Below, piece after piece: positions 1-63,835 of a DNA stretch of 63,835 nucleotides. The notes under the pieces are model-generated. The model saw only the letters and a program-made list of their open reading frames with translations, did not search any database and was not told the DNA's origin. This DNA comes from Gammaproteobacteria bacterium. Lineage in GTDB: Bacteria; Pseudomonadota; Gammaproteobacteria; JACCXJ01. The stretch's first letter is position 1, and the number at the start of each line of letters is the position of its first letter. Made by a program: the position numbers and the translations under genes. The stretch spans positions 1 to 63,835 of the forward strand of contig JBQTJM010000017.1 in assembly GCA_052387115.1 (NCBI GenBank), in the 5' to 3' direction.

Positions 1-36
1 CAACACCTCCAACCGCTTGATCTCTTTCCCGCTCAT
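1..36 (-). CDS. First 12 codons of a gene that runs off the left edge. The N-terminus MSGKEIKRLEVL resembles the HTH N-termini of ISNCY/IS1202-group transposases.
   Basis: The reverse complement of nt 1-36 reads ATG AGC GGG AAA GAG ATC AAG CGG TTG GAG GTG TTG. Only 12 codons are visible, so the family call rests on memory of similar N-termini. Confidence 0.3.
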   Translation of the reverse strand, partial: MSGKEIKRLEVL

Positions 37-78
37 CTCGATCCGGTCCACCTGCTACCCCTCCGCTTCCAATCAAAG

Positions 79-120
79 CGGACATTTCTAACTTGCCAGA
101 ACCGGACATTACTAATTTGC
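79..120. repeat. Two 18-nt direct repeats, cggacattTctaaCttgc and cggacattActaaTttgc, with a 24-nt period. Possibly subterminal transposase-binding repeats of the element at the left edge.
   Basis: Copies at 79-96 and 103-120 are 16/18 identical and lie about 45 nt upstream of the transposase-like start codon. Confidence 0.4.
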
Positions 121-274
121 TCCTACAACAAGCCCCGGGACACTTTGCACCACGCCACGGATGGTGTAGTCTCCGCGCCTGAGCCGGGTGCAAGCGGTGC
201 GGCACCTTGCTCGACCCACTTTGGTAGCATGTGCGGGGATCTAAGGAGGCTTCTCACCGGATGCAGCGCCCCGA

Positions 275-1720
275 ATGACCTTCCGAGGGACGGATCCCGT
301 GGCCCGGCCATCCTTGAAAGCGGTTCTTGCAGGTCCTTCGCGGGTCCTCGCCTTGCTGGCAGGCTCCCTGGCCGTCGCTTTCGCGCACCCGTTGCCGGAG
401 GGGCGGGTCGGGGGAGCCGGACGGGCCGCAGCCGCGCCTGGACCGGAGTCCGGCTCTGCGCGCGCCCGTCTCATCACCCGCGGAGAAGACCTGTTCTTCA
501 ACGAGACCTTCAACGGCAACGGGAGGACCTGCGGCACCTGCCACCCGGTGGAGAACAATTTCACCCTGGACCCTGCATTCATCGCCACGCTCGAACGCAA
601 CGACCCCCTGTTCATCGCGGAACGGGATCCGGCCCTGGCCGGTCTCGAGAACCCGCGGCTGTTGCGCGAGTTCGGTCTGATCCTCGAAAACGTGGATGGA
701 TTCCAGCATCCAGGCGTCCTGCGGGGCGTCCCGCACGTCTTGTCCTTGTCCACCTCGGTCGCGAGCTTTTCCGGGCCCCAGACCGGCTGGTCGAGTGACG
801 GCGCACCCGGCGATCGTACGCTCCGGTCGTTTGCCACCGGCGCGGTGATGCAGCATTTCACCAGGACATTGCGGCGCGTGCCCGGCGTGGACTTCCGGCT
901 GCCGACAGAGGCGGAGCTGGACGCCTTGCTGGCGTTCCAGTTGTCCTTGGGCAGGCAGTCTGATCCGGTCTTGCCCTTGCCCCTCAAAGGGACGGTCCCC
1001 CGCCGCGGGCAGGACATCTTCCTCGACGATAGCCTCGGGAAGTGCAACCTGTGCCACGTGAACGCCGGGGCCAACACCAACCTCGGCGCCGGCAATCTGG
1101 GGAACATCCGCTTCGATATCGGGGTCCAGGCCCTCCTGGACCCGCCGGCGGGCCTGACGGGTGAGCCCGTGCCCCCCGACGGCGGATTCGGAAGAGACCC
1201 CAACCCGATCCCGCAACTCGGCTTCGGGGACGGGAGCTTCAACATCCCTCCGCTGGTGGAGGCGGCCGACACCCCCCCGTTCTTCCACAACAACGCCATC
1301 GCCACCCTCGAAGGCGCGGTGGCGTTCTATAATAGCGATGCGTTCAACAACTCGCGCGGGGCTCGGCAGATCGGGGGCGGCATCCATCTCGATACCACCC
1401 AGGTGGAGGCGGTGGCCGCGTTCCTCAGGGTCATCAACGCATTGGAAAACATCGACGGCGCGATCCGCTTACAGCGTTCCGCCCTACGCAGCCGAAACGC
1501 GGCGCGCAGGACACGCTTCGTGGCACGCTCGGCGGGCGAGATCGAAGATGCGCTCGAAGTCCTCGCGGGCGCCAGCCTGCATCCCGATGCCGTGACGCTC
1601 CTTGACCAGGCCAGGTCATCCGTGACTGGCTGCGAGCCCTGTTCGAAGACGGCGATCCGAAGGGCCATTCGAAGAGAACGGGCAGCCCGCAGGCGCATCG
1701 CGGCGCCCACCGCACCGTAG
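275..1720 (+). CDS. Di-haem cytochrome c peroxidase / MauG-family protein, secreted.
   Basis: A hydrophobic N-terminal signal (VLALLAGSLAVAFA). Two CxxCH haem motifs (RTCGTCHP and GKCNLCHV) at the spacing typical of bacterial CCP-like proteins. Confidence 0.75.
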   Translation: MTFRGTDPVARPSLKAVLAGPSRVLALLAGSLAVAFAHPLPEGRVGGAGRAAAAPGPESGSARARLITRGEDLFFNETFNGNGRTCGTCHPVENNFTLDPAFIATLERNDPLFIAERDPALAGLENPRLLREFGLILENVDGFQHPGVLRGVPHVLSLSTSVASFSGPQTGWSSDGAPGDRTLRSFATGAVMQHFTRTLRRVPGVDFRLPTEAELDALLAFQLSLGRQSDPVLPLPLKGTVPRRGQDIFLDDSLGKCNLCHVNAGANTNLGAGNLGNIRFDIGVQALLDPPAGLTGEPVPPDGGFGRDPNPIPQLGFGDGSFNIPPLVEAADTPPFFHNNAIATLEGAVAFYNSDAFNNSRGARQIGGGIHLDTTQVEAVAAFLRVINALENIDGAIRLQRSALRSRNAARRTRFVARSAGEIEDALEVLAGASLHPDAVTLLDQARSSVTGCEPCSKTAIRRAIRRERAARRRIAAPTAP

Positions 1721-1745
1721 CACCAACCGACAGGAGAAGAATCAT

Positions 1746-2825
1746 ATGGAGATCCGTAGGGCACTTGGCGCCACAGCGTTTCTCGTGGGGTATCTGGTAG
1801 CGTTTCCGGTACACGCCGGCTTTCACTTCGTCCAGTTCGACGAGGTCATGGCCGGGGCCAACGGCAACCCGGCGATCCAGTTCATCGAGTTGACCATGTT
1901 GGAGAACGAAGAAAACTGCCAGCAGAGCGGAGAGGCCGATCCCGCCGGCCCGTTCGGATGCGTGGATGCGTCCGCGTCCCCGGATTTTAGCGCCGCCCGA
2001 CTGTTCTTCTTCGACGCTGCCGGTACGCCGCTGGGAGTCCCGGAAGGCTTCGGTTTCCCCCACAACACCCCGATCGGGGGGGCGGGCCGGTCGATCCTGA
2101 TCGGCACCCAGGCGTTCGCCGATTTACCCACCCCGCCCACACCTGAGCCTGATTTCATCATGCCGCCCATGGTCGCGGCGAACTCCGGAAAGGTCTGCTA
2201 CAAGAACGACCCTAGTGCGTTCGATTTTGTCACCCAGTGCCTTTCCTACGGGACCTTTTCTGGTGACACGGAAGGTTTCGGATCCCCCGCCCCTGCCCTC
2301 CCCATCACGGGGGCCGTGAGCCTCCGGCGCGTCGACAGCACCGCAAACAACGCTACGGACTTCGCCCTGAGCACTCCGGCCCCGTGCGCGAACACGGGGG
2401 CGTGTGCCACGCCGCCACCACCACCGCCACCACCGCCACCACCGGTAACCCCACCGACTGGGTTCCCGCCCGTTTCCACCTGTCGGGCCAGGACTTGCGG
2501 GGTCCTGCTCACCTGCCAGGACTCGAGTACCGCATGCACCAGCTATGTCGATCTGACCGTGCGTGCCAGTGCCGTCAGGCTCGGCCGTGACCCGTCAATG
2601 TTGGCCAAGGCGCGCCGACGGATCAGGTTCGCTTTCGGCGTGGTCAACGTCCCGCCCGACCGGACCGACACCTTCAAGCTCCGGCTCACCAAGAACGGCA
2701 GGAAGATCGTCAAGAAGAAAAACGTGAAGAGACTTAAGGGTAGGCTGGAGGTGAGGAATATCAGCGGGGCCATCGTCAGCAACACCCCGATCACCATCCG
2801 GCTCATCACCCGCAGGCCGAGGTGA
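1746..2825 (+). CDS. Secreted hypothetical protein with a (Pro)12 linker and a basic C-terminal domain. The N-terminal part is possibly lamin-tail-like.
   Basis: RBS aggaga lies 8 nt upstream of the ATG. Signal peptide ATAFLVGYLVAFPVHAG. The motif PAIQFIELTM resembles LTD domains. The run PPPPPPPPPPPP is encoded at about 2409-2445. Confidence 0.65.
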   Translation: MEIRRALGATAFLVGYLVAFPVHAGFHFVQFDEVMAGANGNPAIQFIELTMLENEENCQQSGEADPAGPFGCVDASASPDFSAARLFFFDAAGTPLGVPEGFGFPHNTPIGGAGRSILIGTQAFADLPTPPTPEPDFIMPPMVAANSGKVCYKNDPSAFDFVTQCLSYGTFSGDTEGFGSPAPALPITGAVSLRRVDSTANNATDFALSTPAPCANTGACATPPPPPPPPPPPVTPPTGFPPVSTCRARTCGVLLTCQDSSTACTSYVDLTVRASAVRLGRDPSMLAKARRRIRFAFGVVNVPPDRTDTFKLRLTKNGRKIVKKKNVKRLKGRLEVRNISGAIVSNTPITIRLITRRPR

Positions 2826-2860
2826 CCAGCCCCGCCACCGAAAAACGGTAGGGGCGCACG

Positions 2861-2882
2861 GCCGTGCGCCCCTTGATATAAG
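2861..2882 (+). terminator. Perfect GC-rich palindrome downstream of the 1746-2825 gene; hairpin terminator candidate.
   Basis: ggggcgcacgg/ccgtgcgcccc is a perfect 22-nt palindrome, 36 nt after the stop codon. It is followed by ttgatat, which is a weak T tract. Confidence 0.55.
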
Positions 2883-2897
2883 CCCCGCGGTTCCCCC

Positions 2898-3311
2898 ATG
2901 ACCCACGGGCACCGGCCGGGCCGGGACGACGCGCTGGGAGAGCGGCGCGAGCGGCTCCTGGAACAGCACGCGGCACTTGCGAGCCTCACGCAGAGCCCGG
3001 TCTTCCATGGCGACGATCTGGAGGAGACCATCCGGCATGTGACCGGGATGGCGGCCCGGCTCATGCACATTGAGCGCGTCAGCCTGTGGCGTTATACAGA
3101 AGCGCGCACGGCGATCCCGCCGGAGAGCACGCTCCGAACCCTTCTCGACCTCGCCCGCCAGGGCAACATCGGGGCGCTGCGGGAGCAAGCCCTGCGTCTC
3201 GCCGCGCTCGACCCGCCGCACGCCGCGTTCGCCGGGCACATGGGGGGGTATCTCGAGGGCTTCCAGATGAAAAAGCTGCGCCAGTGGCTCGAGCAGCTCG
3301 ACCGGCCATGA
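2898..3311 (+). CDS. 137-aa hypothetical protein. It looks like a collapsed sensor: the start of a GAF domain joined to a short C-terminal helical tail.
   Basis: LEETIRHVTGMAARLMHIERVSLWRY resembles the first helix/strand of GAF domains, but the rest of the domain is absent. Its stop overlaps the next start (ATGA at 3308-3311). Confidence 0.5.
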   Translation: MTHGHRPGRDDALGERRERLLEQHAALASLTQSPVFHGDDLEETIRHVTGMAARLMHIERVSLWRYTEARTAIPPESTLRTLLDLARQGNIGALREQALRLAALDPPHAAFAGHMGGYLEGFQMKKLRQWLEQLDRP

Positions 3312-5071
3312 GCGATCCCCCCCGCCAACCGCTGGTGCTCTTGGTGGACGACACGCCGGCGAACCTGCGCGTGCTGTTCGATCTATTGAGCAACCGCGGT
3401 TTCGAAGTCTCGGTCGCCGAGGATGGCGTAAGTGCGCTGGAGCAACTCGAGTACATCCACCCCGACCTCATCCTCCTCGATGTCCTGATGCCGGAGATGG
3501 ACGGCTATACCGCCTGTAGGCGCCTCAAGGAGCGACCGGAGACACGCGACATCCCAGTGGTCTTCATGACCGCCCTGACCGATACCGCGGACAAGGTCAA
3601 GGGATTCGAGTGCGGTGCCGTGGACTACATCACCAAGCCCTTCCAGCATGAGGAGGTGCTGGCTCGCATCCGTACCCATATCGCGCTGCAACGCCTCAAG
3701 CAGCGCATCGCACAGAGCGAGGAACGCCTGGCCAGCGTCTTCCAGTCCGCCCTCGATGCCATCATCGCCTTCGACGGCGACGGTCGCATCACGCTCTTCA
3801 ACCGCGCGGCCGAGCGAGTATTTCGCTGCCCGGCCACAGTGGCCATCGGTACGCCCTGCGCCGAGCGCCTGTCCCCGGATCTGTGGTGGTTGGTGTCGGA
3901 GTATGTGGCACGCGCCCCGCGGGCCCCCATCCGCATTCCCGAAGGCCATCGCGCGCTGCGTGCCGACGGCAGCGCCTTTCCGATCGAGGCCAGCCTATCC
4001 TGCGCGCCCGTCACCGGCGGCGCCACCTTTACCCTGTTCCTGCGCGACATCGAGGCGCGTACGCACGCCGAGTCCGAATGCCGGCGATTGGAGGGGCTCA
4101 CCCTCTATCTTCAGGAACAGCTAGAGGCCGCCGGCAACGACGCGGACCTCGTCGGCGGCTCGCACGGCCTGCAAACGGTGATGGAGCAGGTACGCCAGGT
4201 CGCGGCGACCGATGCCACCGTGCTCATCACCGGAGACACCGGCACCGGCAAGGGGCTCATCGCGCGCGCTATCCATGCGGCTAGCCGCCGCAAGGACGCG
4301 ATCCTGGTCAAGCTCAACTGCGCCGCCATCCCCGAGCACCTGGTCGAGAGCGAGCTGTTCGGTCATGAGAAGGGGGCCTTCACCGGCGCCCTGGCGCGCA
4401 AGCTCGGCCGCTTCGAGCTGGCCGATCGGGGCACCTTGTTCATGGACGAGGTCGGGGAGTTGCCCATCGCGCTGCAACCCAAGCTCTTGCGGGTCCTGCA
4501 AGACGGGGAGCTCGAACGCGTGGGCGGCACCGAGACCCGCACGGTCGATGTGCGCATCATCGCCGCCACCAACCGCGACCTCGTGAAAAGCATCCAGGAG
4601 GGCCGGTTCCGCGCCGATCTGTACTATCGGCTCAATGTCTTCCCGATCGCCCTCCCCGCGCTACGCGCACGCCGGGACGATCTGCCGGCACTGGTCGGGC
4701 ATTTCGTGCGCCGTTTCGCCGGGCGCTACGCCAAGCCCCTCGAGACCGTTTCGCCGGCCCTCATGGCGGCACTCGAGGCGCACGACTGGCCCGGCAATGT
4801 GCGCGAGCTGGAGCACGTCATCGAACGCGCCGTGATCCTGTCCCGTGGTGGCGAGCTGACCTTCGATAAGGCCTTGAGCGTACCGACCCAGGAGGACGAC
4901 CCGGAACCGGAAACCATGGCAGAGGCCGAACGCGCCCACATCCTCCGCGTCCTGGAGGCCGCCGGCTGGCGGGTCGCCGGCCCGAATGGCGCGGCCGAGC
5001 GCCTCGGGCTCAGGCCGACGACCCTGGAATCGCGGATGAAGAAACTCGGGATCCGGCGTCGCCCGGGTTAG
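3308..5071 (+). CDS. Sigma-54-dependent response regulator (REC-PAS-AAA+-Fis HTH), NtrC family.
   Basis: REC domain: LLVDDTPANL...DVLMPEMDGY...KPF. PAS domain: SVFQSALDAIIAFDGDGRITLFNRAAERVF. AAA+ domain: GDTGTGKG, GAFTGA, ELFGHEKGAFTGA, RADLYYRLNV. C-terminal HTH: AAERLGLRPTTLESRMKKLGI. Start re-called to the ATG at 3308; the ORF-track start at 3086 lies inside the upstream gene. Confidence 0.9.
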   Translation: MSDPPRQPLVLLVDDTPANLRVLFDLLSNRGFEVSVAEDGVSALEQLEYIHPDLILLDVLMPEMDGYTACRRLKERPETRDIPVVFMTALTDTADKVKGFECGAVDYITKPFQHEEVLARIRTHIALQRLKQRIAQSEERLASVFQSALDAIIAFDGDGRITLFNRAAERVFRCPATVAIGTPCAERLSPDLWWLVSEYVARAPRAPIRIPEGHRALRADGSAFPIEASLSCAPVTGGATFTLFLRDIEARTHAESECRRLEGLTLYLQEQLEAAGNDADLVGGSHGLQTVMEQVRQVAATDATVLITGDTGTGKGLIARAIHAASRRKDAILVKLNCAAIPEHLVESELFGHEKGAFTGALARKLGRFELADRGTLFMDEVGELPIALQPKLLRVLQDGELERVGGTETRTVDVRIIAATNRDLVKSIQEGRFRADLYYRLNVFPIALPALRARRDDLPALVGHFVRRFAGRYAKPLETVSPALMAALEAHDWPGNVRELEHVIERAVILSRGGELTFDKALSVPTQEDDPEPETMAEAERAHILRVLEAAGWRVAGPNGAAERLGLRPTTLESRMKKLGIRRRPG

Positions 5072-5223
5072 CACGGTAGTGCCAACTCCTGCCGGTGGGT
5101 TCCGGCACCGGCACGCCCGTGGCGATGTGGCGGGCGATTTGCGGTAAAATGGCCGCCGCCCTTGGAGGCCCTGCCCCTGCCGGGTGTGCGCGGCCCCGGC
5201 GGCGCCGATAAGCCCAAGAGATC

Positions 5224-6705
5224 ATGAAACAGTCGATCCAGCTACGCCTGGGACAGAGCCTGGTGATGACGCCGCAGTTGCAGCAGGCGATACGCCTCCT
5301 GCAGCTCTCGACGGCCGAGCTCAATGCCGAGGTTCAGGAAGCCCTGGACTCGAACATGATGCTCGAGATCGACGAGGAGCAGGACCTGGGGCGCGGCACC
5401 GGGACGCAGAACGGTGAGGGGGAGGCCGATCGTCCGGCGCGCGCAGCCGAGCCGGATGCCGATCTAAAGGCCACCGATGAGAACATCGCGGGCGAAATCC
5501 CCGAGGAGCTGCCCGTGGACAGCTCCTGGGACGATGTCTTCGACACGCCGCTCGCCTCTTCGGGTGGCAGCTCGGAGAACGCCATGGAGATCGAGAACCA
5601 GCGCTCGGGCGAGGTATCGCTCCGGGAGCACCTGCTCTGGCAGATCAACCTGGCCCCGATCACGGAGATGGACACGGTCATCGCCTACGCCGTCGTGGAT
5701 GCCCTGGACGGCGATGGCTTCCTGGGGGCAAGCCTGGAAGAGATCCAGCAGACCCTCGGCAACGACGCCGAGCCCGGGGTCGAGATGGACGAGATCGAGG
5801 CCATGCTGCACTGGGTACAGAACCTAGATCCGCCCGGCGTCGCGGCCCGCGATCTGCGCGAGTGCCTGGCCTTGCAGCTCCAGCAAGGCGAAGCGGGCAG
5901 ACCGTGGCTCGCAGAGGCCAAGCTCTTGATCGCGAAGTTCTTCGATCTCCTGGTGGCGCGCGACTACCACCAGCTCGCGCGGCGCATGAAGCTCGACAAG
6001 GAAGCGCTCCAGGAGGTCATCAAAGTGATCCAGTCCTTGAACCCGCGGCCCGGGGCGCACTTGCAGTCGGCGCGGATCGAGTACGTGGTCCCCGATGTCT
6101 ATGTCCGCCGCAAGGCCGGCGCCTGGCAGGTGGAGCTCAACCCTGAGGCGGTTCCCCACCTGCGTGTCAACCCCTACTACGCGGGCATGATCCGGCGCGC
6201 CGACACCAGCGCCGACAATACCTCGCTCAGGGCCCACCTGCAGGAGGCGCGGTGGTTCATCAAGAGCCTGCAGAGCCGCAGCCAGACGCTGTTGCGGGTC
6301 GCGACCGCCATCGTCGAACGCCAGCGGGCGTTCCTGGAGCACGGCGACGTGGCGATGAAGCCGCTGGTCCTGCACGATATCGCCGAGGTCCTCGGCATGC
6401 ACGAATCCACCATCTCGCGCGTGACCACCCGCAAGTACATGCACACGCCGCGCGGGATCTATGAGTTGAAGTACTTCTTCTCCAGCCACCTCAACACCGA
6501 CACCGGCGGGGCCTGCTCCTCGACCGCGATCCGGGCCGTGATCAAGAAACTGATCGCCGCGGAGGATCCCCAGGGCCCCATGAGCGACAGCAAGATCGCG
6601 GGGGTCCTGACCCAGCAGGGCATCCAGGTGGCGCGCCGGACGGTGGCGAAGTATCGCGAGGCGATGGCGATCCCGCCGTCCAACGAGCGCAAGCGCCTGG
6701 TGTAA
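5224..6705 (+). CDS. rpoN: RNA polymerase sigma-54 factor.
   Basis: N-terminus MKQSIQLRLGQSLVMTPQLQQAIRLLQLSTAEL, an acidic region II, and the RpoN box ARRTVAKYRE near the C-terminus. Confidence 0.97.
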   Translation: MKQSIQLRLGQSLVMTPQLQQAIRLLQLSTAELNAEVQEALDSNMMLEIDEEQDLGRGTGTQNGEGEADRPARAAEPDADLKATDENIAGEIPEELPVDSSWDDVFDTPLASSGGSSENAMEIENQRSGEVSLREHLLWQINLAPITEMDTVIAYAVVDALDGDGFLGASLEEIQQTLGNDAEPGVEMDEIEAMLHWVQNLDPPGVAARDLRECLALQLQQGEAGRPWLAEAKLLIAKFFDLLVARDYHQLARRMKLDKEALQEVIKVIQSLNPRPGAHLQSARIEYVVPDVYVRRKAGAWQVELNPEAVPHLRVNPYYAGMIRRADTSADNTSLRAHLQEARWFIKSLQSRSQTLLRVATAIVERQRAFLEHGDVAMKPLVLHDIAEVLGMHESTISRVTTRKYMHTPRGIYELKYFFSSHLNTDTGGACSSTAIRAVIKKLIAAEDPQGPMSDSKIAGVLTQQGIQVARRTVAKYREAMAIPPSNERKRLV

Positions 6706-6812
6706 GGTGCCTGTCGAGCCCGGCTTTTTATCGAATACTTCCCCTCAACCTACATCGACGACCCGGTAGCGGTTTCATTGGAAAGGTTTTCGGGCAGTCA
6801 CTAGGAGTCACG

Positions 6813-7133
6813 ATGCAGATCAATCTCACGGGGCACCATCTGGAAGTTACGCCGGCGATCAAGACCTACGTCGAGACCAAGCTCGAAAGAATGGAACGCC
6901 ATTTCGATCATGTGACCACCGTTCACGTCGTGCTGGCCGTGGAGAAACAACGCCAGCGCGCCGAAGCGACCATCAACGTCGCCGGCGGGCGCCTATACGC
7001 CGATGCAGAGCACGATGATCTCTACGCCGCCATCGATGTCCTCATCGACAAGCTGGACCGCCAGTTGATCCGCCATAAAGAACAACTGACCGACCACCAC
7101 CGCGCCGATGGAGGGCTCAAGGGCCAGTCGTGA
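6813..7133 (+). CDS. hpf: Ribosome hibernation promoting factor (short HPF/YhbH type).
   Basis: MQINLTGHHLEVTPAIKTYVETKLERMERHFD. RBS aggag upstream. Conserved position directly after rpoN. Confidence 0.9.
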   Translation: MQINLTGHHLEVTPAIKTYVETKLERMERHFDHVTTVHVVLAVEKQRQRAEATINVAGGRLYADAEHDDLYAAIDVLIDKLDRQLIRHKEQLTDHHRADGGLKGQS

Positions 7134-7186
7134 TCGGCCCGCTCGTGAGCCAGGCGCGCAACGCCATCGACATTGCAGGCCCGTCC

Positions 7187-7654
7187 ATGGAAATAGCGGA
7201 GATCCTGGCGCCGAGCTCTGTGGCATGGAACGCCGGCGCGCGCAGCAAGAAGGCGGTGTTGGAAGCCCTGGCCGGGCTGATCGCGAGGGATGGCGGTGGC
7301 GCTACGGCCGGTGAGGTGTTCCAGGGCCTGCTCGCCCGAGAGCGCCTGGGCAGCACGGCCCTCGGGCGTGGGATCGCCATACCGCATGGGCGGATGGAAC
7401 GCTGCGAGGGGCCGCGCGCGGCCTTTCTGCACGCCGCGAAAGGCGTGGACTTCGATGCCGCAGATAATCAACCGGTGGATCTCTTCTTCGCGCTCCTGGT
7501 CCCCGCCGAGTGCCAGGATCATCACCTGCGCATCCTGGCGCACCTGGCGGAGATGTTCAGCGACGGGGACCTGGTCGCCCGCCTTCGGGCCAGCAGCGGG
7601 CCTGCCGAGTCCTACGCAATCTTGACCGGCTGGTCACCCGCGCCCGCGCCATGA
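7187..7654 (+). CDS. ptsN: PTS-Ntr enzyme IIA.
   Basis: The phospho-histidine motif GIAIPHGR, plus length and position after hpf. Start re-called to the ATG at 7187 (MEIAEIL). The ORF-track GTG at 7130 overlaps the hpf stop and is the alternative. Confidence 0.85.
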   Translation: MEIAEILAPSSVAWNAGARSKKAVLEALAGLIARDGGGATAGEVFQGLLARERLGSTALGRGIAIPHGRMERCEGPRAAFLHAAKGVDFDAADNQPVDLFFALLVPAECQDHHLRILAHLAEMFSDGDLVARLRASSGPAESYAILTGWSPAPAP

Positions 7655-8697
7655 TGGCCACTATCGCGATCGACGAGCTGTTCGCCATCCATGCCGAGCG
7701 CTTGCAGCTCGCATGGGTCGCGGGACGTGCCGGCGCTACGCGCAAGATCGTGGCGGGTCTGGTCCACGCCGACGGGCGCCAGGTCATCGGTGACGACATC
7801 ACGACCATCGAGACCCGCCGGGGTGTGGCGCCGCGGGGGTCGCCGCCAAGGGGGTCGCCTAAGAAGTCGCTGGTCGGGCACCTGAACCTCATCCACCCCA
7901 ACGAGATCCAGGTCCTGGGCGATTCCGAGATCCAGTACCTGACCGGGCTGCGGGACATCTCGCGGGAGGACGCGCTGAGACAGCTCTTGAGCCACGAGCC
8001 GCGCTGTGTCATCGTCGCGGAAGGACAGGGCATCCCCGAGCCGCTGCGCGCGGCCTGCGAGGGGAGCGCGACCCCGCTGCTGGCGTCGCCGCTGCCGAGC
8101 AACAAGCTGGCCGACGACCTGCACTATTACCTGTCGAACCTCCTGGCCGAGGCCGCGACCCTGCACGGGGTGTACATGGAAGTCATGTCGATAGGGGTGC
8201 TACTGACCGGAGAGAGCGGGGTCGGGAAGAGCGAGCTGGCAATGGAGTTGATCACCCGCGGCCATCGCCTGATCGCCGACGACGCGCCGGAGTTCTCGCG
8301 CATCGCCCCGGATATCGTGAACGGCACCTGCCCCAAGGCCCTGCAGGACTTCCTGGAGGTGCGCGGTCTCGGGATCCTGAACATCCGCGAGCTGTTCGGC
8401 GCGGGGGCCTTGAGGAGCAATAAATACCTCCGCCTGATCATCCGTCTGGAGCGCCTGGATCGGCCGGGACTCGTGGACATCGAGCGGCTCGGGGGGACTT
8501 ATCGGACGCGCCAGGTGTTGGGGCTGGATATCCCCGACATCCTGTTGCCGGTGGCGCCTGGGCGCAATCTGGCGGTGCTCGTCGAATGCGCCGCGCGCAA
8601 CCATATCCTGCGCATGAGCGGCTACAACTCGGCCGACGATTTCATGCAGCGCCAGCGCGCGATGCTGGAGCATGAGACCGACCGGGCGGCGTCCTGA
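7651..8697 (+). CDS. hprK: HPr kinase/phosphorylase.
   Basis: Walker A GESGVGKSE. C-terminal signature LEVRGLGILNIRELFG. ATGA overlap with the ptsN stop at 7651-7654. Confidence 0.9.
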   Translation: MMATIAIDELFAIHAERLQLAWVAGRAGATRKIVAGLVHADGRQVIGDDITTIETRRGVAPRGSPPRGSPKKSLVGHLNLIHPNEIQVLGDSEIQYLTGLRDISREDALRQLLSHEPRCVIVAEGQGIPEPLRAACEGSATPLLASPLPSNKLADDLHYYLSNLLAEAATLHGVYMEVMSIGVLLTGESGVGKSELAMELITRGHRLIADDAPEFSRIAPDIVNGTCPKALQDFLEVRGLGILNIRELFGAGALRSNKYLRLIIRLERLDRPGLVDIERLGGTYRTRQVLGLDIPDILLPVAPGRNLAVLVECAARNHILRMSGYNSADDFMQRQRAMLEHETDRAAS

Positions 8698-9567
8698 ATG
8701 GTGGGCCTGGCGGCCCCTCGGCTGGTCATCGTGACCGGCCTCTCGGGGGCCGGGAAGACGGTGGTGCTGAACGCCCTCGAGGACCTGTGTTATTACACCA
8801 TCGATAACCTCCCCATCGGCTTCCTGCCGACGTTTCTGCGCCATATCGCCGAGGTCGACCAGCCGCAGTACCGGCACATGGCGATCGGGATCGATGCCCG
8901 TAACCCGGCCGATTCCCTGTTGGAATTTCCCGAGCGCCTGGTGGAGATGAGGCGCGGGGCGGTGGCCGATCTGGTGTTCGTCGAGGCCGATGACCAGACC
9001 CTGATGCGCCGTTTCAGCGAGACGCGCCGCCGCCATCCGCTCTCCAGCGAACACCGGTCGCTGGCCTTGGCGATCCAGGAAGAACGCCGCCTGCTCGGGG
9101 CCCTGTCGGAACATGCCGATCTGCGCATCGACACCAGCCACAGCTCCGTGCACCAGTTGCGCGATCGAGTGCGGGAGCGCATCGCCCTGCGTCCCGCCGG
9201 GACCCTCTCGTTGCAGCTCATCGCCTTCGGCTACAAGCACGGTGTGCCGACGGACGCGGATTTCGTGTTCGACGTGCGCTGCCTCCCGAACCCCTACTGG
9301 GAGACACGGTTGCGCGACCTGAGCGGACAGGACCCCCAGGTCGTCGACTATCTGGAGCGGGCGCCGCAGGTGCGGGACATGACGGAGCAGATCGGGGAGT
9401 TCCTGGAGCGCTGGCTGCCGCGCTTCGAGGCCGAGAGCCGCGCCTATCTCACCATCGCCATCGGTTGCACGGGTGGGCGCCACCGCTCGGTGTATGTCGT
9501 GCACCAGCTGGCGGAACGCTTCGGGAGCACCGGCCGCGCGCTACTCGTCACTCATCGGGATATGTGA
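8698..9567 (+). CDS. rapZ: RNase adapter protein RapZ (YhbJ).
   Basis: LVIVTGLSGAGKTVVLNALEDLCYYTIDNLP, and C-terminal IAIGCTGGRHRSV. The start immediately follows the hprK stop. Confidence 0.92.
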   Translation: MVGLAAPRLVIVTGLSGAGKTVVLNALEDLCYYTIDNLPIGFLPTFLRHIAEVDQPQYRHMAIGIDARNPADSLLEFPERLVEMRRGAVADLVFVEADDQTLMRRFSETRRRHPLSSEHRSLALAIQEERRLLGALSEHADLRIDTSHSSVHQLRDRVRERIALRPAGTLSLQLIAFGYKHGVPTDADFVFDVRCLPNPYWETRLRDLSGQDPQVVDYLERAPQVRDMTEQIGEFLERWLPRFEAESRAYLTIAIGCTGGRHRSVYVVHQLAERFGSTGRALLVTHRDM

Positions 9568-9577
9568 GGGACATATA

Positions 9578-9982
9578 GTGAGCGTCGGCCTCCTGATCGT
9601 CACCCATGAGGGCCTGGGCGCCGTGCTCCTCGACAGCGCCCGCCAGGCGCTCGGCCGTTGCCCCCTCAGGACCGAGGTCCTTGGCGCGGGGGCCGACTGT
9701 GACCCCGAGGACCTCTATCGGCGCGCCACGGGGCTGTGCTCGGCCCTCGACGATGGCGACGGGGTCCTGGTCCTGACCGATCTGTACGGCGCGACGCCCA
9801 GCAATGTAGCGGAGCGCCTCGTAGACTCGCGTCAGGACCGGCGACTGGTCGCCGGTCTCAACCTGCCGATGCTGATCCGCGTATTCAACTATCCGGGTAT
9901 GGGCCTGGAGGGCCTGGTGGCCAAGGCGCTGAGTGCCGGACGTGACGGGGTGTTCCAAGTGGCCGGCGCGGCCGCGTGCTGA
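9578..9982 (+). CDS. PTS enzyme IIA, mannose/fructose family (PtsM-like).
   Basis: SVGLLIVTHEGLG carries the phospho-His of EIIA-Man. GTG start at 9578 with gaggga 7 nt upstream. Confidence 0.8.
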   Translation: MSVGLLIVTHEGLGAVLLDSARQALGRCPLRTEVLGAGADCDPEDLYRRATGLCSALDDGDGVLVLTDLYGATPSNVAERLVDSRQDRRLVAGLNLPMLIRVFNYPGMGLEGLVAKALSAGRDGVFQVAGAAAC

Positions 9983-9987
9983 CCCAC

Positions 9988-10257
9988 ATGGAGGAGCGTC
10001 GGGTGGTCATCGTCAATAAGCTCGGCCTGCACGCGCGGGCGGCCGCGCGTTTCGTGCAGCTGGCCGCCAGCTTCGAGTGTCAGATCACCGTGGCGCGGGA
10101 CGGGCGCGAGGTCAACGGCAAGAGCATCATGGGCGTCATGATGCTGGCCGCCCACCGGGGGAGCGAGATCGCCATCTCTGCGAGCGGCGGCGACGAGCAC
10201 GAGGCCGTTCGACGGCTCGAGGCCCTGATCTGCGATCGCTTCGGGGAGGGCGAATGA
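9988..10257 (+). CDS. ptsH: Phosphocarrier protein HPr.
   Basis: The His15 region KLGLHARAAARF and the Ser46 region VNGKSIMGVMML. 89 aa from the ATG at 9988. Confidence 0.9.
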   Translation: MEERRVVIVNKLGLHARAAARFVQLAASFECQITVARDGREVNGKSIMGVMMLAAHRGSEIAISASGGDEHEAVRRLEALICDRFGEGE

Positions 10258-12002
10258 GCATCGCGCTGCACGGGATCGGGGTCGCCAGGGGGATCGCCAT
10301 CGGTAAGGCGCATATCCTGGTCCGGGACCAGCTCGAGATCAGCGAGTACTGCGTCGCGCTGGAGTTCGTGGAAGACGAGGTGCGGCGCCTCGACGAGGCC
10401 ACCGTCCTGGCGCGCCAGCAACTGCGCGCCATCCGCGGGCACATCCCTCGGAGCACGGCGGCCGACATCGCGGCCTTCATCGATACACACGTCTTGATGC
10501 TGGAAGACGCGGCATTGAGCCAGGAGCCGGCGCGCCTCATCCGCGAGCGCCGTTGCAACGCCGAGTGGGCCTTGCGGTTGCAGCGCGACGCCCTGGTCGC
10601 GGTATTCGAGGAGATGGACGACCCCTATCTCCGCACCCGCAAGGACGACGTGGACCACGTGGTCCACCGTATCCAACGCGTCCTCCAGAACCAGGGACCC
10701 CTGCGTCACGAGGTCCCCGACAGCCGGCTCGCCGGATACATCATCGTCGCCGACGACCTGACCCCGGCCGACACCGTGGTCATGCAACACCACGGGATCG
10801 CGGCCTTCGTGACCGAGTGCGGCGGGGCCACCTCGCACACCGCGATCCTGGCGCGCAGCCTCGGGATCCCGAGTATCGTAGCCCTGCACCAGGCGCGCCG
10901 CTATGTGCGCGAGGACGATGTGCTCATCGTCGACGGGGGCAAGGGGGTGGTGGTGCTGGACCCCGATGCCAGGACCCTCGAGTATTACCAGGGTCTGCAG
11001 CGCCGGGAGCGGGACGACCTCGCCGAGCTCGGCAAGCTCAAGGGGGCGCCGGCCCGGACCGAGGACGGCATTGCCGTGGTCCTGGAGGCCAACATCGAGT
11101 TGCCCAAGGACTTCGAGACGGTGCTGACCGTGGGCGCCGCCGGCGTCGGCCTCTATCGTACCGAGTACCTCTATATGAATCGCCCACAACCCCCTGACGA
11201 GGGCGAGCATTTCGAGGTCTATACCGAGGTGCTGCGGCTACTCGAGCCCCTGCCCATCACCATCCGGACCTTGGACATCGGGGCCGACAAGGAGATGGAC
11301 GGGGGCGCGCGCGGCGACTGCCCCATCGCCGCCAACCCGGCGCTCGGGCTGCGCGCCGTGCGCCTGTGCCTGAAGGAGCCGCGGCTGTTCCTCCCCCAGC
11401 TGCGCGCCATCCTCCGGGCCTCGGCGCTGGGGCCGGTGCGGCTCCTGATCCCGATGCTGGCCAGCCTGCAGGAGTTGCATCAGGTATTGGCCATCATCGA
11501 AGGGATCCGCCAGGAGTTGCGGGCGGCCTCCATCCCTTTCAATCCGGATATGCCGATCGGCGGCATGATCGAGGTACCGGCGGCCGCGGTGTGTGCCGAC
11601 CTGTTTGCTCAGGAGTTGGATTTCCTGTCCATCGGTACCAACGACCTCATCCAGTACACGATGGCCATCGACCGCGTCAACGACGAGGTGAGCTATCTTT
11701 ATGATCCGTTGAATCTCGGTGTCTTGCGGCTCATCAAGACCACGATCGATGCCGCCGCGCGCTGTCGCATCCCGGTGGCCATGTGCGGGGAGATGGCCGG
11801 CGATCTGCGCTATGTGCGCCTGCTCCTGGGGTTGGGCTTGAGGGAGTTCAGCGTCCACCCGGCGACCCTCCTGGAGGTCAAGCGCATCGTCAACTCGACC
11901 TCGTTCGGTGCCGTGGCGACGCTCGCCGCACAGCTCCTGAACAGTCGTTCCCCCGGCGAGGCCCAGGAACTGCTCATCGCCATCAACAGCGGCGTGGTGT
12001 AA
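10254..12002 (+). CDS. ptsI: Phosphoenolpyruvate-protein phosphotransferase (enzyme I).
   Basis: MSIALHGIGVARGIAIGKAHIL. The phospho-His region ECGGATSHTAILARSLGIPS. C-terminal GTNDLIQYTMAIDR. ATGA overlap with the ptsH stop. There is no N-terminal GAF domain, so this is ptsI-type rather than ptsP-type. Confidence 0.93.
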   Translation: MSIALHGIGVARGIAIGKAHILVRDQLEISEYCVALEFVEDEVRRLDEATVLARQQLRAIRGHIPRSTAADIAAFIDTHVLMLEDAALSQEPARLIRERRCNAEWALRLQRDALVAVFEEMDDPYLRTRKDDVDHVVHRIQRVLQNQGPLRHEVPDSRLAGYIIVADDLTPADTVVMQHHGIAAFVTECGGATSHTAILARSLGIPSIVALHQARRYVREDDVLIVDGGKGVVVLDPDARTLEYYQGLQRRERDDLAELGKLKGAPARTEDGIAVVLEANIELPKDFETVLTVGAAGVGLYRTEYLYMNRPQPPDEGEHFEVYTEVLRLLEPLPITIRTLDIGADKEMDGGARGDCPIAANPALGLRAVRLCLKEPRLFLPQLRAILRASALGPVRLLIPMLASLQELHQVLAIIEGIRQELRAASIPFNPDMPIGGMIEVPAAAVCADLFAQELDFLSIGTNDLIQYTMAIDRVNDEVSYLYDPLNLGVLRLIKTTIDAAARCRIPVAMCGEMAGDLRYVRLLLGLGLREFSVHPATLLEVKRIVNSTSFGAVATLAAQLLNSRSPGEAQELLIAINSGVV

Positions 12003-12341
12003 AGCCGCTCGGTGCACGCAACCCGACGGGTGCGCACAACAGGTCTTTTCTCGCCCGCTCATATTCACAATATATTGCTTTACACAGGCGTGCGAACCTG
12101 CCCTTCCTGGATTATCCGGATTGAGCACTTGAAACAAAGGCGCAACGTTCGCTTTTGGCGAAATGAAGCGCTTTGCAGTAGACAAAGCACCGGACTTTCG
12201 GTCCGTAAACGCCACCGCATCGGAACGCTTCGTTTGAGCCATCCGTTTTGTGACCGAGGCTTGGGTGTTGCTGCGTGACCATCCGCTTGATGAGACGCCA
12301 GCGGTGGGAGAAATCCTCATCTCCGGGAGGCCCCCCGCGCG

Positions 12342-12518
12342 TTGTCCATGAGGGAACGGGCCAGCGAGAGGAGCGGCTCTTCGCAAAGGGACTTCCCGAC
12401 GGGCAGGCCGGCAGCGCGCATGCAAAGTGTTCGGGATCCCGCCGCCGACGATGAGCCGGTCGACTTTCTCGATCAGGGACTCGAGTAAACCAAGCTTGGT
12501 GGAGATCTTGCGATCCGC
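12342..12518 (-). pseudogene. Internal fragment of a phosphoglycerate kinase gene, in the same orientation as the intact pgk 4.3 kb away.
   Basis: Nucleotide alignment by eye of 12342-12518 with 16803-16977 gives roughly 85 percent identity. It translates as [29 protein letters not shown], then shifts frame by 1 nt to [27 protein letters not shown]. The intact pgk has [56 protein letters not shown]. Confidence 0.85.
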
Positions 12519-12805
12519 TTGCAGCAGCCTCCCTGACGCGCTTTGTTCCTCCTAAGCAGCAGGCCGTGCTCGGGGCTCTTCGGCCAACCCGACCGAAGCT
12601 TCTACGCCACTGAGCTGATCGGCCTGATCGGGGCGGGGTCCGGCGCGGTACAATGGGAAGTAGCATCGCCGTCTGGCTGTCGGCCGTACCAACTGACCGC
12701 GGCAGCGTTCCGCGCTGAATGCCTAATGGTGGAAGAAATCGCTCGCCACGCTCCGCTTTCGCGGGCTCGCTATCGGCGAGACAACAGGCACTGGAGGTCC
12801 GAACG

Positions 12806-13735
12806 ATGATCACAGACATGACATTCGAATTGGCATTGCTCCGTTTCGATGGTGAGCGCTTCGCCGGGCATGCCCTCGATGTGGATTGTACCCAGGAGTT
12901 GATTGCTTACAGGGATCTGGTCCTGGAATGCGCCAAGGCCTTTTGGCGCCGAAAATACCCGGACCGGGCGCGTCTGCCGAAGGGTTTCGAGGGCGGCTTT
13001 CGCTTGCAATTCGACCGGCTGGAAGCGGGTTCAGCCATCGTACCCTTGCGGCGTGTGCGCATACCCGAGCAAGGCGAGCTTGACCTGGGCGATGAGTTCG
13101 ACGAGGCGGCCGAACTGATCGATCGGGCGATTACTGCTGCGGATGTGGACGATCTGCTGCCCTCGGAACTGCCGACCCATGTCATCCCGTTGTTCCGGGA
13201 GTTGGGAAAGACACTGCGGGACGACGAAGTTCTATTCACCCGCGCTCGGCGCACCAAAGTCGAGGCTGCTTACACCCTCAAGGCACGGCTCACCTTAGCC
13301 GAATGGCTTGGCCCGAGTTACGAGGATAAGGCCGATGTTGTAGGCGAGGTGCGTATGGCTAATGTGGGGCCTAGCCGATTCGCCTTGCAGATAGAGCAGG
13401 CGGGCGCGACCGTCCTGGTAGATGGCAAGTTCGCTCCTGAGCAGGAGGGCAGGGTGCTTCAGGCTCTGAACGAACACCGAATGGTCAGGCTCCGTGTGGT
13501 TGGCATCGGCGAGTTCGCAACTGCCGACAGGATGCTGAAACGGTTCGTGCGAGTCGATGACGTCCGCCTAGCCTCGGGCGAAGCGCTCCAGTTCGACGAC
13601 AGCGTTCCGCCGATCTGGGAACAGCTTGGCGCTATTGGACGCTCGGCCCCACCGGGAGCATGGGATGCCGTGCCGTCCGACTTATCGGTGCGGATCGATG
13701 AGATCGTGTATGGCAGCGGCGTTGGGGGCACATGA
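12806..13735 (+). CDS. 309-aa protein of unknown function in the antitoxin position upstream of a PIN toxin.
   Basis: ggagg lies 8 nt upstream of the ATG at 12806. The stop overlaps the PIN start (ATGA at 13732-13735). The C-terminal PPGAWDAVPSDLSVRIDEIVYG resembles the tails of some PIN-associated antitoxins. I do not recognise the N-terminal ~260 aa. Confidence 0.7.
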   Translation: MITDMTFELALLRFDGERFAGHALDVDCTQELIAYRDLVLECAKAFWRRKYPDRARLPKGFEGGFRLQFDRLEAGSAIVPLRRVRIPEQGELDLGDEFDEAAELIDRAITAADVDDLLPSELPTHVIPLFRELGKTLRDDEVLFTRARRTKVEAAYTLKARLTLAEWLGPSYEDKADVVGEVRMANVGPSRFALQIEQAGATVLVDGKFAPEQEGRVLQALNEHRMVRLRVVGIGEFATADRMLKRFVRVDDVRLASGEALQFDDSVPPIWEQLGAIGRSAPPGAWDAVPSDLSVRIDEIVYGSGVGGT

Positions 13736-14151
13736 AGGTCGTCTTTGCCGATACCGGCTACTGGGTCGCCGTACTTAATCCGAAAGACGATTGGAACACC
13801 AGAGCGAACGAGGTTTCTCGATCGTTGGCTAAGGTCCGCATCGTGACAACCGAGATGGTCTTGGCCGAGCTGCTGGCGGCGTTGTCGAAGGTCTCCGTCA
13901 GACCGATGGCCGTTCAAGGTGTAGAGAGTATTTGCGCCGACCCGAACATCGAGGTCGTCCCACAAACGTCACTTCAGTTCGGCGAGGCGTTCGCGACGTA
14001 TAAGCGCATGGTGGACAAGGAGTGGAGTCTCACCGATTGCGCTTCGTTCGACGTCATGAGTTCTCGCGGTATTTCCGAGGCGCTGGCGCACGACCACCAT
14101 TTTGAGCAGGCCGGCTTTCGCGCCCTTCTTCGGGAAGACGCGAATCCATGA
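13732..14151 (+). CDS. PIN-domain ribonuclease toxin (VapC-like).
   Basis: MKVVFADTGYWVAVLNPKDDW (first acidic residue), SLTDCASFDVM, ALAHDHHFEQAGF. 139 aa. Confidence 0.8.
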   Translation: MKVVFADTGYWVAVLNPKDDWNTRANEVSRSLAKVRIVTTEMVLAELLAALSKVSVRPMAVQGVESICADPNIEVVPQTSLQFGEAFATYKRMVDKEWSLTDCASFDVMSSRGISEALAHDHHFEQAGFRALLREDANP

Positions 14152-14295
14152 ATCCTGCCATTTCCCGTGCCTCCACGACAGTACCGACGAGCACGGCGTG
14201 GTATCTGGGTGCGCGGCTACTGCGATGCTTTGACCTTGATCCACGAACGAAAGAGTAGGCGAATCCGTCGAGATATCGTTGCTAGCTTGCCGTGT

Positions 14296-14333
14296 GTTCT
14301 CAGTTCGGCTACATTCGTTGCTGAACTGAGAAC
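14296..14333. promoter_or_regulatory. Perfect 11-bp inverted repeat abutting the start codon of the wHTH-nucleotidyltransferase gene. Candidate autoregulatory operator or 5' hairpin.
   Basis: gttctcagttc, a 16-nt spacer, then gaactgagaac. The right arm ends at 14333 and the ATG is at 14334. Confidence 0.5.
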
Positions 14334-14901
14334 ATGAAGAGCCTGGTCGACCATCTTCTGGGGGACACGCGCACCGCAATCCTGGCGGCGTTGTTGCTGC
14401 GGCCGGAGGAACGTGTGCACGTCCGCGAACTGGCGCGGCTGACCGGCGCCTCGCCGGGGACGCTGCACCGCGAGCTGACGGCGCTCGCTGCGCTGGGGGT
14501 GCTGTGTCGCGAGGCAGTGGGGAGGCAGGTGTTCTTTGCGGCTAATCGTGACTGCCCGGTGTTCGAGGAGCTCGCAGGCCTGTTGCGCAAGACGGCCGGC
14601 TTGGTCGACGTCGTACATGGCGCACTTCAACCGCATGCCGCTCGGATCTATGCGGTGTTCATCTATGGCTCGCTCGCGGCGGGCACTGAATCGTCGCAGA
14701 GCGACGTGGACGTCATGATCCTCGGCGACCTGCCGTTCGGCGAGGCGGTCAAGGCGTTGGCGCCGGCCCAGGGAGCGCTGCGACGCGAGGTCAATCCGAC
14801 CGTCATGAAGGCCGAAGACTTCCGCCGCAAGCGGGCGGAGAAGGATGGGTTCGTCTTGACGGTGTGGAAGGCACCCAAGCTGTGGGTAATCGGCAGCGAA
14901 A

Positions 14902-14915
<14 letters not shown>
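14334..14915 (+). CDS. Winged-HTH fused to a minimal nucleotidyltransferase (MNT-type antitoxin-like).
   Basis: wHTH: RTAILAALLLRPEERVHVRELARLTGASPGTLHRELTALAALGVL. NTase motif: YGSLAAGTESSQSDVDVMI (GS...DxD). Confidence 0.8.
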
Positions 14916-15570
<655 letters not shown>

Positions 15571-15996
15571 TCGGCACGCGTTGACGCTCGCGTGGTCGGG
15601 CGAGATCGCCGGCGTACGGGGAAGTTTGGGGTCGGTGTTCGTGGCGTAGTCCCAGCAGAAGGACTGCCCGCCGGCCGTTCGGTCGATCTGCACGGCCAGC
15701 AGGCCCACGGTGAGGGTCGGGGTGTCTCCGGGCGCGCGACGACCGCATTAATAGGGTAGACTTCATTGAACGACGGTATCAGTCATCAATGCACAAGCTC
15801 TTCAAGAGCGTCAATTAATTCCGGGATGTCATTTCGACCGAAGGGAGAAATCTCGCAGCGATACCGTTGGGCGACGTAGCAATAAGATTGCTCGTTACGC
15901 TCGAAATGACAAACTAATGAGAGGTTCCTTGAGATCCATTGCAAGCAAGGGGAGTGAAGGTGCCATTGACGCATGGGAACAACGGAGCTCGGGAGG

Positions 15997-16254
15997 ATGA
16001 AACTGAAACATGAGGCGGAATTGGTCAAAGGTGCGATTCTCGCCGGCGTGACGTATGTTGAAGGCCGGGGAGCCGCCGTGTTTGAGGCGACGGACTCGGC
16101 AAGCGAGAAGATCCTCTATATCTACCGACTGCTGGTCCACGATAAGGTCATTCAACCCTTGCCGGAGGATCAGGTCTCGCAACAATCCATGCGGCACAAG
16201 CTTGCCCTCTGGTACGCCAAGCAACTGCCGAAGGATCATCCTCTGCTGAAATAG
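15997..16254 (+). CDS. Small hypothetical protein in a low-GC patch.
   Basis: Open frame MKLKHEAELVKGAILAGVTYVEGRGAAVFEATD... with ggag/gggagg just upstream. No recognisable family. It overlaps an 80-aa antisense ORF (15786-16028), and I cannot choose between them. Confidence 0.35.
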   Translation: MKLKHEAELVKGAILAGVTYVEGRGAAVFEATDSASEKILYIYRLLVHDKVIQPLPEDQVSQQSMRHKLALWYAKQLPKDHPLLK

Positions 16255-16333
16255 GCGCTGGCCAAGTCAGGCGGGCGGAGGCGGGGCGCACTAGAAATAG
16301 GACGCGGTATCCGATCTTCGGCCGGGGGAGCCC

Positions 16334-17545
16334 TCAGTACCCCTCGCTCGGGTGTACGTAGTCGGGATCGGCCTTGGCGCGTTCCTTCAGGATGGCGATG
16401 GCCGGCAGGGTCTTGCCTTCGAGGAACTCCAGGAAGGCGCCACCGCCCGTCGAGAGGTAGGAGAGGCGTTGCGCGACGCCGAACTTGGCGATGGCCGCGA
16501 GCGTCTCGCCCCCGCCGGCGATGGAAAAGGCTTGGCTTGCGGCGATGGCCTCGGCGATGGCACGCGTGCCGGCGGCGAAGGGCTCGAGCTCGAACACACC
16601 CAGCGGCCCGTTCCAGACGATGGTGCGGGCCTCGGAAAGGCATCCGGCGAAGCGCGCGGCGGTCTTTGGGCCGATGTCGAGGATGAGATCGTCTTCGGAG
16701 ACCTCGGCGGCGGGTTTGACGGTCGCGCGCGCCGTGGGCGAGTACTCCTTGGCGCACACGCAATCCTCGGCCAGCGGGATCTCGCCGCCGCGTTCGCGCG
16801 CCTTGTCCATGAGGGAGCGGGCCACCGAGAGGAGCGGCTCTTCACAAAGGGACTTGCCGATGGGCAGGCCGGCGGCGCGCATGAGGGTGTTCAGGATCCC
16901 GCCGCCCACGATCAGTCGGTCGACCTTCTCGATCAGGGACTCGAGTAACGCCAGCTTGGCGGAGATCTTCGATCCGCCGACCACGGCCACGAGCGGCCGC
17001 TCGGGGTCCTTGACGATCCGGGCGAGCGCCTGGACCTCGGCTTGAAGCAGCGGACCGGCGCACACCTTGGGAGCATACTTGGCGATCCCATGGGTCGAGG
17101 CCTCGGCGCGGTGGGCGGTGGCGAAGGCGTCGTTCACATAGACATCGCAGAGCGCCGCCATCTTGCGCGCCAGCACATCGTCGTCGGCCTTCTCGCCGCG
17201 CTCGAAGCGCACGTTCTCGCACAAGATCGCCTCGCCGGGCGCGACCGTGACGCCGGAAAGCCAGTCCTTGCAGAGCCTGATCTCGCGGCCGAGCAGCGCG
17301 GACAGCGACCTAGCGACCGGGGCCAAGGACAGCGATGGGTCATAGCTCCCTTCCCGGGGGCGCCCGAGGTGTGAGACTACCAGTACTCGGGCCCCGGCCC
17401 GCAGGGCCTTGTGGATGGCGGGGAGCGCGGCCCGGATGCGGGTATCGTCGGAGATATGGCCGTCCTCGATGGGGACATTCAAGTCCTCGCGGATCAGGAC
17501 CCGCTTCCCCGCGAGGGCGATATCCGACATGGAGAGCATCGACAA
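16334..17545 (-). CDS. pgk: Phosphoglycerate kinase.
   Basis: [50 protein letters not shown]. The start may be the ATG at 17530 rather than 17545. Confidence 0.95.
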
Positions 17546-17554
17546 TTCGAGACC

Positions 17555-18580
17555 TCAGCGCGCCTGCATCCAGGCGACGGTGGTATCGAGCATGCGGTTC
17601 GAGAACCCCCATTCGTTGTCGTACCAGGCCAGCACCTTGACCAACGTCCCGTCGATGACCCGTGTCTCGCTGGCCTCATAGATCGAAGACGCCGGATGGT
17701 GGTTGAAATCCACCGAGACCAGGGGTTCGCCGTTGTATTCCAGCACGCCGCGCAGATCACCCGCGGCCGCTTGTTTCATGACCGCGTCGATCTCCTCGAT
17801 GCTCGTTTCCCGCGCGGCGACGAAGCTCAGATCCACGAGCGAGACATTGACGACCGGGACGCGCATGGCGTAGCCGTCGAGCTTGCCGGCGAGCTCCGGC
17901 AGTACCAAGCCGACCGCCGCCGCGGCGCCGGTCTTGGTCGGGATCATCGACTGGGTCGCTGAGCGCGCCCGCCGCAGGTCCTTGTGGTAGACATCGATCA
18001 GGACCTGGTCGTTGGTGTAGGCGTGGATGGTGGTCATGGCCCCGCGCAGGACCCCGATGTGCTCGTGCAGGGGCTTGACCAGCGGCGCCAGGCAATTGGT
18101 CGTGCACGAGGCGTTCGAGATGACGGTATCGGATGCCTTGAGGGTCTTATGGTTGACGCCGTAGACCACGGTCGCATCCATCTCGGTCGCGGGGGCCGAG
18201 ACGATGACCTTCTTGGCTCCGGCCTTGAGATGGGCCGCGGCCGTGGCCTTGGTGGTGAAGAGGCCGGTGCACTCGTGTACCACATCGACCCCGAGCTCGG
18301 CCCACGGCAGCTTGGCCGGATCGCGCTCGGCCAACACCCGGATGCGGTCGCCGTCGACCAGCATGGCCTCCGCGATAGCCTCGACCTTTCCCGGAAACCG
18401 TCCGTGTACGCTGTCATAACGGGTCAGGTGCACGTTGGTCTTGACGTCGCCCAGATCGTTGATGGCCACGACCTCGATATCCGATCGGCCATTGTTCGAT
18501 CGGTACTGGCCTTCGTAGAGCGCGCGCAGGATGTTCCGGCCGATGCGACCGTATCCGTTGATTGCGATTTTGATTGTCAT
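17555..18580 (-). CDS. gap: Glyceraldehyde-3-phosphate dehydrogenase, type I.
   Basis: [20 protein letters not shown], active site [23 protein letters not shown]. Confidence 0.96.
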
Positions 18581-18595
18581 GTTGCCCTTTGCTGT

Positions 18596-19171
18596 CTATT
18601 CATTCCTGTCGTTAACCGGCTTCGCCCATTTGATCGAGCAGCCCATGCTCGGGATCTGGGTCCTGGGACCCTGGCCGGTGTGCGCGATGCCCACCATCGC
18701 CTCGTAGAGCTCACGATGGGCCTCCGGCGGTGCCGGGTGACGCCCGCTTTCGTCCAGCCGCCCTCGGTACTGCAAGCGCAGATCGGCGTCGTAGCCGAAG
18801 AAGTCGGGCGTGCAGATCGCGCCGTAAGACCGGGCCACCGATTGGGTGTCGTCGATGAGATACGGGAAGGGATATCCGAGGCGGGCCGCTACCCGTTGCA
18901 TGTTGTCGAACGAATCCTCCGGGTAGTCGCCGGGATCGTTGGGCATGATGGCGACGCTCTTGACACCCTGATCGAGCAGCGCGCGGGTATCGCGCACCAG
19001 GCGCTCCTGGATAGCCTGGACGTAGGGGCAATGGTTGCAGATGAACATCACCAAGGTCCCCCGTTCCCCGCGGCACCCGGCCAGCGACCAGGTGTTGCCG
19101 TCTGTCCCGCGCAACGAGAAATCCGGTGCGGGCGCGCCGAAGTCGCACACGCGGGTCTGCATCAACGCCAT
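18596..19171 (-). CDS. Thioredoxin-fold (TlpA/redoxin-like) protein.
   Basis: TLVMFICNHCPYV carries a CxxC-type motif in a redoxin context. 191 aa. Confidence 0.75.
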   Translation of the reverse strand: MALMQTRVCDFGAPAPDFSLRGTDGNTWSLAGCRGERGTLVMFICNHCPYVQAIQERLVRDTRALLDQGVKSVAIMPNDPGDYPEDSFDNMQRVAARLGYPFPYLIDDTQSVARSYGAICTPDFFGYDADLRLQYRGRLDESGRHPAPPEAHRELYEAMVGIAHTGQGPRTQIPSMGCSIKWAKPVNDRNE

Positions 19172-19341
19172 GGCGGCCCTCCTAGCGGTTCGATAAGCAT
19201 GTCATGGTTCTTGCTAAACGCACTCGACGCGGGCCCTGGGGGCGGGGAGACACGCGCAACGTAAAGCTGTCCTTCGTCCCCGTGTCCAGTTACACTAATA
19301 AACCAACCACTTTTGGAACGGGCCCTACAGGAGAAGATACC

Positions 19342-20541
19342 ATGGAACACACGCGTTTGTTTACCTCCGAATCGGTGTCCGAAGGGCATCCGGACAAGAT
19401 GGCCGATCAGATCTCCGATGCGATCCTGGACGCGATCCTGGCCCAGGACCCGCGCGGCCGGGTCGCCTGCGAATCGCTCCTCACCACCGGGCTCGTGGTC
19501 ATCGCCGGGGAGATCACGACCTCGGCGCAGGTCGATTTTCGCACCATCGCCCGCGAGGTCATCCGCGACATCGGCTACCGGAGCTCGGATATGGGTTTCG
19601 ATGCGGACACCTGCGGCGTGATCGTCTCCGTCGGGCAGCAGTCGGCGGACATCGCGCAGGGCGTGAACGAGGCCGAAGGGCACGAGCAGGGTGCCGGGGA
19701 CCAGGGGCTCATGTTCGGTTACGCGTGCAACGAAACCGATGTGCTCATGCCCGCGCCCATCACCTACGCGCACCGCCTGGTGCGCCGCCAGGCAGAGGTC
19801 CGTAAGAGCGGCGCCCTGCCGTGGCTCAGGCCCGACGCCAAGAGCCAGATCACCTTCCGGTATCAGGGCCAGAGGCCCTGTGGCATCGATGCCGTGGTGC
19901 TGTCGACCCAGCACAGCCCCGAGGTCTCCCAAGCGACCTTGCGGGAGGCCGTCATGGACCAGATCCTGTTACCGGTCCTGCCGGCCGAGTGGATCGACAA
20001 GGGCACGCGCTTCTTCATCAACCCCACCGGTCGCTTCGTGGTCGGCGGGCCGATGGGGGATTGCGGCTTGACCGGACGCAAGATCATCGTGGACAGCTAC
20101 GGCGGCATGGCCCGTCATGGCGGCGGTGCGTTTTCGGGCAAGGACCCGTCCAAGGTGGATCGCTCGGCAGCCTACGCCGCGCGCTATGTCGCCAAGAACC
20201 TGGTGGCCGCCGGGGTCGCCGAGCGCTGCGAGATCCAGGTGTCCTATGCCATCGGGGTGGCCGAGCCGACCTCCATCAACGTCGATACCTTTGGGACCAG
20301 TGCGTTGGACGAATCGCGCCTCATCGCCGCGGTGCGCGAGGTGTTCGATTTACGGCCCAAAGGCATCATCGACATGCTACGACTGCTGCGCCCGGTGTAC
20401 CGCAAGACCGCGGCCTATGGACACTTTGGCCGCACCGAGAGCGAGCTGACCTGGGAGCGCACCGATCGGGTGGAGGCCTTGCGGAACGCGCTCGGGCTTA
20501 CCCGTGTGCATCAACGCGAGCCACTGGCGCGCGTGGGCTAG
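19342..20541 (+). CDS. metK: S-adenosylmethionine synthetase.
   Basis: [56 protein letters not shown] aggaga upstream of the ATG at 19342. Confidence 0.96.
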
Positions 20542-20555
20542 CGCCGTTCCCTACG

Positions 20556-20585
20556 GCCCTTATCTAATAGGCCCTTATCTAATAG
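20556..20585. repeat. 15-bp perfect tandem duplication in the metK-ahcY spacer.
   Basis: gcccttatctaatag occurs twice, at 20556-20570 and 20571-20585. Confidence 0.8.
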
Positions 20586-20627
20586 AAGATAGAAACCCCT
20601 CACCATCGAGCTGACCAGGAGCAATTG

Positions 20628-21941
20628 ATGAGCACACAACCCCTCGAGCGGTTCCAAATGGACTACAAGGTCGCCGACATCCGGCTTGCGGAATGGGGTC
20701 GCAAGGAAATCCGCATCGCGGAGACCGAGATGCCGGGCCTCATGGCATTGCGCGAGGAGTACGCGACTCAAAAGCCGCTTGCCGGGGCCCGGATCGCCGG
20801 CTGCCTCCACATGACCATCCAGACGGCGGTGCTCATCGAGACCCTGCTGACGCTCGGGGCCGAGGTGCGGTGGTCGTCCTGCAACATCTTTTCGACCCAG
20901 GACCATGCCGCCGCCGCGGTGGCCGCCGAAGGCGTGCCGGTGTTCGCCTGGAAGGGGGAGAGCGAGGAGGAATTCTGGTGGTGCATCGACAGAACCATCT
21001 TCGGTCCGGACGGCTGGCGCCCCAATATGATCCTCGACGACGGGGGCGATCTCACCAAAGTGATGCACGAGCGGTTTCCGGAGCTCTTGGCCGATGTGCG
21101 CGGTTTATCGGAGGAGACCACCACGGGCGTGCATCGCCTCTATGAGATGATGCGCGCCGGCACCTTGAAGGTCCCGGCCTTCAACGTCAACGATTCGGTG
21201 ACCAAGTCGAAGTTCGACAACCTCTATGGCTGCCGTGAGTCCCTGATGGACGGCATCAAGCGCGCCACGGGCGTCATGATCGCCGGCAAGATCGCGGTGG
21301 TCGTCGGCTATGGCGATGTCGGCAAGGGTTGCGCCCAGGCCCTGGGGGGGCTCGGGGCCACGGTGTGGATCGCCGAGATCGACCCCATCTGCGCGCTCCA
21401 GGCGGCCATGGAGGGGTATCGGGTGGTGACCGTGGACGATGTCTGCGGCCAGGGGGACATCTTCGTGACCGCGACCGGCAATGTGCGCGTGATCACCCAC
21501 GCGCACATGCGCGCCATGAAGGACCAGGCCATCGTCTGCAACATCGGACACTTCGATTCGGAGATCGACATCGCCTCCGTGCGACAGTATCGCTGGGAAA
21601 ACATCAAGCCCCAGGTCGACCACGTCGTCTTCCCCGACGGCAAGCGCCTCATCGTGCTGGCGGAAGGGCGCTTGGTGAACCTCGGATGCGCGACCGGGCA
21701 CCCGAGCTTCGTGATGTCCGCCTCCTTCACCAACCAGGTCCTGGCCCAGATCGAGATCTGGAACCATCACCAGGCCTACGAAAGGCGCGTCTATACCCTG
21801 CCCAAGGCCCTCGACGAGAAGGTCGCGCGCCTGCATCTGGCCAAGCTCGGCGTCAAGCTCACGCGCATGACGGAGGAGCAGACCGCCTACATCGGTGTCC
21901 CGGTGGATGGCCCCTATAAACCGGAATACTACCGGTACTGA
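20628..21941 (+). CDS. ahcY: Adenosylhomocysteinase.
   Basis: [34 protein letters not shown], the NAD motif [12 protein letters not shown], and [10 protein letters not shown]. Confidence 0.96.
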
Positions 21942-21976
21942 GCGGTTGTTCTGAGGCAGGCCGCAGGGTGTCGTCG

Positions 21977-22864
21977 ATGAGACCAAACGCCCGCGATCCG
22001 CTGTTCAGCTTCGAGTTCTTCCCGCCGCGTACGCCGGAGGCGGTGGGCAAGCTCGAGGTCACGCGTGACCGCCTCGCGGCGTTGCGGCCGGATTACTTCT
22101 CCGTGACCTTCGGCGCGGGGGGTAGCACGCGGGAGCGCACCTTCGAGACCGTGGTCGAGATCCGCGACAAGACCGGGATCCCGGCCGCCCCCCATGTCTC
22201 CTGTATTGGGTGTCCGACGCAGGCGCTACGGGAGGTGCTGGCGACCTACCGGTCGGCCGGGATCGACCGGATCGTGGCCCTGCGCGGCGATCTGCCCTCC
22301 GGTACATCGAGTTACGGGGAGCTGCGCTATGCCAACGAGCTGGTCGAGTTCATCCGCCGCGAGACCGGGGATCACTTCTTCATCGAGGTCGCGGCCTATC
22401 CGGAGTTCCATCCCCAGGCGGCGGGCGCCGAGGCCGATCTCGTCAACTTCAAGCGTAAGGTCGATGCCGGGGCCGACAGCGCGATCACCCAGTATTTTTA
22501 CAACGTGGACGCCTATTCCCGCTTCGTCGAGGCATCCCGAAAGCTCGGCATCGACATCCCCATCGTCCCGGGTGTCATGCCGATCATCAATTGCACGCAG
22601 TTGTTGCGTTTCTCGGATGCCTGCGGGGCCGAGATCCCGCGTTGGATCCTGAAGCGGCTGCGCGACTTCGGCGATGACCGCGTGGCGATCCGCGATTTCG
22701 GCGTGGACGTGACTACGGAGCTGTGCCGACAGCTCCTCGAGCGGGGCGCGCCGGGGCTGCACTTCTACACCATGAACCAAGCCGAGGCCTCGATCGCGAT
22801 CTGGCGTAATCTCGGGATCGGCACGGCAGACGCGCGCAGCCGGGGGGTCGCGGTTTCCGCATAG
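21977..22864 (+). CDS. metF: Methylenetetrahydrofolate reductase.
   Basis: LFSFEFFPPRT, FSVTFGAGGSTRE, ITQYFYNVD. The alternative GTG start is at 21968. Confidence 0.93.
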   Translation: MRPNARDPLFSFEFFPPRTPEAVGKLEVTRDRLAALRPDYFSVTFGAGGSTRERTFETVVEIRDKTGIPAAPHVSCIGCPTQALREVLATYRSAGIDRIVALRGDLPSGTSSYGELRYANELVEFIRRETGDHFFIEVAAYPEFHPQAAGAEADLVNFKRKVDAGADSAITQYFYNVDAYSRFVEASRKLGIDIPIVPGVMPIINCTQLLRFSDACGAEIPRWILKRLRDFGDDRVAIRDFGVDVTTELCRQLLERGAPGLHFYTMNQAEASIAIWRNLGIGTADARSRGVAVSA

Positions 22865-22906
22865 CTGCGAACCGCACGCCGTTGGGGCCCGCGAGGGCCG
22901 AGGGGT

Positions 22907-24346
<1,440 letters not shown>

Positions 24347-24347
24347 G

Positions 24348-25241
24348 ATGTATTACAGCTATTTCGGGCTAGCGCAGGCGCCCTTCAAGATCACGCCTGA
24401 CACGCGTTTGTTCTTTCCGGGGGGCAACCGCGGCGCGGTGCTGGAATCCCTGGTGTACGCCGTCACGAGCGGCGAAGGCATCGTCAAGGTCGTCGGCGAG
24501 GTGGGGAGCGGCAAGACCATGCTGTGCCGGATGCTGGCGCGGGAACTGCCGGAAGACACCGAGATCGTCTATCTCGCCAATCCGAGCCTTGCACCCGAGC
24601 ATATCCTGCATGCCATCGCCTTCGAGCTGAAACTGCCGGCCGCGGCATCGGACAGCAGGCTCAAGGTCCTTCACACCCTTCAGGATTATCTGATCCAGCG
24701 ACACGCCGAGAACGTACGGGTCGTGACCTTCATCGAGGAGGCCCAGGGTATGCCCATCGAGACCCTGGAAGAGATCCGGCTCTTGAGCAACCTCGAGACC
24801 CAGGACGAGAAGCTCCTCCAGATCGTGATGTTCGGACAGCCCGAGCTGGACGAGACGCTGGCCACTCCCCGCATCCGCCAGCTCAAGGAGCGCATCACCT
24901 ACAGCTTTTACCTCACGCCCTTCACGGCGCAGCAGGTGGCCGAATACCTCACCACCCGTCTGCGCGCCTGTGGTTACCAGGGCATGGGGCTGTTCACGCG
25001 CGGGGCGGTACGGAGACTCACCCGTAGCTCGCGCGGCCTGCTGCGGAGGATCAACATATTGGCCGACAAGGCCCTGCTCGCCGCCTATGCCGCCAACGCC
25101 GTCAAGGTGACGGCGGGCCATGTGCGACGCGCGTCCCGCGACAGCGAGTTCGGAGCGGGGCGGTGGCGCGTGGGGAGACTGATCGGCATAGCGGCGTGCG
25201 TCGGCCTGGCGGTCGGCGGCGCGCTGTGGTGGGCCTTCTAG
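24348..25241 (+). CDS. ExeA/GspA-like AAA ATPase of the type found in exosortase (XrtA/PEP-CTERM) EPS loci.
   Basis: MYYSYFGLAQAPFKITPDTRLFF, Walker A GEVGSGKT, Walker B FIEEAQ, and a C-terminal TM segment LIGIAACVGLAVGGALWWAF. Confidence 0.8.
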   Translation: MYYSYFGLAQAPFKITPDTRLFFPGGNRGAVLESLVYAVTSGEGIVKVVGEVGSGKTMLCRMLARELPEDTEIVYLANPSLAPEHILHAIAFELKLPAAASDSRLKVLHTLQDYLIQRHAENVRVVTFIEEAQGMPIETLEEIRLLSNLETQDEKLLQIVMFGQPELDETLATPRIRQLKERITYSFYLTPFTAQQVAEYLTTRLRACGYQGMGLFTRGAVRRLTRSSRGLLRRINILADKALLAAYAANAVKVTAGHVRRASRDSEFGAGRWRVGRLIGIAACVGLAVGGALWWAF

Positions 25242-25256
25242 TGGCTCGATACTTGC
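25242..25256 (+). promoter_or_regulatory. Candidate sigma-54 (-24/-12) promoter upstream of galE and the polysaccharide genes.
   Basis: TGGCTCGATACTTGC matches TGGCAC-N5-TTGC, with exactly 10 nt between the GG and GC dinucleotides. It lies 37 nt upstream of the galE GTG, right after the ATPase stop. Confidence 0.5.
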
Positions 25257-25292
25257 CTTTCGCTCGCCTGTCTTAAGGGTGGGAGGATCCAC

Positions 25293-26276
25293 GTGCAAGA
25301 GCGTTCGATACTGGTGACCGGCGGGGCTGGATATATCGGCAGTCATGTGGTCCGGCAGCTCGGGGAATCCGGCCACCGTGTGGTGGTCCTGGACAACCTT
25401 TCGACCGGCTTCAAGGAAGCGGTGATCCACGGGGTGCTCGTGGTTGGCGACAACGGAGACCCGCTGTTGGTGTCGCGCCTCTTGCGCGAGCACAACATCG
25501 AGACCGTCATGCACTTCGCGGCCCATACCGTGGTGCCGGAATCGGTCGAGCTGCCGTTGAAATACTACGGCAACAATACCTGCAAGACCCGCAACCTACT
25601 CGAGTGCTGTGCCGAGCACGGCGTCGAGCACTTCGTGTTCTCCTCGACGGCCGCGGTCTATGGGATCCCGGAGGGTGAGTGTGCCCGTGAAGACACCGCC
25701 ACCCGACCCATCAATCCGTACGGCACCTCCAAGCTGATGAGCGAATGGATGTTGCGCGACCTGGCGGCGGCAAGCGCCCTGCGTTTCGTGATCCTACGTT
25801 ACTTCAACGTCGCGGGCTCGGATCCGTCGTGCCGGATCGGACAGGCGACCCGCAATGCCACGCTCCTCATCAAGGTGGCCGCCGAGGTCGCCGCCGGCAG
25901 GCGTGCGAGCCTCGCCATCTTCGGCACGGACTTTCCGACCCCGGACGGCACCGGGGTCCGCGACTATATCCATGTCGAGGACCTCGCGGATGCCCATGTG
26001 AAATCGCTGGAATACTTGATGTCCGGCGGTGAATCGACGACGCTGAACTGCGGCTATGGGCGCGGTTACAGCGTGCGCGAGGTCATCGCCGCCGTGGAGA
26101 AGGCCGCCGGGCAGCGGCTCGAGGTACGCGAAGGTCCTCGCCGCGACGGCGATCCGCCGGTCCTGGTCGCCGAGGCCGACCGCATCCGCCGGGTCCTGGG
26201 GTGGCAACCGCGCTACGACGACCTGCACACGATCGTCGAGACGTCGCTGCGGTGGGAGCGAAACCGTGCCTATTAG
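25293..26276 (+). CDS. galE: UDP-glucose 4-epimerase.
   Basis: ILVTGGAGYIGSH, YGTSKLMSE (YxxxK), VILRYFNVAGSDP. RBS gggagga upstream of the GTG. Confidence 0.9.
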   Translation: MQERSILVTGGAGYIGSHVVRQLGESGHRVVVLDNLSTGFKEAVIHGVLVVGDNGDPLLVSRLLREHNIETVMHFAAHTVVPESVELPLKYYGNNTCKTRNLLECCAEHGVEHFVFSSTAAVYGIPEGECAREDTATRPINPYGTSKLMSEWMLRDLAAASALRFVILRYFNVAGSDPSCRIGQATRNATLLIKVAAEVAAGRRASLAIFGTDFPTPDGTGVRDYIHVEDLADAHVKSLEYLMSGGESTTLNCGYGRGYSVREVIAAVEKAAGQRLEVREGPRRDGDPPVLVAEADRIRRVLGWQPRYDDLHTIVETSLRWERNRAY

Positions 26277-26298
26277 GACCGACGCCCTACCGTGAGCC

Positions 26299-27156
26299 AT
26301 GCCTATGCCCGGTGATACGCCCGCGGTCCTGATCGACACCCATGTCCACATCCATGGCTGTTTCCCCCTGGCCGGGTTTTTCGATGCGGCTCACGTCAAT
26401 TTCGAGCGCGCCGCGCGCGCCCAGCCGGAAACCCATAAGAGCAGCGACGGTGGTTTCATCGGTGTTCTGATGCTGACCGAGACCGCACGCGCCGACTGCT
26501 TCAAGCGCCTTTCGGCATGGGCGGACGGCGCGGCCGATGGCGTTGACTCGGTGCTTGGGGACTGGCGTCTACGACACACGGAGGAGACCGGCTCCGTGAC
26601 GGCGGAGTGCCATGGACAATGCCTGTATATCATCGCAGGCCGCCAGATCGTCACGGCCGAAAGATTGGAGGTCCTGGCCCTGGGTTTCGAGGGCTTCGTT
26701 CCGGACGGGGAACCGATCCGACAGGTGATAGACCGAGTGCGATCGGCCGCGGCCGTGGCCGTGATCCCGTGGGGTTTCGGGAAATGGTGGGGCGGACGCG
26801 GCAAGGTGGTCTCGGCCTTGCTAAAAGACCACGAGGCCCTGGGGTTTTTTCTCGGGGACAACAGCGGCCGCACGGCGTTGCTAGGGCGACCCGCTCATTT
26901 CGAGGACGCCCGCCGAGACGGGATCGCCATCCTGCCGGGCACCGATCCCTTGCCGTTCCCGGCGGAGTACGGCCGCGCCGGCAGCTTCGGGCTCGTGGCG
27001 CACGCGACGATCGACCCGGGGCGACCCGCCGCGGAGATCAAACGCCTCCTCACGGGCACGCCCCTCGGGTTGAAACCCTACGGCCGCCTCGAAACCCCGC
27101 TGCGTTTCCTCCACAACCAGATCGCGATGCAGTTCCACAAGCACGCGGCCTCTTGA
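26299..27156 (+). CDS. Hypothetical protein, possibly a metal-dependent hydrolase.
   Basis: N-terminal LIDTHVHIHG (HxH motif). Coding-like codon usage. Packed tightly between galE and the GT4 gene. Confidence 0.6.
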   Translation: MPMPGDTPAVLIDTHVHIHGCFPLAGFFDAAHVNFERAARAQPETHKSSDGGFIGVLMLTETARADCFKRLSAWADGAADGVDSVLGDWRLRHTEETGSVTAECHGQCLYIIAGRQIVTAERLEVLALGFEGFVPDGEPIRQVIDRVRSAAAVAVIPWGFGKWWGGRGKVVSALLKDHEALGFFLGDNSGRTALLGRPAHFEDARRDGIAILPGTDPLPFPAEYGRAGSFGLVAHATIDPGRPAAEIKRLLTGTPLGLKPYGRLETPLRFLHNQIAMQFHKHAAS

Positions 27157-27159
27157 ATC

Positions 27160-28356
27160 ATGCGCGCCCTGGTCATCGCACCGCAACCGTTCTTTTCCCC
27201 GCGCGGGACGCCGTACAGCGTCTATTACCGGACGCTCGTGACCTCCGAGCTCGGTGTCCAGGTCGATCTCCTGACCTATGGGGAGGGCGAGGATGTGGAC
27301 ATCCCGGGTGTCCGGATCTATCGCATCCCGCGTTTCGGGGCGCTCGGGAACGTCAAGACCGGCCCGTCGCTGCTCAAGCTGTTCCTCGACGGCTTCATAT
27401 TGGCAAGGGCCGTGGCCCTTTTGTGCCGGACGCGCTATGCCTTCGTCCATGCCCATGAAGAGTCGGTGTTCTTCTGCCGGTTTCTCAAGCCGCTGTTCGG
27501 CTTCAAGCTGGTCTACGACATGCACTCGAGCCTGCCCGAGCAGTTGCGCAACTTCAGGTTCACCGAGTCGCGCGTGCTCATCCGTGCCTTCGAGTGGCTG
27601 GAGAACGGGAGCCTGCGCGCCTCGGACGCCATCATCACCATCTGCCCGGCGTTGGCCGACTATGTCCATCGGACCTTGGGCGACACACCCCGGCACCTCC
27701 TCATTGAGAATTCGATCTTCGATCCAGTCAAGGTCGGGGGCCGCAGCGCTGGATCGTCGGTGGGTCCCGGCGACTCTTCGGCCGGTACCTCTCTGGAGGC
27801 GAAGATCCCCGAGGGCCGAGATTTGGTGGTGTATGCAGGGACCCTGGAGACCTATCAGGGCATCGATCTCCTGATCGCCGCCTTCGCCAAGGTCCTCGGA
27901 CGCCATCCTTCCGCCTTCCTGCTCGTCGTCGGCGGGACGGCGGAACAGGTCGCTCGCTACTCGGCCCTCGCCAAAGAGCACGGTGTCACCGATCACTGCC
28001 GGTTCACTGGAAGCGTGCCCCAGGCGCTCGCGCGCCGTTACACGAGCATGGCCTCGGTGCTGGTGTCACCCCGCAGCGCCGGGACCAACACGCCGCTCAA
28101 GGTCTACGAGCAACTCGCGAGCGGTGTGCCGCTGGTCGCGACGCGCATCTATTCACACACCCAGGTCCTGGACGACGACGTGGCGTTTCTGGTCGAGGCG
28201 GACGCGAGCGGCATGGCCGAGGGGATCCTCCAGGCGCTCACCTCCAGATCCGAGCGCGAACGACGGATCGCCAATGCCAAGGGCCGCTACCAACGCGACT
28301 ATTCGCGCCCGGCCTATGTCGCCAAGATGCGGCGCTTGATGGATCTGTTGCGCTGA
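27160..28356 (+). CDS. Glycosyltransferase, family 4 (GT-B).
   Basis: MRALVIAPQPFFSPRGTPYSV, and the C-terminal GT1/GT4 core with VSPRSAGTNTPLKVYEQLASGVPLVAT (E-x7-E region). Confidence 0.85.
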   Translation: MRALVIAPQPFFSPRGTPYSVYYRTLVTSELGVQVDLLTYGEGEDVDIPGVRIYRIPRFGALGNVKTGPSLLKLFLDGFILARAVALLCRTRYAFVHAHEESVFFCRFLKPLFGFKLVYDMHSSLPEQLRNFRFTESRVLIRAFEWLENGSLRASDAIITICPALADYVHRTLGDTPRHLLIENSIFDPVKVGGRSAGSSVGPGDSSAGTSLEAKIPEGRDLVVYAGTLETYQGIDLLIAAFAKVLGRHPSAFLLVVGGTAEQVARYSALAKEHGVTDHCRFTGSVPQALARRYTSMASVLVSPRSAGTNTPLKVYEQLASGVPLVATRIYSHTQVLDDDVAFLVEADASGMAEGILQALTSRSERERRIANAKGRYQRDYSRPAYVAKMRRLMDLLR

Positions 28357-30293
28357 TGTGCGGCATCGCCGGCATCGCGACGTTCCGTGACGCGCGTAGT
28401 CCGGTTCGAGAACAAATCCACGCGATGTGCGAGACCATCGTGCATCGCGGTCCGAACGACGAAGGGATCCATGTGCAAGGCGGCGTCGGGTTGGGCATGC
28501 GGCGCCTGTCCATCATCGATCTCGGCGGCGGCCGGCAACCCATCTGGAATGAGGATCGCACCGTCCTGACGGTATTCAACGGCGAGATCTACAACTACCG
28601 CGAGCTGCGGCGGGACCTGGAGGCACGTGGGCACCGTTTCGCGACCCACAGCGATACCGAGGTCATCGTCCATGGTTACGAGGAGTACGGCAGCGATTTT
28701 CCCGCCCACCTGAACGGGATGTTCGCCATCGCGCTCCACGATACGGTGCGCCGTAAGCTGGTCCTGGTGCGTGATCACATCGGGATCAAACCGCTGTATT
28801 ACAGCTTCACGGATGCGCGCATCGTGTTCGGCTCGGAGGTCAAGGTCCTGCTCGCGAGCGGGCTCGTGAAACGGGACCTCGATATCGACGCGGTCGGGCA
28901 GTTCCTGTCCTGGGAATATGTGCCGGGCGCGCAGACCCTGCTGACGGGGGTCGAGAGGCTCGAACCCGGCCATTTGATCGAGATCGACCTTTCGAATCCG
29001 ATCTGCGCCCCACGCCGCTATTGGGATATCCCGCTGGCCGTGGCCGGCGAGGCCCATGTTCTTTCCCAGAGGACATTCGACGAGTGGGCCGACGTGGTCG
29101 ATGCCAAGCTCCGGGAAAGCGTGCAGCGCCAGCTGGTCGCCGATGTGCCCCTCGGCGCGTTTCTTTCGGGTGGCGTCGATTCGTCGCTGGTGGCGGCCGC
29201 GATGCCACTTGCCAGGACCTTCAGCATCGCTTTCGGCGACCAGAGCTATAACGAGGCCCCGTATGCCCGCGCGGTGGCCGACCATCTCGGCGTCGATCAT
29301 GTCTCTGAGGCCATCTCGGCCGATGTCGTGGGGCTCTTCGAGCGCCTCATGTACCTCCTGGACGACCCGATTGGGGACTTTTCGATCTTCCCGACCTTCC
29401 TGGTGTCGCAAGTAGCTCGCAAGCACGTCACCGTGGCCTTGAGCGGCGATGGTGGTGATGAGCTTTTCGGGGGCTATGAGACCTATCTCGCCGAGGTGCG
29501 GGCGCGCCAATACGCGCGGGTGCCCGCGTTGTTGCGCCAGACACTCATCGAGCCCTGCGTCCGTGGGCAGAGGCCGCGCGCCGCCAAGAAGGGACTCATC
29601 AACAAGGCCAAACGCTTCGTCGAAGGGTTCCATCACCCGGAGGTCCTCGGGCATGCGCGCTGGCGGCTGTTCGTCACCGAAGAGATGCGCGCCGAGATCT
29701 TCACCCCCGACGCCGGAAGCGTGATGGCGACGCCCGTCACGCATCACATCACCGAGCTGTTCCGGGCGGCGGGGCCGCGACAGCCGCTCAACCGCGGCCT
29801 GTACGTGGACGTCAAGAGTTATCTCTGTGACAACATCCTGACCAAGGTGGACCGCATGTCGATGGGGGTGTCTCTGGAGGCGCGCGTCCCGTATCTGGAC
29901 CGGGAGCTCGTGGAGCTGGCGTTTCAGGTACCCGACCATCTCAAGGTGTCGAAGGGCCGCACCAAGGTGCTGCTCAAGGCGATCGCGGCGCGCCATGTGC
30001 CCGCCCATTGCGTGTATCGGCCCAAGGAGGGCTTCAGCATCCCCATCAAGAACTGGCTCTGCACGCAGTTCCGCGATCTCCTGGAGTCGCTGGTCTGTCG
30101 CGAACGGATGGAGCGCGGTGGGATATTCGCATGGCCGACCATCGAACGGCTCAAGACGGAGCATCTCGACGGCCGCGCCAATCACAGCCATATCCTATGG
30201 TCGCTCATGGTCTTTGAAGCGTGGCGCGAGCGCTGGCTCGAAGGCCGCTTGCGCATGATCGAAAACCCCGCCGGGATGGCGGCGGTCGGCTGA
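28356..30293 (+). CDS. Asparagine synthase (glutamine-hydrolysing) family amidotransferase, as found in exosortase-associated EPS loci.
   Basis: MCGIAGI with the Ntn Cys2, the PP-loop SGGVDSS, 645 aa. TGATG overlap with the GT4 stop. Confidence 0.88.
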   Translation: MCGIAGIATFRDARSPVREQIHAMCETIVHRGPNDEGIHVQGGVGLGMRRLSIIDLGGGRQPIWNEDRTVLTVFNGEIYNYRELRRDLEARGHRFATHSDTEVIVHGYEEYGSDFPAHLNGMFAIALHDTVRRKLVLVRDHIGIKPLYYSFTDARIVFGSEVKVLLASGLVKRDLDIDAVGQFLSWEYVPGAQTLLTGVERLEPGHLIEIDLSNPICAPRRYWDIPLAVAGEAHVLSQRTFDEWADVVDAKLRESVQRQLVADVPLGAFLSGGVDSSLVAAAMPLARTFSIAFGDQSYNEAPYARAVADHLGVDHVSEAISADVVGLFERLMYLLDDPIGDFSIFPTFLVSQVARKHVTVALSGDGGDELFGGYETYLAEVRARQYARVPALLRQTLIEPCVRGQRPRAAKKGLINKAKRFVEGFHHPEVLGHARWRLFVTEEMRAEIFTPDAGSVMATPVTHHITELFRAAGPRQPLNRGLYVDVKSYLCDNILTKVDRMSMGVSLEARVPYLDRELVELAFQVPDHLKVSKGRTKVLLKAIAARHVPAHCVYRPKEGFSIPIKNWLCTQFRDLLESLVCRERMERGGIFAWPTIERLKTEHLDGRANHSHILWSLMVFEAWRERWLEGRLRMIENPAGMAAVG

Positions 30294-30297
30294 GGCG

Positions 30298-31917
30298 GTG
30301 TCGGTGATTGGACGAGATCCCGAAGGGGCGTCGCGGGAGCGTTACGACCTCATCATCATCGGGGGCGGGATCTATGGGGCGATGCTGCTCCTGGAGGCCG
30401 GGCAGCGGGGCCTCAGGTCACTGCTCGTCGAACGCGGGGACTTCGGAGGACAGACCAGCTTCCAGAGCCTCAGGATCGTCCACGGGGGTTTGCGCTATCT
30501 CCAGGCCCTGGACCTGCCGCGCTTCTTCGAATCGGTGCGGGAGCGCCGCTGGTTCCTGCGCATGTTTCCGGAACTGGTCACGCCGCTTCCCTGCCTCATG
30601 CCCCTCTACGGGGAAGGGCTGCGCCGCCGCGGCGTGCTGGGCGCGGCCCTTTGCGCCAACGACCTGTTGTCCCTGCACCGCAATCGCGGGGTGGGTCTCG
30701 ATCGCAGGCTCCCTGCGGGTCGATTGATCTCGGCCGCCGAGGTCCGCTCGCGCTTCCCGGATGTCGATGGCTCGGGCCTGCAGGGGGCGGCCCTCTGGTA
30801 TGACGCACGAATGCCCGATTCGCAACGCCTGCTGATGGAAACGCTGCGTTGGGCCTGTGCGCTCGGTGGGCGGGCCCTGAACTATATGGAGGCGCGGGAG
30901 CTGTGCGCCGCCGGCCGCGGCGTGTCCGGGATCTCCGCCATCGACACGGAAACAGGGCTCGATCATCGCTATCACGCGAGCGTGGTCGTGAATGCCACGG
31001 GTCCCTGGGGCCGCGGGCTCGCCGCGCGCTTCGATCGCGATGCCCCGGAGCTGTTCCGGCCGTCGCTCGCCTGGAACGTGTGGTTCGCGCGCCCGGCCCC
31101 GTCCGATTGTGCCCTGGCCTTGACCGCGCGCCACCCATCAATAGAGAAACAAAAAGATGCGCGGACCTATTTCCTGCACCCCTGGAAGGGCCGGCTCCTG
31201 GCCGGCACCGGTCACGGACCGTGGCGTGGCGATGTCGAGCAACCCCGGCCTTCGGAGGCGCAGCTCGATGAGTTCATCGCCGACCTCAACGCCGCCGTGC
31301 CCGGTTGGTCGCTCCGGCGCGCCGAGGTGGTGCGCGTGTTCGCAGGCCTCCTCCCCGCCCGCAGCGAGGGGGACGCGACCCTGACCGTTCGTCCTGTGAT
31401 CCGCGACCACGGTGCGCAGGGGGGGCCGGAGGGTTTGTTCAGCGTCTCGGGGGTCAAGTTCACGACCTCTCGGCTGTGCGCGGAGAAGACGCTCGAGTGC
31501 ATCGCCCGTCGCTTTCCGCCCAACAACAGAGAAAAACTTAGGCCGCGTTCCCACGCACAGGCGCGACCGGCGCTTCGGGAAGGCTGGCGGCTCGAGGCCG
31601 GTGAGTTGCGGTCCGATCCGGGCACCCACGGGGGGGTGCCCCTACGGTGGCAAAACGCCTTGTCGAGGCTCATCGCAGAGGAGTCGGTGCAGCACCTCGA
31701 TGACCTGGTATTCCGCCGCACGACCCTGTGGGAAGACCCCGAGGGCACCGCGTCGGCGGCCGGTGAGATCGCTGCTCTGTTCGGTTGGGGCCCGAGCCGC
31801 GCGGAAGAGGAGCGATCCCGCCTGAGCCTTCGGTTCGCCACGACGTCAACGGGCGCCGGCGCTGCCATCGGGCGCCAGCCGGGGTTTACCGAGGTGGCCG
31901 ATCCGGCCATCGTATAA
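30298..31917 (+). CDS. FAD-dependent oxidoreductase, GlpD-like.
   Basis: YDLIIIGGGIYGAMLLLEA (dinucleotide fold) and SLRIVHGGLRYLQ (GlpD-type motif). Confidence 0.8.
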   Translation: MSVIGRDPEGASRERYDLIIIGGGIYGAMLLLEAGQRGLRSLLVERGDFGGQTSFQSLRIVHGGLRYLQALDLPRFFESVRERRWFLRMFPELVTPLPCLMPLYGEGLRRRGVLGAALCANDLLSLHRNRGVGLDRRLPAGRLISAAEVRSRFPDVDGSGLQGAALWYDARMPDSQRLLMETLRWACALGGRALNYMEARELCAAGRGVSGISAIDTETGLDHRYHASVVVNATGPWGRGLAARFDRDAPELFRPSLAWNVWFARPAPSDCALALTARHPSIEKQKDARTYFLHPWKGRLLAGTGHGPWRGDVEQPRPSEAQLDEFIADLNAAVPGWSLRRAEVVRVFAGLLPARSEGDATLTVRPVIRDHGAQGGPEGLFSVSGVKFTTSRLCAEKTLECIARRFPPNNREKLRPRSHAQARPALREGWRLEAGELRSDPGTHGGVPLRWQNALSRLIAEESVQHLDDLVFRRTTLWEDPEGTASAAGEIAALFGWGPSRAEEERSRLSLRFATTSTGAGAAIGRQPGFTEVADPAIV

Positions 31918-31929
31918 GAGAAAAAAAGC

Positions 31930-32937
31930 ATGAACCGTGTTCTCACCGTCAGGCGCGGCGGCGGGCGGGGCTGGCCGCTCCTCATCGCATTGCTCGCGGC
32001 GATCGCGCTGTTTCATGAGACCCTGGCGCGCGCACTCGGAGGTCCGGCAGAAAGGCTACAGCTATTGCTCGGCAAGACCTCGGCCTGGGACCTCGGTGCC
32101 TGCCTCTGCGGGGCCGCGCAAGAGGTCACGGTGGTGCGCGATGACGGGCTCAAGCTCGCCGCCAGCCTCTATACCGCGGACGCCGGAGAGAGGCGCCCGG
32201 CGATCGTGCTGTTGCACGGCAATACACTGAGGGGCAGGCGGCGGCCCCTATACAAGGTCTTGGCGAGTCGCCTGGCGCAACGCGGCTATGTGGTATTGAC
32301 CCTGGACCGAGCGGGTTTCGGCGAGTCGGAAGACCCGTTCAAGACTGCCGCCCCCGGAGAGCCCCCCGACACGGGTGCCGATGTCTCGGCCGCCCTCGCG
32401 TATCTCGAAGGCCTCGAATTCGTAGCCGCGGATCAGGTTCATCTCCTGGGCCACTCGGGCGGGGTTCCGCCCATCCTGAGCGCCGGCCCGCGCGACGCGC
32501 GTGTACGGAAGCTCGTCGCCATCGGTCCCCCGCGGCGCATGGCGGAGCGCCTCGCGGACCCAGCGGATCGCAGGCAGTTCTGGGGGCGCGCGCGCGCCTA
32601 TCGCGAGATCCTCGGATTCGGGCCGTTCCCGGCCTGGTATACCGAGGACGTCTGGCGGCGGCACAAAGAGAGCTCCAGCGACCTTGGAAACTACGCATCG
32701 TATTTCGCGGGCCGGGGACACAAGCCCCTCCTGCTCATGGACGGCGCGCGCGAATCGCCGGCGGACCGCCGTTATCTGGAGGATTATTACCGGGCGATGG
32801 CCGATCCGAAGCGCTACGTGACGGTCCCGAACGCCGATCACTATGCCAATACCACCGAGATCCGCGCCGTCACCGTCTACGACCGGCAAGTGCTAAGCTA
32901 TACCTTGGACGCCATCGACGGCTTCTTGCGCGAATGA
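31930..32937 (+). CDS. Alpha/beta hydrolase.
   Basis: An N-terminal hydrophobic segment, VLLHGN, and the nucleophile elbow LLGHSGG. Confidence 0.75.
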   Translation: MNRVLTVRRGGGRGWPLLIALLAAIALFHETLARALGGPAERLQLLLGKTSAWDLGACLCGAAQEVTVVRDDGLKLAASLYTADAGERRPAIVLLHGNTLRGRRRPLYKVLASRLAQRGYVVLTLDRAGFGESEDPFKTAAPGEPPDTGADVSAALAYLEGLEFVAADQVHLLGHSGGVPPILSAGPRDARVRKLVAIGPPRRMAERLADPADRRQFWGRARAYREILGFGPFPAWYTEDVWRRHKESSSDLGNYASYFAGRGHKPLLLMDGARESPADRRYLEDYYRAMADPKRYVTVPNADHYANTTEIRAVTVYDRQVLSYTLDAIDGFLRE

Positions 32938-33040
32938 GCGCCTGCAATTGTTTTCTTTGGACAACGGGCGCGCCCTTTTTAAATAGATATACTATGGCAT
33001 CGGTCCGAAATCGACACAACCCATCACCGTGGAGAACATC

Positions 33041-33853
33041 ATGGAACAGAATGAAACACCCTGGCAGCTTCGAATGTTTCAGAAGACCTTGAAGAAGCAG
33101 ATGCGCTATGAGGTCCTGAAGGATCACCTCGGGCCCATCGGCAAGGACGAGAAATGTCTGCTCCTCACCTGCGGGGACAACAACGGGGCCATGAACTACT
33201 ACCTGCGCGAGCTGGGTGGGGAATGGTCATGGGCCGATCTGGAAGAGTTCTGCATCGCCGAGATGTCGGAGCTGCTCGGCGATGAGGTCAAGCACGCGGA
33301 CAAGGACCATCTTCCCTTTCCCGACACGAGCTTTGATCGCGTGATCTCGATCGATGTGCACGAACATCTCGAGGATCCGGGGTCCATCACGGCCGAGCTG
33401 CACCGCGTGACCAGGCCCGGGGGGCAGGTCATCATCACCGTGCCGAACGGCGATGAGACCAAGCTCGCGGTCAAGATGAAACACGCCGTCGGGATGACCA
33501 AGGAGAAATACGGGCACGTGCGGGTGGGACTGCAATTGCCGGAGCTTCGACGGCTCATGAGCGAGAACCGCATCGAGCCGTGCAAGGAGAGCACGTTCTC
33601 GCGTTTCTTCACCGAGCTTCTGGAGCTGAGCATCAACTACGCCTACGTCATGGTCCTGGCGAAGAAGAGCAAGGCCAAGGTCGAGGAAGGCCAGATTGCG
33701 CCGGCGACCAAGGACCAGGTGAAATCCGTGGAGAAGACCTTCAAGATCTATTCGCTGATCTATCCCGTCTACGCGCTGCTCTCGAAGCTCGACCAGCTCC
33801 TGTTCTTCACCGAGGGCTATGTCGTGGTCGTCGAAGGTAGGAGGGCCGCTTGA
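33041..33853 (+). CDS. Class I SAM-dependent methyltransferase.
   Basis: Motif I LLLTCGDNNG, and FDRVISIDVHEHLEDP. Start re-called to the ATG at 33041; the GTG at 33029 is the alternative. Confidence 0.8.
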   Translation: MEQNETPWQLRMFQKTLKKQMRYEVLKDHLGPIGKDEKCLLLTCGDNNGAMNYYLRELGGEWSWADLEEFCIAEMSELLGDEVKHADKDHLPFPDTSFDRVISIDVHEHLEDPGSITAELHRVTRPGGQVIITVPNGDETKLAVKMKHAVGMTKEKYGHVRVGLQLPELRRLMSENRIEPCKESTFSRFFTELLELSINYAYVMVLAKKSKAKVEEGQIAPATKDQVKSVEKTFKIYSLIYPVYALLSKLDQLLFFTEGYVVVVEGRRAA

Positions 33854-34848
33854 TGGGGGCGCAGGAAACGGCGCTCGTCACGGGTGCCGGCGGTTTTATC
33901 GGCAGCAACCTGGTCGATGACCAGTTGGCCCGTGGCCGGCGGGTCATCGCAGTTGACGTTCATCTCGATCGACTCGATCACCTGAGGTCCCATCCCGCCT
34001 GCCAACTGTACGCGGGCGACGTGCGGGACGCGGCGTTCATGACGCGCGTCATCGCCGGGGTCGATATAATCTTTCACCTCGCGAGCGCGCACCTCGAGGT
34101 CGCCAAATCGGAGGCGTATTTTTGGGAAACCAACGTCGGGGCGGTGAAGTCGCTCCTGGAGATCGCTCGAAACAACGGGGTCCGCCGCTTCGTCCACACC
34201 AGCAGTGTCGGCGTCTACGGGCCGCTCACGATCCTGCCGGCCGACGAGGCCTCTGCGTGCCATCCCGACATCCTCTATGAGCGCACCAAGCTAGAGGGGG
34301 AAGAGACCGTGACGCGCTTCGTAAAGGACACCGGTTTTTCCGCCGTGATCCTGCGGCCGGCCTGGGTGTACGGACCACGCTGCCCGCGCACCCTCAAGCT
34401 GTTTCGCACCATAAAGAAACGCCGCTTCGTCATGGTGGGCGAGGGCGAGAACTTCCGCCACCCGATCCATATCCGGGACATGCTCACCGCCTTCGAGCTG
34501 GCCGCCACCCGGCCCGGGATCGAGGGCGAGACCTTCGTGGTCGCCTCGGACCACGCCGTCCGGCTGGCGGACCTGATCACGGAGATCATCGCCGTGCAGG
34601 GACTGCGCTTTGCCCCCATCCGCGTGCCGATGGGAGTCATGACGGCGCTCTGTCTCGGGGTGGAGGGCGTATTCAAGGTGCTCGGTAAGGAACCGCCCTT
34701 TTCGACGCGCAGCCTGAAGTTCTTCACCGAGAGCTCGGCTTTCGACATCGCAAAGGCGCGGCGTCTCCTGGGGTTCGCGCCTGCGGTGACCTTGCACGAG
34801 GGGCTCGCGCACACCTACCGGCATTACCTGGCCGAGCGGCTGGTGTAG
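33853..34848 (+). CDS. NAD-dependent epimerase/dehydratase.
   Basis: ALVTGAGGFIGSNLV and YERTKLEGE (YxxxK). The start overlaps the methyltransferase stop (TGATG). Confidence 0.88.
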   Translation: MGAQETALVTGAGGFIGSNLVDDQLARGRRVIAVDVHLDRLDHLRSHPACQLYAGDVRDAAFMTRVIAGVDIIFHLASAHLEVAKSEAYFWETNVGAVKSLLEIARNNGVRRFVHTSSVGVYGPLTILPADEASACHPDILYERTKLEGEETVTRFVKDTGFSAVILRPAWVYGPRCPRTLKLFRTIKKRRFVMVGEGENFRHPIHIRDMLTAFELAATRPGIEGETFVVASDHAVRLADLITEIIAVQGLRFAPIRVPMGVMTALCLGVEGVFKVLGKEPPFSTRSLKFFTESSAFDIAKARRLLGFAPAVTLHEGLAHTYRHYLAERLV

Positions 34849-34897
34849 CGGGGCTGCGGCTTGCGGCGATTCCCTAGTCGGATGCGGTGAACGTCTC

Positions 34898-35683
34898 GTG
34901 GCGCATGAAAAGATGCACAGCCAGATCACCGACGAGTCGCAGTCGGCGCTCAGGCGCTATCAACGGTTGATCGTCGGATCGACCCGTCTCGGCGATACGC
35001 TCAAGTACGAGCTGATCGTGGCCATCGGCAGCCTGGCGCCCGGTGCCTTGGGCCTTTGGCTCAGGCAGAAGCTCTATCGGCGTCTCTTGATGAAGGCCGG
35101 GCGCGGGGTGTTCTTCGGCGCCGGTGTCACCCTGCGACACCCCTGCAAGGTGGCGGTCGGCGACCATGTGGTGGTAGCCGATGGCTGTTTGCTGGACGCG
35201 CGCGGCGACTCCAATCGCGGCATACGCCTGGGCGACAACGTGATACTGGGCGATCGCGCGACCCTGCGCTGCAAGGACGGTGATATCGTCGTCGGCAACA
35301 ACGTCGGCATCGGGCTCAATGCGAGCCTGAGCGCGGTCGGCGGTAACGTCCTCGAGCTTGCCGACGAGGTCATGATCGGACCCTATGCCTATCTGGGCGG
35401 CGCCAGTTATCACCACGATCGGCTGGATATCCCGATCTCGCGCCAAGGTCAGGACCTGAAGGGCGGTATCAGGGTGGGCTACGGGGCCTGGATTGGGGCA
35501 CGCGCCGTCATCATGGATGGAGTCACGATCGGCCGGGATGCCATCGTCGCGACCAATGCCGTCGTGAACAAGGACATCCCGGACTATGCCATCGTCGCCG
35601 GGGTCCCGGCGCGATTGATTCGGACCCGACGGGCAGAGCCTGCGCAGGCCGACATAGAGTCCCCCGAACCCCCGATTAGATAG
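34898..35683 (+). CDS. Left-handed beta-helix (hexapeptide-repeat) acyl/acetyltransferase.
   Basis: Repeated [LIV]G-x4 hexapeptides (VGDHVVVADGCLL, LGDNVILGDRATL, IGARAVIMDGVTIGRDAIVATNAVV). Start is either the GTG at 34898 or the ATG at 34913. Confidence 0.85.
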   Translation: MAHEKMHSQITDESQSALRRYQRLIVGSTRLGDTLKYELIVAIGSLAPGALGLWLRQKLYRRLLMKAGRGVFFGAGVTLRHPCKVAVGDHVVVADGCLLDARGDSNRGIRLGDNVILGDRATLRCKDGDIVVGNNVGIGLNASLSAVGGNVLELADEVMIGPYAYLGGASYHHDRLDIPISRQGQDLKGGIRVGYGAWIGARAVIMDGVTIGRDAIVATNAVVNKDIPDYAIVAGVPARLIRTRRAEPAQADIESPEPPIR

Positions 35684-35731
35684 ATTAAATTGCGGCGGGC
35701 CGGCTGTGACCAGATGCCGGTGCTCGTTCAA

Positions 35732-35800
35732 GAGTAAATCGCGCCAGGAGTACATCGTGCCAGGAGTAAATCGTGCCAGGAGTAAATCGTGAGTAAATCG
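35732..35800 (+). repeat. Tandem array. The core gagtaaatcg occurs five times, three of them inside full 16-bp units gccaggagtaaatcgt. The array runs into the start codon of the next gene.
   Basis: Units lie at 35743-35758 (one mismatch), 35759-35774 and 35775-35790, with partial units at 35732-35741 and 35791-35800. Each full unit ends in cgt, which with the first g of the next unit forms a GTG 6 nt after an AGGAG. Confidence 0.9.
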
Positions 35801-36781
35801 ATCAGACAACGGCTGTTTTTCCTGGGCAGGCTCGCGCTGGGCGTAGCGCTCCTCGGCGCCCTGCTCGTCGTCAACGACAATGGCCGCAAGGTGCTCGATG
35901 CCTTCGTACAGGTACAGCCGCTGTACCTGATCCCGTTCTTCGCCATCACCTATCCGCTGCTCGGGGCGAGTTGTATGAAATGGGGGCTGTTCCTGCGCGA
36001 GCGCGGGGTGGTGATCGGCTTCCACCGACTGTTTCGTCTGTATCTGGTCGGGTCCTTCTTCAACAACTTCTTGCCGAGCATGGTCGGGGGGGATCTGGTC
36101 CGAGCCTATGTGCTCGGCAAGCAGATCGAATCCCACACCCATTCGATCGCGTCGGTCTTTCTGGAGCGTTTCACCGGCATGATCGCCCTGGTATCGCTCG
36201 CCACCGCCTCGTTCCTGTTTAATTCAGAGCTCCGACAAGAACCGGTGGTGGTGGTCTCGATCGGGGTCATGGGCAGCGCCTGCCTCGTGCTGGTGGCGGC
36301 GGTCTGGAACCCGGAGTGGGTACTGTGGTTCCTGCGGCCCATGGAAAAGAACCGCCACGTGGCGCGGCTCCTTCCCAAGCTCATGCAGTTCCACGACCAC
36401 GTGAGCTATTTCAAGGACAAGCCGATCCTGGTCGGTAAGGCGATGCTCTATTCGTTCACCTTCCATTTCCTGGCGGCGGTCAATGTGTATGTGGCGTGCC
36501 TGGTGCTCGCGGTTCCCCTGGATCTCTATGATGCCGTGGTACTGACCCCCATCGTCCTGTTGGTCTCGTCCGTGCCATTGAGCGTGAACGGGATCGGGGT
36601 CTGGGAGTGGGCGTTCAGCGTGTATCTGGTGCAGGCGGGTGTGCCGATGGACCAGGGGCTCGCGGTCGCGCTGCTCCTGCGCGCCAAGAGCCTCCTGCTT
36701 TCGCTCGTCGGCGGGGTTTTGTTCCTGTTCGAACGCACCGCTTTGCCGGCCACCGTCAAGGCCGAGGGGCATGCGGGCTAG
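35789..36781 (+). CDS. Polytopic membrane protein of the lysyl-phosphatidylglycerol-synthase-TM / UPF0104 (flippase-like) family.
   Basis: About 8 hydrophobic segments. FFNNFLPSMVGGDLVRAYVL is typical of this family. GTG start inside the last repeat unit. Confidence 0.75.
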   Translation: MSKSIRQRLFFLGRLALGVALLGALLVVNDNGRKVLDAFVQVQPLYLIPFFAITYPLLGASCMKWGLFLRERGVVIGFHRLFRLYLVGSFFNNFLPSMVGGDLVRAYVLGKQIESHTHSIASVFLERFTGMIALVSLATASFLFNSELRQEPVVVVSIGVMGSACLVLVAAVWNPEWVLWFLRPMEKNRHVARLLPKLMQFHDHVSYFKDKPILVGKAMLYSFTFHFLAAVNVYVACLVLAVPLDLYDAVVLTPIVLLVSSVPLSVNGIGVWEWAFSVYLVQAGVPMDQGLAVALLLRAKSLLLSLVGGVLFLFERTALPATVKAEGHAG

Positions 36782-36806
36782 CCCGAGGCGAATCAGATAA
36801 GGCGGG

Positions 36807-38135
36807 CTAAGGCCCGTTGTGGCTGCCGGTGAGGTCCGGCGTCAAGGACAGCCGCCGGATCAACTGCCGCAGGAAGACCTTGATGAAACACAGCTGGCAG
36901 TCCTTGGAGGTCTGCTCCAGGACCGTGGCGCTGATCTTGAACAAGGACACATGCGCGCCGGCGATGATCGAGGCGGTGCGTTTGGCCCTGCTGTAATAGC
37001 CCATCTCCCCGAAGCAATCGCCGGGGCCGAGCGCGCCCACTGCGCGCCCGCCGCGCTCGACGCGCACCATACCGGTGATGACCACGTAGAACGAATTGTC
37101 CATCTCGCCCTCGACGAAGATACCCTGCCCGGCAGCGAATTCCTGCCACAGGCTGGCGCGGATGATCTCCCAGATCTGGTCATCGGTGAACTCGTCGAAG
37201 AAGCGCAGGGATCGGGCCTCGTTGAAGCGCTCGTGCAGGGCGACCTCGTCCTGCGGGCTGCCCAGGTGGCTGAACGCCCCGGCCAGATCGGAGGCGAGGT
37301 CCAGTCCGGTCTTGTAGCGCCGGCGCGGGTCCTTCTCCATGGCGCGGCGGACTACCCGTTCGAGGACCTCCGGGACCTCCGAACGATGCTGTGCCATGGG
37401 CGGTGCGTCTCCGTTGACGATGCGGTACACGAGGTCCGAGAAGCGCCCGTCGTAAAACGGGTGGCGTCCCGTCAGGCATTCGTACATGACGACGCCGAGG
37501 GAGAAGAGATCGGTCTGATGGGTGATCGGATCGTCCTGCACCTGCTCGGGCGACATGTAACCGGGGGAGCCCGCGAACTGCATAGCCGCGGTGCCCGATC
37601 CGGCGCCGCGCTCCAGGCGGGCGATGCCGAAATCGCCGATCTTGGCCTCACCGTCCTCCGCGAGCAGGATGTTCGAGGGCTTGATGTCGCGGTGGATCAC
37701 CCCTTGCCGGTGGGCATACTCGAGCGCCCGCGCCGACTGGAAGGCGGCCTCGACGACCCGCTCGATGGGCAGGAGATGATCCGCTTGCGTGTAGGGCTGC
37801 AGGGTGGCGCCATGGCTCATGTACTCCATGACGATATAGCAGCGATCACCGTGTACGCCGGCATCGAAGACCTGCGCGATGTTCGGGTGCCGCAGGCGTC
37901 CGGCGGTCTGTGCCTCGCGGAAAAACCGACGGCGAAACCGCTCGGCCAGATCGAGGCTGTTGGGGAGGGGCTTGAGGGCCATCTTGAGGGCGACCGGCCG
38001 ATCGATGTAGGGATCGTGGCCTTCATAGACGATGGCCGTCGTGCTGCGGCCGACCTCACGCAGGACCTCGTATTTGCCGAGGGTCGGATGCTCGGTCGGT
38101 GCGGTCCGTGTGGTCTTGCTCATCGTGGTAGTCAC
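36807..38135 (-). CDS. Ser/Thr protein kinase with a C-terminal cyclic-nucleotide-binding domain.
   Basis: Kinase: VALKMA, HRDIKPSNILL, DFGIARL, GSPGYMSPEQ. cNMP-binding: FVEGEMDNSFYVVITGMVRV...CFGEMGYYSRAKRTASIIA. Confidence 0.88.
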   Translation of the reverse strand: MTTTMSKTTRTAPTEHPTLGKYEVLREVGRSTTAIVYEGHDPYIDRPVALKMALKPLPNSLDLAERFRRRFFREAQTAGRLRHPNIAQVFDAGVHGDRCYIVMEYMSHGATLQPYTQADHLLPIERVVEAAFQSARALEYAHRQGVIHRDIKPSNILLAEDGEAKIGDFGIARLERGAGSGTAAMQFAGSPGYMSPEQVQDDPITHQTDLFSLGVVMYECLTGRHPFYDGRFSDLVYRIVNGDAPPMAQHRSEVPEVLERVVRRAMEKDPRRRYKTGLDLASDLAGAFSHLGSPQDEVALHERFNEARSLRFFDEFTDDQIWEIIRASLWQEFAAGQGIFVEGEMDNSFYVVITGMVRVERGGRAVGALGPGDCFGEMGYYSRAKRTASIIAGAHVSLFKISATVLEQTSKDCQLCFIKVFLRQLIRRLSLTPDLTGSHNGP

Positions 38136-38268
38136 TCCCGGTCACCGGGCTCGCGTTACAATGGGTGGACGCTGGTGCGCGGCCGGGCCATAATTGGCTG
38201 ATACTGGGGGGCGATGATACCTGCGGAATGATAATACGCGGAAGGGGCGGTGGCCGCGCAGCGCTTCT

Positions 38269-39453
38269 ATGCTGACTGGTGTGAAACCGATGCTCGTGTC
38301 TGCGGGCGTGCTGCTCCTGGGGTTGCTGTTTCTGCTCCCCGAGCGCTGCGCAGTGAACATGGCGTTCCTGCGCCAAGATACGCCGGCGCCGGCCGAGTTG
38401 CGCGAGCGCGTCGACCTGGCGCCGGGCTTTTCCATCGCGGTCTATGCGTCGGGCCTGCCGGGTGTCCGCGTGCTACGTTTTACCGAGGCGGGGGACCTGC
38501 TCGCGAGCCTGCCCGAAGCGGGCAGCATCGTGCTCCTGGAACGTGACCGCAACGGAGACGGACGGCCCGACGGTCGTCGCGAGCTGGTCGGGGGGCTCGA
38601 ACGCCCGCACGGCATCGATGTCTTCGAGGACACGGTCTATGTCGCCGAGACCAACGCCGTCGGCCGCGTGGATTTCGATGCTCGAAATGGCCAGACCGTC
38701 GGCGAGTACCGGCGCATCGTTCATGGGCTGCCAGGGGGCGGCAATCACTGGAGCCGCAGCGTGCGCTTCGGTCCCGATGGGCTCATGTACGTGACGGTGG
38801 GCTCGAGCTGCAATGTCTGTATCGAGGACCACCCGTGGCGCGCGGCGATGCTGCGTTTCCGGGCGGATGGCACCGGGGGCGAGGTGTATGCCACCGGACT
38901 GCGTAATACCGTGGCCTTCGATTGGTGGCCGGGCGCCGGCGGGCCGGGAGCTGGCGTCCTCTACGGCGCCGACATCGGTCGTGATCTCCTGGGTGACGAT
39001 GTCCCGCCCGACGAGCTGAACCGCATCGAGCGCGGGGGTTTCTACGGCTGGCCTTTCGCCTACGGCGACAAGGTTCCGGACCCCGATTTCGGTGTGGCTC
39101 AGGGCGATCGCGTGGCCGGCAGTCTGGCCGCGGTCCATGCCTTCGCGGCCCATAGCTCCCCGACCGGAATGACCTTCCTGCGTGGCCGGGGACTGCCGGC
39201 CGACTATCGGGGCGCGGCGCTCGTGGCCCTGCACGGCTCGTGGAACCGGACGGAGAAACAGGGCTACGAGGTCGTCTCGCTGCACTTTGCCGACGATGGC
39301 AAGATAGCCGAGCGCAAGTTCGCGACCGGCTTCGAGGTGGACGAGGATGTCATCGGCCGCCCGAGCGACGTGGCCGAGGGACCGGACGGGGCCATCTATA
39401 TCTCCGACGACTTCACCGGTAGCGTCTACCGCGTCACCTTCGGCGGTCCGTGA
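38269..39453 (+). CDS. PQQ-dependent sugar (glucose/sorbosone) dehydrogenase family protein, secreted.
   Basis: Signal/TM LVSAGVLLLGLLFLL. GGNHWSRSVRFGPDG, and GGFYGWPFAYGD typical of the soluble aldose dehydrogenase beta-propeller. Confidence 0.8.
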   Translation: MLTGVKPMLVSAGVLLLGLLFLLPERCAVNMAFLRQDTPAPAELRERVDLAPGFSIAVYASGLPGVRVLRFTEAGDLLASLPEAGSIVLLERDRNGDGRPDGRRELVGGLERPHGIDVFEDTVYVAETNAVGRVDFDARNGQTVGEYRRIVHGLPGGGNHWSRSVRFGPDGLMYVTVGSSCNVCIEDHPWRAAMLRFRADGTGGEVYATGLRNTVAFDWWPGAGGPGAGVLYGADIGRDLLGDDVPPDELNRIERGGFYGWPFAYGDKVPDPDFGVAQGDRVAGSLAAVHAFAAHSSPTGMTFLRGRGLPADYRGAALVALHGSWNRTEKQGYEVVSLHFADDGKIAERKFATGFEVDEDVIGRPSDVAEGPDGAIYISDDFTGSVYRVTFGGP

Positions 39454-39514
39454 GCCGTTCGGCAGCGTGCGCACACCCCCTGGGAGAAAAGGCGGTTGTC
39501 ACGCAACCCGGTCT

Positions 39515-39535
39515 CCCCCGTCGTCGGGACGGGGG
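39515..39535. terminator. GC-rich hairpin between two convergent genes.
   Basis: cccccgtc, loop gtcgg, gacggggg: an 8-bp perfect stem. It sits between the stop at 39453 (+) and the stop at 39543 (-). Confidence 0.5.
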
Positions 39536-39542
39536 CCGGACT

Positions 39543-40094
39543 TCACTCGCGCCGGTCGGATAACGCTTCGATGCGTTTCGCGAGTCGCTGCACGAGCTTT
39601 TCGACGTTTGTCCGTACCGCGCCTTCGAGCGCCGCCCGCGCGCGGGTGAGTCCGTAAAGCCCCTCGCCGAGATCCGCGTCGTAGACCGTCAGGATGCGGT
39701 CCTCCCAGAGCTTCTTCTTCGACCAGCTCTCGATCAGGCGATAGCGGGCGTGCAGCACCGCGGTCATCTTGAGCCCCGGGATCAGCTCCTGGGTGATCAC
39801 CTCGGGGTACAGGAGGTAATCGGCGCTCTGGTCGATTACCGCCGCTTGAAACAGACCCGAGCGTTCGAGGGCGAGGTGGAGGGCCCGACGGAAGCCGGCA
39901 TCGCCGAGGCTCGGTGCGATGAAGAGATTGGTGTCCTCCCCCCCTTGGGCGCGGTCGATGGCGATGGTCTTTTCGCTGCTTGCGGGCAATGATTGCGGGG
40001 CCGCTGGAACCATGGCGGTGACCTCCGGGTCCCTGGCGCAGGCGGCCAAGTTGAGACAGGCCAGGATCAGTAGCCAGGCTGCGGGGCTCGACAT
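39543..40094 (-). CDS. Lipoprotein of unknown function.
   Basis: Lipobox LILACLNLAAC at the N-terminus. 183 aa. Confidence 0.7.
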   Translation of the reverse strand: MSSPAAWLLILACLNLAACARDPEVTAMVPAAPQSLPASSEKTIAIDRAQGGEDTNLFIAPSLGDAGFRRALHLALERSGLFQAAVIDQSADYLLYPEVITQELIPGLKMTAVLHARYRLIESWSKKKLWEDRILTVYDADLGEGLYGLTRARAALEGAVRTNVEKLVQRLAKRIEALSDRRE

Positions 40095-40107
40095 GCAGCG
40101 ACGCCCG

Positions 40108-41607
40108 CTAGGGCCGCGCGCCGTACGCGACCGGTGAGGGACCGGGGTTGGCGCCGTCGTATGCGAAGCGCAGGAGTGCGTCCTGGGCTACGGTTCCGGC
40201 CGCGGCATTGGGGTGGTTGATGATGCACACGACCACCGTCATGCGCCCGAATCGGTTCAGGACATAGCCGGCGATGGCCTTGACGCCCCGCAAGCTGCCG
40301 GTCTTGATGTGCGCCTTGCCCTTCAAGGGCGTATGGCGCAGGCGCTTGCGCATCGTGCCGTCCACCCCGACCAGCGGCAGCGAGGCGATGAACTCCGGCA
40401 TCATGGGGCTTGCGTAGGCGTACAGCAGCATGCGGCCGAGCGCGCTGGTCGCGATCTGCTCGATGCGCGACAAGCCCGAGCCGTTCTCCATCACCAGGCC
40501 CTCGGTATCGACGCCGCGTTTGTAGAACCACCCCTGGATGCCGTCGAAGGCCTTGGCCGGGGTCGCCGGCGGTCCCTTGATCTCGGCCCCTAAGGTCAGG
40601 AACAGCTGGCGCGCCATCACGTTGTTGCTGTCCTTGTTGATGTCCCGGACCACCTCGACCACGGTGGGCGATTCGGACAGCGCCAGGCGCTCGGCCCCAC
40701 GTGGCACCCGGCCTTCGCGAAGACCGCCCTGGAGCTGGCCTCCCAGCTCGCCCCATAGCTGCCGGAACACGCCGTAGACGTATTGGGCGTGGCTCAGGAG
40801 CGACGCCTCGTATACCGCCTTCCCGCAGGCCAGCGGATAGGCACCGCTGGCCGTGATGCGGGCGCTCGCGGCATCGCTGTGAAAACGCACCCCGAACTTG
40901 GAGTTGCGCATCCGGCAGGGTCCGCGGGTGGGGGTCAGCTGGTTCCGGATCTCTATCTGGGCGGGCCTGGGATCGGTCACCACCTGCACCAATCCCTTGC
41001 CCTTGGGCAGGACGTGTATCTGGATGGATTTGAAATTGAGCAGGAGCGCCGTGGGGATGGTGTTATAGAGGCGGAAAGGCGCGCCGTCGAAGCTGACCGG
41101 GAAGCGGTCCTCGACGGCGAAATAGCCGTGGTCCAGGACCAGATCGCCGCGGATCTCCCGGATCCCCCGTTGTCTCAGACCCCGTAACAGCAGCCAGAAG
41201 CGTTCCAGGCTCAGCTTGGGATCGCCATAGCCCTTGATGATGAGATCCCCCTGCAACACGTCCCCGCGCTGGACCCCGGTGCGGTAGACCTCGGTCTTCC
41301 AGGTGTAGGTCGGACCGAGGGCCTCGAGACCGGCGAACGTGGTCACGAGCTTCATGGCGGAGGCGGGGTTCATGGGCCGGTCGGCCTGCCAGGCGATCAA
41401 CGGTTCGCTCTTCCCCGTCTCCTGCACCAGGACCCCGACATGGGTCGGGGGGATGCGCGCCCGCTTGAGCGCCTGAAGGACCGGAGCCGGCAGGTTGGCG
41501 CCGGGATGGGCGTAAGCGGGCAGGGCGATCCCGCAGAAGAGCGTGGCCAGCAGCAGGACGACCCTGGGTGACAGGGGCCGCGCAGGGCGGAAGGACGATG
41601 GGCGCAT
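40108..41607 (-). CDS. dacB: D-alanyl-D-alanine carboxypeptidase/endopeptidase (PBP4).
   Basis: SxxK motif PASAMKLVTT, the SNN-type motif KDSNNVMARQL, and KTGSL (KTG). Start re-called to the ATG at 41607 (MRPSSFRP... followed by a signal peptide). Confidence 0.88.
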   Translation of the reverse strand: MRPSSFRPARPLSPRVVLLLATLFCGIALPAYAHPGANLPAPVLQALKRARIPPTHVGVLVQETGKSEPLIAWQADRPMNPASAMKLVTTFAGLEALGPTYTWKTEVYRTGVQRGDVLQGDLIIKGYGDPKLSLERFWLLLRGLRQRGIREIRGDLVLDHGYFAVEDRFPVSFDGAPFRLYNTIPTALLLNFKSIQIHVLPKGKGLVQVVTDPRPAQIEIRNQLTPTRGPCRMRNSKFGVRFHSDAASARITASGAYPLACGKAVYEASLLSHAQYVYGVFRQLWGELGGQLQGGLREGRVPRGAERLALSESPTVVEVVRDINKDSNNVMARQLFLTLGAEIKGPPATPAKAFDGIQGWFYKRGVDTEGLVMENGSGLSRIEQIATSALGRMLLYAYASPMMPEFIASLPLVGVDGTMRKRLRHTPLKGKAHIKTGSLRGVKAIAGYVLNRFGRMTVVVCIINHPNAAAGTVAQDALLRFAYDGANPGPSPVAYGARP

Positions 41608-41827
41608 GGATCGCTCCGAGCCCGGCAGGGTAGGCCGTGGCCGCGCGCCATCATAGCCGGGGTCGATGCCGAGGGGAACCGCCCTGCGCGCCATTCCCAT
41701 CCGAGGTGGATGGGATCGAATGGTGAGCGGGATCGAGCCTTCCGGACGCCGCTAGTTAGCCCCCGGCGGTTGTTTTTGGCCCTGGGCGGGGGTCGCCATC
41801 GGGTTGAGCCGCCGCGGCCTCTGGTGT

Positions 41828-42646
41828 TCAGGCCGGGGACGGGTGCCAGCCGGCGTCGGCCCATAGCTCCCCGCTGACCGCCGAGTTCTGCACCATGAAG
41901 CAGATGGCGTCAGCGATCTCCTCGGGCCGTATGAGGCGGCCGAGCTGGGTCTCAGGGAGGATGTACTTCTGGATATAGTCTTCGCCGAGTGCCCGCACCA
42001 TGGGCGTATCGGTGAACCCCGGGTGGATCACCCCGCAGCGCACACCGTGGAAGATGGCCTCTTTCATGAGAGTGGCCGCGGCGCCTTCCAGACCCGCCTT
42101 GGAACAGGCATAGGCGATCTGCCCCTTGTTGCCCTGGGACGAGATCGAGCCGATGAAGATGATCACGCCCTGCATGCCCTCGTTGGGATTCCAGCGCTTA
42201 AGCCCGACCCGGTGCCGCGATTCCGCATGCCGTGCCACCATCTCGAGTGACCAGTACACGGGGGCGATTAGATCGACCTCGGTCACCAGGCGGAAGGTGT
42301 CGAGGGGATAGATTTCGGCGCGGCCCGTTTCCTTGTTGATCCGCACCGCCAGCGCGTCGCGGGTGATCCCGGCCGCCGGTACGCAGATGTTGACGAGGCC
42401 GACGGTCTCCGCGATCTGGTCATAGACCCGGCGCCGGAAGTCTTCGTCGATGGCGTTCCCGAGGAACGCATAGGCGACTTTCCGGCCCGCCTCCTGGTCG
42501 AGCTGCGCGGCGATCTCGGCGACTCGATCGCTCTGATCGACCAGCGCCACCGCCTTAACGCCGCGCCTCGCCAGATCGCGCGCCACGGCGCTGCCGATGC
42601 CGCTGGCACCGCCCGTCACGAGCGCTACTTTGCCTTGTATATCCAT
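41828..42646 (-). CDS. Short-chain dehydrogenase/reductase.
   Basis: KVALVTGGASGIGSAVA (TGxxxGxG) and YACSKAGLEG (YxxxK). Start re-called to the ATG at 42646. Confidence 0.88.
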   Translation of the reverse strand: MDIQGKVALVTGGASGIGSAVARDLARRGVKAVALVDQSDRVAEIAAQLDQEAGRKVAYAFLGNAIDEDFRRRVYDQIAETVGLVNICVPAAGITRDALAVRINKETGRAEIYPLDTFRLVTEVDLIAPVYWSLEMVARHAESRHRVGLKRWNPNEGMQGVIIFIGSISSQGNKGQIAYACSKAGLEGAAATLMKEAIFHGVRCGVIHPGFTDTPMVRALGEDYIQKYILPETQLGRLIRPEEIADAICFMVQNSAVSGELWADAGWHPSPA

Positions 42647-42788
42647 GAGTCTCTCCGCAATGAGGTTGTCGTCCGCCGCGCTCGGGCAAGCATGCCCGTC
42701 GGGCACGGCTCTGTGCATCGCAGCAAACATTGTACCCCGCGCTTGATGCACCGCAATACGGGCGCGGCCCGAGTACGCCGCCGTTCGA

Positions 42789-43664
42789 TTACACCGGCCG
42801 GTGTGGCTCTGCGGGACGGTGGGGATCGGCCTCTTGTGTCGCCCGTGCGGGGAGCATGGCCGGGCCGGACGCGAGTCCTCGCAGCCACTCGACGAAACGC
42901 ATCGAATGAGGGGCGAAGAACAGGGCCAGCATGTCCAGGAAACAATAACCGGCGGCGATCCCGCTCGGGGGATTGGCCTGCGGCAGGCCGCCCCAGGACG
43001 GCCAGTGCAGGGCCCACGCCCAGGTGCCCCAGTAGGTGCCGACCAACTCCAGATAGCTGGTCACGAAGAAGGCGCCGACATACACGAGCGGCGAGCGACC
43101 CAGCAGCACGAACGCGCAGAAGACGCAGAAGAGCGCCGCACCGCCGGTGTCCAAGCGCTCGGCGAAGATCACACCCCACAGCGACCAACCCGTGCCGATG
43201 AGGAGCGCGACTCGGGTGATGGAGGCGCCATAGCGTTGGAACAGCAGCGAGCGCGCCAGCACCACCGCCGTGAGGTAGACCATGCCATGCCCCGGCGGGA
43301 CATAGGCCGGGACGTTGTCGAAGCGGTAGGTGTAGATGTGGTAGGTCGGCGCGAAGGTGTATTCGCAGATCGTGGCCGCCAGCATCGCGATGGCGACCTG
43401 AACCCGGACGGGGGTGGGCTCGCGCGCTAAGAGCGCCACGAGAAAGCCCCAGGCGCAGGCGCCGAGGAAGTACTGGCCGAGGAGAATTGATTTATTTTCC
43501 AGGTGACCCAAGGGGCTCGCATCGCCATCGAGATACAGGCCGAGGCTGATGCAGAAGACGACGGTCCCGGCGCTGGCGAGGTCATGCCGACTCCGCCGCA
43601 GGATGTACATCAGCTCGTCCGGCCGATGCGACCCCACCGCGATCTCGCAACACCCGCGGTCCAT
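42789..43664 (-). CDS. Polytopic membrane protein of unknown function.
   Basis: Multiple hydrophobic helices (FLGACAWGFLVALLA, VQVAIAMLAATICEY, VALLIGTGWSLWGVIFA...). Start uncertain: 43664 or 43610. Confidence 0.6.
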   Translation of the reverse strand: MDRGCCEIAVGSHRPDELMYILRRSRHDLASAGTVVFCISLGLYLDGDASPLGHLENKSILLGQYFLGACAWGFLVALLAREPTPVRVQVAIAMLAATICEYTFAPTYHIYTYRFDNVPAYVPPGHGMVYLTAVVLARSLLFQRYGASITRVALLIGTGWSLWGVIFAERLDTGGAALFCVFCAFVLLGRSPLVYVGAFFVTSYLELVGTYWGTWAWALHWPSWGGLPQANPPSGIAAGYCFLDMLALFFAPHSMRFVEWLRGLASGPAMLPARATQEADPHRPAEPHRPV

Positions 43665-43742
43665 TAGCCCGGGTGTTCGCCCAGAAACGCCGCCGTCCGC
43701 CGCCAGGCCAGCGACGTCGCCTCCGGATCGAAATTCTGGCGG

Positions 43743-46223
43743 GTGTGGATGGTGGCTCCCATATTGCAGGTCTGGTGTTTCTATCGGTATCGAGCAGGGT
43801 ACTCAATTACGGGGCTTTCCGGCAATGCTGCGGGGCTTTTCCGCCGGCCGCCGTGTAGCCGCTACCCCTTCGATTCGCTAGAATCACAAGGCACGGCCGA
43901 GGTTCTCGGGGAGGGAGCCGCCATCGTCACAGAGACGAAAACCGTAGAGTTCCGCAGTTCCTACACGCGCAAGCGCACCAGCGTGAGCGTGTCTTCGGGG
44001 CGTCTGTACCTGCTCGGTTGCGATACGGGTGACGGCATCGATCTCGAGGGTTCGGATGTGCTGGCCCGCCATGCCCGGTTGTGTACCCACGAGACCGGCG
44101 TCGTAATCGAACCGGTCGGTGAGGCCCCCGTGTCCCTGAACGGCCAACCCATCACCATCCCCACCCGCCTGCGGGACGGGGACTGGCTGGCGCTCGGCGA
44201 GACGCTGTTCCAGGTGCATCTGCCGGATAGCGAGTTCACACGACCACCCACCGCCCGGCCGCGCCCGCCCGGCCCGGGCAAGACCCAGGCACCCGGCGAC
44301 ATCGTCACCATCGGCCGCGACCCGCATTGCGACCACACCATCGATTCGCCACTCGTCTCGCGCGAGCACGCCAGGCTCATCGGCGAGGGCGGTGCGATCT
44401 ATGTCGAGGACTTGAAGAGCACCAACGGCACCTTCGTCAACGGGCAACGTCTGACCGGCCGGGCGCAGGTGCGGCCCGGGGATCGGGTGGCCATCGCGAC
44501 CTTCGCCTTCGTCTTCACCGGCGAAGCGCTCGAGCCCATCGACGAGACGGGAAGGGTGCATGTCGAGGTGCGGGGCCTCTACAAGGCGGTCCCGGACCGC
44601 GCGAGCGGGGGGGTGAAGCACCTGCTCGATCAGGTGAGCCTGGTGTTCGAGCCGGGCGAGTTCGCGGTCATTTTCGGCACCAGCGGCTCGGGGAAATCGA
44701 CCCTGCTCGATGCCCTCAATGGGCGTCGTCCCGCCACCGGCGGTCAGGTCCTGTACAACGGTACCGATCTTTATGCGTCTTTTGATCTCTTCCGTGCCGC
44801 CATCGGCTACGTGCCCCAGCAGGACATCGTGCATCGCAAGATCCGGGTCTCGCGCGCCCTCTACTACACCGCCCGCCTGCGCCTGCCACCCGACACCACC
44901 GATGAGGAGATCGAGGCCCATATCCACCGGGTGCTCGATAAAGTGGGCCTGGCCGAGAAGGCCGATCTGCCCATCGACACGCCGGCTCCCCTGAGCGGCG
45001 GCCAGCTCAAACGCGTGAGCCTGGCCGTGGAGCTGGTCGCCAACCCCAACATCCTGTTCCTCGACGAGGTCACGAGCGGGCTCGATGCCGGGACGGACAA
45101 GCGCATGATGCGGCTCTTCGCCGATCTCGCCGGCGATCAGAAGACCGTCATCTGCGTGACCCACACCCTGGAGAACATCGATGTCTGCAACCTCGTCGTC
45201 CTGCTGCATCGCGGCCGACTGGTCTATTTCGGCCCCCCCGGCGAGGCACCCGGTTACTTCGGCGTCGCGCGACTCGCCGAGGTCTACGAGCTACTGGAGT
45301 CCGAGCCCGCCGAACACTGGGCGGAGAAATTCCTTGCCTCCCCCCAGCATGAAACCTATGTCGCGGCGCGCCTGTCTTCCGACAGCGGTGTGCGAGGGGA
45401 GGCGACTCCCGCGCACGCCCCCGCCCCGCCGCGGCGGCGCTGGTTCGACTGGTCGCAGACGGCGATCCTGATGCGCCGCTATGTGGATCTGATCCTGGCG
45501 GACAAACGCAACCTCGCGATCCTCTTGCTGCAAGCCCCCCTGATCGCCGCCGTCATGGGCATGGTCTTCGACACCAGCGGCCCGCTTCTTGCCCGCGCCC
45601 GAGCGGAGAGTCAGGTCGCATTCATGTTGGTCCTGTCCGCGATCTGGTTCGGTTGCCTGAATTCTGCGCGTGAGGTCGTGAAGGAACTTCCGGTGTACTT
45701 GAGAGAGCGCTCGGTAAGCCTCGGTATCGGCCCGTATCTCACGAGCAAGCTCCTGCCGCTCGCGCTGCTGGCGGCCTTCCAGTGCGTGGTCCTGCTCGCA
45801 GTGGTCTCTGCAATGGTGTCTCTGCCGGGGAGCTTTCTCGACCGTGCCATCGCCCTGTTCCTCGCCGCGATGGGAGCGACGGCCATGGGGCTGGCCGTGA
45901 GCGCCTTCGTGGACACCAACGACAAGGCCGTGGCCATCGTCCCCATCCTGCTCATCCCCCAGGTCATCCTCTCGGACGCGGTGGTGCACCTGGGCGACGC
46001 GGGCCGGGCCTTCGCCAAGGCGACCATGGTCTCGTTCTGGTCCTTGGATGCGATGAAAGCCACATTGAGCCGGGAGGTCCTGGACGCCAAGGACCCCATG
46101 GGCGAGTTGCTGGTGCCGCGATCCGGAGAATACTTATTCGACCTCGGGATGGTGGCGGTGCTGGGTTTGGCGTTCTTGTTCGTCGCCTGGCTCGGGCTGA
46201 GACTCAAGGACCGGCGAGGTTGA
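43743..46223 (+). CDS. FHA-FHA-ABC transporter: ATPase plus ABC-2 type membrane domain in one polypeptide.
   Basis: A degenerate FHA-1 (LLGCDTGDGIDLEGSDVLARHARL...VSLNGQPI). A canonical FHA-2 (VTIGRDPHCDHTIDSPLVSREHARL...DLKSTNGTFVNGQRL). Walker A GTSGSGKST, signature LSGGQLKRVS, Walker B ILFLDEVTSGLD, then 5-6 TM helices. The true start is probably near 43900-43990: a TAGAAT -10-like box at about 43877 and GGAGGGAG at about 43910 precede the first FHA, and the first ~55 ORF-track codons do not look coding. Confidence 0.85.
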   Translation: MWMVAPILQVWCFYRYRAGYSITGLSGNAAGLFRRPPCSRYPFDSLESQGTAEVLGEGAAIVTETKTVEFRSSYTRKRTSVSVSSGRLYLLGCDTGDGIDLEGSDVLARHARLCTHETGVVIEPVGEAPVSLNGQPITIPTRLRDGDWLALGETLFQVHLPDSEFTRPPTARPRPPGPGKTQAPGDIVTIGRDPHCDHTIDSPLVSREHARLIGEGGAIYVEDLKSTNGTFVNGQRLTGRAQVRPGDRVAIATFAFVFTGEALEPIDETGRVHVEVRGLYKAVPDRASGGVKHLLDQVSLVFEPGEFAVIFGTSGSGKSTLLDALNGRRPATGGQVLYNGTDLYASFDLFRAAIGYVPQQDIVHRKIRVSRALYYTARLRLPPDTTDEEIEAHIHRVLDKVGLAEKADLPIDTPAPLSGGQLKRVSLAVELVANPNILFLDEVTSGLDAGTDKRMMRLFADLAGDQKTVICVTHTLENIDVCNLVVLLHRGRLVYFGPPGEAPGYFGVARLAEVYELLESEPAEHWAEKFLASPQHETYVAARLSSDSGVRGEATPAHAPAPPRRRWFDWSQTAILMRRYVDLILADKRNLAILLLQAPLIAAVMGMVFDTSGPLLARARAESQVAFMLVLSAIWFGCLNSAREVVKELPVYLRERSVSLGIGPYLTSKLLPLALLAAFQCVVLLAVVSAMVSLPGSFLDRAIALFLAAMGATAMGLAVSAFVDTNDKAVAIVPILLIPQVILSDAVVHLGDAGRAFAKATMVSFWSLDAMKATLSREVLDAKDPMGELLVPRSGEYLFDLGMVAVLGLAFLFVAWLGLRLKDRRG

Positions 46224-46231
46224 GTGCAAAG

Positions 46232-47968
46232 ATGAGCGCTGTCGAACCAACCTCCGCGCGTGCCTGCCCGAAGTGCGAGGCCGTCAATGCGGAGCACGAT
46301 GTCATCCACGCGGAATACCGGTGCGCGAGCTGCGGCTTCGAGCTTGCGCACCTCGACATCGCCGTCAACGGCGCGATCCGGGGGGTGTTCGGTTGGCTGC
46401 GGGCCGCCGGCGATACCATCCAGGACCGCTACCAGGTCCGATCGGTCCTCGGTAAGGGCGGCTTCGGCGCCACCTACCTCGTGGACGATCTGCGTTTGAA
46501 CGGAAAACGGCGGGCGCTCAAGGAGGTGCCGGAGATCCTCTTCGACGAGTACGAAACCGCGCTCCTGAGTCGTCTGCAGCACCCCTCGATCCCGGACATC
46601 ATCGATCGCTTCGCGGCCGGCGGCATGGTGTATCTGACCCTGGAATTCGGCGGCAGCCGCACGCTCGCGAGCGAGCGTAACCGCCAGGGCGGGCGCATCC
46701 CGTTCGCGACGCTCCTGCCGTGGATGCGCCAGCTCTGCATGGTCTTGACCTACCTGCACACCCAGAGCCCGCCCATCATCCACCGCGACTTGAAGCCCGA
46801 GAACATCCTGCTGGATGAGGATGGTCGCATCATGCTTATCGATTTCGGGATCGCCAAGGAGGCGACGCCCTCCAGCATGACGCGAACCCTGGGCCGCGCC
46901 GCGACGCATGGATTCAGCCCGCCGGAGCAGGTCATGGGCACCGGCACCGACCAGCGCTCCGACGTCTATGCCCTGGGTGCGACGTGCTATGCGCTGCTGA
47001 CCGGCGAGAGCCCGCCGGCCGCGCACGAACGCGTCGCCGGCAAAGAACTGAGACCGCCGGGGGAGTCGAGCCCCGAGATCCCGGAGGGGTTCGGCGCGGC
47101 CTTGCTCCAAGCGCTCAGCCTCAACGTCAACCACCGGCAGCAGTCCGTGGCGGAATTCAGTCGGATGATCGAGGGCTCGGAGTCGACCGCTGCCCCGCCG
47201 CGAACCCCTTCCGCTTCGGCGCGGACGACGATGGTCGGCAAGGTCCCGAGTCGCCCTACGGCCAAGCCCAAGAGCATCCGCATCCCGACCGCCGGTACCA
47301 CGGGCCCACAGTCACCGCCTACCGCCGTGCCGTCGCCGGGTGCCGCGCCGAGTCGCATGCGAATGGCCATCGGGATAGGGGCCGCGGCGATCATCGCCAT
47401 CGCCGGTGGAGGCTATTACTTCTGGAGCGGGTCCGAGCCCGAGCCCTCCGAGACGCCGCCACCGGCGCAGACCGCCATCGCTTCACCCGCACCGGCGCCG
47501 AGTAGTCCGCCCGATGCCATCCCCTCCGTCCCTGTTCCTGCACCGGCGCCGCGAGCTTCCGGGGTCGAAGCGGTGCAGCCTCAGGTAGCAGCGCCGCCGC
47601 TCGCCGGACAGGCACCGGTCGGGGGCGAATCTGCTCAATCGATCCTAAACAACTACAGCGGCGGTTCACCGGAGGCCTCGCCTACCGCCGCCGTCACACC
47701 GGCCGCGGCCGTGCAAGCGCCTGTGCGCCCAAGCCCGCCACCTGTGCCCACACCCAGCGCAAGCGGCCCGTCGGCCGGGGGGATCCTGGACGATAACCGT
47801 GGGGGGGTCACGCGAGAGCCTCAAAAAGCACCGCGTAGCATCGCCGGCGCCGGTGCCACCAGGACGCCGTCGAGGCCGCCGAAGCCCCGATCGAGCCGGC
47901 CCGCCCCGCAACCGAAGGATGAGCCGAAGTGGGAAGCGGGGGGTTACAGATCCTATCAGAGCCGCTAA
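46232..47968 (+). CDS. Membrane Ser/Thr protein kinase with an N-terminal zinc ribbon and a proline-rich extracytoplasmic tail (kinase 1).
   Basis: Zinc ribbon CPKC...17 residues...CASC. Kinase: GKGGFGATY, RALKEV, HRDLKPENILL, DFGIAKE, GFSPPEQ. TM: MAIGIGAAAIIAIAGGGYYFW. It starts 8 nt after the ABC gene stop. Confidence 0.88.
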   Translation: MSAVEPTSARACPKCEAVNAEHDVIHAEYRCASCGFELAHLDIAVNGAIRGVFGWLRAAGDTIQDRYQVRSVLGKGGFGATYLVDDLRLNGKRRALKEVPEILFDEYETALLSRLQHPSIPDIIDRFAAGGMVYLTLEFGGSRTLASERNRQGGRIPFATLLPWMRQLCMVLTYLHTQSPPIIHRDLKPENILLDEDGRIMLIDFGIAKEATPSSMTRTLGRAATHGFSPPEQVMGTGTDQRSDVYALGATCYALLTGESPPAAHERVAGKELRPPGESSPEIPEGFGAALLQALSLNVNHRQQSVAEFSRMIEGSESTAAPPRTPSASARTTMVGKVPSRPTAKPKSIRIPTAGTTGPQSPPTAVPSPGAAPSRMRMAIGIGAAAIIAIAGGGYYFWSGSEPEPSETPPPAQTAIASPAPAPSSPPDAIPSVPVPAPAPRASGVEAVQPQVAAPPLAGQAPVGGESAQSILNNYSGGSPEASPTAAVTPAAAVQAPVRPSPPPVPTPSASGPSAGGILDDNRGGVTREPQKAPRSIAGAGATRTPSRPPKPRSSRPAPQPKDEPKWEAGGYRSYQSR

Positions 47969-48025
47969 TCACCAAGTCGCGGCTTTCGCTTTAAGACCAA
48001 CGAAACCCGAGAAAAGGAGCAACCA

Positions 48026-49252
48026 ATGGTTACTAAGAGAGTTAGCTTCCGGGCTATCCCGCCCGTTACCAGAGCAGATCGCTGCGCTTTCCACTTCGGC
48101 ACGTTGCTACTAGCTTTCGGTGCGTGCTTTGGCTCAGCGGCGCTAGCGGGAGGCGGCGTGGGCTACGCCGTACCCGGCGGATACGGTCTCAAGATCTACC
48201 GGGCCAGCTCGGAGCTGTACCCGTTCGTCCAGGTGTACTTTCGGACCTTCAACGAGCGCATGCAACCGCTCGTAAATCTAAACTTTATGAACGTCGGTGT
48301 CATGGTCAAGGGCAAGTCCTACGACCCCCGCAAGCAACAGTACGCGATCCAGTCGATACGCCAGCGGCAGGAGGCTACCCGCACCGTCTTCGTCCTCGAT
48401 GCCAGCAAGTCGATGCAGGGTGCGCCCTTCAGTGCTGCGGTCCGCGCCGCCGGGCGCTACTTCGATGCCAAGCGCCCGCAGGATGAGGTGGCCATCCTCG
48501 CCATCCGGGATACCAAGGACGGCTATGAGCTCGTGTCGCAGTTCGAACGTGACCCCGTTGCGCTTGCCCACCGGCTGCTGGACGTCAAGGCCGACGGGAT
48601 GAAGACGCGCCTTTACGACAGCATCGGCGCGGCCATGCAGATGTGCGGCATGACGGCTCAGGGCACGGCGGTCGCGCCTGGGGCTTCCAACATCGTCGTA
48701 TCCTGTTCCATCTTGGTCTTCTCCGATGGTTTCGACGAGGGCAGCGCCATCTCGCGTGAAGAATTGAATGCCCGCATCACCAGCCTGTCCATCCCCGTCC
48801 CGGTGTACTCGCTGGCCTATTCGAAGACCTATAAGGATTACTTCAAGAACCTCGAGGCGATCTCCAAGAATTCCTTCGGGGTCTACTATCTGCTCGGTGA
48901 TACCGTGGACCGCATGCAGCAGATCGTCGAGGAGGTCTTGAACATCATCCTGAGCGATTATGTGGTCACGTTCCGCTCGTATCTCCCGGTGGACGGCGAG
49001 GAGCATGGCTTCAAGCTCGGCGTGGAATACCCCTCGGGCAGTGGCAAGTACACCTATGAGAGCTCGCGTTTCGAGGCCATCGAGGTACCGCCGGCCGAGT
49101 CCCTGGCCGCGATCTCGGCACAGCTCAATCAGGCGATACCGGCCGCTCCCACCGGTCCTTATTTCGACAAGCCGGGAGAACCGGGCGATGCCGCCCCTAC
49201 CGGCTTTCCTCAAGCCCCGGTCCCAGACTCGGCGCCGCCTAAAGTCAACTGA
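48026..49252 (+). CDS. Secreted von Willebrand factor A (vWA) domain protein.
   Basis: RBS aaggag upstream. Signal peptide LLLAFGACFGSAALA. MIDAS motif VFVLDASKSM (DxSxS), then KTRLYD and VFSDGFDEGS. Confidence 0.85.
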   Translation: MVTKRVSFRAIPPVTRADRCAFHFGTLLLAFGACFGSAALAGGGVGYAVPGGYGLKIYRASSELYPFVQVYFRTFNERMQPLVNLNFMNVGVMVKGKSYDPRKQQYAIQSIRQRQEATRTVFVLDASKSMQGAPFSAAVRAAGRYFDAKRPQDEVAILAIRDTKDGYELVSQFERDPVALAHRLLDVKADGMKTRLYDSIGAAMQMCGMTAQGTAVAPGASNIVVSCSILVFSDGFDEGSAISREELNARITSLSIPVPVYSLAYSKTYKDYFKNLEAISKNSFGVYYLLGDTVDRMQQIVEEVLNIILSDYVVTFRSYLPVDGEEHGFKLGVEYPSGSGKYTYESSRFEAIEVPPAESLAAISAQLNQAIPAAPTGPYFDKPGEPGDAAPTGFPQAPVPDSAPPKVN

Positions 49253-49298
49253 TACCGGTCACGATAGGGTGCACACCCAAACTGTATTGGAGGTTGAT

Positions 49299-49916
49299 AT
49301 GTCATTAACTGCTACATCGAAAGTCACCGCCCTGGCGCTGTGCTGCGGGGTGCTGTCCGGCTGCGCCACGACGGACGGCAACCAGCAACTCCTCGGCGCT
49401 GGGATCGGCACGGCCCTCGGCTGCGGGATCGGATATGCGATCGGGGGGGACGTTGGCTGCGCGGTCGGAGGCGCGCTGGGTGCCGCGGCCGGCTGGGGAG
49501 TCGTGGCACAGTATCAGGCGACGCAAGTGCGCTCGGCGGCTCAAGACCAGCAACTGTATGGCGTGACGGAGCCAGTAACCACTACCCAAGTGCAGATCCG
49601 CAAGGCGACTGCAGATCCGGCAAGCATAAAACGCGGGGGCACAGTACAGGTCACAACGGATTACTCGCTGATGCTGCCTCGCTCGATGAAAGCCCAAGGC
49701 ACGGATGTACAGGAGAGCTGGGTGCTGAAGAAAGACGGGAAAGTCCTTTTGAATGTGGCGCCCAAGAATAATCACCACCCCGAAGGGGGTTGGAATGGGG
49801 TACAAGACTTCCCTGTTCCCGGTAATGCCGAGCCTGGTACCTATGTCGTTGAAAGTAAGGTGCAAGTTGGGACTAGCTACGACACGGTCGAATCGGCCTT
49901 CGTTGTTGAATCATAG
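49299..49916 (+). CDS. Lipoprotein with a glycine-zipper segment and a ~108-aa C-terminal domain shared with the 50970-53045 protein.
   Basis: Lipobox ALALCCGVLSGC. Glycine zipper GAGIGTALGCGIGYAIGGDVGCAVGGALGAAAGWG. The C-terminal domain is at nt 49587-49913. Confidence 0.8.
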   Translation: MSLTATSKVTALALCCGVLSGCATTDGNQQLLGAGIGTALGCGIGYAIGGDVGCAVGGALGAAAGWGVVAQYQATQVRSAAQDQQLYGVTEPVTTTQVQIRKATADPASIKRGGTVQVTTDYSLMLPRSMKAQGTDVQESWVLKKDGKVLLNVAPKNNHHPEGGWNGVQDFPVPGNAEPGTYVVESKVQVGTSYDTVESAFVVES

Positions 49917-49928
49917 GCCAGCAGGAAC

Positions 49929-49972
49929 GGCTACGGGGATTCCTGATTGCGGCTACGGGGATTCCTGATTGC
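49929..49972 (+). repeat. Perfect 22-bp tandem duplication spanning the predicted start of the M48 peptidase gene.
   Basis: ggctacggggattcctgattgc occurs twice, at 49929-49950 and 49951-49972. Confidence 0.95.
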
Positions 49973-50696
49973 GGCCTCCTTGTGGCTCGCGGTCTCGGCA
50001 ATTGCCGAGACCGCGGGTTTTTGCGAGGGCGAGCGCGAACGGGCCCGGACGAACGCGGAGCGCATCGAGCGGGAATGGCCGCTTAGAGGGAGCGGCGAGG
50101 GGATCTCGCGTTATACGCAGTCGCTCGTGGAGCGTCTTGCATCGCAGCCCCGGCGTCACCATATCGCGTGGCGAGTCGCCGTGGTCAGAAATCGCGCCCC
50201 CAATGCCTTCGCAGCGGGTGGGGGCTATCTCTATCTTACAGACGGTGCGTTGGCATTCTCCCAGACCGAGTCGGAGCTGGCCGCCATCCTGGCCCACGAG
50301 ATGGGACATCAGATCTCCGGCCATTTCTGCCCGCGAGAGAGGCCGGGTTTTTTCCGTTGGCTGTTCGGGCGCTCGGACGATACCGCGGAGACGTCTAGGC
50401 ACGACGTGCGTGAGAAAGACCTGGGCTCGGTGTCGGTGGTCATCGATCCGGTGAAGGAACAGGAGGCGGACCGGCAGGCCGTAACGATCTTGCGGGAGGC
50501 CGGCTATGACCCGCACGCCATGCTCGATGTCGCGAAGCGCCTCCCGTCCGGCGGCCGCCCTTCTCACCTTCAGGACCCGCGCCGCATTCGATCCCTGGAG
50601 GCATCGCTGGCTGCAATGCCGTCGATCCAGACCGCCGACTCGGAGCCTTTCCAGGAGGCAAAACGGGAGCTCGAGGCCGATCTGAAAAGTTGGTGA
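49947..50696 (+). CDS. M48-family zinc metalloprotease, periplasmic.
   Basis: Signal peptide FLIAASLWLAVSAIA. HExxH motif ILAHEMGHQISGH. The only in-frame start is the TTG at 49947, inside the first copy of the duplication. Confidence 0.8.
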   Translation: MRLRGFLIAASLWLAVSAIAETAGFCEGERERARTNAERIEREWPLRGSGEGISRYTQSLVERLASQPRRHHIAWRVAVVRNRAPNAFAAGGGYLYLTDGALAFSQTESELAAILAHEMGHQISGHFCPRERPGFFRWLFGRSDDTAETSRHDVREKDLGSVSVVIDPVKEQEADRQAVTILREAGYDPHAMLDVAKRLPSGGRPSHLQDPRRIRSLEASLAAMPSIQTADSEPFQEAKRELEADLKSW

Positions 50697-50969
50697 GGGC
50701 GCGCAATCGGGCCTATGATGCGGCAAATTGCTCGACGATCGCAGGGATCATCGAGTTAGCTGCCGGGTTAGGCATTGCAGATTCTATACGACGGTTTTTG
50801 CTTTGTTCCAGTTTGGTCTTACGCGAATCGTTCTAAACTATTCTAGATAGGAGTCGATAATTATGGATTTAAGGGAGGTCCACGCTCTATTTTCTAGCAA
50901 TGCTGGCCCGCGCATCCGACCGGTGGGACATCCGTAACGCTTGCAGGAACGATAAAGGAGGTAAACGTC

Positions 50970-53045
50970 ATGGCGCCAGTCATGCAGCATCTAATATCAT
51001 CGCTTCGTGTCGCACGGAACGTCGGCAAATACCTGGCTGGGGTGCTGTTTATCTATGTCGCCGGCTTCGCGCTATACGCTTGGTTCCAGTTCGACCTGGC
51101 GAAGTCGAAACTTCTCACGTACGGTGTCTCGTCGGCCACCGCTTCAATGGTCGCGACGGCGGTACTACTAGTAGCGGTCGCTCTTCCCGCGCTGGCGATC
51201 CCTCGTATCGTTATGAGACGTGGGAGGTTTATGGACTATCTGGCGGTATTTACTCTACCCCTCATTTCGTGGGGCGCGGGACAAATCCCAGCCAACTTCG
51301 ATGCGCGAACAGGGCAGGCCCTCCATTACTGCGCAGAAAGGCCCGATCGAACCCTGTACTGTCTCGATCACCCCGGGAGGGATCCTATGACGCAGCGGGA
51401 GCTTGTTCCTATAAATCAAAACATGGCTGAGACAGTGTATCGCAGGGAGCATGGAGTGATTCCGCAACCGATTACCCGTCCTCTGGCAGAGATAGTGTTC
51501 TTTGATCCAGTCTCCGGGCAGCCGAAGATTTGGGTGCAAAAGAACAAAGGCGATTGTTATGACCTATTCGATAACCCCGGGTCTCACCAACAAACCGGCG
51601 AGCGACTCATCCCCGTATCAAGAGATATCGTGCAGGTATTGAATCAATGCTACGCGGCAAATACACCACAAAAGTATTGCGCCACTCGCCCAGATGGAGA
51701 GCTGTTCTGTCAGGACGGGCCAGGTATCGACCCGATTACTCAGCAACGCCTTATACCGATGACGGAAAACCTCGCTGACGTCGAATATCGAAAGTCGCGG
51801 GGGCTGGTCCCACATAGAATCACGACTGCAGTCGCCAAGATAGAGTTCTTCGATTCGCTAACTGGCAAACCTCGGGTATGGTTCCTTCAGAACGAAAGTG
51901 GGTGTTACGAGATGTTCGATCACCCCGGTGTGCATCCACAGACGGGAGAGCAATTGAAGCCAGTTACAAAAGAGGTCGTTCGGGCGATCGTAGGGTGCTC
52001 CGCAGTCGTAGACAAGAAACCTTTAGGGTCCGAAATGCCGGGCACAGGAGGCGGATCGTATACGCTAGCTCCTACCTCAACCGCAGTTCGCCAACAGATA
52101 GGGACGACGAATCAGAATTCAGATATTCCTAGTATAAATGGGCTTGAATCGAAAGCAGAAGCGAATGATGGCGCATCGTACGTACGACAGATGATTTCTT
52201 ATGCGGCTGCCGGTGATCAACGAAGGGTCCAGGAAATAAGAGGGCTATTAGAACGGACACGGAAGGTACCACGAGGGAATCGACGGGGAGCACGGCAATT
52301 GAATGACGAAGGATTGGAAATGTTTCGAGTAGGTAACTATACCGAAGCGCTTCAATCGTTCCGGTTGGGGCACGAAACCGATCCGGGAGATATAGAGATA
52401 CACAACAACATGGGTTACGCACTGCTGATGGTCGCGGACCTTGCAGGAGCGGAAGCGGTGCTCATTGAGGTGCTGATGCTTGCTCCGGGGCGAGCCGCTG
52501 CCTGGGGCAATCTGGGACACGTGTATGCGAGGCAAGGCAAGCTACAGGAAGCCATAGCGTCATTTAGTAATGTATTGAGGTTCTCTTCGAACCCTGGGAA
52601 AGCATTGGCATTCTTTGCTAATGCGGCGGAAAGCGATCCGGACGCCAACGTCCGGGAGGCGGCTCGACGAGTGCGTGAGATGTCAAACAGCATTAGTGAA
52701 CCGTCGAAGGCACCGTATTTGCTGATCCGAAGAGCGACTGCTACGCCAAGCGCTGTCAAACCGGGTGACACCGTGCAGATCGATACGGACTATTCGCTGA
52801 TGATGGCGCCGGGAACGACGGCGCAGGGAGCGGACGTGCAGGAGAGCTTCACCCTGAAGAAGGACGGTAAGGTGCTCACCAACTCGGCGCCGAAGACGTT
52901 TCATCGTGCCTCCGGAGGATGGGTTGCGACTAAGAGGCTCCCCATCCCGCAGAATGCCGAACCCGGTACGTATATCATCGAAACCAAAGTCCAGGTCGGT
53001 TCCAGTTACGATACCGATGAGATCGTCTTCATCGTCGGCTCATAG
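50970..53045 (+). CDS. 691-aa membrane-anchored protein: 2-3 N-terminal TM helices, two ~110-aa four-cysteine repeats, TPR repeats, and the C-terminal domain shared with the lipoprotein.
   Basis: RBS aaggagg lies 7 nt upstream. The Cys repeats are at aa 120-234 and 236-346. TPR-like helices: NDEGLEMFRVGNYTEALQSFRLGHETDPGD... and AAWGNLGHVYARQGKLQEAIASF. The C-terminal 109 aa are about 60 percent identical by eye to the C-terminus of the 49299-49916 lipoprotein. GC content is visibly lower than in the flanks. Confidence 0.85.
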   Translation: MAPVMQHLISSLRVARNVGKYLAGVLFIYVAGFALYAWFQFDLAKSKLLTYGVSSATASMVATAVLLVAVALPALAIPRIVMRRGRFMDYLAVFTLPLISWGAGQIPANFDARTGQALHYCAERPDRTLYCLDHPGRDPMTQRELVPINQNMAETVYRREHGVIPQPITRPLAEIVFFDPVSGQPKIWVQKNKGDCYDLFDNPGSHQQTGERLIPVSRDIVQVLNQCYAANTPQKYCATRPDGELFCQDGPGIDPITQQRLIPMTENLADVEYRKSRGLVPHRITTAVAKIEFFDSLTGKPRVWFLQNESGCYEMFDHPGVHPQTGEQLKPVTKEVVRAIVGCSAVVDKKPLGSEMPGTGGGSYTLAPTSTAVRQQIGTTNQNSDIPSINGLESKAEANDGASYVRQMISYAAAGDQRRVQEIRGLLERTRKVPRGNRRGARQLNDEGLEMFRVGNYTEALQSFRLGHETDPGDIEIHNNMGYALLMVADLAGAEAVLIEVLMLAPGRAAAWGNLGHVYARQGKLQEAIASFSNVLRFSSNPGKALAFFANAAESDPDANVREAARRVREMSNSISEPSKAPYLLIRRATATPSAVKPGDTVQIDTDYSLMMAPGTTAQGADVQESFTLKKDGKVLTNSAPKTFHRASGGWVATKRLPIPQNAEPGTYIIETKVQVGSSYDTDEIVFIVGS

Positions 53046-53145
53046 GCCGTCACGGTAAGTAGCCGCCAGGTGCATCCGGCGAAGCGGGATCTGGCAGCCG
53101 AGCTCGGTGGGTGGTGAGAGGGTGCCGGATCGCGGCGGGCCTACC

Positions 53146-53462
53146 ATGACGTATCGGCCTTTTTTCTGATCGCCGTCGGCGCGCTCTTGGCGTATACCAA
53201 CCCCACTCTCGACAGCTACCAGCAATACCTCCGGCAATCCATCCTGAAAGGATCTAAGCAGCAGGAGAACCCGGTCGAACAGGCCCTCGGGGCCGTCCTG
53301 AGCGGCGTCGCGAGCGGCGTCATCGCCAGCCAGACCGTACGCACCGACTACGTGTTCTGGAGCACCTACGAGACCCCGCTTACCGACAGCGAGCGCTTGC
53401 GCGCGGTTGGGGTGCTCAAGAACTTCTTCATGATCGAGAACCCCGCCGTCAGGGGCGAGTGA
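53146..53462 (+). pseudogene. Small TM protein (DUF4359-like, named from memory) whose ATG is out of frame with the body by one base in a T6 tract.
   Basis: ATG 53146 gives MTYRPFF then a stop. The body (53187-53462) encodes AYTNPTLDSYQQYLRQSILK...YVFWSTYETPLTDSERLRAVGVLKNFFMIE. With seven T's at 53160-53165 the product would be MTYRPFFLIAVGALLAYTNP..., matching the paralogue at 54004-54429. Confidence 0.6.
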
Positions 53463-53652
53463 CAGGCCTCTCCGGCAGATGACCGGGCCGGCCTCTTGCG
53501 ATCCCGCTGTTCCGGTATTGGGCTAAAGTGCCGGGGCGGGGCGTCCCACTCATGTGGTATAAACGCGGGCATACGGGGCTTTTCTGCTTATGCTCACGGG
53601 TTTCAGAGACTGTCTCGCGGAGGGCCCGCGCATCCGCGTAGGGCCGCGATGA

Positions 53653-53790
53653 CCACGACAGTATCTACTTCGGGTTTTCTCGCGCCGCCCGCAATCCATC
53701 GACGATGCGATCCAGTGCTCCCTGGCCAAAACGCCGGCCGAGCGCTTCCAGAGCGCCACTGAGTTTATCCGCGCACTGGCGCCTTCGCTG
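53653..53790 (+). pseudogene. Remnant of the C-terminal lobe of a Ser/Thr kinase, in the same open frame as the downstream DUF4359-like gene.
   Basis: SIDDAIQCSLAKTPAERFQSATEFIRAL is the typical end of a Hanks kinase domain. No N-lobe or catalytic loop lies upstream; a TGA at 53650 opens the frame. Confidence 0.55.
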
Positions 53791-54003
53791 CGCGGCCATG
53801 CGAGCGAATCTCGTGCAGGTGACCGCCGTAGCACAGCGCGCGTTGCACATGACAGTTTGGATAGTCCTCTAGGCGCGGAGCTGCTCCCAACCTTCGTTCC
53901 CGTGGGCGAGCAGGCAGCGATCGCTCCATCAGGTATCGCCGCGCTCCCCGACGCAGGAGAACAGGAACCGCATTCCCCAAAGCGGGGCGTAAAACCTCGG
54001 CCC

Positions 54004-54429
54004 ATGGAGGCGAAGCGACCAATGCCTATGGCGAATATCGACAAGCCAGGGATTGCAGAATGGCTACGCGCACTCGGCGGGCTGGATCGAGACCGGCTCC
54101 CCGTGAAATCGATAGTATCGACCCTCGTCGCGGTTGCGGTCGGCGCGCTTTTAGCCTTTACCAACCCGACCCTGGACAGTTATCAGCAATACCTCCGGCT
54201 ATCCCTCCTCAAAGAAACCAAGGGGCTAGAGAACCCGCTCGAACAGGTCCTGGGCAGCGTCCTCGGCGGCGTTGCCAGCGGGCTCATCGCCGGTCATACG
54301 GTGCGCGAGGATTATGTATTTTGGAGCACCTACGAGACCCGGTTCACCGACATGGAGCGCCTCCGGGCGATCGGCGTCCTCAAGAACTTTATCGTCATCG
54401 AAAATCCCGCCACGCCAAGCGGCGAGTGA
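54004..54429 (+). CDS. Small TM protein, paralogue of 53146-53462 (DUF4359-like).
   Basis: IVSTLVAVAVGALLAFTNPTLDSYQQYLRLSLLKE...YVFWSTYETRFTDMERLRAIGVLKNFIVIE. Start uncertain: the frame is open from 53653 and the first ATG is at 54004. Confidence 0.65.
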   Translation: MEAKRPMPMANIDKPGIAEWLRALGGLDRDRLPVKSIVSTLVAVAVGALLAFTNPTLDSYQQYLRLSLLKETKGLENPLEQVLGSVLGGVASGLIAGHTVREDYVFWSTYETRFTDMERLRAIGVLKNFIVIENPATPSGE

Positions 54430-54869
54430 TACGCCGCTCACCCTGAGCGTTTCGTGGCCGCCGCCGAGAGTGACCTGGCCCGCGTGCGGTCTCGATCGAC
54501 CCGGTCTAACCCGACCCTCCGCCGCCTACCGTGGCGCAGCTCTTTGCCTCGGTCGGCGGTAATCTAGGGACGGCTATCATGAAGGCAACCGCAACTTGAT
54601 GCGCAAGCTGCCGTCCTCTCAAACCTGCCCATTTCTACATTGCGAGACGACACTGAATATCGTACCCTTATCCGCTTTTAGGGCATTACCTTTTGATCAA
54701 TGCCGAGGCAGCGGGGGCCGTGTGCGCCGCGCTACTCAGCGATCCCGAAGCCCTGGGTACGTTTATGGGCAAGCTAAAGGGGTGATTTCGCCATGGTGGC
54801 GCAGTTCCACGCCTTCCTACTCGCGACCACGATCCTCGCGCCGCCCCTGCGCGATGGCGGGGCCTGATC

Positions 54870-56495
54870 ATGACGGCTGCCCTGGCTGCCGAGTCCTACA
54901 CCTGTCCGAGGTGTGGCGAGCGCTCGACCAAGGGGGAGATCTCGGGGAAGGGCTTCCACTGCCCGCGTTGCACCTTGGAGCTGGCACACCTGGAAGTTGC
55001 GCCCAACGGCACGGTGCGCCAGGTGCTCGGCTGGCTGCTCGCCCCAGGAGAGCTGTTACAGGGACGCTACCGCGTGTCGAGCGTGCTCGGCAAGGGAGGG
55101 TTCGCGGCGACCTATCTGGTCACGGACGAACGGCTCCAGGGCAAGCGCCGGGCGCTCAAGGAAGTACCCCGGGACCTCTACGACGAGCACGAGACCGGGC
55201 TCCTGGCGCGCCTGCGGCACCCGGCGATTCCCGACATCAGCGACCACTTCGAGATGGAGGGCATGGGGTACCTGGTGCTCGAGTTCGGCGGCACGCAGAG
55301 CCTGGAGGGCGAGCGCAAGGCGAGCGGCGGCACCATCGCGGTGGAGCGGCTCGTCCCTTGGATGCGACAGCTCTGCGAGGTCCTCGCCTACCTCCACGGC
55401 CAGGTGCCGCCCGTCGTGCACCGGGATCTCAAGCCCGAGAACATCCTGCTCGACGAAGACGACCGCATCATGCTGATCGACTTCGGGATCGCCAAGGAGT
55501 CGGCAGAGCTGGCGGTAACCCGCACGCTGGCGCGCTCCGTGAGCCATGGTTTCAGCCCGCCCGAGCAGGTACTGGGCACCGGGACGGACCAGCGCTCGGA
55601 CGTGTACGCGCTCGGGGCGACGATGTATGCGCTCCTCACCGGGACGGTGCCGCCGGCGGCGCACGAGCGGGTGGCGGGGAAGGAGATCACCGCGCCGCGG
55701 GCGCTGAACCCCGCGATCCCCGAGACGCTGGAGTCGGTGATCCTCCAAGCGCTCGATCTCAATCTCAAACTTCGCCCGCAGACGATCGCGAAGCTGAGCT
55801 GCATCTTCGCGCCGGGGACCCTCGACGCGCCCCCGCCCGCTCCAGGCCTCAGCACGCGCACGGTTCGGGTCGGGGAGCAGATGCCGCTCCCGGCGCCGGT
55901 CCGGGCCTCGATCCGGGTGAGGCAGGCGAGTGTCGCGCCTCCCGCAGCCGCGCGTCACGGTCGGCGTGTGCCCTCGATCGCAGCAGGGGGCCTCGTTGCC
56001 GTCGCGGCTGTCCTTGCGGCGTGGCGTCTTCTCGAGCCGTCCTCGCCAGCCACCGCACGCTCGGAATCCCCCGCCATCCCGGTGGCGGCTATCCCCGCGG
56101 CGCCGCTCGCCACCCCAACCGAGTCGCCGCCGACGCCACAGCCGGGGCTACCGCAGCCTCCTCGTGCGCAGGAATTGGGAGGGGCGGGTCCGATCATCGA
56201 CGAAGGGCTGCGCAAGAAAGAGCTGGCAAGGGTGGTGGCGACGACCCCGGAGCCGTCGCCGAGTCCCTCGCCATCCACCAGACCGGTTACGCCGGACCCG
56301 GTCCCGAAGGTGGCTCCGCCTCTTGATCTGACAGGCACGAACAAAGCGGTAAACCAGAAGCAGCCGCCCGTAGCCGTGGCGCCATCCCCGTCGCGATCAC
56401 CGAACCCGCCACCGGCCAAGACGCAGGCGACACGAGGCCCGGCAACGAAAGTCGCTCCCCCACTCGATCTGATCGACAAGGTGCATGACAGGTGA
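54870..56495 (+). CDS. Membrane Ser/Thr protein kinase with an N-terminal zinc ribbon and a proline-rich tail (kinase 2), paralogue of 46232-47968.
   Basis: Zinc ribbon CPRC...16 residues...CPRC. Kinase: GKGGFAATY, RALKEV, HRDLKPENILL, DFGIAKE, GFSPPEQ. TM: IAAGGLVAVAAVLAAW. The tail carries KVAPPLDL twice. Confidence 0.88.
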   Translation: MTAALAAESYTCPRCGERSTKGEISGKGFHCPRCTLELAHLEVAPNGTVRQVLGWLLAPGELLQGRYRVSSVLGKGGFAATYLVTDERLQGKRRALKEVPRDLYDEHETGLLARLRHPAIPDISDHFEMEGMGYLVLEFGGTQSLEGERKASGGTIAVERLVPWMRQLCEVLAYLHGQVPPVVHRDLKPENILLDEDDRIMLIDFGIAKESAELAVTRTLARSVSHGFSPPEQVLGTGTDQRSDVYALGATMYALLTGTVPPAAHERVAGKEITAPRALNPAIPETLESVILQALDLNLKLRPQTIAKLSCIFAPGTLDAPPPAPGLSTRTVRVGEQMPLPAPVRASIRVRQASVAPPAAARHGRRVPSIAAGGLVAVAAVLAAWRLLEPSSPATARSESPAIPVAAIPAAPLATPTESPPTPQPGLPQPPRAQELGGAGPIIDEGLRKKELARVVATTPEPSPSPSPSTRPVTPDPVPKVAPPLDLTGTNKAVNQKQPPVAVAPSPSRSPNPPPAKTQATRGPATKVAPPLDLIDKVHDR

Positions 56496-56499
56496 CGCC

Positions 56500-57150
56500 A
56501 TGAATCATCGAATCTCCCGAACCCTCGCAACAACTTTGCTGGCATTCGCCGCTCTCGCACTCTTCTCGGGCTGCGCGCGCCGCATGGCCATGGGTCACCC
56601 CAGTCAGTCGGCCCAGGAGAAGATGAATGAAACTAATGAAGCTGCTATTGCGAGGGGCACGAAGGCGATCGAGGCGAACCCAAACGATCATGAGGCATAG
56701 TAGGCGTGGAATCGCGTTTCCTCCTGGGGCAATGCTATCAGCAACTCGGCAAGTGGGCGCGAAGCAAAAGGGGCATACGAGGAGCTCGTCGCGGCGAACC
56801 CGTACGAGAAAGAAGCGTTCGCCAACCTCGGCCTCGTCAAGACGAAGCTCGGAGATTCGGAAGGCGCCGTGGCGGGCTTCTCCAAAGCGCTCGAAGTGGA
56901 TCCCAAGTTCCTGGACGCACGCAGGAACCGCGGCACGGTGTACCTCGGCCAGAAGCGTTACGACAGCGCGATCGAGGACTTCTCCGCCGTCCTCGCCGAG
57001 GATGGCAGTGACGCGGGGACCCTGTACAAGCGCGCCTACGCGTACTGCACGAACGGCAATCCGAAGCTCGGCACTAAAGACTTGCTGGATGTTCTGCGCA
57101 TAGAGCCGAAAAATGATGAGGCAAAAGCGCTCCTGCGGGAATGCACTTAG
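56500..57150 (+). pseudogene. TPR-repeat lipoprotein gene interrupted by a tandem TAG TAG and two compensating frameshifts.
   Basis: Lipobox LALFSGC and ...AIEANPNDHEA in frame 1, with stops at 56698-56703. ESRFLLGQCYQQLGKW follows in another frame (56706 to about 56757). Then EAKGAYEELVAANPYEKEAFANLGLVKTKLGDSEGAVAGFSKALEVDP... returns to frame 1 and runs to 57150. Confidence 0.55.
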
Positions 57151-57279
57151 TGCCGACGGCTCGCTTCAGGAACGAAACCCAGCGATTGAAGTGGATGTGC
57201 TGGGATTGGCTCCGCTTATCCCGGCCTACCGAACGGGTGTAGCGCTGTTTCTGCCGAGTGCGATTTCGAACGTAGGGGC

Positions 57280-57613
57280 ATGAAACTGCCGAACGCTGAC
57301 AACGCCGTAATACCGACAGAGAAGTTGCGGGGCTATTTGTTGTCATCCTCACATCCGGTGGGCAGATTCAAGGGCGTCTTCTTTCGCGCGCTTGGGTACA
57401 CAGACGCTGATTTGGGAGCGGTTGGAAGCCGATATTCGATCGATTCTCACCAATGATGCGACGGTGAGAGAACAAACGGAGTATGGTCAGAAGCTCGAGG
57501 TCAGAGGCAGCATAACGGGTCCAGCCGAGCGGAATGCTGAGATCGTGACGGCCTGGATCATACTGAAAGGCGAGAGCGTCCCGCGGTTCATTACGGCCTA
57601 TCCGGGAGATTAA
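57280..57613 (+). pseudogene. DUF6883-family protein (putative toxin of a DUF6883/DUF4926 pair) with a +1 frameshift.
   Basis: MKLPNADNAVIPTEKLRGYLLSSSHPVGRFKGVFFRALGYTDAD, then a shift at the TTT at 57411-57413, then WERLEADIRSILTNDATVREQTEYGQKLEVRGSITGPAERNAEIVTAWIILKGESVPRFITAYPGD. Confidence 0.65.
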
Positions 57614-57615
57614 AG

Positions 57616-57846
57616 ATGAAACCAAGGGTACTTGACACGGTGGTGTTGGAAAAAGACCTGCCGAGCCAGGGGCTACGGCGAGGCGACGTTGGAGCGGTGA
57701 TGGAAGTGTACGAACCGGATGGGCTGGAGGTCGAGTTCGTGACCGGTTCGGGTCGAACTCAGGCCCTGGTCACGCTGAAGGTGGCTGAAGTTCGCCTGAT
57801 CACCGATACCGATATTCTTGCGGTCCGGTCTTTGCGCGCGGCCTGA
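57616..57846 (+). CDS. DUF4926-family small protein.
   Basis: MKPRVLDTVVLEKDLPSQGLRRGDVGAVMEVYEPDGLEVEFVTGSGRTQALVTL. It starts 2 nt after the DUF6883 stop. Confidence 0.7.
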   Translation: MKPRVLDTVVLEKDLPSQGLRRGDVGAVMEVYEPDGLEVEFVTGSGRTQALVTLKVAEVRLITDTDILAVRSLRAA

Positions 57847-57953
57847 GCTGCGGCTAATAATATGCCAAACATAGACGCGCCAACCGGTGCCGCGCCGGTT
57901 AGGGCCGCCTGCGAGTCTTCCATGCTAGGGCGCACGAGCTTGCGAGCCGAAGT

Positions 57954-58001
57954 ATTGGAGGATAGTGGACCGGTTTATAATCTAGTCTTTTCTAGCCTAG
58001 A
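57954..58001 (+). promoter_or_regulatory. Sigma-70-like promoter plus a palindromic operator candidate upstream of the phd/yefM-like gene.
   Basis: TTGGAG (57954-57959), 16 nt, TATAAT (57976-57981). The palindrome TCTAGcCTAGA is at 57991-58001, with a further CTAG upstream. Confidence 0.45.
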
Positions 58002-58021
58002 GGTAGGCATACACGAGCATC

Positions 58022-58264
58022 ATGAAGACCGAGATCGGTTCCAATGAAGCCAAGACCAGGCTTCCGGAGTTGTTGCGCCAGGTGAAGAGCGGGAAGAGCT
58101 TTACTATCACCAATCGTGGAAAAGCCATCGCGGACCTCGTGCCCAGCGTCAGTGCGAGGACCAAGGACAAAGTGGCGGTCGTGGAAAAGCTCAAGGCATT
58201 TATGCTGGAAGCTCCAGTGCGGGGTGTGAATATAAAGGACCTCATCGAAGAGGGGCGTGCGTGA
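58022..58264 (+). CDS. Phd/YefM-family type II antitoxin.
   Basis: MKTEIGSNEAKTRLPELLRQVKSGKSFTITNRGKAIADLVP. Confidence 0.8.
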   Translation: MKTEIGSNEAKTRLPELLRQVKSGKSFTITNRGKAIADLVPSVSARTKDKVAVVEKLKAFMLEAPVRGVNIKDLIEEGRA

Positions 58265-58551
58265 GCTTCGTTCTCGACAATTCCGTGACCATGCGCTGGT
58301 TTTCTGGCGATGGGAAGCCACAAGAACTACGCTTCGCACGCGGAGTGCTCGATGCAATGAAGAATGCAAGCGCCCTTGTTCCGGTGACTTGGGGACTCGA
58401 GGTCGCCAACGTGATCGCCGCTTGCCTGCCTATGATATCCCGCCTCTGCCCGCGAATCCGCCGTATCAAACTCAGGGCGAATGATCTCCCGGGTTCCGCT
58501 GCATTGCACCCGGGCTATTTGCTTGCTACGCTTACTACAGAACCAAGTTAG
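58261..58551 (+). pseudogene. PIN-domain (VapC-like) toxin retaining only about the first 50 codons.
   Basis: VSFVLDNSVTMRWF...LVPVTWGLEVANVI is PIN-like. After about nt 58410 no frame continues the PIN fold. GTGA overlap with the antitoxin stop. Confidence 0.55.
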
Positions 58552-58562
58552 AGGCAATAGCG

Positions 58563-58793
58563 ATGGAGATATTCCCAGGCATTTCAATGGACTCCGGCAT
58601 CCGATTTGGTAAGCCCTGTTTGGCCGGGACACGGATCGATGTGGTCACGGTGGTCGGTACGCTTGCGGCTGGCGAAAGCTTTGAGGCTGTGGAACAGGCG
58701 TATGACCTTACCCACCAGCAGGTTCTAGATGCGCTTCGTTATGTGGCGCATGTGGCCGCCCATGTACCGCCGGCAGTGAAAGTGGCCTCGTGA
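58563..58793 (+). CDS. DUF433-family antitoxin-like protein.
   Basis: DSGIRFGKPCLAGTRIDVVTVVGTLAAGESFEAVEQAYDLTHQQVLDALRYVAH. Confidence 0.75.
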   Translation: MEIFPGISMDSGIRFGKPCLAGTRIDVVTVVGTLAAGESFEAVEQAYDLTHQQVLDALRYVAHVAAHVPPAVKVAS

Positions 58794-59080
58794 AACTATT
58801 GCTCGATGAGAATTTCCCGCTACCCCTTTATCATGAGTTGGGGGCAGCTGGATACGACGTAGAACACATCATCGTGCTCGGGCAACGTGGGCTCCCAGAC
58901 GCTGTGATCCGGCAGCGTCTCGCCTTAGAGGAGATCGTGTTTTTGACCATTCCTTCGCCCTGGACTTTTTCGTCAGCCCAATCTACGGGTTCTCGACGGA
59001 TCACGCGGACGTGCGCACCGGCGCGGCCGTCGCCGGAGGGCGTTGTTTGCGCGTGCGTGATATCATGGCACCCGGTTTGA
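58790..59080 (+). CDS. DUF5615 (Mut7-C/PIN-like) protein. The N-terminal half is typical; the C-terminal half is divergent or disrupted.
   Basis: MKLLLDENFPLPLYHELGAAGYDVEHIIVLGQRGLPDAVIRQ...IVFLT matches the family. The expected QDxDF continuation is absent. GTGA overlap with the DUF433 stop. Confidence 0.5.
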   Translation: MKLLLDENFPLPLYHELGAAGYDVEHIIVLGQRGLPDAVIRQRLALEEIVFLTIPSPWTFSSAQSTGSRRITRTCAPARPSPEGVVCACVISWHPV

Positions 59081-59110
59081 TATATCAGGTGCACCCCAGA
59101 GGCCATCGGC

Positions 59111-59353
59111 ATGCCGAGAACCATCATCAGCCTGACGCAGGAAGACAAAGAGTGGCTGGCGCAGCGCGCCCGTGCCGAGCAGGTGCCCGTGACGGAGTTG
59201 GTCCGCCGGGCGATTCACCTGTACCGGCAGCGGTCGCCGGAAATGGGGGCGCCGTCGTTCGAGGAGCTGATCCAGCGCACGACCGGGATCTGGGAAGCGG
59301 GTGACGGCCTCGAATACCAGAAGCGTCTACGCGCCGAGTGGGAACGCGGATGA
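59111..59353 (+). CDS. Ribbon-helix-helix (CopG-family) antitoxin.
   Basis: MPRTIISLTQEDKEWLAQRARAEQVPVTELVRRAIHLY. Confidence 0.75.
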   Translation: MPRTIISLTQEDKEWLAQRARAEQVPVTELVRRAIHLYRQRSPEMGAPSFEELIQRTTGIWEAGDGLEYQKRLRAEWERG

Positions 59354-59720
59354 TGGGGCCTCCTGGACTCCGTTATCCTGATCGACCATTTCAACGGCGT
59401 GACCGCGGCAACCGACTACCTCCGGCGGAACTGGACGTCGGCATCGGTTTCCGTCATCACGCGCCGAGGTGTTGACCGGTTTCCCGGCAGACCAGGAGAC
59501 GCTCGCCAAGCAGTTGCTAGACCGATTTCCCACGCTTCCGGCCGGCGCGGATGAGGCGGATCTCGCGGCGGCGTTGCGGCGGCAATACCGCTGGAAATTG
59601 CCCGATGCCTTGCAGGCCGCGATCGCCGTCAATCGCCGGTTGAAATTGGTGACCCGAAACACCAGGGACTTCGATCCCGCCCACCATTCGTTTGTGCTCA
59701 TTCCTTATACCCTGGCGTAA
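59351..59720 (+). pseudogene. VapC-type PIN toxin split by a frameshift in a CG repeat, with no in-frame ATG.
   Basis: GLLDSVILIDHFNGVTAATDYLRRNWTSASVSVITR is in one frame. AEVLTGFPADQETLAKQLL...LPDALQAAIAVNRRLKLVTRNTRDF follows in another. The junction is at acgcgccgag (59459-59468), where acgcgcgccgag would restore the frame. At the start, ATGGGGCC has one G too many for ATG GGC CTC CTG. Confidence 0.65.
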
Positions 59721-59921
59721 GGCCGGTCCCGAGCGGAACGCCAGTAGGCGGTTTCGCCGCATGGGGCGTCTCGTTCGGTGGGTCGCCCCTACGGCCCTGG
59801 ATCATACGAAAAGGCGCGAGCATACCGGGTTCGTTATGGCCCCTCCGGCACATGCCCGAGATGCTGGAGGGCTAACCTACCGTTCCGGGTTTGAGCTAAG
59901 ATGCCGGCAAGAGGCCCGCCC

Positions 59922-62000
<2,079 letters not shown>

Positions 62001-62011
62001 GCGCCTGCTCG

Positions 62012-62578
62012 ATGTTCTGCCAAGGCGAGATCCTGAGAGCGCTGACACGGCTCGGGGAGATCGCGTGGGACGCACAACGCATCCTAGACATGGCGGTTTA
62101 TGGTGGCTCGGCCATCGTCCTGGCGTGGGGGTTTCGGGTGTCCACCAAGGACGTGGATGCGGTCGTCCGAGGTGATCCGAGCTTTCTGCGCCGAGCCGTC
62201 CGACAGGTTGCGGAGGAACAGGGATGGCCCGAGGACTGGCTCAACGATGGCGTGAAGGGTTTCGTCTCCGGTAATGAGAGCCTGTGCTTGCAAGGCACCT
62301 ATCCGTCTCCGGAGCGGCCCGGACTGCGCGTCTATGTGCCCACCGCAGAGTACATGCTGGCGATGAAATGCATGGCGATGCGGGCCGAGGGTGTCGAGGA
62401 AGCGCGGGATATCGAGGATATTCGCCACTTGATCGGGATCACCGGATTGACCACCACCGAGCAGGTGCTGACCTTGGTGGAAGGCTTTTATCCCCGATCG
62501 CTCATTCCGCCCAGAGTGGCACTCGGTGTCGAAGAGATCGTCAACGATACTGGCCACGGCCATAAATCGCCGCCTTAG
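62012..62578 (+). CDS. Nucleotidyltransferase-fold protein (DUF6036-like, named from memory).
   Basis: ILDMAVYGGSAIVLAWGFRVSTKDVDAVV, ...WPEDWLNDGVKGF. It starts 12 nt after the yyaL-like stop. Confidence 0.6.
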   Translation: MFCQGEILRALTRLGEIAWDAQRILDMAVYGGSAIVLAWGFRVSTKDVDAVVRGDPSFLRRAVRQVAEEQGWPEDWLNDGVKGFVSGNESLCLQGTYPSPERPGLRVYVPTAEYMLAMKCMAMRAEGVEEARDIEDIRHLIGITGLTTTEQVLTLVEGFYPRSLIPPRVALGVEEIVNDTGHGHKSPP

Positions 62579-62641
62579 ATCCCCTCTCATCCCCTCTCCT
62601 TCGAGGCCCTCCGGGGGGGAGAGGGCTAGGGTGAGGGGATC
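62578..62641. repeat. REP-like imperfect palindrome; probably also acts as a terminator.
   Basis: gatcccctctcatcccctctcc, an 18-nt spacer, then ggagagggctagggtgaggggatc. A related half-element (ggaggggagatcccctcaccc) sits inside the hsdM remnant near 15285. Confidence 0.7.
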
Positions 62642-62691
62642 AAGAAAGGGCGATTTGTGACCGTGCGTGGTAGAGCTGTCGCAAGACGCGC

Positions 62692-63108
62692 GTGATAAAG
62701 CAAGGTAGCCGCCAAGATCGCCCCCGCTCGCTGCACGAAGTCGCCGAGCGGACGCGATCCGGGCAGTCCTTCGATCCGGGGTTACGCGAGTTCCTGGACG
62801 AGTTTTATAGCCATCCGGAACGCCGCCAGGACATGATCTCGGATGAGCCTTGCGCGGTCGGGGTCGTCCAGGATGCCTATCTGGCCGCGGTGGCGGAGCA
62901 CCTGGCCGAGTGTTGGCGGCTGCGTTGTCCGGACTGGGTCCAGGGGCCGCGGCGTTTTCTGCAACGGCCTTTTTTTGCGGGGGGCCTGGAGGATCTCAAG
63001 GCCACCCTGCTGGTGGAAAGCCCGGTCGCGTTCCGGCGCCGCATGCTGTTCGTCGGGAGGGACGTGCTCGACCGGCCGCGCCGGTTGTCGGCGGCGGGCG
63101 GTCGGTAG
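62692..63108 (+). CDS. Hypothetical protein, 138 aa.
   Basis: Open frame with coding-like composition (LREFLDEFYSHPERRQDMISDEP...LLVESPVAFRRRMLFVGRDVLDRP). GTG start. No family recognised. Confidence 0.45.
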   Translation: MIKQGSRQDRPRSLHEVAERTRSGQSFDPGLREFLDEFYSHPERRQDMISDEPCAVGVVQDAYLAAVAEHLAECWRLRCPDWVQGPRRFLQRPFFAGGLEDLKATLLVESPVAFRRRMLFVGRDVLDRPRRLSAAGGR

Positions 63109-63236
63109 CGGCAGCCCGGGGATTCACGGCAGTCGCGATAGCGGGGCCGGTTTGCTCCGGCATCCTTTCGCGGCTATCGGGGAACCGGCCGTTTTGCCGC
63201 CTTCCAGTTCGACCCGGAGGTCCTCCAAGGACATTG

Positions 63237-63459
63237 ATGAAACCAACTGGCCGGGGGTGACGTTGCTGAAATCGCAGATGAGAAAGACGGCTGGAGCAAG
63301 CTCGCAAAACATCTGAAGGCCGAGATCGACGAGGTGCTGATCGAGACCTATCGCGGCACGGCGTCCCTGCCGTTTGCCGCCGGGGATCACCGGCGGGCGG
63401 CGGTCAAGATCATCGACGACCGGGGGATCGAAAGCCTCAAGATACTAAAGGTGCCGTAA
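63237..63459 (+). pseudogene. Small antitoxin-like gene, translationally coupled to the nucleotidyltransferase fragment, with its ATG out of frame at a G5 run.
   Basis: ATG 63237 gives MKPTGRG then a stop. The body reads DVAEIADEKDGWSKLAKHLKAEIDEVLIETYRGTASLPFAAGDHRRAAVKIIDDRGIESLKILKVP and ends in TAATG at 63457-63461. Four G's instead of five at 63253-63257 would restore a 73-aa ORF. Confidence 0.45.
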
Positions 63460-63600
63460 TGAGCGCATGCATCATGATACCGGGCGAAGCAGTTACGGCG
63501 TTTTGCCAGCGCTGGAACATCACCGAGATGGCGTTGGTCGGTTCCGTGCTGCGTCCGGATTTCAAACCGGACAGCGACATTGACGTCCTAGCCCGACTTA
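63459..63600 (+). pseudogene. N-terminal fragment of a minimal nucleotidyltransferase (MNT-like).
   Basis: AFCQRWNITEMALVGSVLRPDFKPDSDIDVL is the NTase G-S...DxD core. After DVLA no frame continues the fold, and the convergent gene ends at 63686. Confidence 0.55.
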
Positions 63601-63685
63601 GCCGGCGCGGCCGAATCTCGGCGACGGGTCTCGGAACGCGCGGCTGTCGGGACCCGCGACGCTCGTCCCGGCCGACCGGGGCGGG

Positions 63686-63835
63686 CTACTCCTTCTTGAA
63701 GAAGTAAGACCCGAACGGCCCCTTCAAGGTCATGGTATCGGGTTTCTTATCGATGAGGGCGAAGGTGTCGCCGTTCCGGGTGACGATCTTGCCGTCCTTG
63801 ACCTCAAAACTCTCTTCTATCGTCCCTTCACTCCC
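63686..63835 (-). CDS. 3' end (49 codons plus stop) of a gene entering from the right edge; function unknown.
   Basis: The reverse strand reads GSEGTIEESFEVKDGKIVTRNGDTFALIDKKPDTMTLKGPFGSYFFKKE then TAG (63686-63688). It is absent from the ORF track because no start codon lies inside the window. Confidence 0.5.
   Translation of the reverse strand, partial: GSEGTIEESFEVKDGKIVTRNGDTFALIDKKPDTMTLKGPFGSYFFKKE

Follow-up and report, generated by a model that had tools for sequence, protein, structure and literature searches.

The exporter and kinase of the locus described here have their closest known counterpart in the Rv1747/PknF pair, in which an FHA-FHA-ABC exporter is under the control of the kinase of its operon, and which has been studied experimentally (PMC3138270, PMC5549992, PMC8339232). 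A similar envelope-sensing module is the TagQRST-PpkA-Fha1-PppA pathway of the Pseudomonas aeruginosa H1-T6SS, in which a lipoprotein of the outer membrane and a periplasmic protein work with an ABC transporter, a membrane-bound Hanks kinase, an FHA reader, and a PP2C as eraser (PMC10482370, PMC7817224). Two further systems share some of its parts: the TerY-P triad of a TerY-like vWA protein, a PP2C, and a Ser/Thr kinase with a C-terminal zinc ribbon or OB fold (PMC11090510), and the Deinococcus radiodurans DRA0331-DRA0334 operon, which encodes a vWA protein, a Ser/Thr kinase, an FHA protein, and a PP2C (bioRxiv 10.64898/2026.01.23.701218).

The window, a 63,835-nucleotide stretch of gammaproteobacterial DNA, carries at 43743-57150 a run of eleven plus-strand open reading frames (features in Table 1); all eleven had been located in a preliminary description and were confirmed, and Pfam agrees with the domains it had called (kinases, two FHA domains with an ABC transporter, vWA, glycine zipper, M48, TPR, and two copies of DUF4359). 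That description had treated the eleven genes as one unit. The unit is instead the first five (43743-50696), and the other six are local add-ons, which are absent from related loci, degraded, or found elsewhere in unrelated contexts. The core order, FHA-FHA-ABC exporter, zinc-ribbon Ser/Thr kinase, secreted vWA protein, glycine-zipper lipoprotein, M48 protease, is seen again in 80 species-level loci of several phyla; it is fixed in Methylococcales, Chromatiales, Nitrosomonas, Desulfobacterota, and Planctomycetota, and permuted in Hydrogenedentota. Co-occurrence was counted in the 39 species-level loci with full flanks, where the FHA-ABC gene and the kinase are both always present (39/39), the lipoprotein is found in 34/39 and the M48 protease in 31/39, and clustering of all flanking ORFs of the related loci revealed no further conserved neighbour family. 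The adjacency could be put down to chance only on the ground that each domain is common on its own; with the order conserved in 80 loci of several phyla while the flanks are not, chance has next to no probability, and for the five core genes we regard it as refuted. The preliminary description had named a lack of co-occurrence in other genomes as grounds for abandoning its grouping; this objection falls because the core genes co-occur in order across phyla, and the view that the signalling and envelope parts belong together stands. PP2C (present in 14 related loci, absent from most) and DUF4359 (mapped in a minority) are optional extras; as had been noted, no PP2C was found in the window when its ORFs of 60 aa or longer were searched at E<=1e-6. 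The core catalytic and binding motifs (FHA2, ABC motifs, kinase motifs, MIDAS, and HExxH) are intact and conserved, and the cassette is genuine, probably an envelope signalling and export system, related to Rv1747/PknF of Mycobacterium tuberculosis.

Table 1. Coordinates of the five core genes and the downstream features in the window
Feature	Coordinates	Strand	Remarks
FHA-FHA-ABC exporter, core gene 1	43743..46223	+	Pfam 2x FHA, ABC_tran, ABC2_membrane
STPK1, core gene 2	46232..47968	+	Pkinase E=4e-34
Secreted vWA protein, core gene 3	48026..49252	+	Pfam VWA_2
Glycine-zipper lipoprotein, core gene 4	49299..49916	+	weak Gly-zipper Pfam matches
Short secreted M48 zinc metalloprotease, core gene 5	49947..50696	+	Peptidase_M48 E=2e-17
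691-aa chimeric gene	50970..53045	+	GC ~0.55; lineage-specific; Pfam TPR
Second M48 copy, 3'-end remnant	53076..53117	+	ends ...AKRDLAAELGGW*; directly after 691-aa gene
DUF4359 gene a, 5'-truncated	53187..53462	+	DUF4359 45.2 bits, cutoff 27
Truncated third kinase (kinase-TM-DUF4359 fusion)	53653..54429	+	both parts in one frame
STPK2, intact STPK1 paralogue	54870..56495	+	Pkinase E=4e-34
TPR lipoprotein gene, disrupted	56500..57150	+	three-frame translation; TPR matches in 3' part

The first core gene encodes a half-transporter in which a degenerate FHA1 and a canonical FHA2 are followed by an ABC ATPase and an ABC-2 (ABCG-like) membrane domain; its start codon may lie anywhere within 43743-43764, and conservation is lacking over the first ~60 residues. 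The ABCG/White-type model TIGR00955 matches the exporter below its cutoff (E=9e-60), and Walker A, the signature, and the Walker B-Glu are conserved in 52/52 sequences. As in Rv1747, the half-transporter is of exporter type, one polypeptide carrying a pair of N-terminal FHA domains, the ABC ATPase, and an ABC-2-type membrane domain, and a membrane Hanks kinase is encoded alongside on the same strand; the gap in the window is 8 nt, as previously reported. The best solved-structure match of the FHA region is FHA-2 of Rv1747 (6cah, E=3e-9). An ABC exporter gated by FHA domains is therefore not the unfamiliar arrangement it had been taken for, since Rv1747/PknF has the same FHA-FHA-ABC architecture with an adjacent kinase (PMC3138270), although pknF precedes Rv1747 whereas here the ABC gene comes first. 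The description of a double-FHA reader holds in that there are two FHA domains, and in FHA2 G191, R192, S206, H209, N228, and G229 are present in 52/52 orthologues; FHA1, however, lacks the phosphate-binding Arg and Ser here and in most orthologues (Arg in 6/52, Ser in 7/52), whereas FHA-1 is essential in Rv1747. The inter-FHA linker is a poor candidate for the phospho-site, being 19-56 aa long, unconserved, and Thr-free in 14/52 orthologues with no conserved Thr, whereas the Rv1747 linker carries the phospho-sites T150/T208.

The cassette kinase, STPK1, consists of an N-terminal zinc ribbon (CxxC...CxxC), a Hanks Ser/Thr kinase domain, a Thr-rich juxtamembrane segment, a single transmembrane helix (residues ~376-394), and a periplasmic tail of 184 aa that is rich in Pro, Ala, and Ser and finishes ...KWEAGGYRSYQSR; the zinc ribbon and the long tail are additions relative to PknF. 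Cassette kinases keep CPxC...CxxCG, GKGGFG, HRDLKPxN, and DFG. They have no folded periplasmic domain, and their tails are of low complexity (61 orthologues; 62 sequences with that of the window). Most finish in a short Trp motif: a Trp lies within the last ~20-30 residues in 53/62 kinases, the window's counted, and 36/62 tails match one of four motifs, each specific to a clade, for example W-x-I-I-P-G-x-x-x-K-T-D. The motif of the window's own kinase, KWEAGGYRSYQSR, is divergent.

The remaining core genes encode periplasmic proteins. The vWA protein has a signal peptide, a beta module assembled from strands of both ends of the chain, and a vWA domain; in its AF2 model strands flank the vWA fold and a helix occupies residues 16-34 near the N-terminus, and Foldseek matches it to integrin I-domains and ITIH1. 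The MIDAS motif is complete, as had been claimed, with D125, S127, S129, T194, and D234 all in place and conserved in 79-80/80 sequences. The lipoprotein comprises a lipobox (L-S-G-C), a glycine-zipper helical hairpin, and a C-terminal beta-sandwich domain (residues ~97-205), and the M48 protease has a signal peptide, HEMGH, E171, and a conserved Cys26/Cys128 pair (H117, E118, H121, and E171 in 57/57 sequences, Cys26 in 56/57, Cys128 in 55/57). In the literature we found no description of this periplasmic trio.

A conflict system had also been considered; it could be an anti-phage or inter-bacterial one related to the TerY-P triad, with the variable lipoprotein domain as an invader-sensing surface. 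The vWA protein, the kinase, and sometimes PP2C are found together, the periplasmic parts are hypervariable among close relatives with domains swapped, the distribution across phyla is patchy, toxin-antitoxin remnants adjoin the cassette in this genome, and CRISPR-Cas genes lie near it in the related locus L003. The vWA protein is nevertheless 53-70% identical across phyla (53-93% over all related loci), which is unusual for fast-evolving defence genes, and PADLOC gives no match for the vWA, lipoprotein, and M48 proteins and only generic kinase models for the kinases. Plasmids and viral contigs yielded no relatives, and the cassette has no nuclease or other recognisable effector. The defining features of TerY-P are moreover lacking: the vWA protein is a secreted one, the kinase bears its zinc ribbon at the N-terminus, and most loci are without PP2C (PMC11090510). 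A conflict role is thus unsupported and, in our judgement, improbable.

The domain that the lipoprotein shares with the 691-aa protein (53% identity over 131 aa, E=1e-42) had been described as private to these two; the sharing is real, but the family has 127 cluster representatives, many of which are kinases, and in 7/10 large family members tested it is the C-terminal part of a membrane-type Ser/Thr Pkinase protein. The AF2 model of the domain is confident (pLDDT >93), and its Foldseek matches are weak and generic (Ig-like, NPC2, and GM2-activator). It is hypervariable among close relatives: the ABC gene, the kinase domain, and the vWA gene are 91-97% identical at the DNA level, and identity drops to 57-73% only in the kinase tail and in the lipoprotein C-domain with the M48 N-terminus. 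In partial Mantel tests controlled for ABC and kinase-domain identity, the kinase tail motif co-varies with the lipoprotein C-domain (r=0.46, p<=0.001), and more weakly with the vWA protein (0.16) and M48 (0.10); residual phylogeny inflates this signal, because the controls reach significance too, with r=0.35 for the N-part of the lipoprotein and r=0.21 for the kinase domain. DUF4359 is also fused behind a kinase and transmembrane helix (L003, L004). The recurrence of the beta-sandwich and DUF4359 as C-terminal parts of kinases, and the co-variation of the hypervariable kinase tail and lipoprotein C-domain, support a periplasmic sensor.

We suggest, with about even confidence, that the cassette is a periplasm-controlled, phosphorylation-gated exporter to which the other genes are lineage-specific accretions; phosphorylation-gated export or envelope surveillance, as the preliminary description had proposed, is the best-fitting reading. 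Direct sequence evidence bears on the first step, and the later ones we infer. An assembly of the MIDAS vWA protein, the lipoprotein, and M48 would control the membrane kinase from the periplasm, so that information would run from periplasm to kinase; the tip of the kinase tail would most likely dock on the beta-sandwich of the lipoprotein, and M48 may act by trimming a partner. The activated kinase would autophosphorylate on Thr in its activation loop or Thr-rich juxtamembrane segment, and FHA2 would bind this phospho-threonine, or one placed on the transporter, thereby switching or clustering the ABCG-like exporter as PknF does for Rv1747. The cargo may be an envelope lipid, a glycolipid, or another small molecule. 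PP2C, where encoded, would reset the switch; with none within 64 kb here, reset would rely on a phosphatase encoded elsewhere. Observations that weigh against this mechanism are the degenerate FHA1, the absence of PP2C from most loci, the divergent tail motif in the window, and an inter-FHA linker that is short, unconserved, and often Thr-free, unlike that of Rv1747.

The opposite logic, in which an exported lipid or glycolipid is received, processed, or anchored by the vWA protein, lipoprotein, and M48 to build the envelope while the kinase tunes output in response to cytoplasmic cues read by its zinc ribbon, seems to us rather unlikely, though the strongest of the alternatives. ABC-2/ABCG-type exporters often carry lipids and glycans; the kinase zinc ribbon is conserved and a folded periplasmic domain is missing. 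The beta-sandwich resembles lipid-binding NPC2 and GM2-activator in Foldseek, but the NPC2-like matches are weak (TM 0.3-0.58), and both beta-sandwich and DUF4359 are found again at the extracytoplasmic ends of kinases, as sensor modules typically are. Rv1747 has been linked to the levels of PIM glycolipids (PMC5549992), a point in favour, whereas the co-variation of the conserved tail-end motif with the lipoprotein argues against this logic.

Downstream of the core, the 50.7-57.2 kb region is the product of lineage-specific accretion and decay. The low GC reported for its 50.7-53.1 kb part was confirmed (0.545-0.548 at 51-53 kb against ~0.65 elsewhere). The 691-aa protein joins a transmembrane and duplicated Cys-repeat module, TPRs, and a lipoprotein-type beta-sandwich; the N-terminal module belongs to a rare unannotated family, the relatives of which sit in unrelated contexts, and the C-domain is 81% identical to the lipoprotein C-domain of L005 and 58% to that of the lipoprotein in the window. 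Apart from the 3' end, the gene is missing from the closest relatives (L003-L005), and the M48 remnant behind it matches the M48 C-terminus of L004/L005 (KRDLAAELSGW*). Two small DUF4359 transmembrane proteins had been described, and both domains were found; the first, however, is truncated, with its native ATG and the start of its membrane helix gone (the L005 orthologue begins MRSIVIGLFVIAAGALLAYTNP, and homology in the window starts only at 53167), and the second belongs to the kinase remnant gene. That remnant is real: a C-lobe fragment (53653-53856) lies in frame with the transmembrane helix and DUF4359 (ORF from TTG 53857), the gene having been gutted by a 727-bp deletion relative to L004 at window position 53688, whereas L003 carries an intact 308-aa Pkinase and DUF4359 gene.

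STPK2, with zinc ribbon, kinase, transmembrane helix, and Pro-rich tail, is 57% identical to STPK1 over 359 aa, and its identity to kinases that accompany the cassette in Desulfobacterota and Planctomycetota is 62-69%. It is not found in L003, the locus of which spans the position, and the DNA similarity seen for it in L003-L005 is weak and paralogous, to the STPK1 gene; it is a lineage-specific extra copy. The TPR lipoprotein gene, 4 nt behind it as reported, retains TPR matches in its 3' part but is broken by an in-frame TAG TAG (56698-56703), and the reading hops frame for ~55 nt in an apparent double frameshift; it is a pseudogene or a sequencing error. Neither STPK2 nor the TPR gene has a counterpart in the relatives searched. 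One strand and close spacing, a lipoprotein-type domain in the 691-aa protein, the paralogy of STPK2 to the cassette kinase, and the extra kinases and DUF4359 genes that adjoin the cassette in other lineages too could suggest that all eleven genes form one extended system in this organism. We hold this to be hardly probable, given that 3/6 of the extra genes are damaged, that relatives with ~81-92% identical cassette DNA lack the 691-aa gene, STPK2, and the TPR gene, that the 691-aa N-terminal family occurs in unrelated neighbourhoods, and that GC departs from the surroundings (0.545 and 0.705). If the cassette is a periplasm-controlled exporter, its core would need none of the 691-aa, DUF4359, third kinase, STPK2, and TPR genes, several of which are inactivated.

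Comparison with the described systems sets the cassette apart from each of them. PpkA of the H1-T6SS pathway has a periplasmic vWA domain, whereas here a secreted protein of its own carries the vWA; the transporter that bears the FHA domains is of the ABC-2/ABCG rather than the FtsX/MacB type, an M48 protease is present, PP2C is optional, and neither the window nor the related loci have T6SS genes. With TerY-P the cassette shares a vWA, a zinc-ribbon Hanks kinase, and PP2C (14 related loci) in one operon, but its vWA is secreted and without a TerY-P/PADLOC match, its kinase is membrane-anchored with the zinc ribbon N-terminal, PP2C is absent here, and the cassette has an exporter of ABC type, a lipoprotein, and a protease besides while being unlinked to restriction or Ter genes. 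The DRA0331-DRA0334 operon likewise combines a vWA, a Ser/Thr kinase, an FHA reader, and PP2C; there, though, the FHA domain is reportedly stand-alone or fused to the phosphatase, ABC exporter, lipoprotein, and M48 are reportedly absent, and the operon is tied to DNA-damage signalling. The periplasmic M48 proteases BepA, YcaL, and LoiP and glycine-zipper lipoproteins such as SlyB have roles at the outer membrane in quality control of the envelope and in stress, and neither family is known to be linked to a kinase or an ABC exporter. The cassette has the same short secreted M48 zinc protease and glycine-zipper hairpin lipoprotein, but its M48 lacks TPRs and scores far under the cutoff of the BepA model (61.7 against 570 bits), and its lipoprotein has a beta-sandwich domain that SlyB does not. 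Relative to Rv1747/PknF, three periplasmic partners (vWA, lipoprotein, and M48) are added, in a diderm host. The exporter-kinase architecture is already known from Rv1747/PknF; the cassette that joins it to the periplasmic trio is unstudied.

Eleven consecutive genes of the window had been read as one unit in the preliminary description, but only the first five form a conserved cassette, and the remainder are local accretions. All plausible genes between 43.7 and 57.2 kb lie on the plus strand of this chromosomal stretch of approximately 65% GC, and Pfam agrees with the domains initially assigned to them. The tight spacing described for two gene pairs (8 nt between the ABC gene and the first kinase gene, 4 nt between the second kinase gene and the TPR gene) holds, as do the low-GC core (GC 0.545-0.548 at 51-53 kb), the C-terminal domain common to the lipoprotein and the 691-aa protein (53% identity over 131 aa, E=1e-42) and the absence of a PP2C phosphatase from the window (ORFs of 60 aa or longer). 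Scans of the entire stretch for Rfam families and tRNAs gave no matches, and NCBIfam gave no equivalog at its cutoff for any cassette protein. A promoter and terminator scan of 43-60 kb returned counts not above those of shuffles and is therefore uninformative on operon structure. Upstream of the cluster lie rpoN, pgk, gap, metK, ahcY and metF, genes for a D-Ala-D-Ala carboxypeptidase and a short-chain dehydrogenase, and an exopolysaccharide-type cluster. A further kinase, encoded on the opposite strand, shares 27-29% identity with the kinases of the cassette and is not related to them.

Features of the window, with positions on the contig and supporting remarks
Feature	Position	Strand	Remarks
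Stretch between the PTS-type gene and pgk	12000-16300		GC down to 0.60-0.63; few high-GC3 ORFs
Long run resembling an exopolysaccharide or PEP-CTERM-associated cluster	22907-35683	+	Sigma-54 activator, AAA_22 ATPase, epimerases, glycosyltransferase, asparagine synthase, FAD oxidoreductase, methyltransferase, hexapeptide transferase
Ser/Thr kinase fused to cyclic-nucleotide-binding domain	36807-38135	-	5.6 kb upstream of the cassette
FHA-FHA-ABC_tran-ABC2_membrane	43743-46223	+	Pfam; one 826-aa ORF
Ser/Thr kinase (STPK1)	46232-47968	+	Pfam; N-terminal CxxC...CxxC ribbon
Region of the kinase tail motif	47700-48200
VWA_2 protein	48026-49252	+	Pfam
Lipoprotein	49299-49916	+	Pfam; weak glycine-zipper matches
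Mosaic lipoprotein/M48 segment	49450-50200, 52724-53117
Peptidase_M48	49947-50696	+	Pfam
691-aa TPR protein	50970-53045	+	Pfam
First DUF4359 ORF	53187-53462	+	Pfam
Deletion, 727 bp	53688
Second DUF4359 ORF	53857-54429	+	Pfam
Second ribbon kinase (STPK2)	54870-56495	+	Pfam
In-frame TAG TAG in TPR lipoprotein gene	56698-56703
Array of small toxin-antitoxin-type genes	57392-59720		DUF6883/DUF4926; Phd-like antitoxin and unassigned ORF; DUF433/DUF5615; RHH/PIN
DsbH-like thioredoxin gene	59901
AbiEii/DUF6036-like nucleotidyltransferase	61997-62578	+	After the DsbH-like gene

Relatives of the vWA protein number in the hundreds at 62-92% identity, and none carries an informative name. A scan with one genome per species yielded 80 loci, from Methylococcales, Chromatiales, Nitrosomonas, Sedimenticolaceae, Desulfobacterota/Syntrophobacterales, Planctomycetota, Hydrogenedentota and Sumerlaeia, together with a few contigs binned to other phyla. 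Co-occurrence in other genomes, for which the preliminary description had proposed a gene-neighbourhood search, is thus confirmed for the five core genes. When the window proteins were mapped onto the 39 loci with full flanks, the FHA-ABC protein and a kinase adjoining its gene were found in every one, the lipoprotein in 34, the M48 protease in 31, PP2C in 9 and DUF4359 in 6. The usual order is FHA-ABC, kinase, vWA, lipoprotein, M48, with the exception of Hydrogenedentota, where vWA precedes FHA-ABC, the kinase and a lipoprotein-like gene. Methylotuvimicrobium sp. KM1 reads FHA-ABC, kinase, vWA, a 205-aa protein, M48 and PP2C, and an 86%-identical relative with the same flanks as the window carries FHA-ABC, kinase, vWA, lipoprotein, M48 and a kinase-DUF4359 gene, followed by a DsbH-like gene that in the window lies 5 kb further downstream. 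Clustering of every flanking ORF at the 80 loci revealed no further conserved partner family, the clusters comprising only PP2C (14 loci) and antisense shadow ORFs. Because the flanks differ from taxon to taxon, the cassette is self-contained; plasmid and viral-contig searches for the vWA protein found no relatives. The five genes almost certainly constitute a genuine conserved unit. It is uncharacterised: the open-access literature, searched for this set of genes as well as for 'FHA-ABC' and DUF4359, yielded no published description, although an earlier mention in comparative genomics is possible.

The 3' half of the originally described cluster has a different history. DNA alignment with the three closest related loci (L003-L005), which are approximately 81-92% identical over the cassette, shows that the segment 50.7-53.17 kb is missing from them except for the 3' end of the 691-aa gene, which matches their lipoprotein gene. 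The N-terminal module of the 691-aa protein (a TM helix and a duplicated Cys-repeat) belongs to a rare family without a Pfam model, and the other members occur in unrelated gene settings that show no kinase or vWA link. Between this gene and 53167 lies part of the 3' end of another M48 copy (AKRDLAAELGGW*). Both copies of DUF4359 (PF14271) exceed the model cutoff of 27 (45.2 and 36.2 bits) and both are truncated genes. In the first, the native ATG and the initial part of the membrane helix are gone, and homology to relatives starts only at 53167. The kinase remnant and second DUF4359 TM protein, previously listed as separate genes, are indeed both present but share one reading frame; close relatives have an intact kinase-TM-DUF4359 gene (308 aa in L003), of which the deletion took the start and most of the kinase. 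The TPR lipoprotein gene carries two in-frame stop codons, and its TPR-like reading runs in another frame for approximately 55 nt. STPK2, in a region of 70% GC, shares 57% identity with STPK1 over 359 aa (blastp) and 62-69% with kinases that accompany the cassette in Desulfobacterota and Planctomycetota; the relatives searched lack a counterpart of it, showing only a weak paralogous match with the STPK1 gene. Two cassette-type kinases nevertheless stand beside a single FHA-ABC gene in several lineages (loci L012, L051, L062, L063 and L071, with the cassette split or partly duplicated in L051 and L063), so additional paralogous kinases, of which STPK2 is an example, are a recurrent elaboration. 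Several of the toxin-antitoxin genes downstream match only part of their Pfam models and are therefore probably decaying. Together, the insertions, losses and toxin-antitoxin pairs (57.3-59.8 kb, several of them incomplete) mark this half as a zone of insertion and decay. Beyond it, at the position in L003 equivalent to that of the AbiEii/DUF6036-like gene, type I-C CRISPR-Cas genes come next.

On the cytoplasmic side of the cassette, the ABC motifs of the exporter are invariant and the second FHA domain (FHA2) retains all six canonical residues in 52 of 52 orthologues. The first (FHA1) has the phosphate-binding Arg in 6 and the Ser in 7 of the 52, and the window protein has neither. The linker between them is 19-56 aa long, unconserved and, in 14 of the 52, devoid of Thr. 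Catalytic motifs and ribbon are retained in all kinase orthologues; in STPK1 the ribbon spans residues 12-34 at the N-terminus. After the catalytic domain come a Thr-rich juxtamembrane segment, a single TM helix and a periplasmic tail of 120-250 aa, rich in Pro, Ala, Ser, Thr and Gly and without a folded domain. Across loci L003-L083 the majority of these tails finish with a short Trp motif whose form depends on the clade: W-x-I-I-P-G-x-x-x-K-T-D in 17 of 62 kinases, W-G-F-x-Y-K-G and W-Q-K-A-N-x-N-T-Q-F in 8 each, and D-W-G-N-Q in 3. Borne at the tip of a disordered Pro-rich tail, this motif looks like a tethered peptide ligand.

The remaining three proteins carry export signals. In the vWA protein, which has a signal helix, the MIDAS site is complete and conserved, and Foldseek places its modelled fold among generic integrin-I/ITIH-like vWA domains. 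The M48 protein (PF01435, 64.1 bits against a cutoff of 20.3) has a signal peptide, HExxH, the Glu ligand and a conserved Cys pair, with H117, E118, H121 and E171 present in 57 of 57 sequences. The lipoprotein combines a lipobox and a glycine-zipper hairpin, modelled at low confidence, with a C-terminal beta-sandwich modelled at pLDDT >93, for which Foldseek found only generic Ig-like/NPC2-like (ML-like) folds. An exhaustive HMMER search of 1.84 billion proteins with this C-domain gave 127 cluster representatives, mostly lipoproteins of approximately 200 aa. Ten large members were tested, of which seven match Pkinase and have the domain at the extreme C-terminus. DUF4359, too, follows a kinase and a TM helix in a fused gene, so that both modules behave like extracytoplasmic kinase partners. 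One other of the ten is a caspase-domain (Peptidase_C14) protein, P0275 (498 aa), which has the beta-sandwich at its C-terminus.

The kinase tail, the lipoprotein C-domain and the M48 N-terminus are also the fast-changing parts of the cassette. The window and L005 are 91-97% identical in DNA over the ABC gene, kinase domain and vWA, but 57-67% in the kinase tail and 60-73% where the lipoprotein C-domain and M48 N-terminus are encoded. At the protein level the lipoprotein C-domain is 59% and its N-part 87% identical, against approximately 93-95% for the ABC and vWA proteins of the two genomes. The C-domain that ends the 691-aa protein is 81% identical to the L005 type and is followed by the M48 3'-end remnant, which points to duplication and recombination in this mosaic segment; the sequences suggest either that history or a cassette-like exchange of a putative sensor domain. 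In partial Mantel tests over 33 loci, controlled for ABC and kinase-domain identity, the tail motif co-varied with the lipoprotein C-domain (r=0.46, p<=0.001) and N-part (r=0.35, p<=0.001), and less with vWA (r=0.16, p=0.017) and M48 (r=0.10, p=0.06). Since the vWA gene sits between the kinase and lipoprotein genes, yet gave the weakest value but for M48, simple linkage is unlikely; as the control comparisons are also significant, the co-variation of tail and lipoprotein is suggestive only.

We consider it most likely that the core is a periplasm-controlled version of the Rv1747/PknF switch of Mycobacterium tuberculosis. An assembly of vWA, lipoprotein and M48 in the periplasm would control a kinase that itself lacks a sensor domain, probably via the tethered C-terminal motif of the kinase; the kinase would autophosphorylate on Thr, FHA2 of the exporter would read the phospho-Thr mark, and the ABCG-like exporter would be switched or clustered. 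Directly observed are the architecture, the intact motifs, the topology signals and the co-occurrence; the interaction partners, direction of signalling, phospho-site and cargo are inferred. Rv1747-like phospho-gating of the exporter is the better-favoured part of this scheme and is probable, whereas sensing from periplasm to kinase through the lipoprotein is more tentative. The main rival takes the same parts in reversed logic: the periplasmic proteins would act on what the exporter delivers. A more elaborate and rather unlikely version of the switch, hitherto undescribed, would have the leash-borne Trp peptide captured by the fast-diversifying beta-sandwich of the lipoprotein, the MIDAS of vWA assisting and M48 editing the complex, so that capture or release sets the kinase and gates the exporter through a single FHA domain, the exchangeable domain serving as a strain-tunable sensor.

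If the core is a periplasm-controlled switch, the only studied phosphorylation-gated ABC exporter would be extended beyond mycobacteria to methanotrophs, purple sulfur bacteria, nitrifiers, sulfate reducers and Hydrogenedentota, and the exporter-kinase pair would gain a defined periplasmic input module that is absent from Rv1747/PknF. The lipoprotein beta-sandwich domain and DUF4359, until now orphan modules, gain a function by association, and the five genes offer a compact system for studying signal perception by Hanks kinases without a folded sensor domain. Culturable hosts include Methylotuvimicrobium buryatense 5G, in which the cassette lies at about 2.378-2.399 Mb of NZ_KB455575.1, Marichromatium gracile and Nitrosomonas mobilis.

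Several known systems share components with the cassette. The M48 protein, at 249 aa and without TPR, scores 61.7 bits against the BepA equivalog cutoff of 570, and a Bat-like system (vWA, TPR and MoxR) was rejected, there being no MoxR ATPase and the TPR genes not being conserved. A conflict function, raised as a possibility in the preliminary description, is unlikely. The TerY-P defence type would likewise unite a kinase with a vWA protein, but each defining feature tested (PMC11090510) is lacking: instead of a cytoplasmic TerY-like vWA, the cassette protein has an N-terminal signal or anchor helix and no PADLOC match; PP2C, an operon member in TerY-P, is confined to 14 related loci; and the kinase ends in a TM helix and low-complexity tail rather than a zinc ribbon/OB fold. 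PADLOC matched only generic kinase and ABC ATPase models. The threonine phosphorylation pathway of the H1-T6SS (TagQRST-PpkA-Fha1-PppA), which comprises a lipoprotein, periplasmic protein, ABC transporter, kinase, FHA reader and PP2C (PMC10482370, PMC7817224), is a functional analogue. Its output is a T6SS, for which there are no domains in the window genes scanned and no conserved extra neighbours at the 80 loci, and its FtsX/MacB-type TagST and stand-alone FHA protein contrast with an ABC-2/ABCG-type transporter to which the FHA domains are fused.

The closest system in architecture, and probably in logic, is Rv1747/PknF (PMC3138270, PMC5549992). It matches the exporter-kinase pair, so the view that an FHA-gated exporter set had no known counterpart stands for the whole cassette only. 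As in Rv1747, a single polypeptide joins two N-terminal FHA domains to an ABC ATPase and ABC-2 membrane domain, with a Hanks Ser/Thr kinase gene adjoining on the same strand. The sequence comparison with Rv1747 covered its solved FHA fragments: FHA-2 is the top PDB match of the FHA region (E=3e-9), and FHA-1 gives E=7e-6. The mycobacterial exporter has two pThr-competent FHA domains and regulatory phospho-threonines in the linker between them, whereas the cassette has a degenerate FHA1 and no such linker; the ribbon and tail of the kinase and the three periplasmic genes are the cassette's own.
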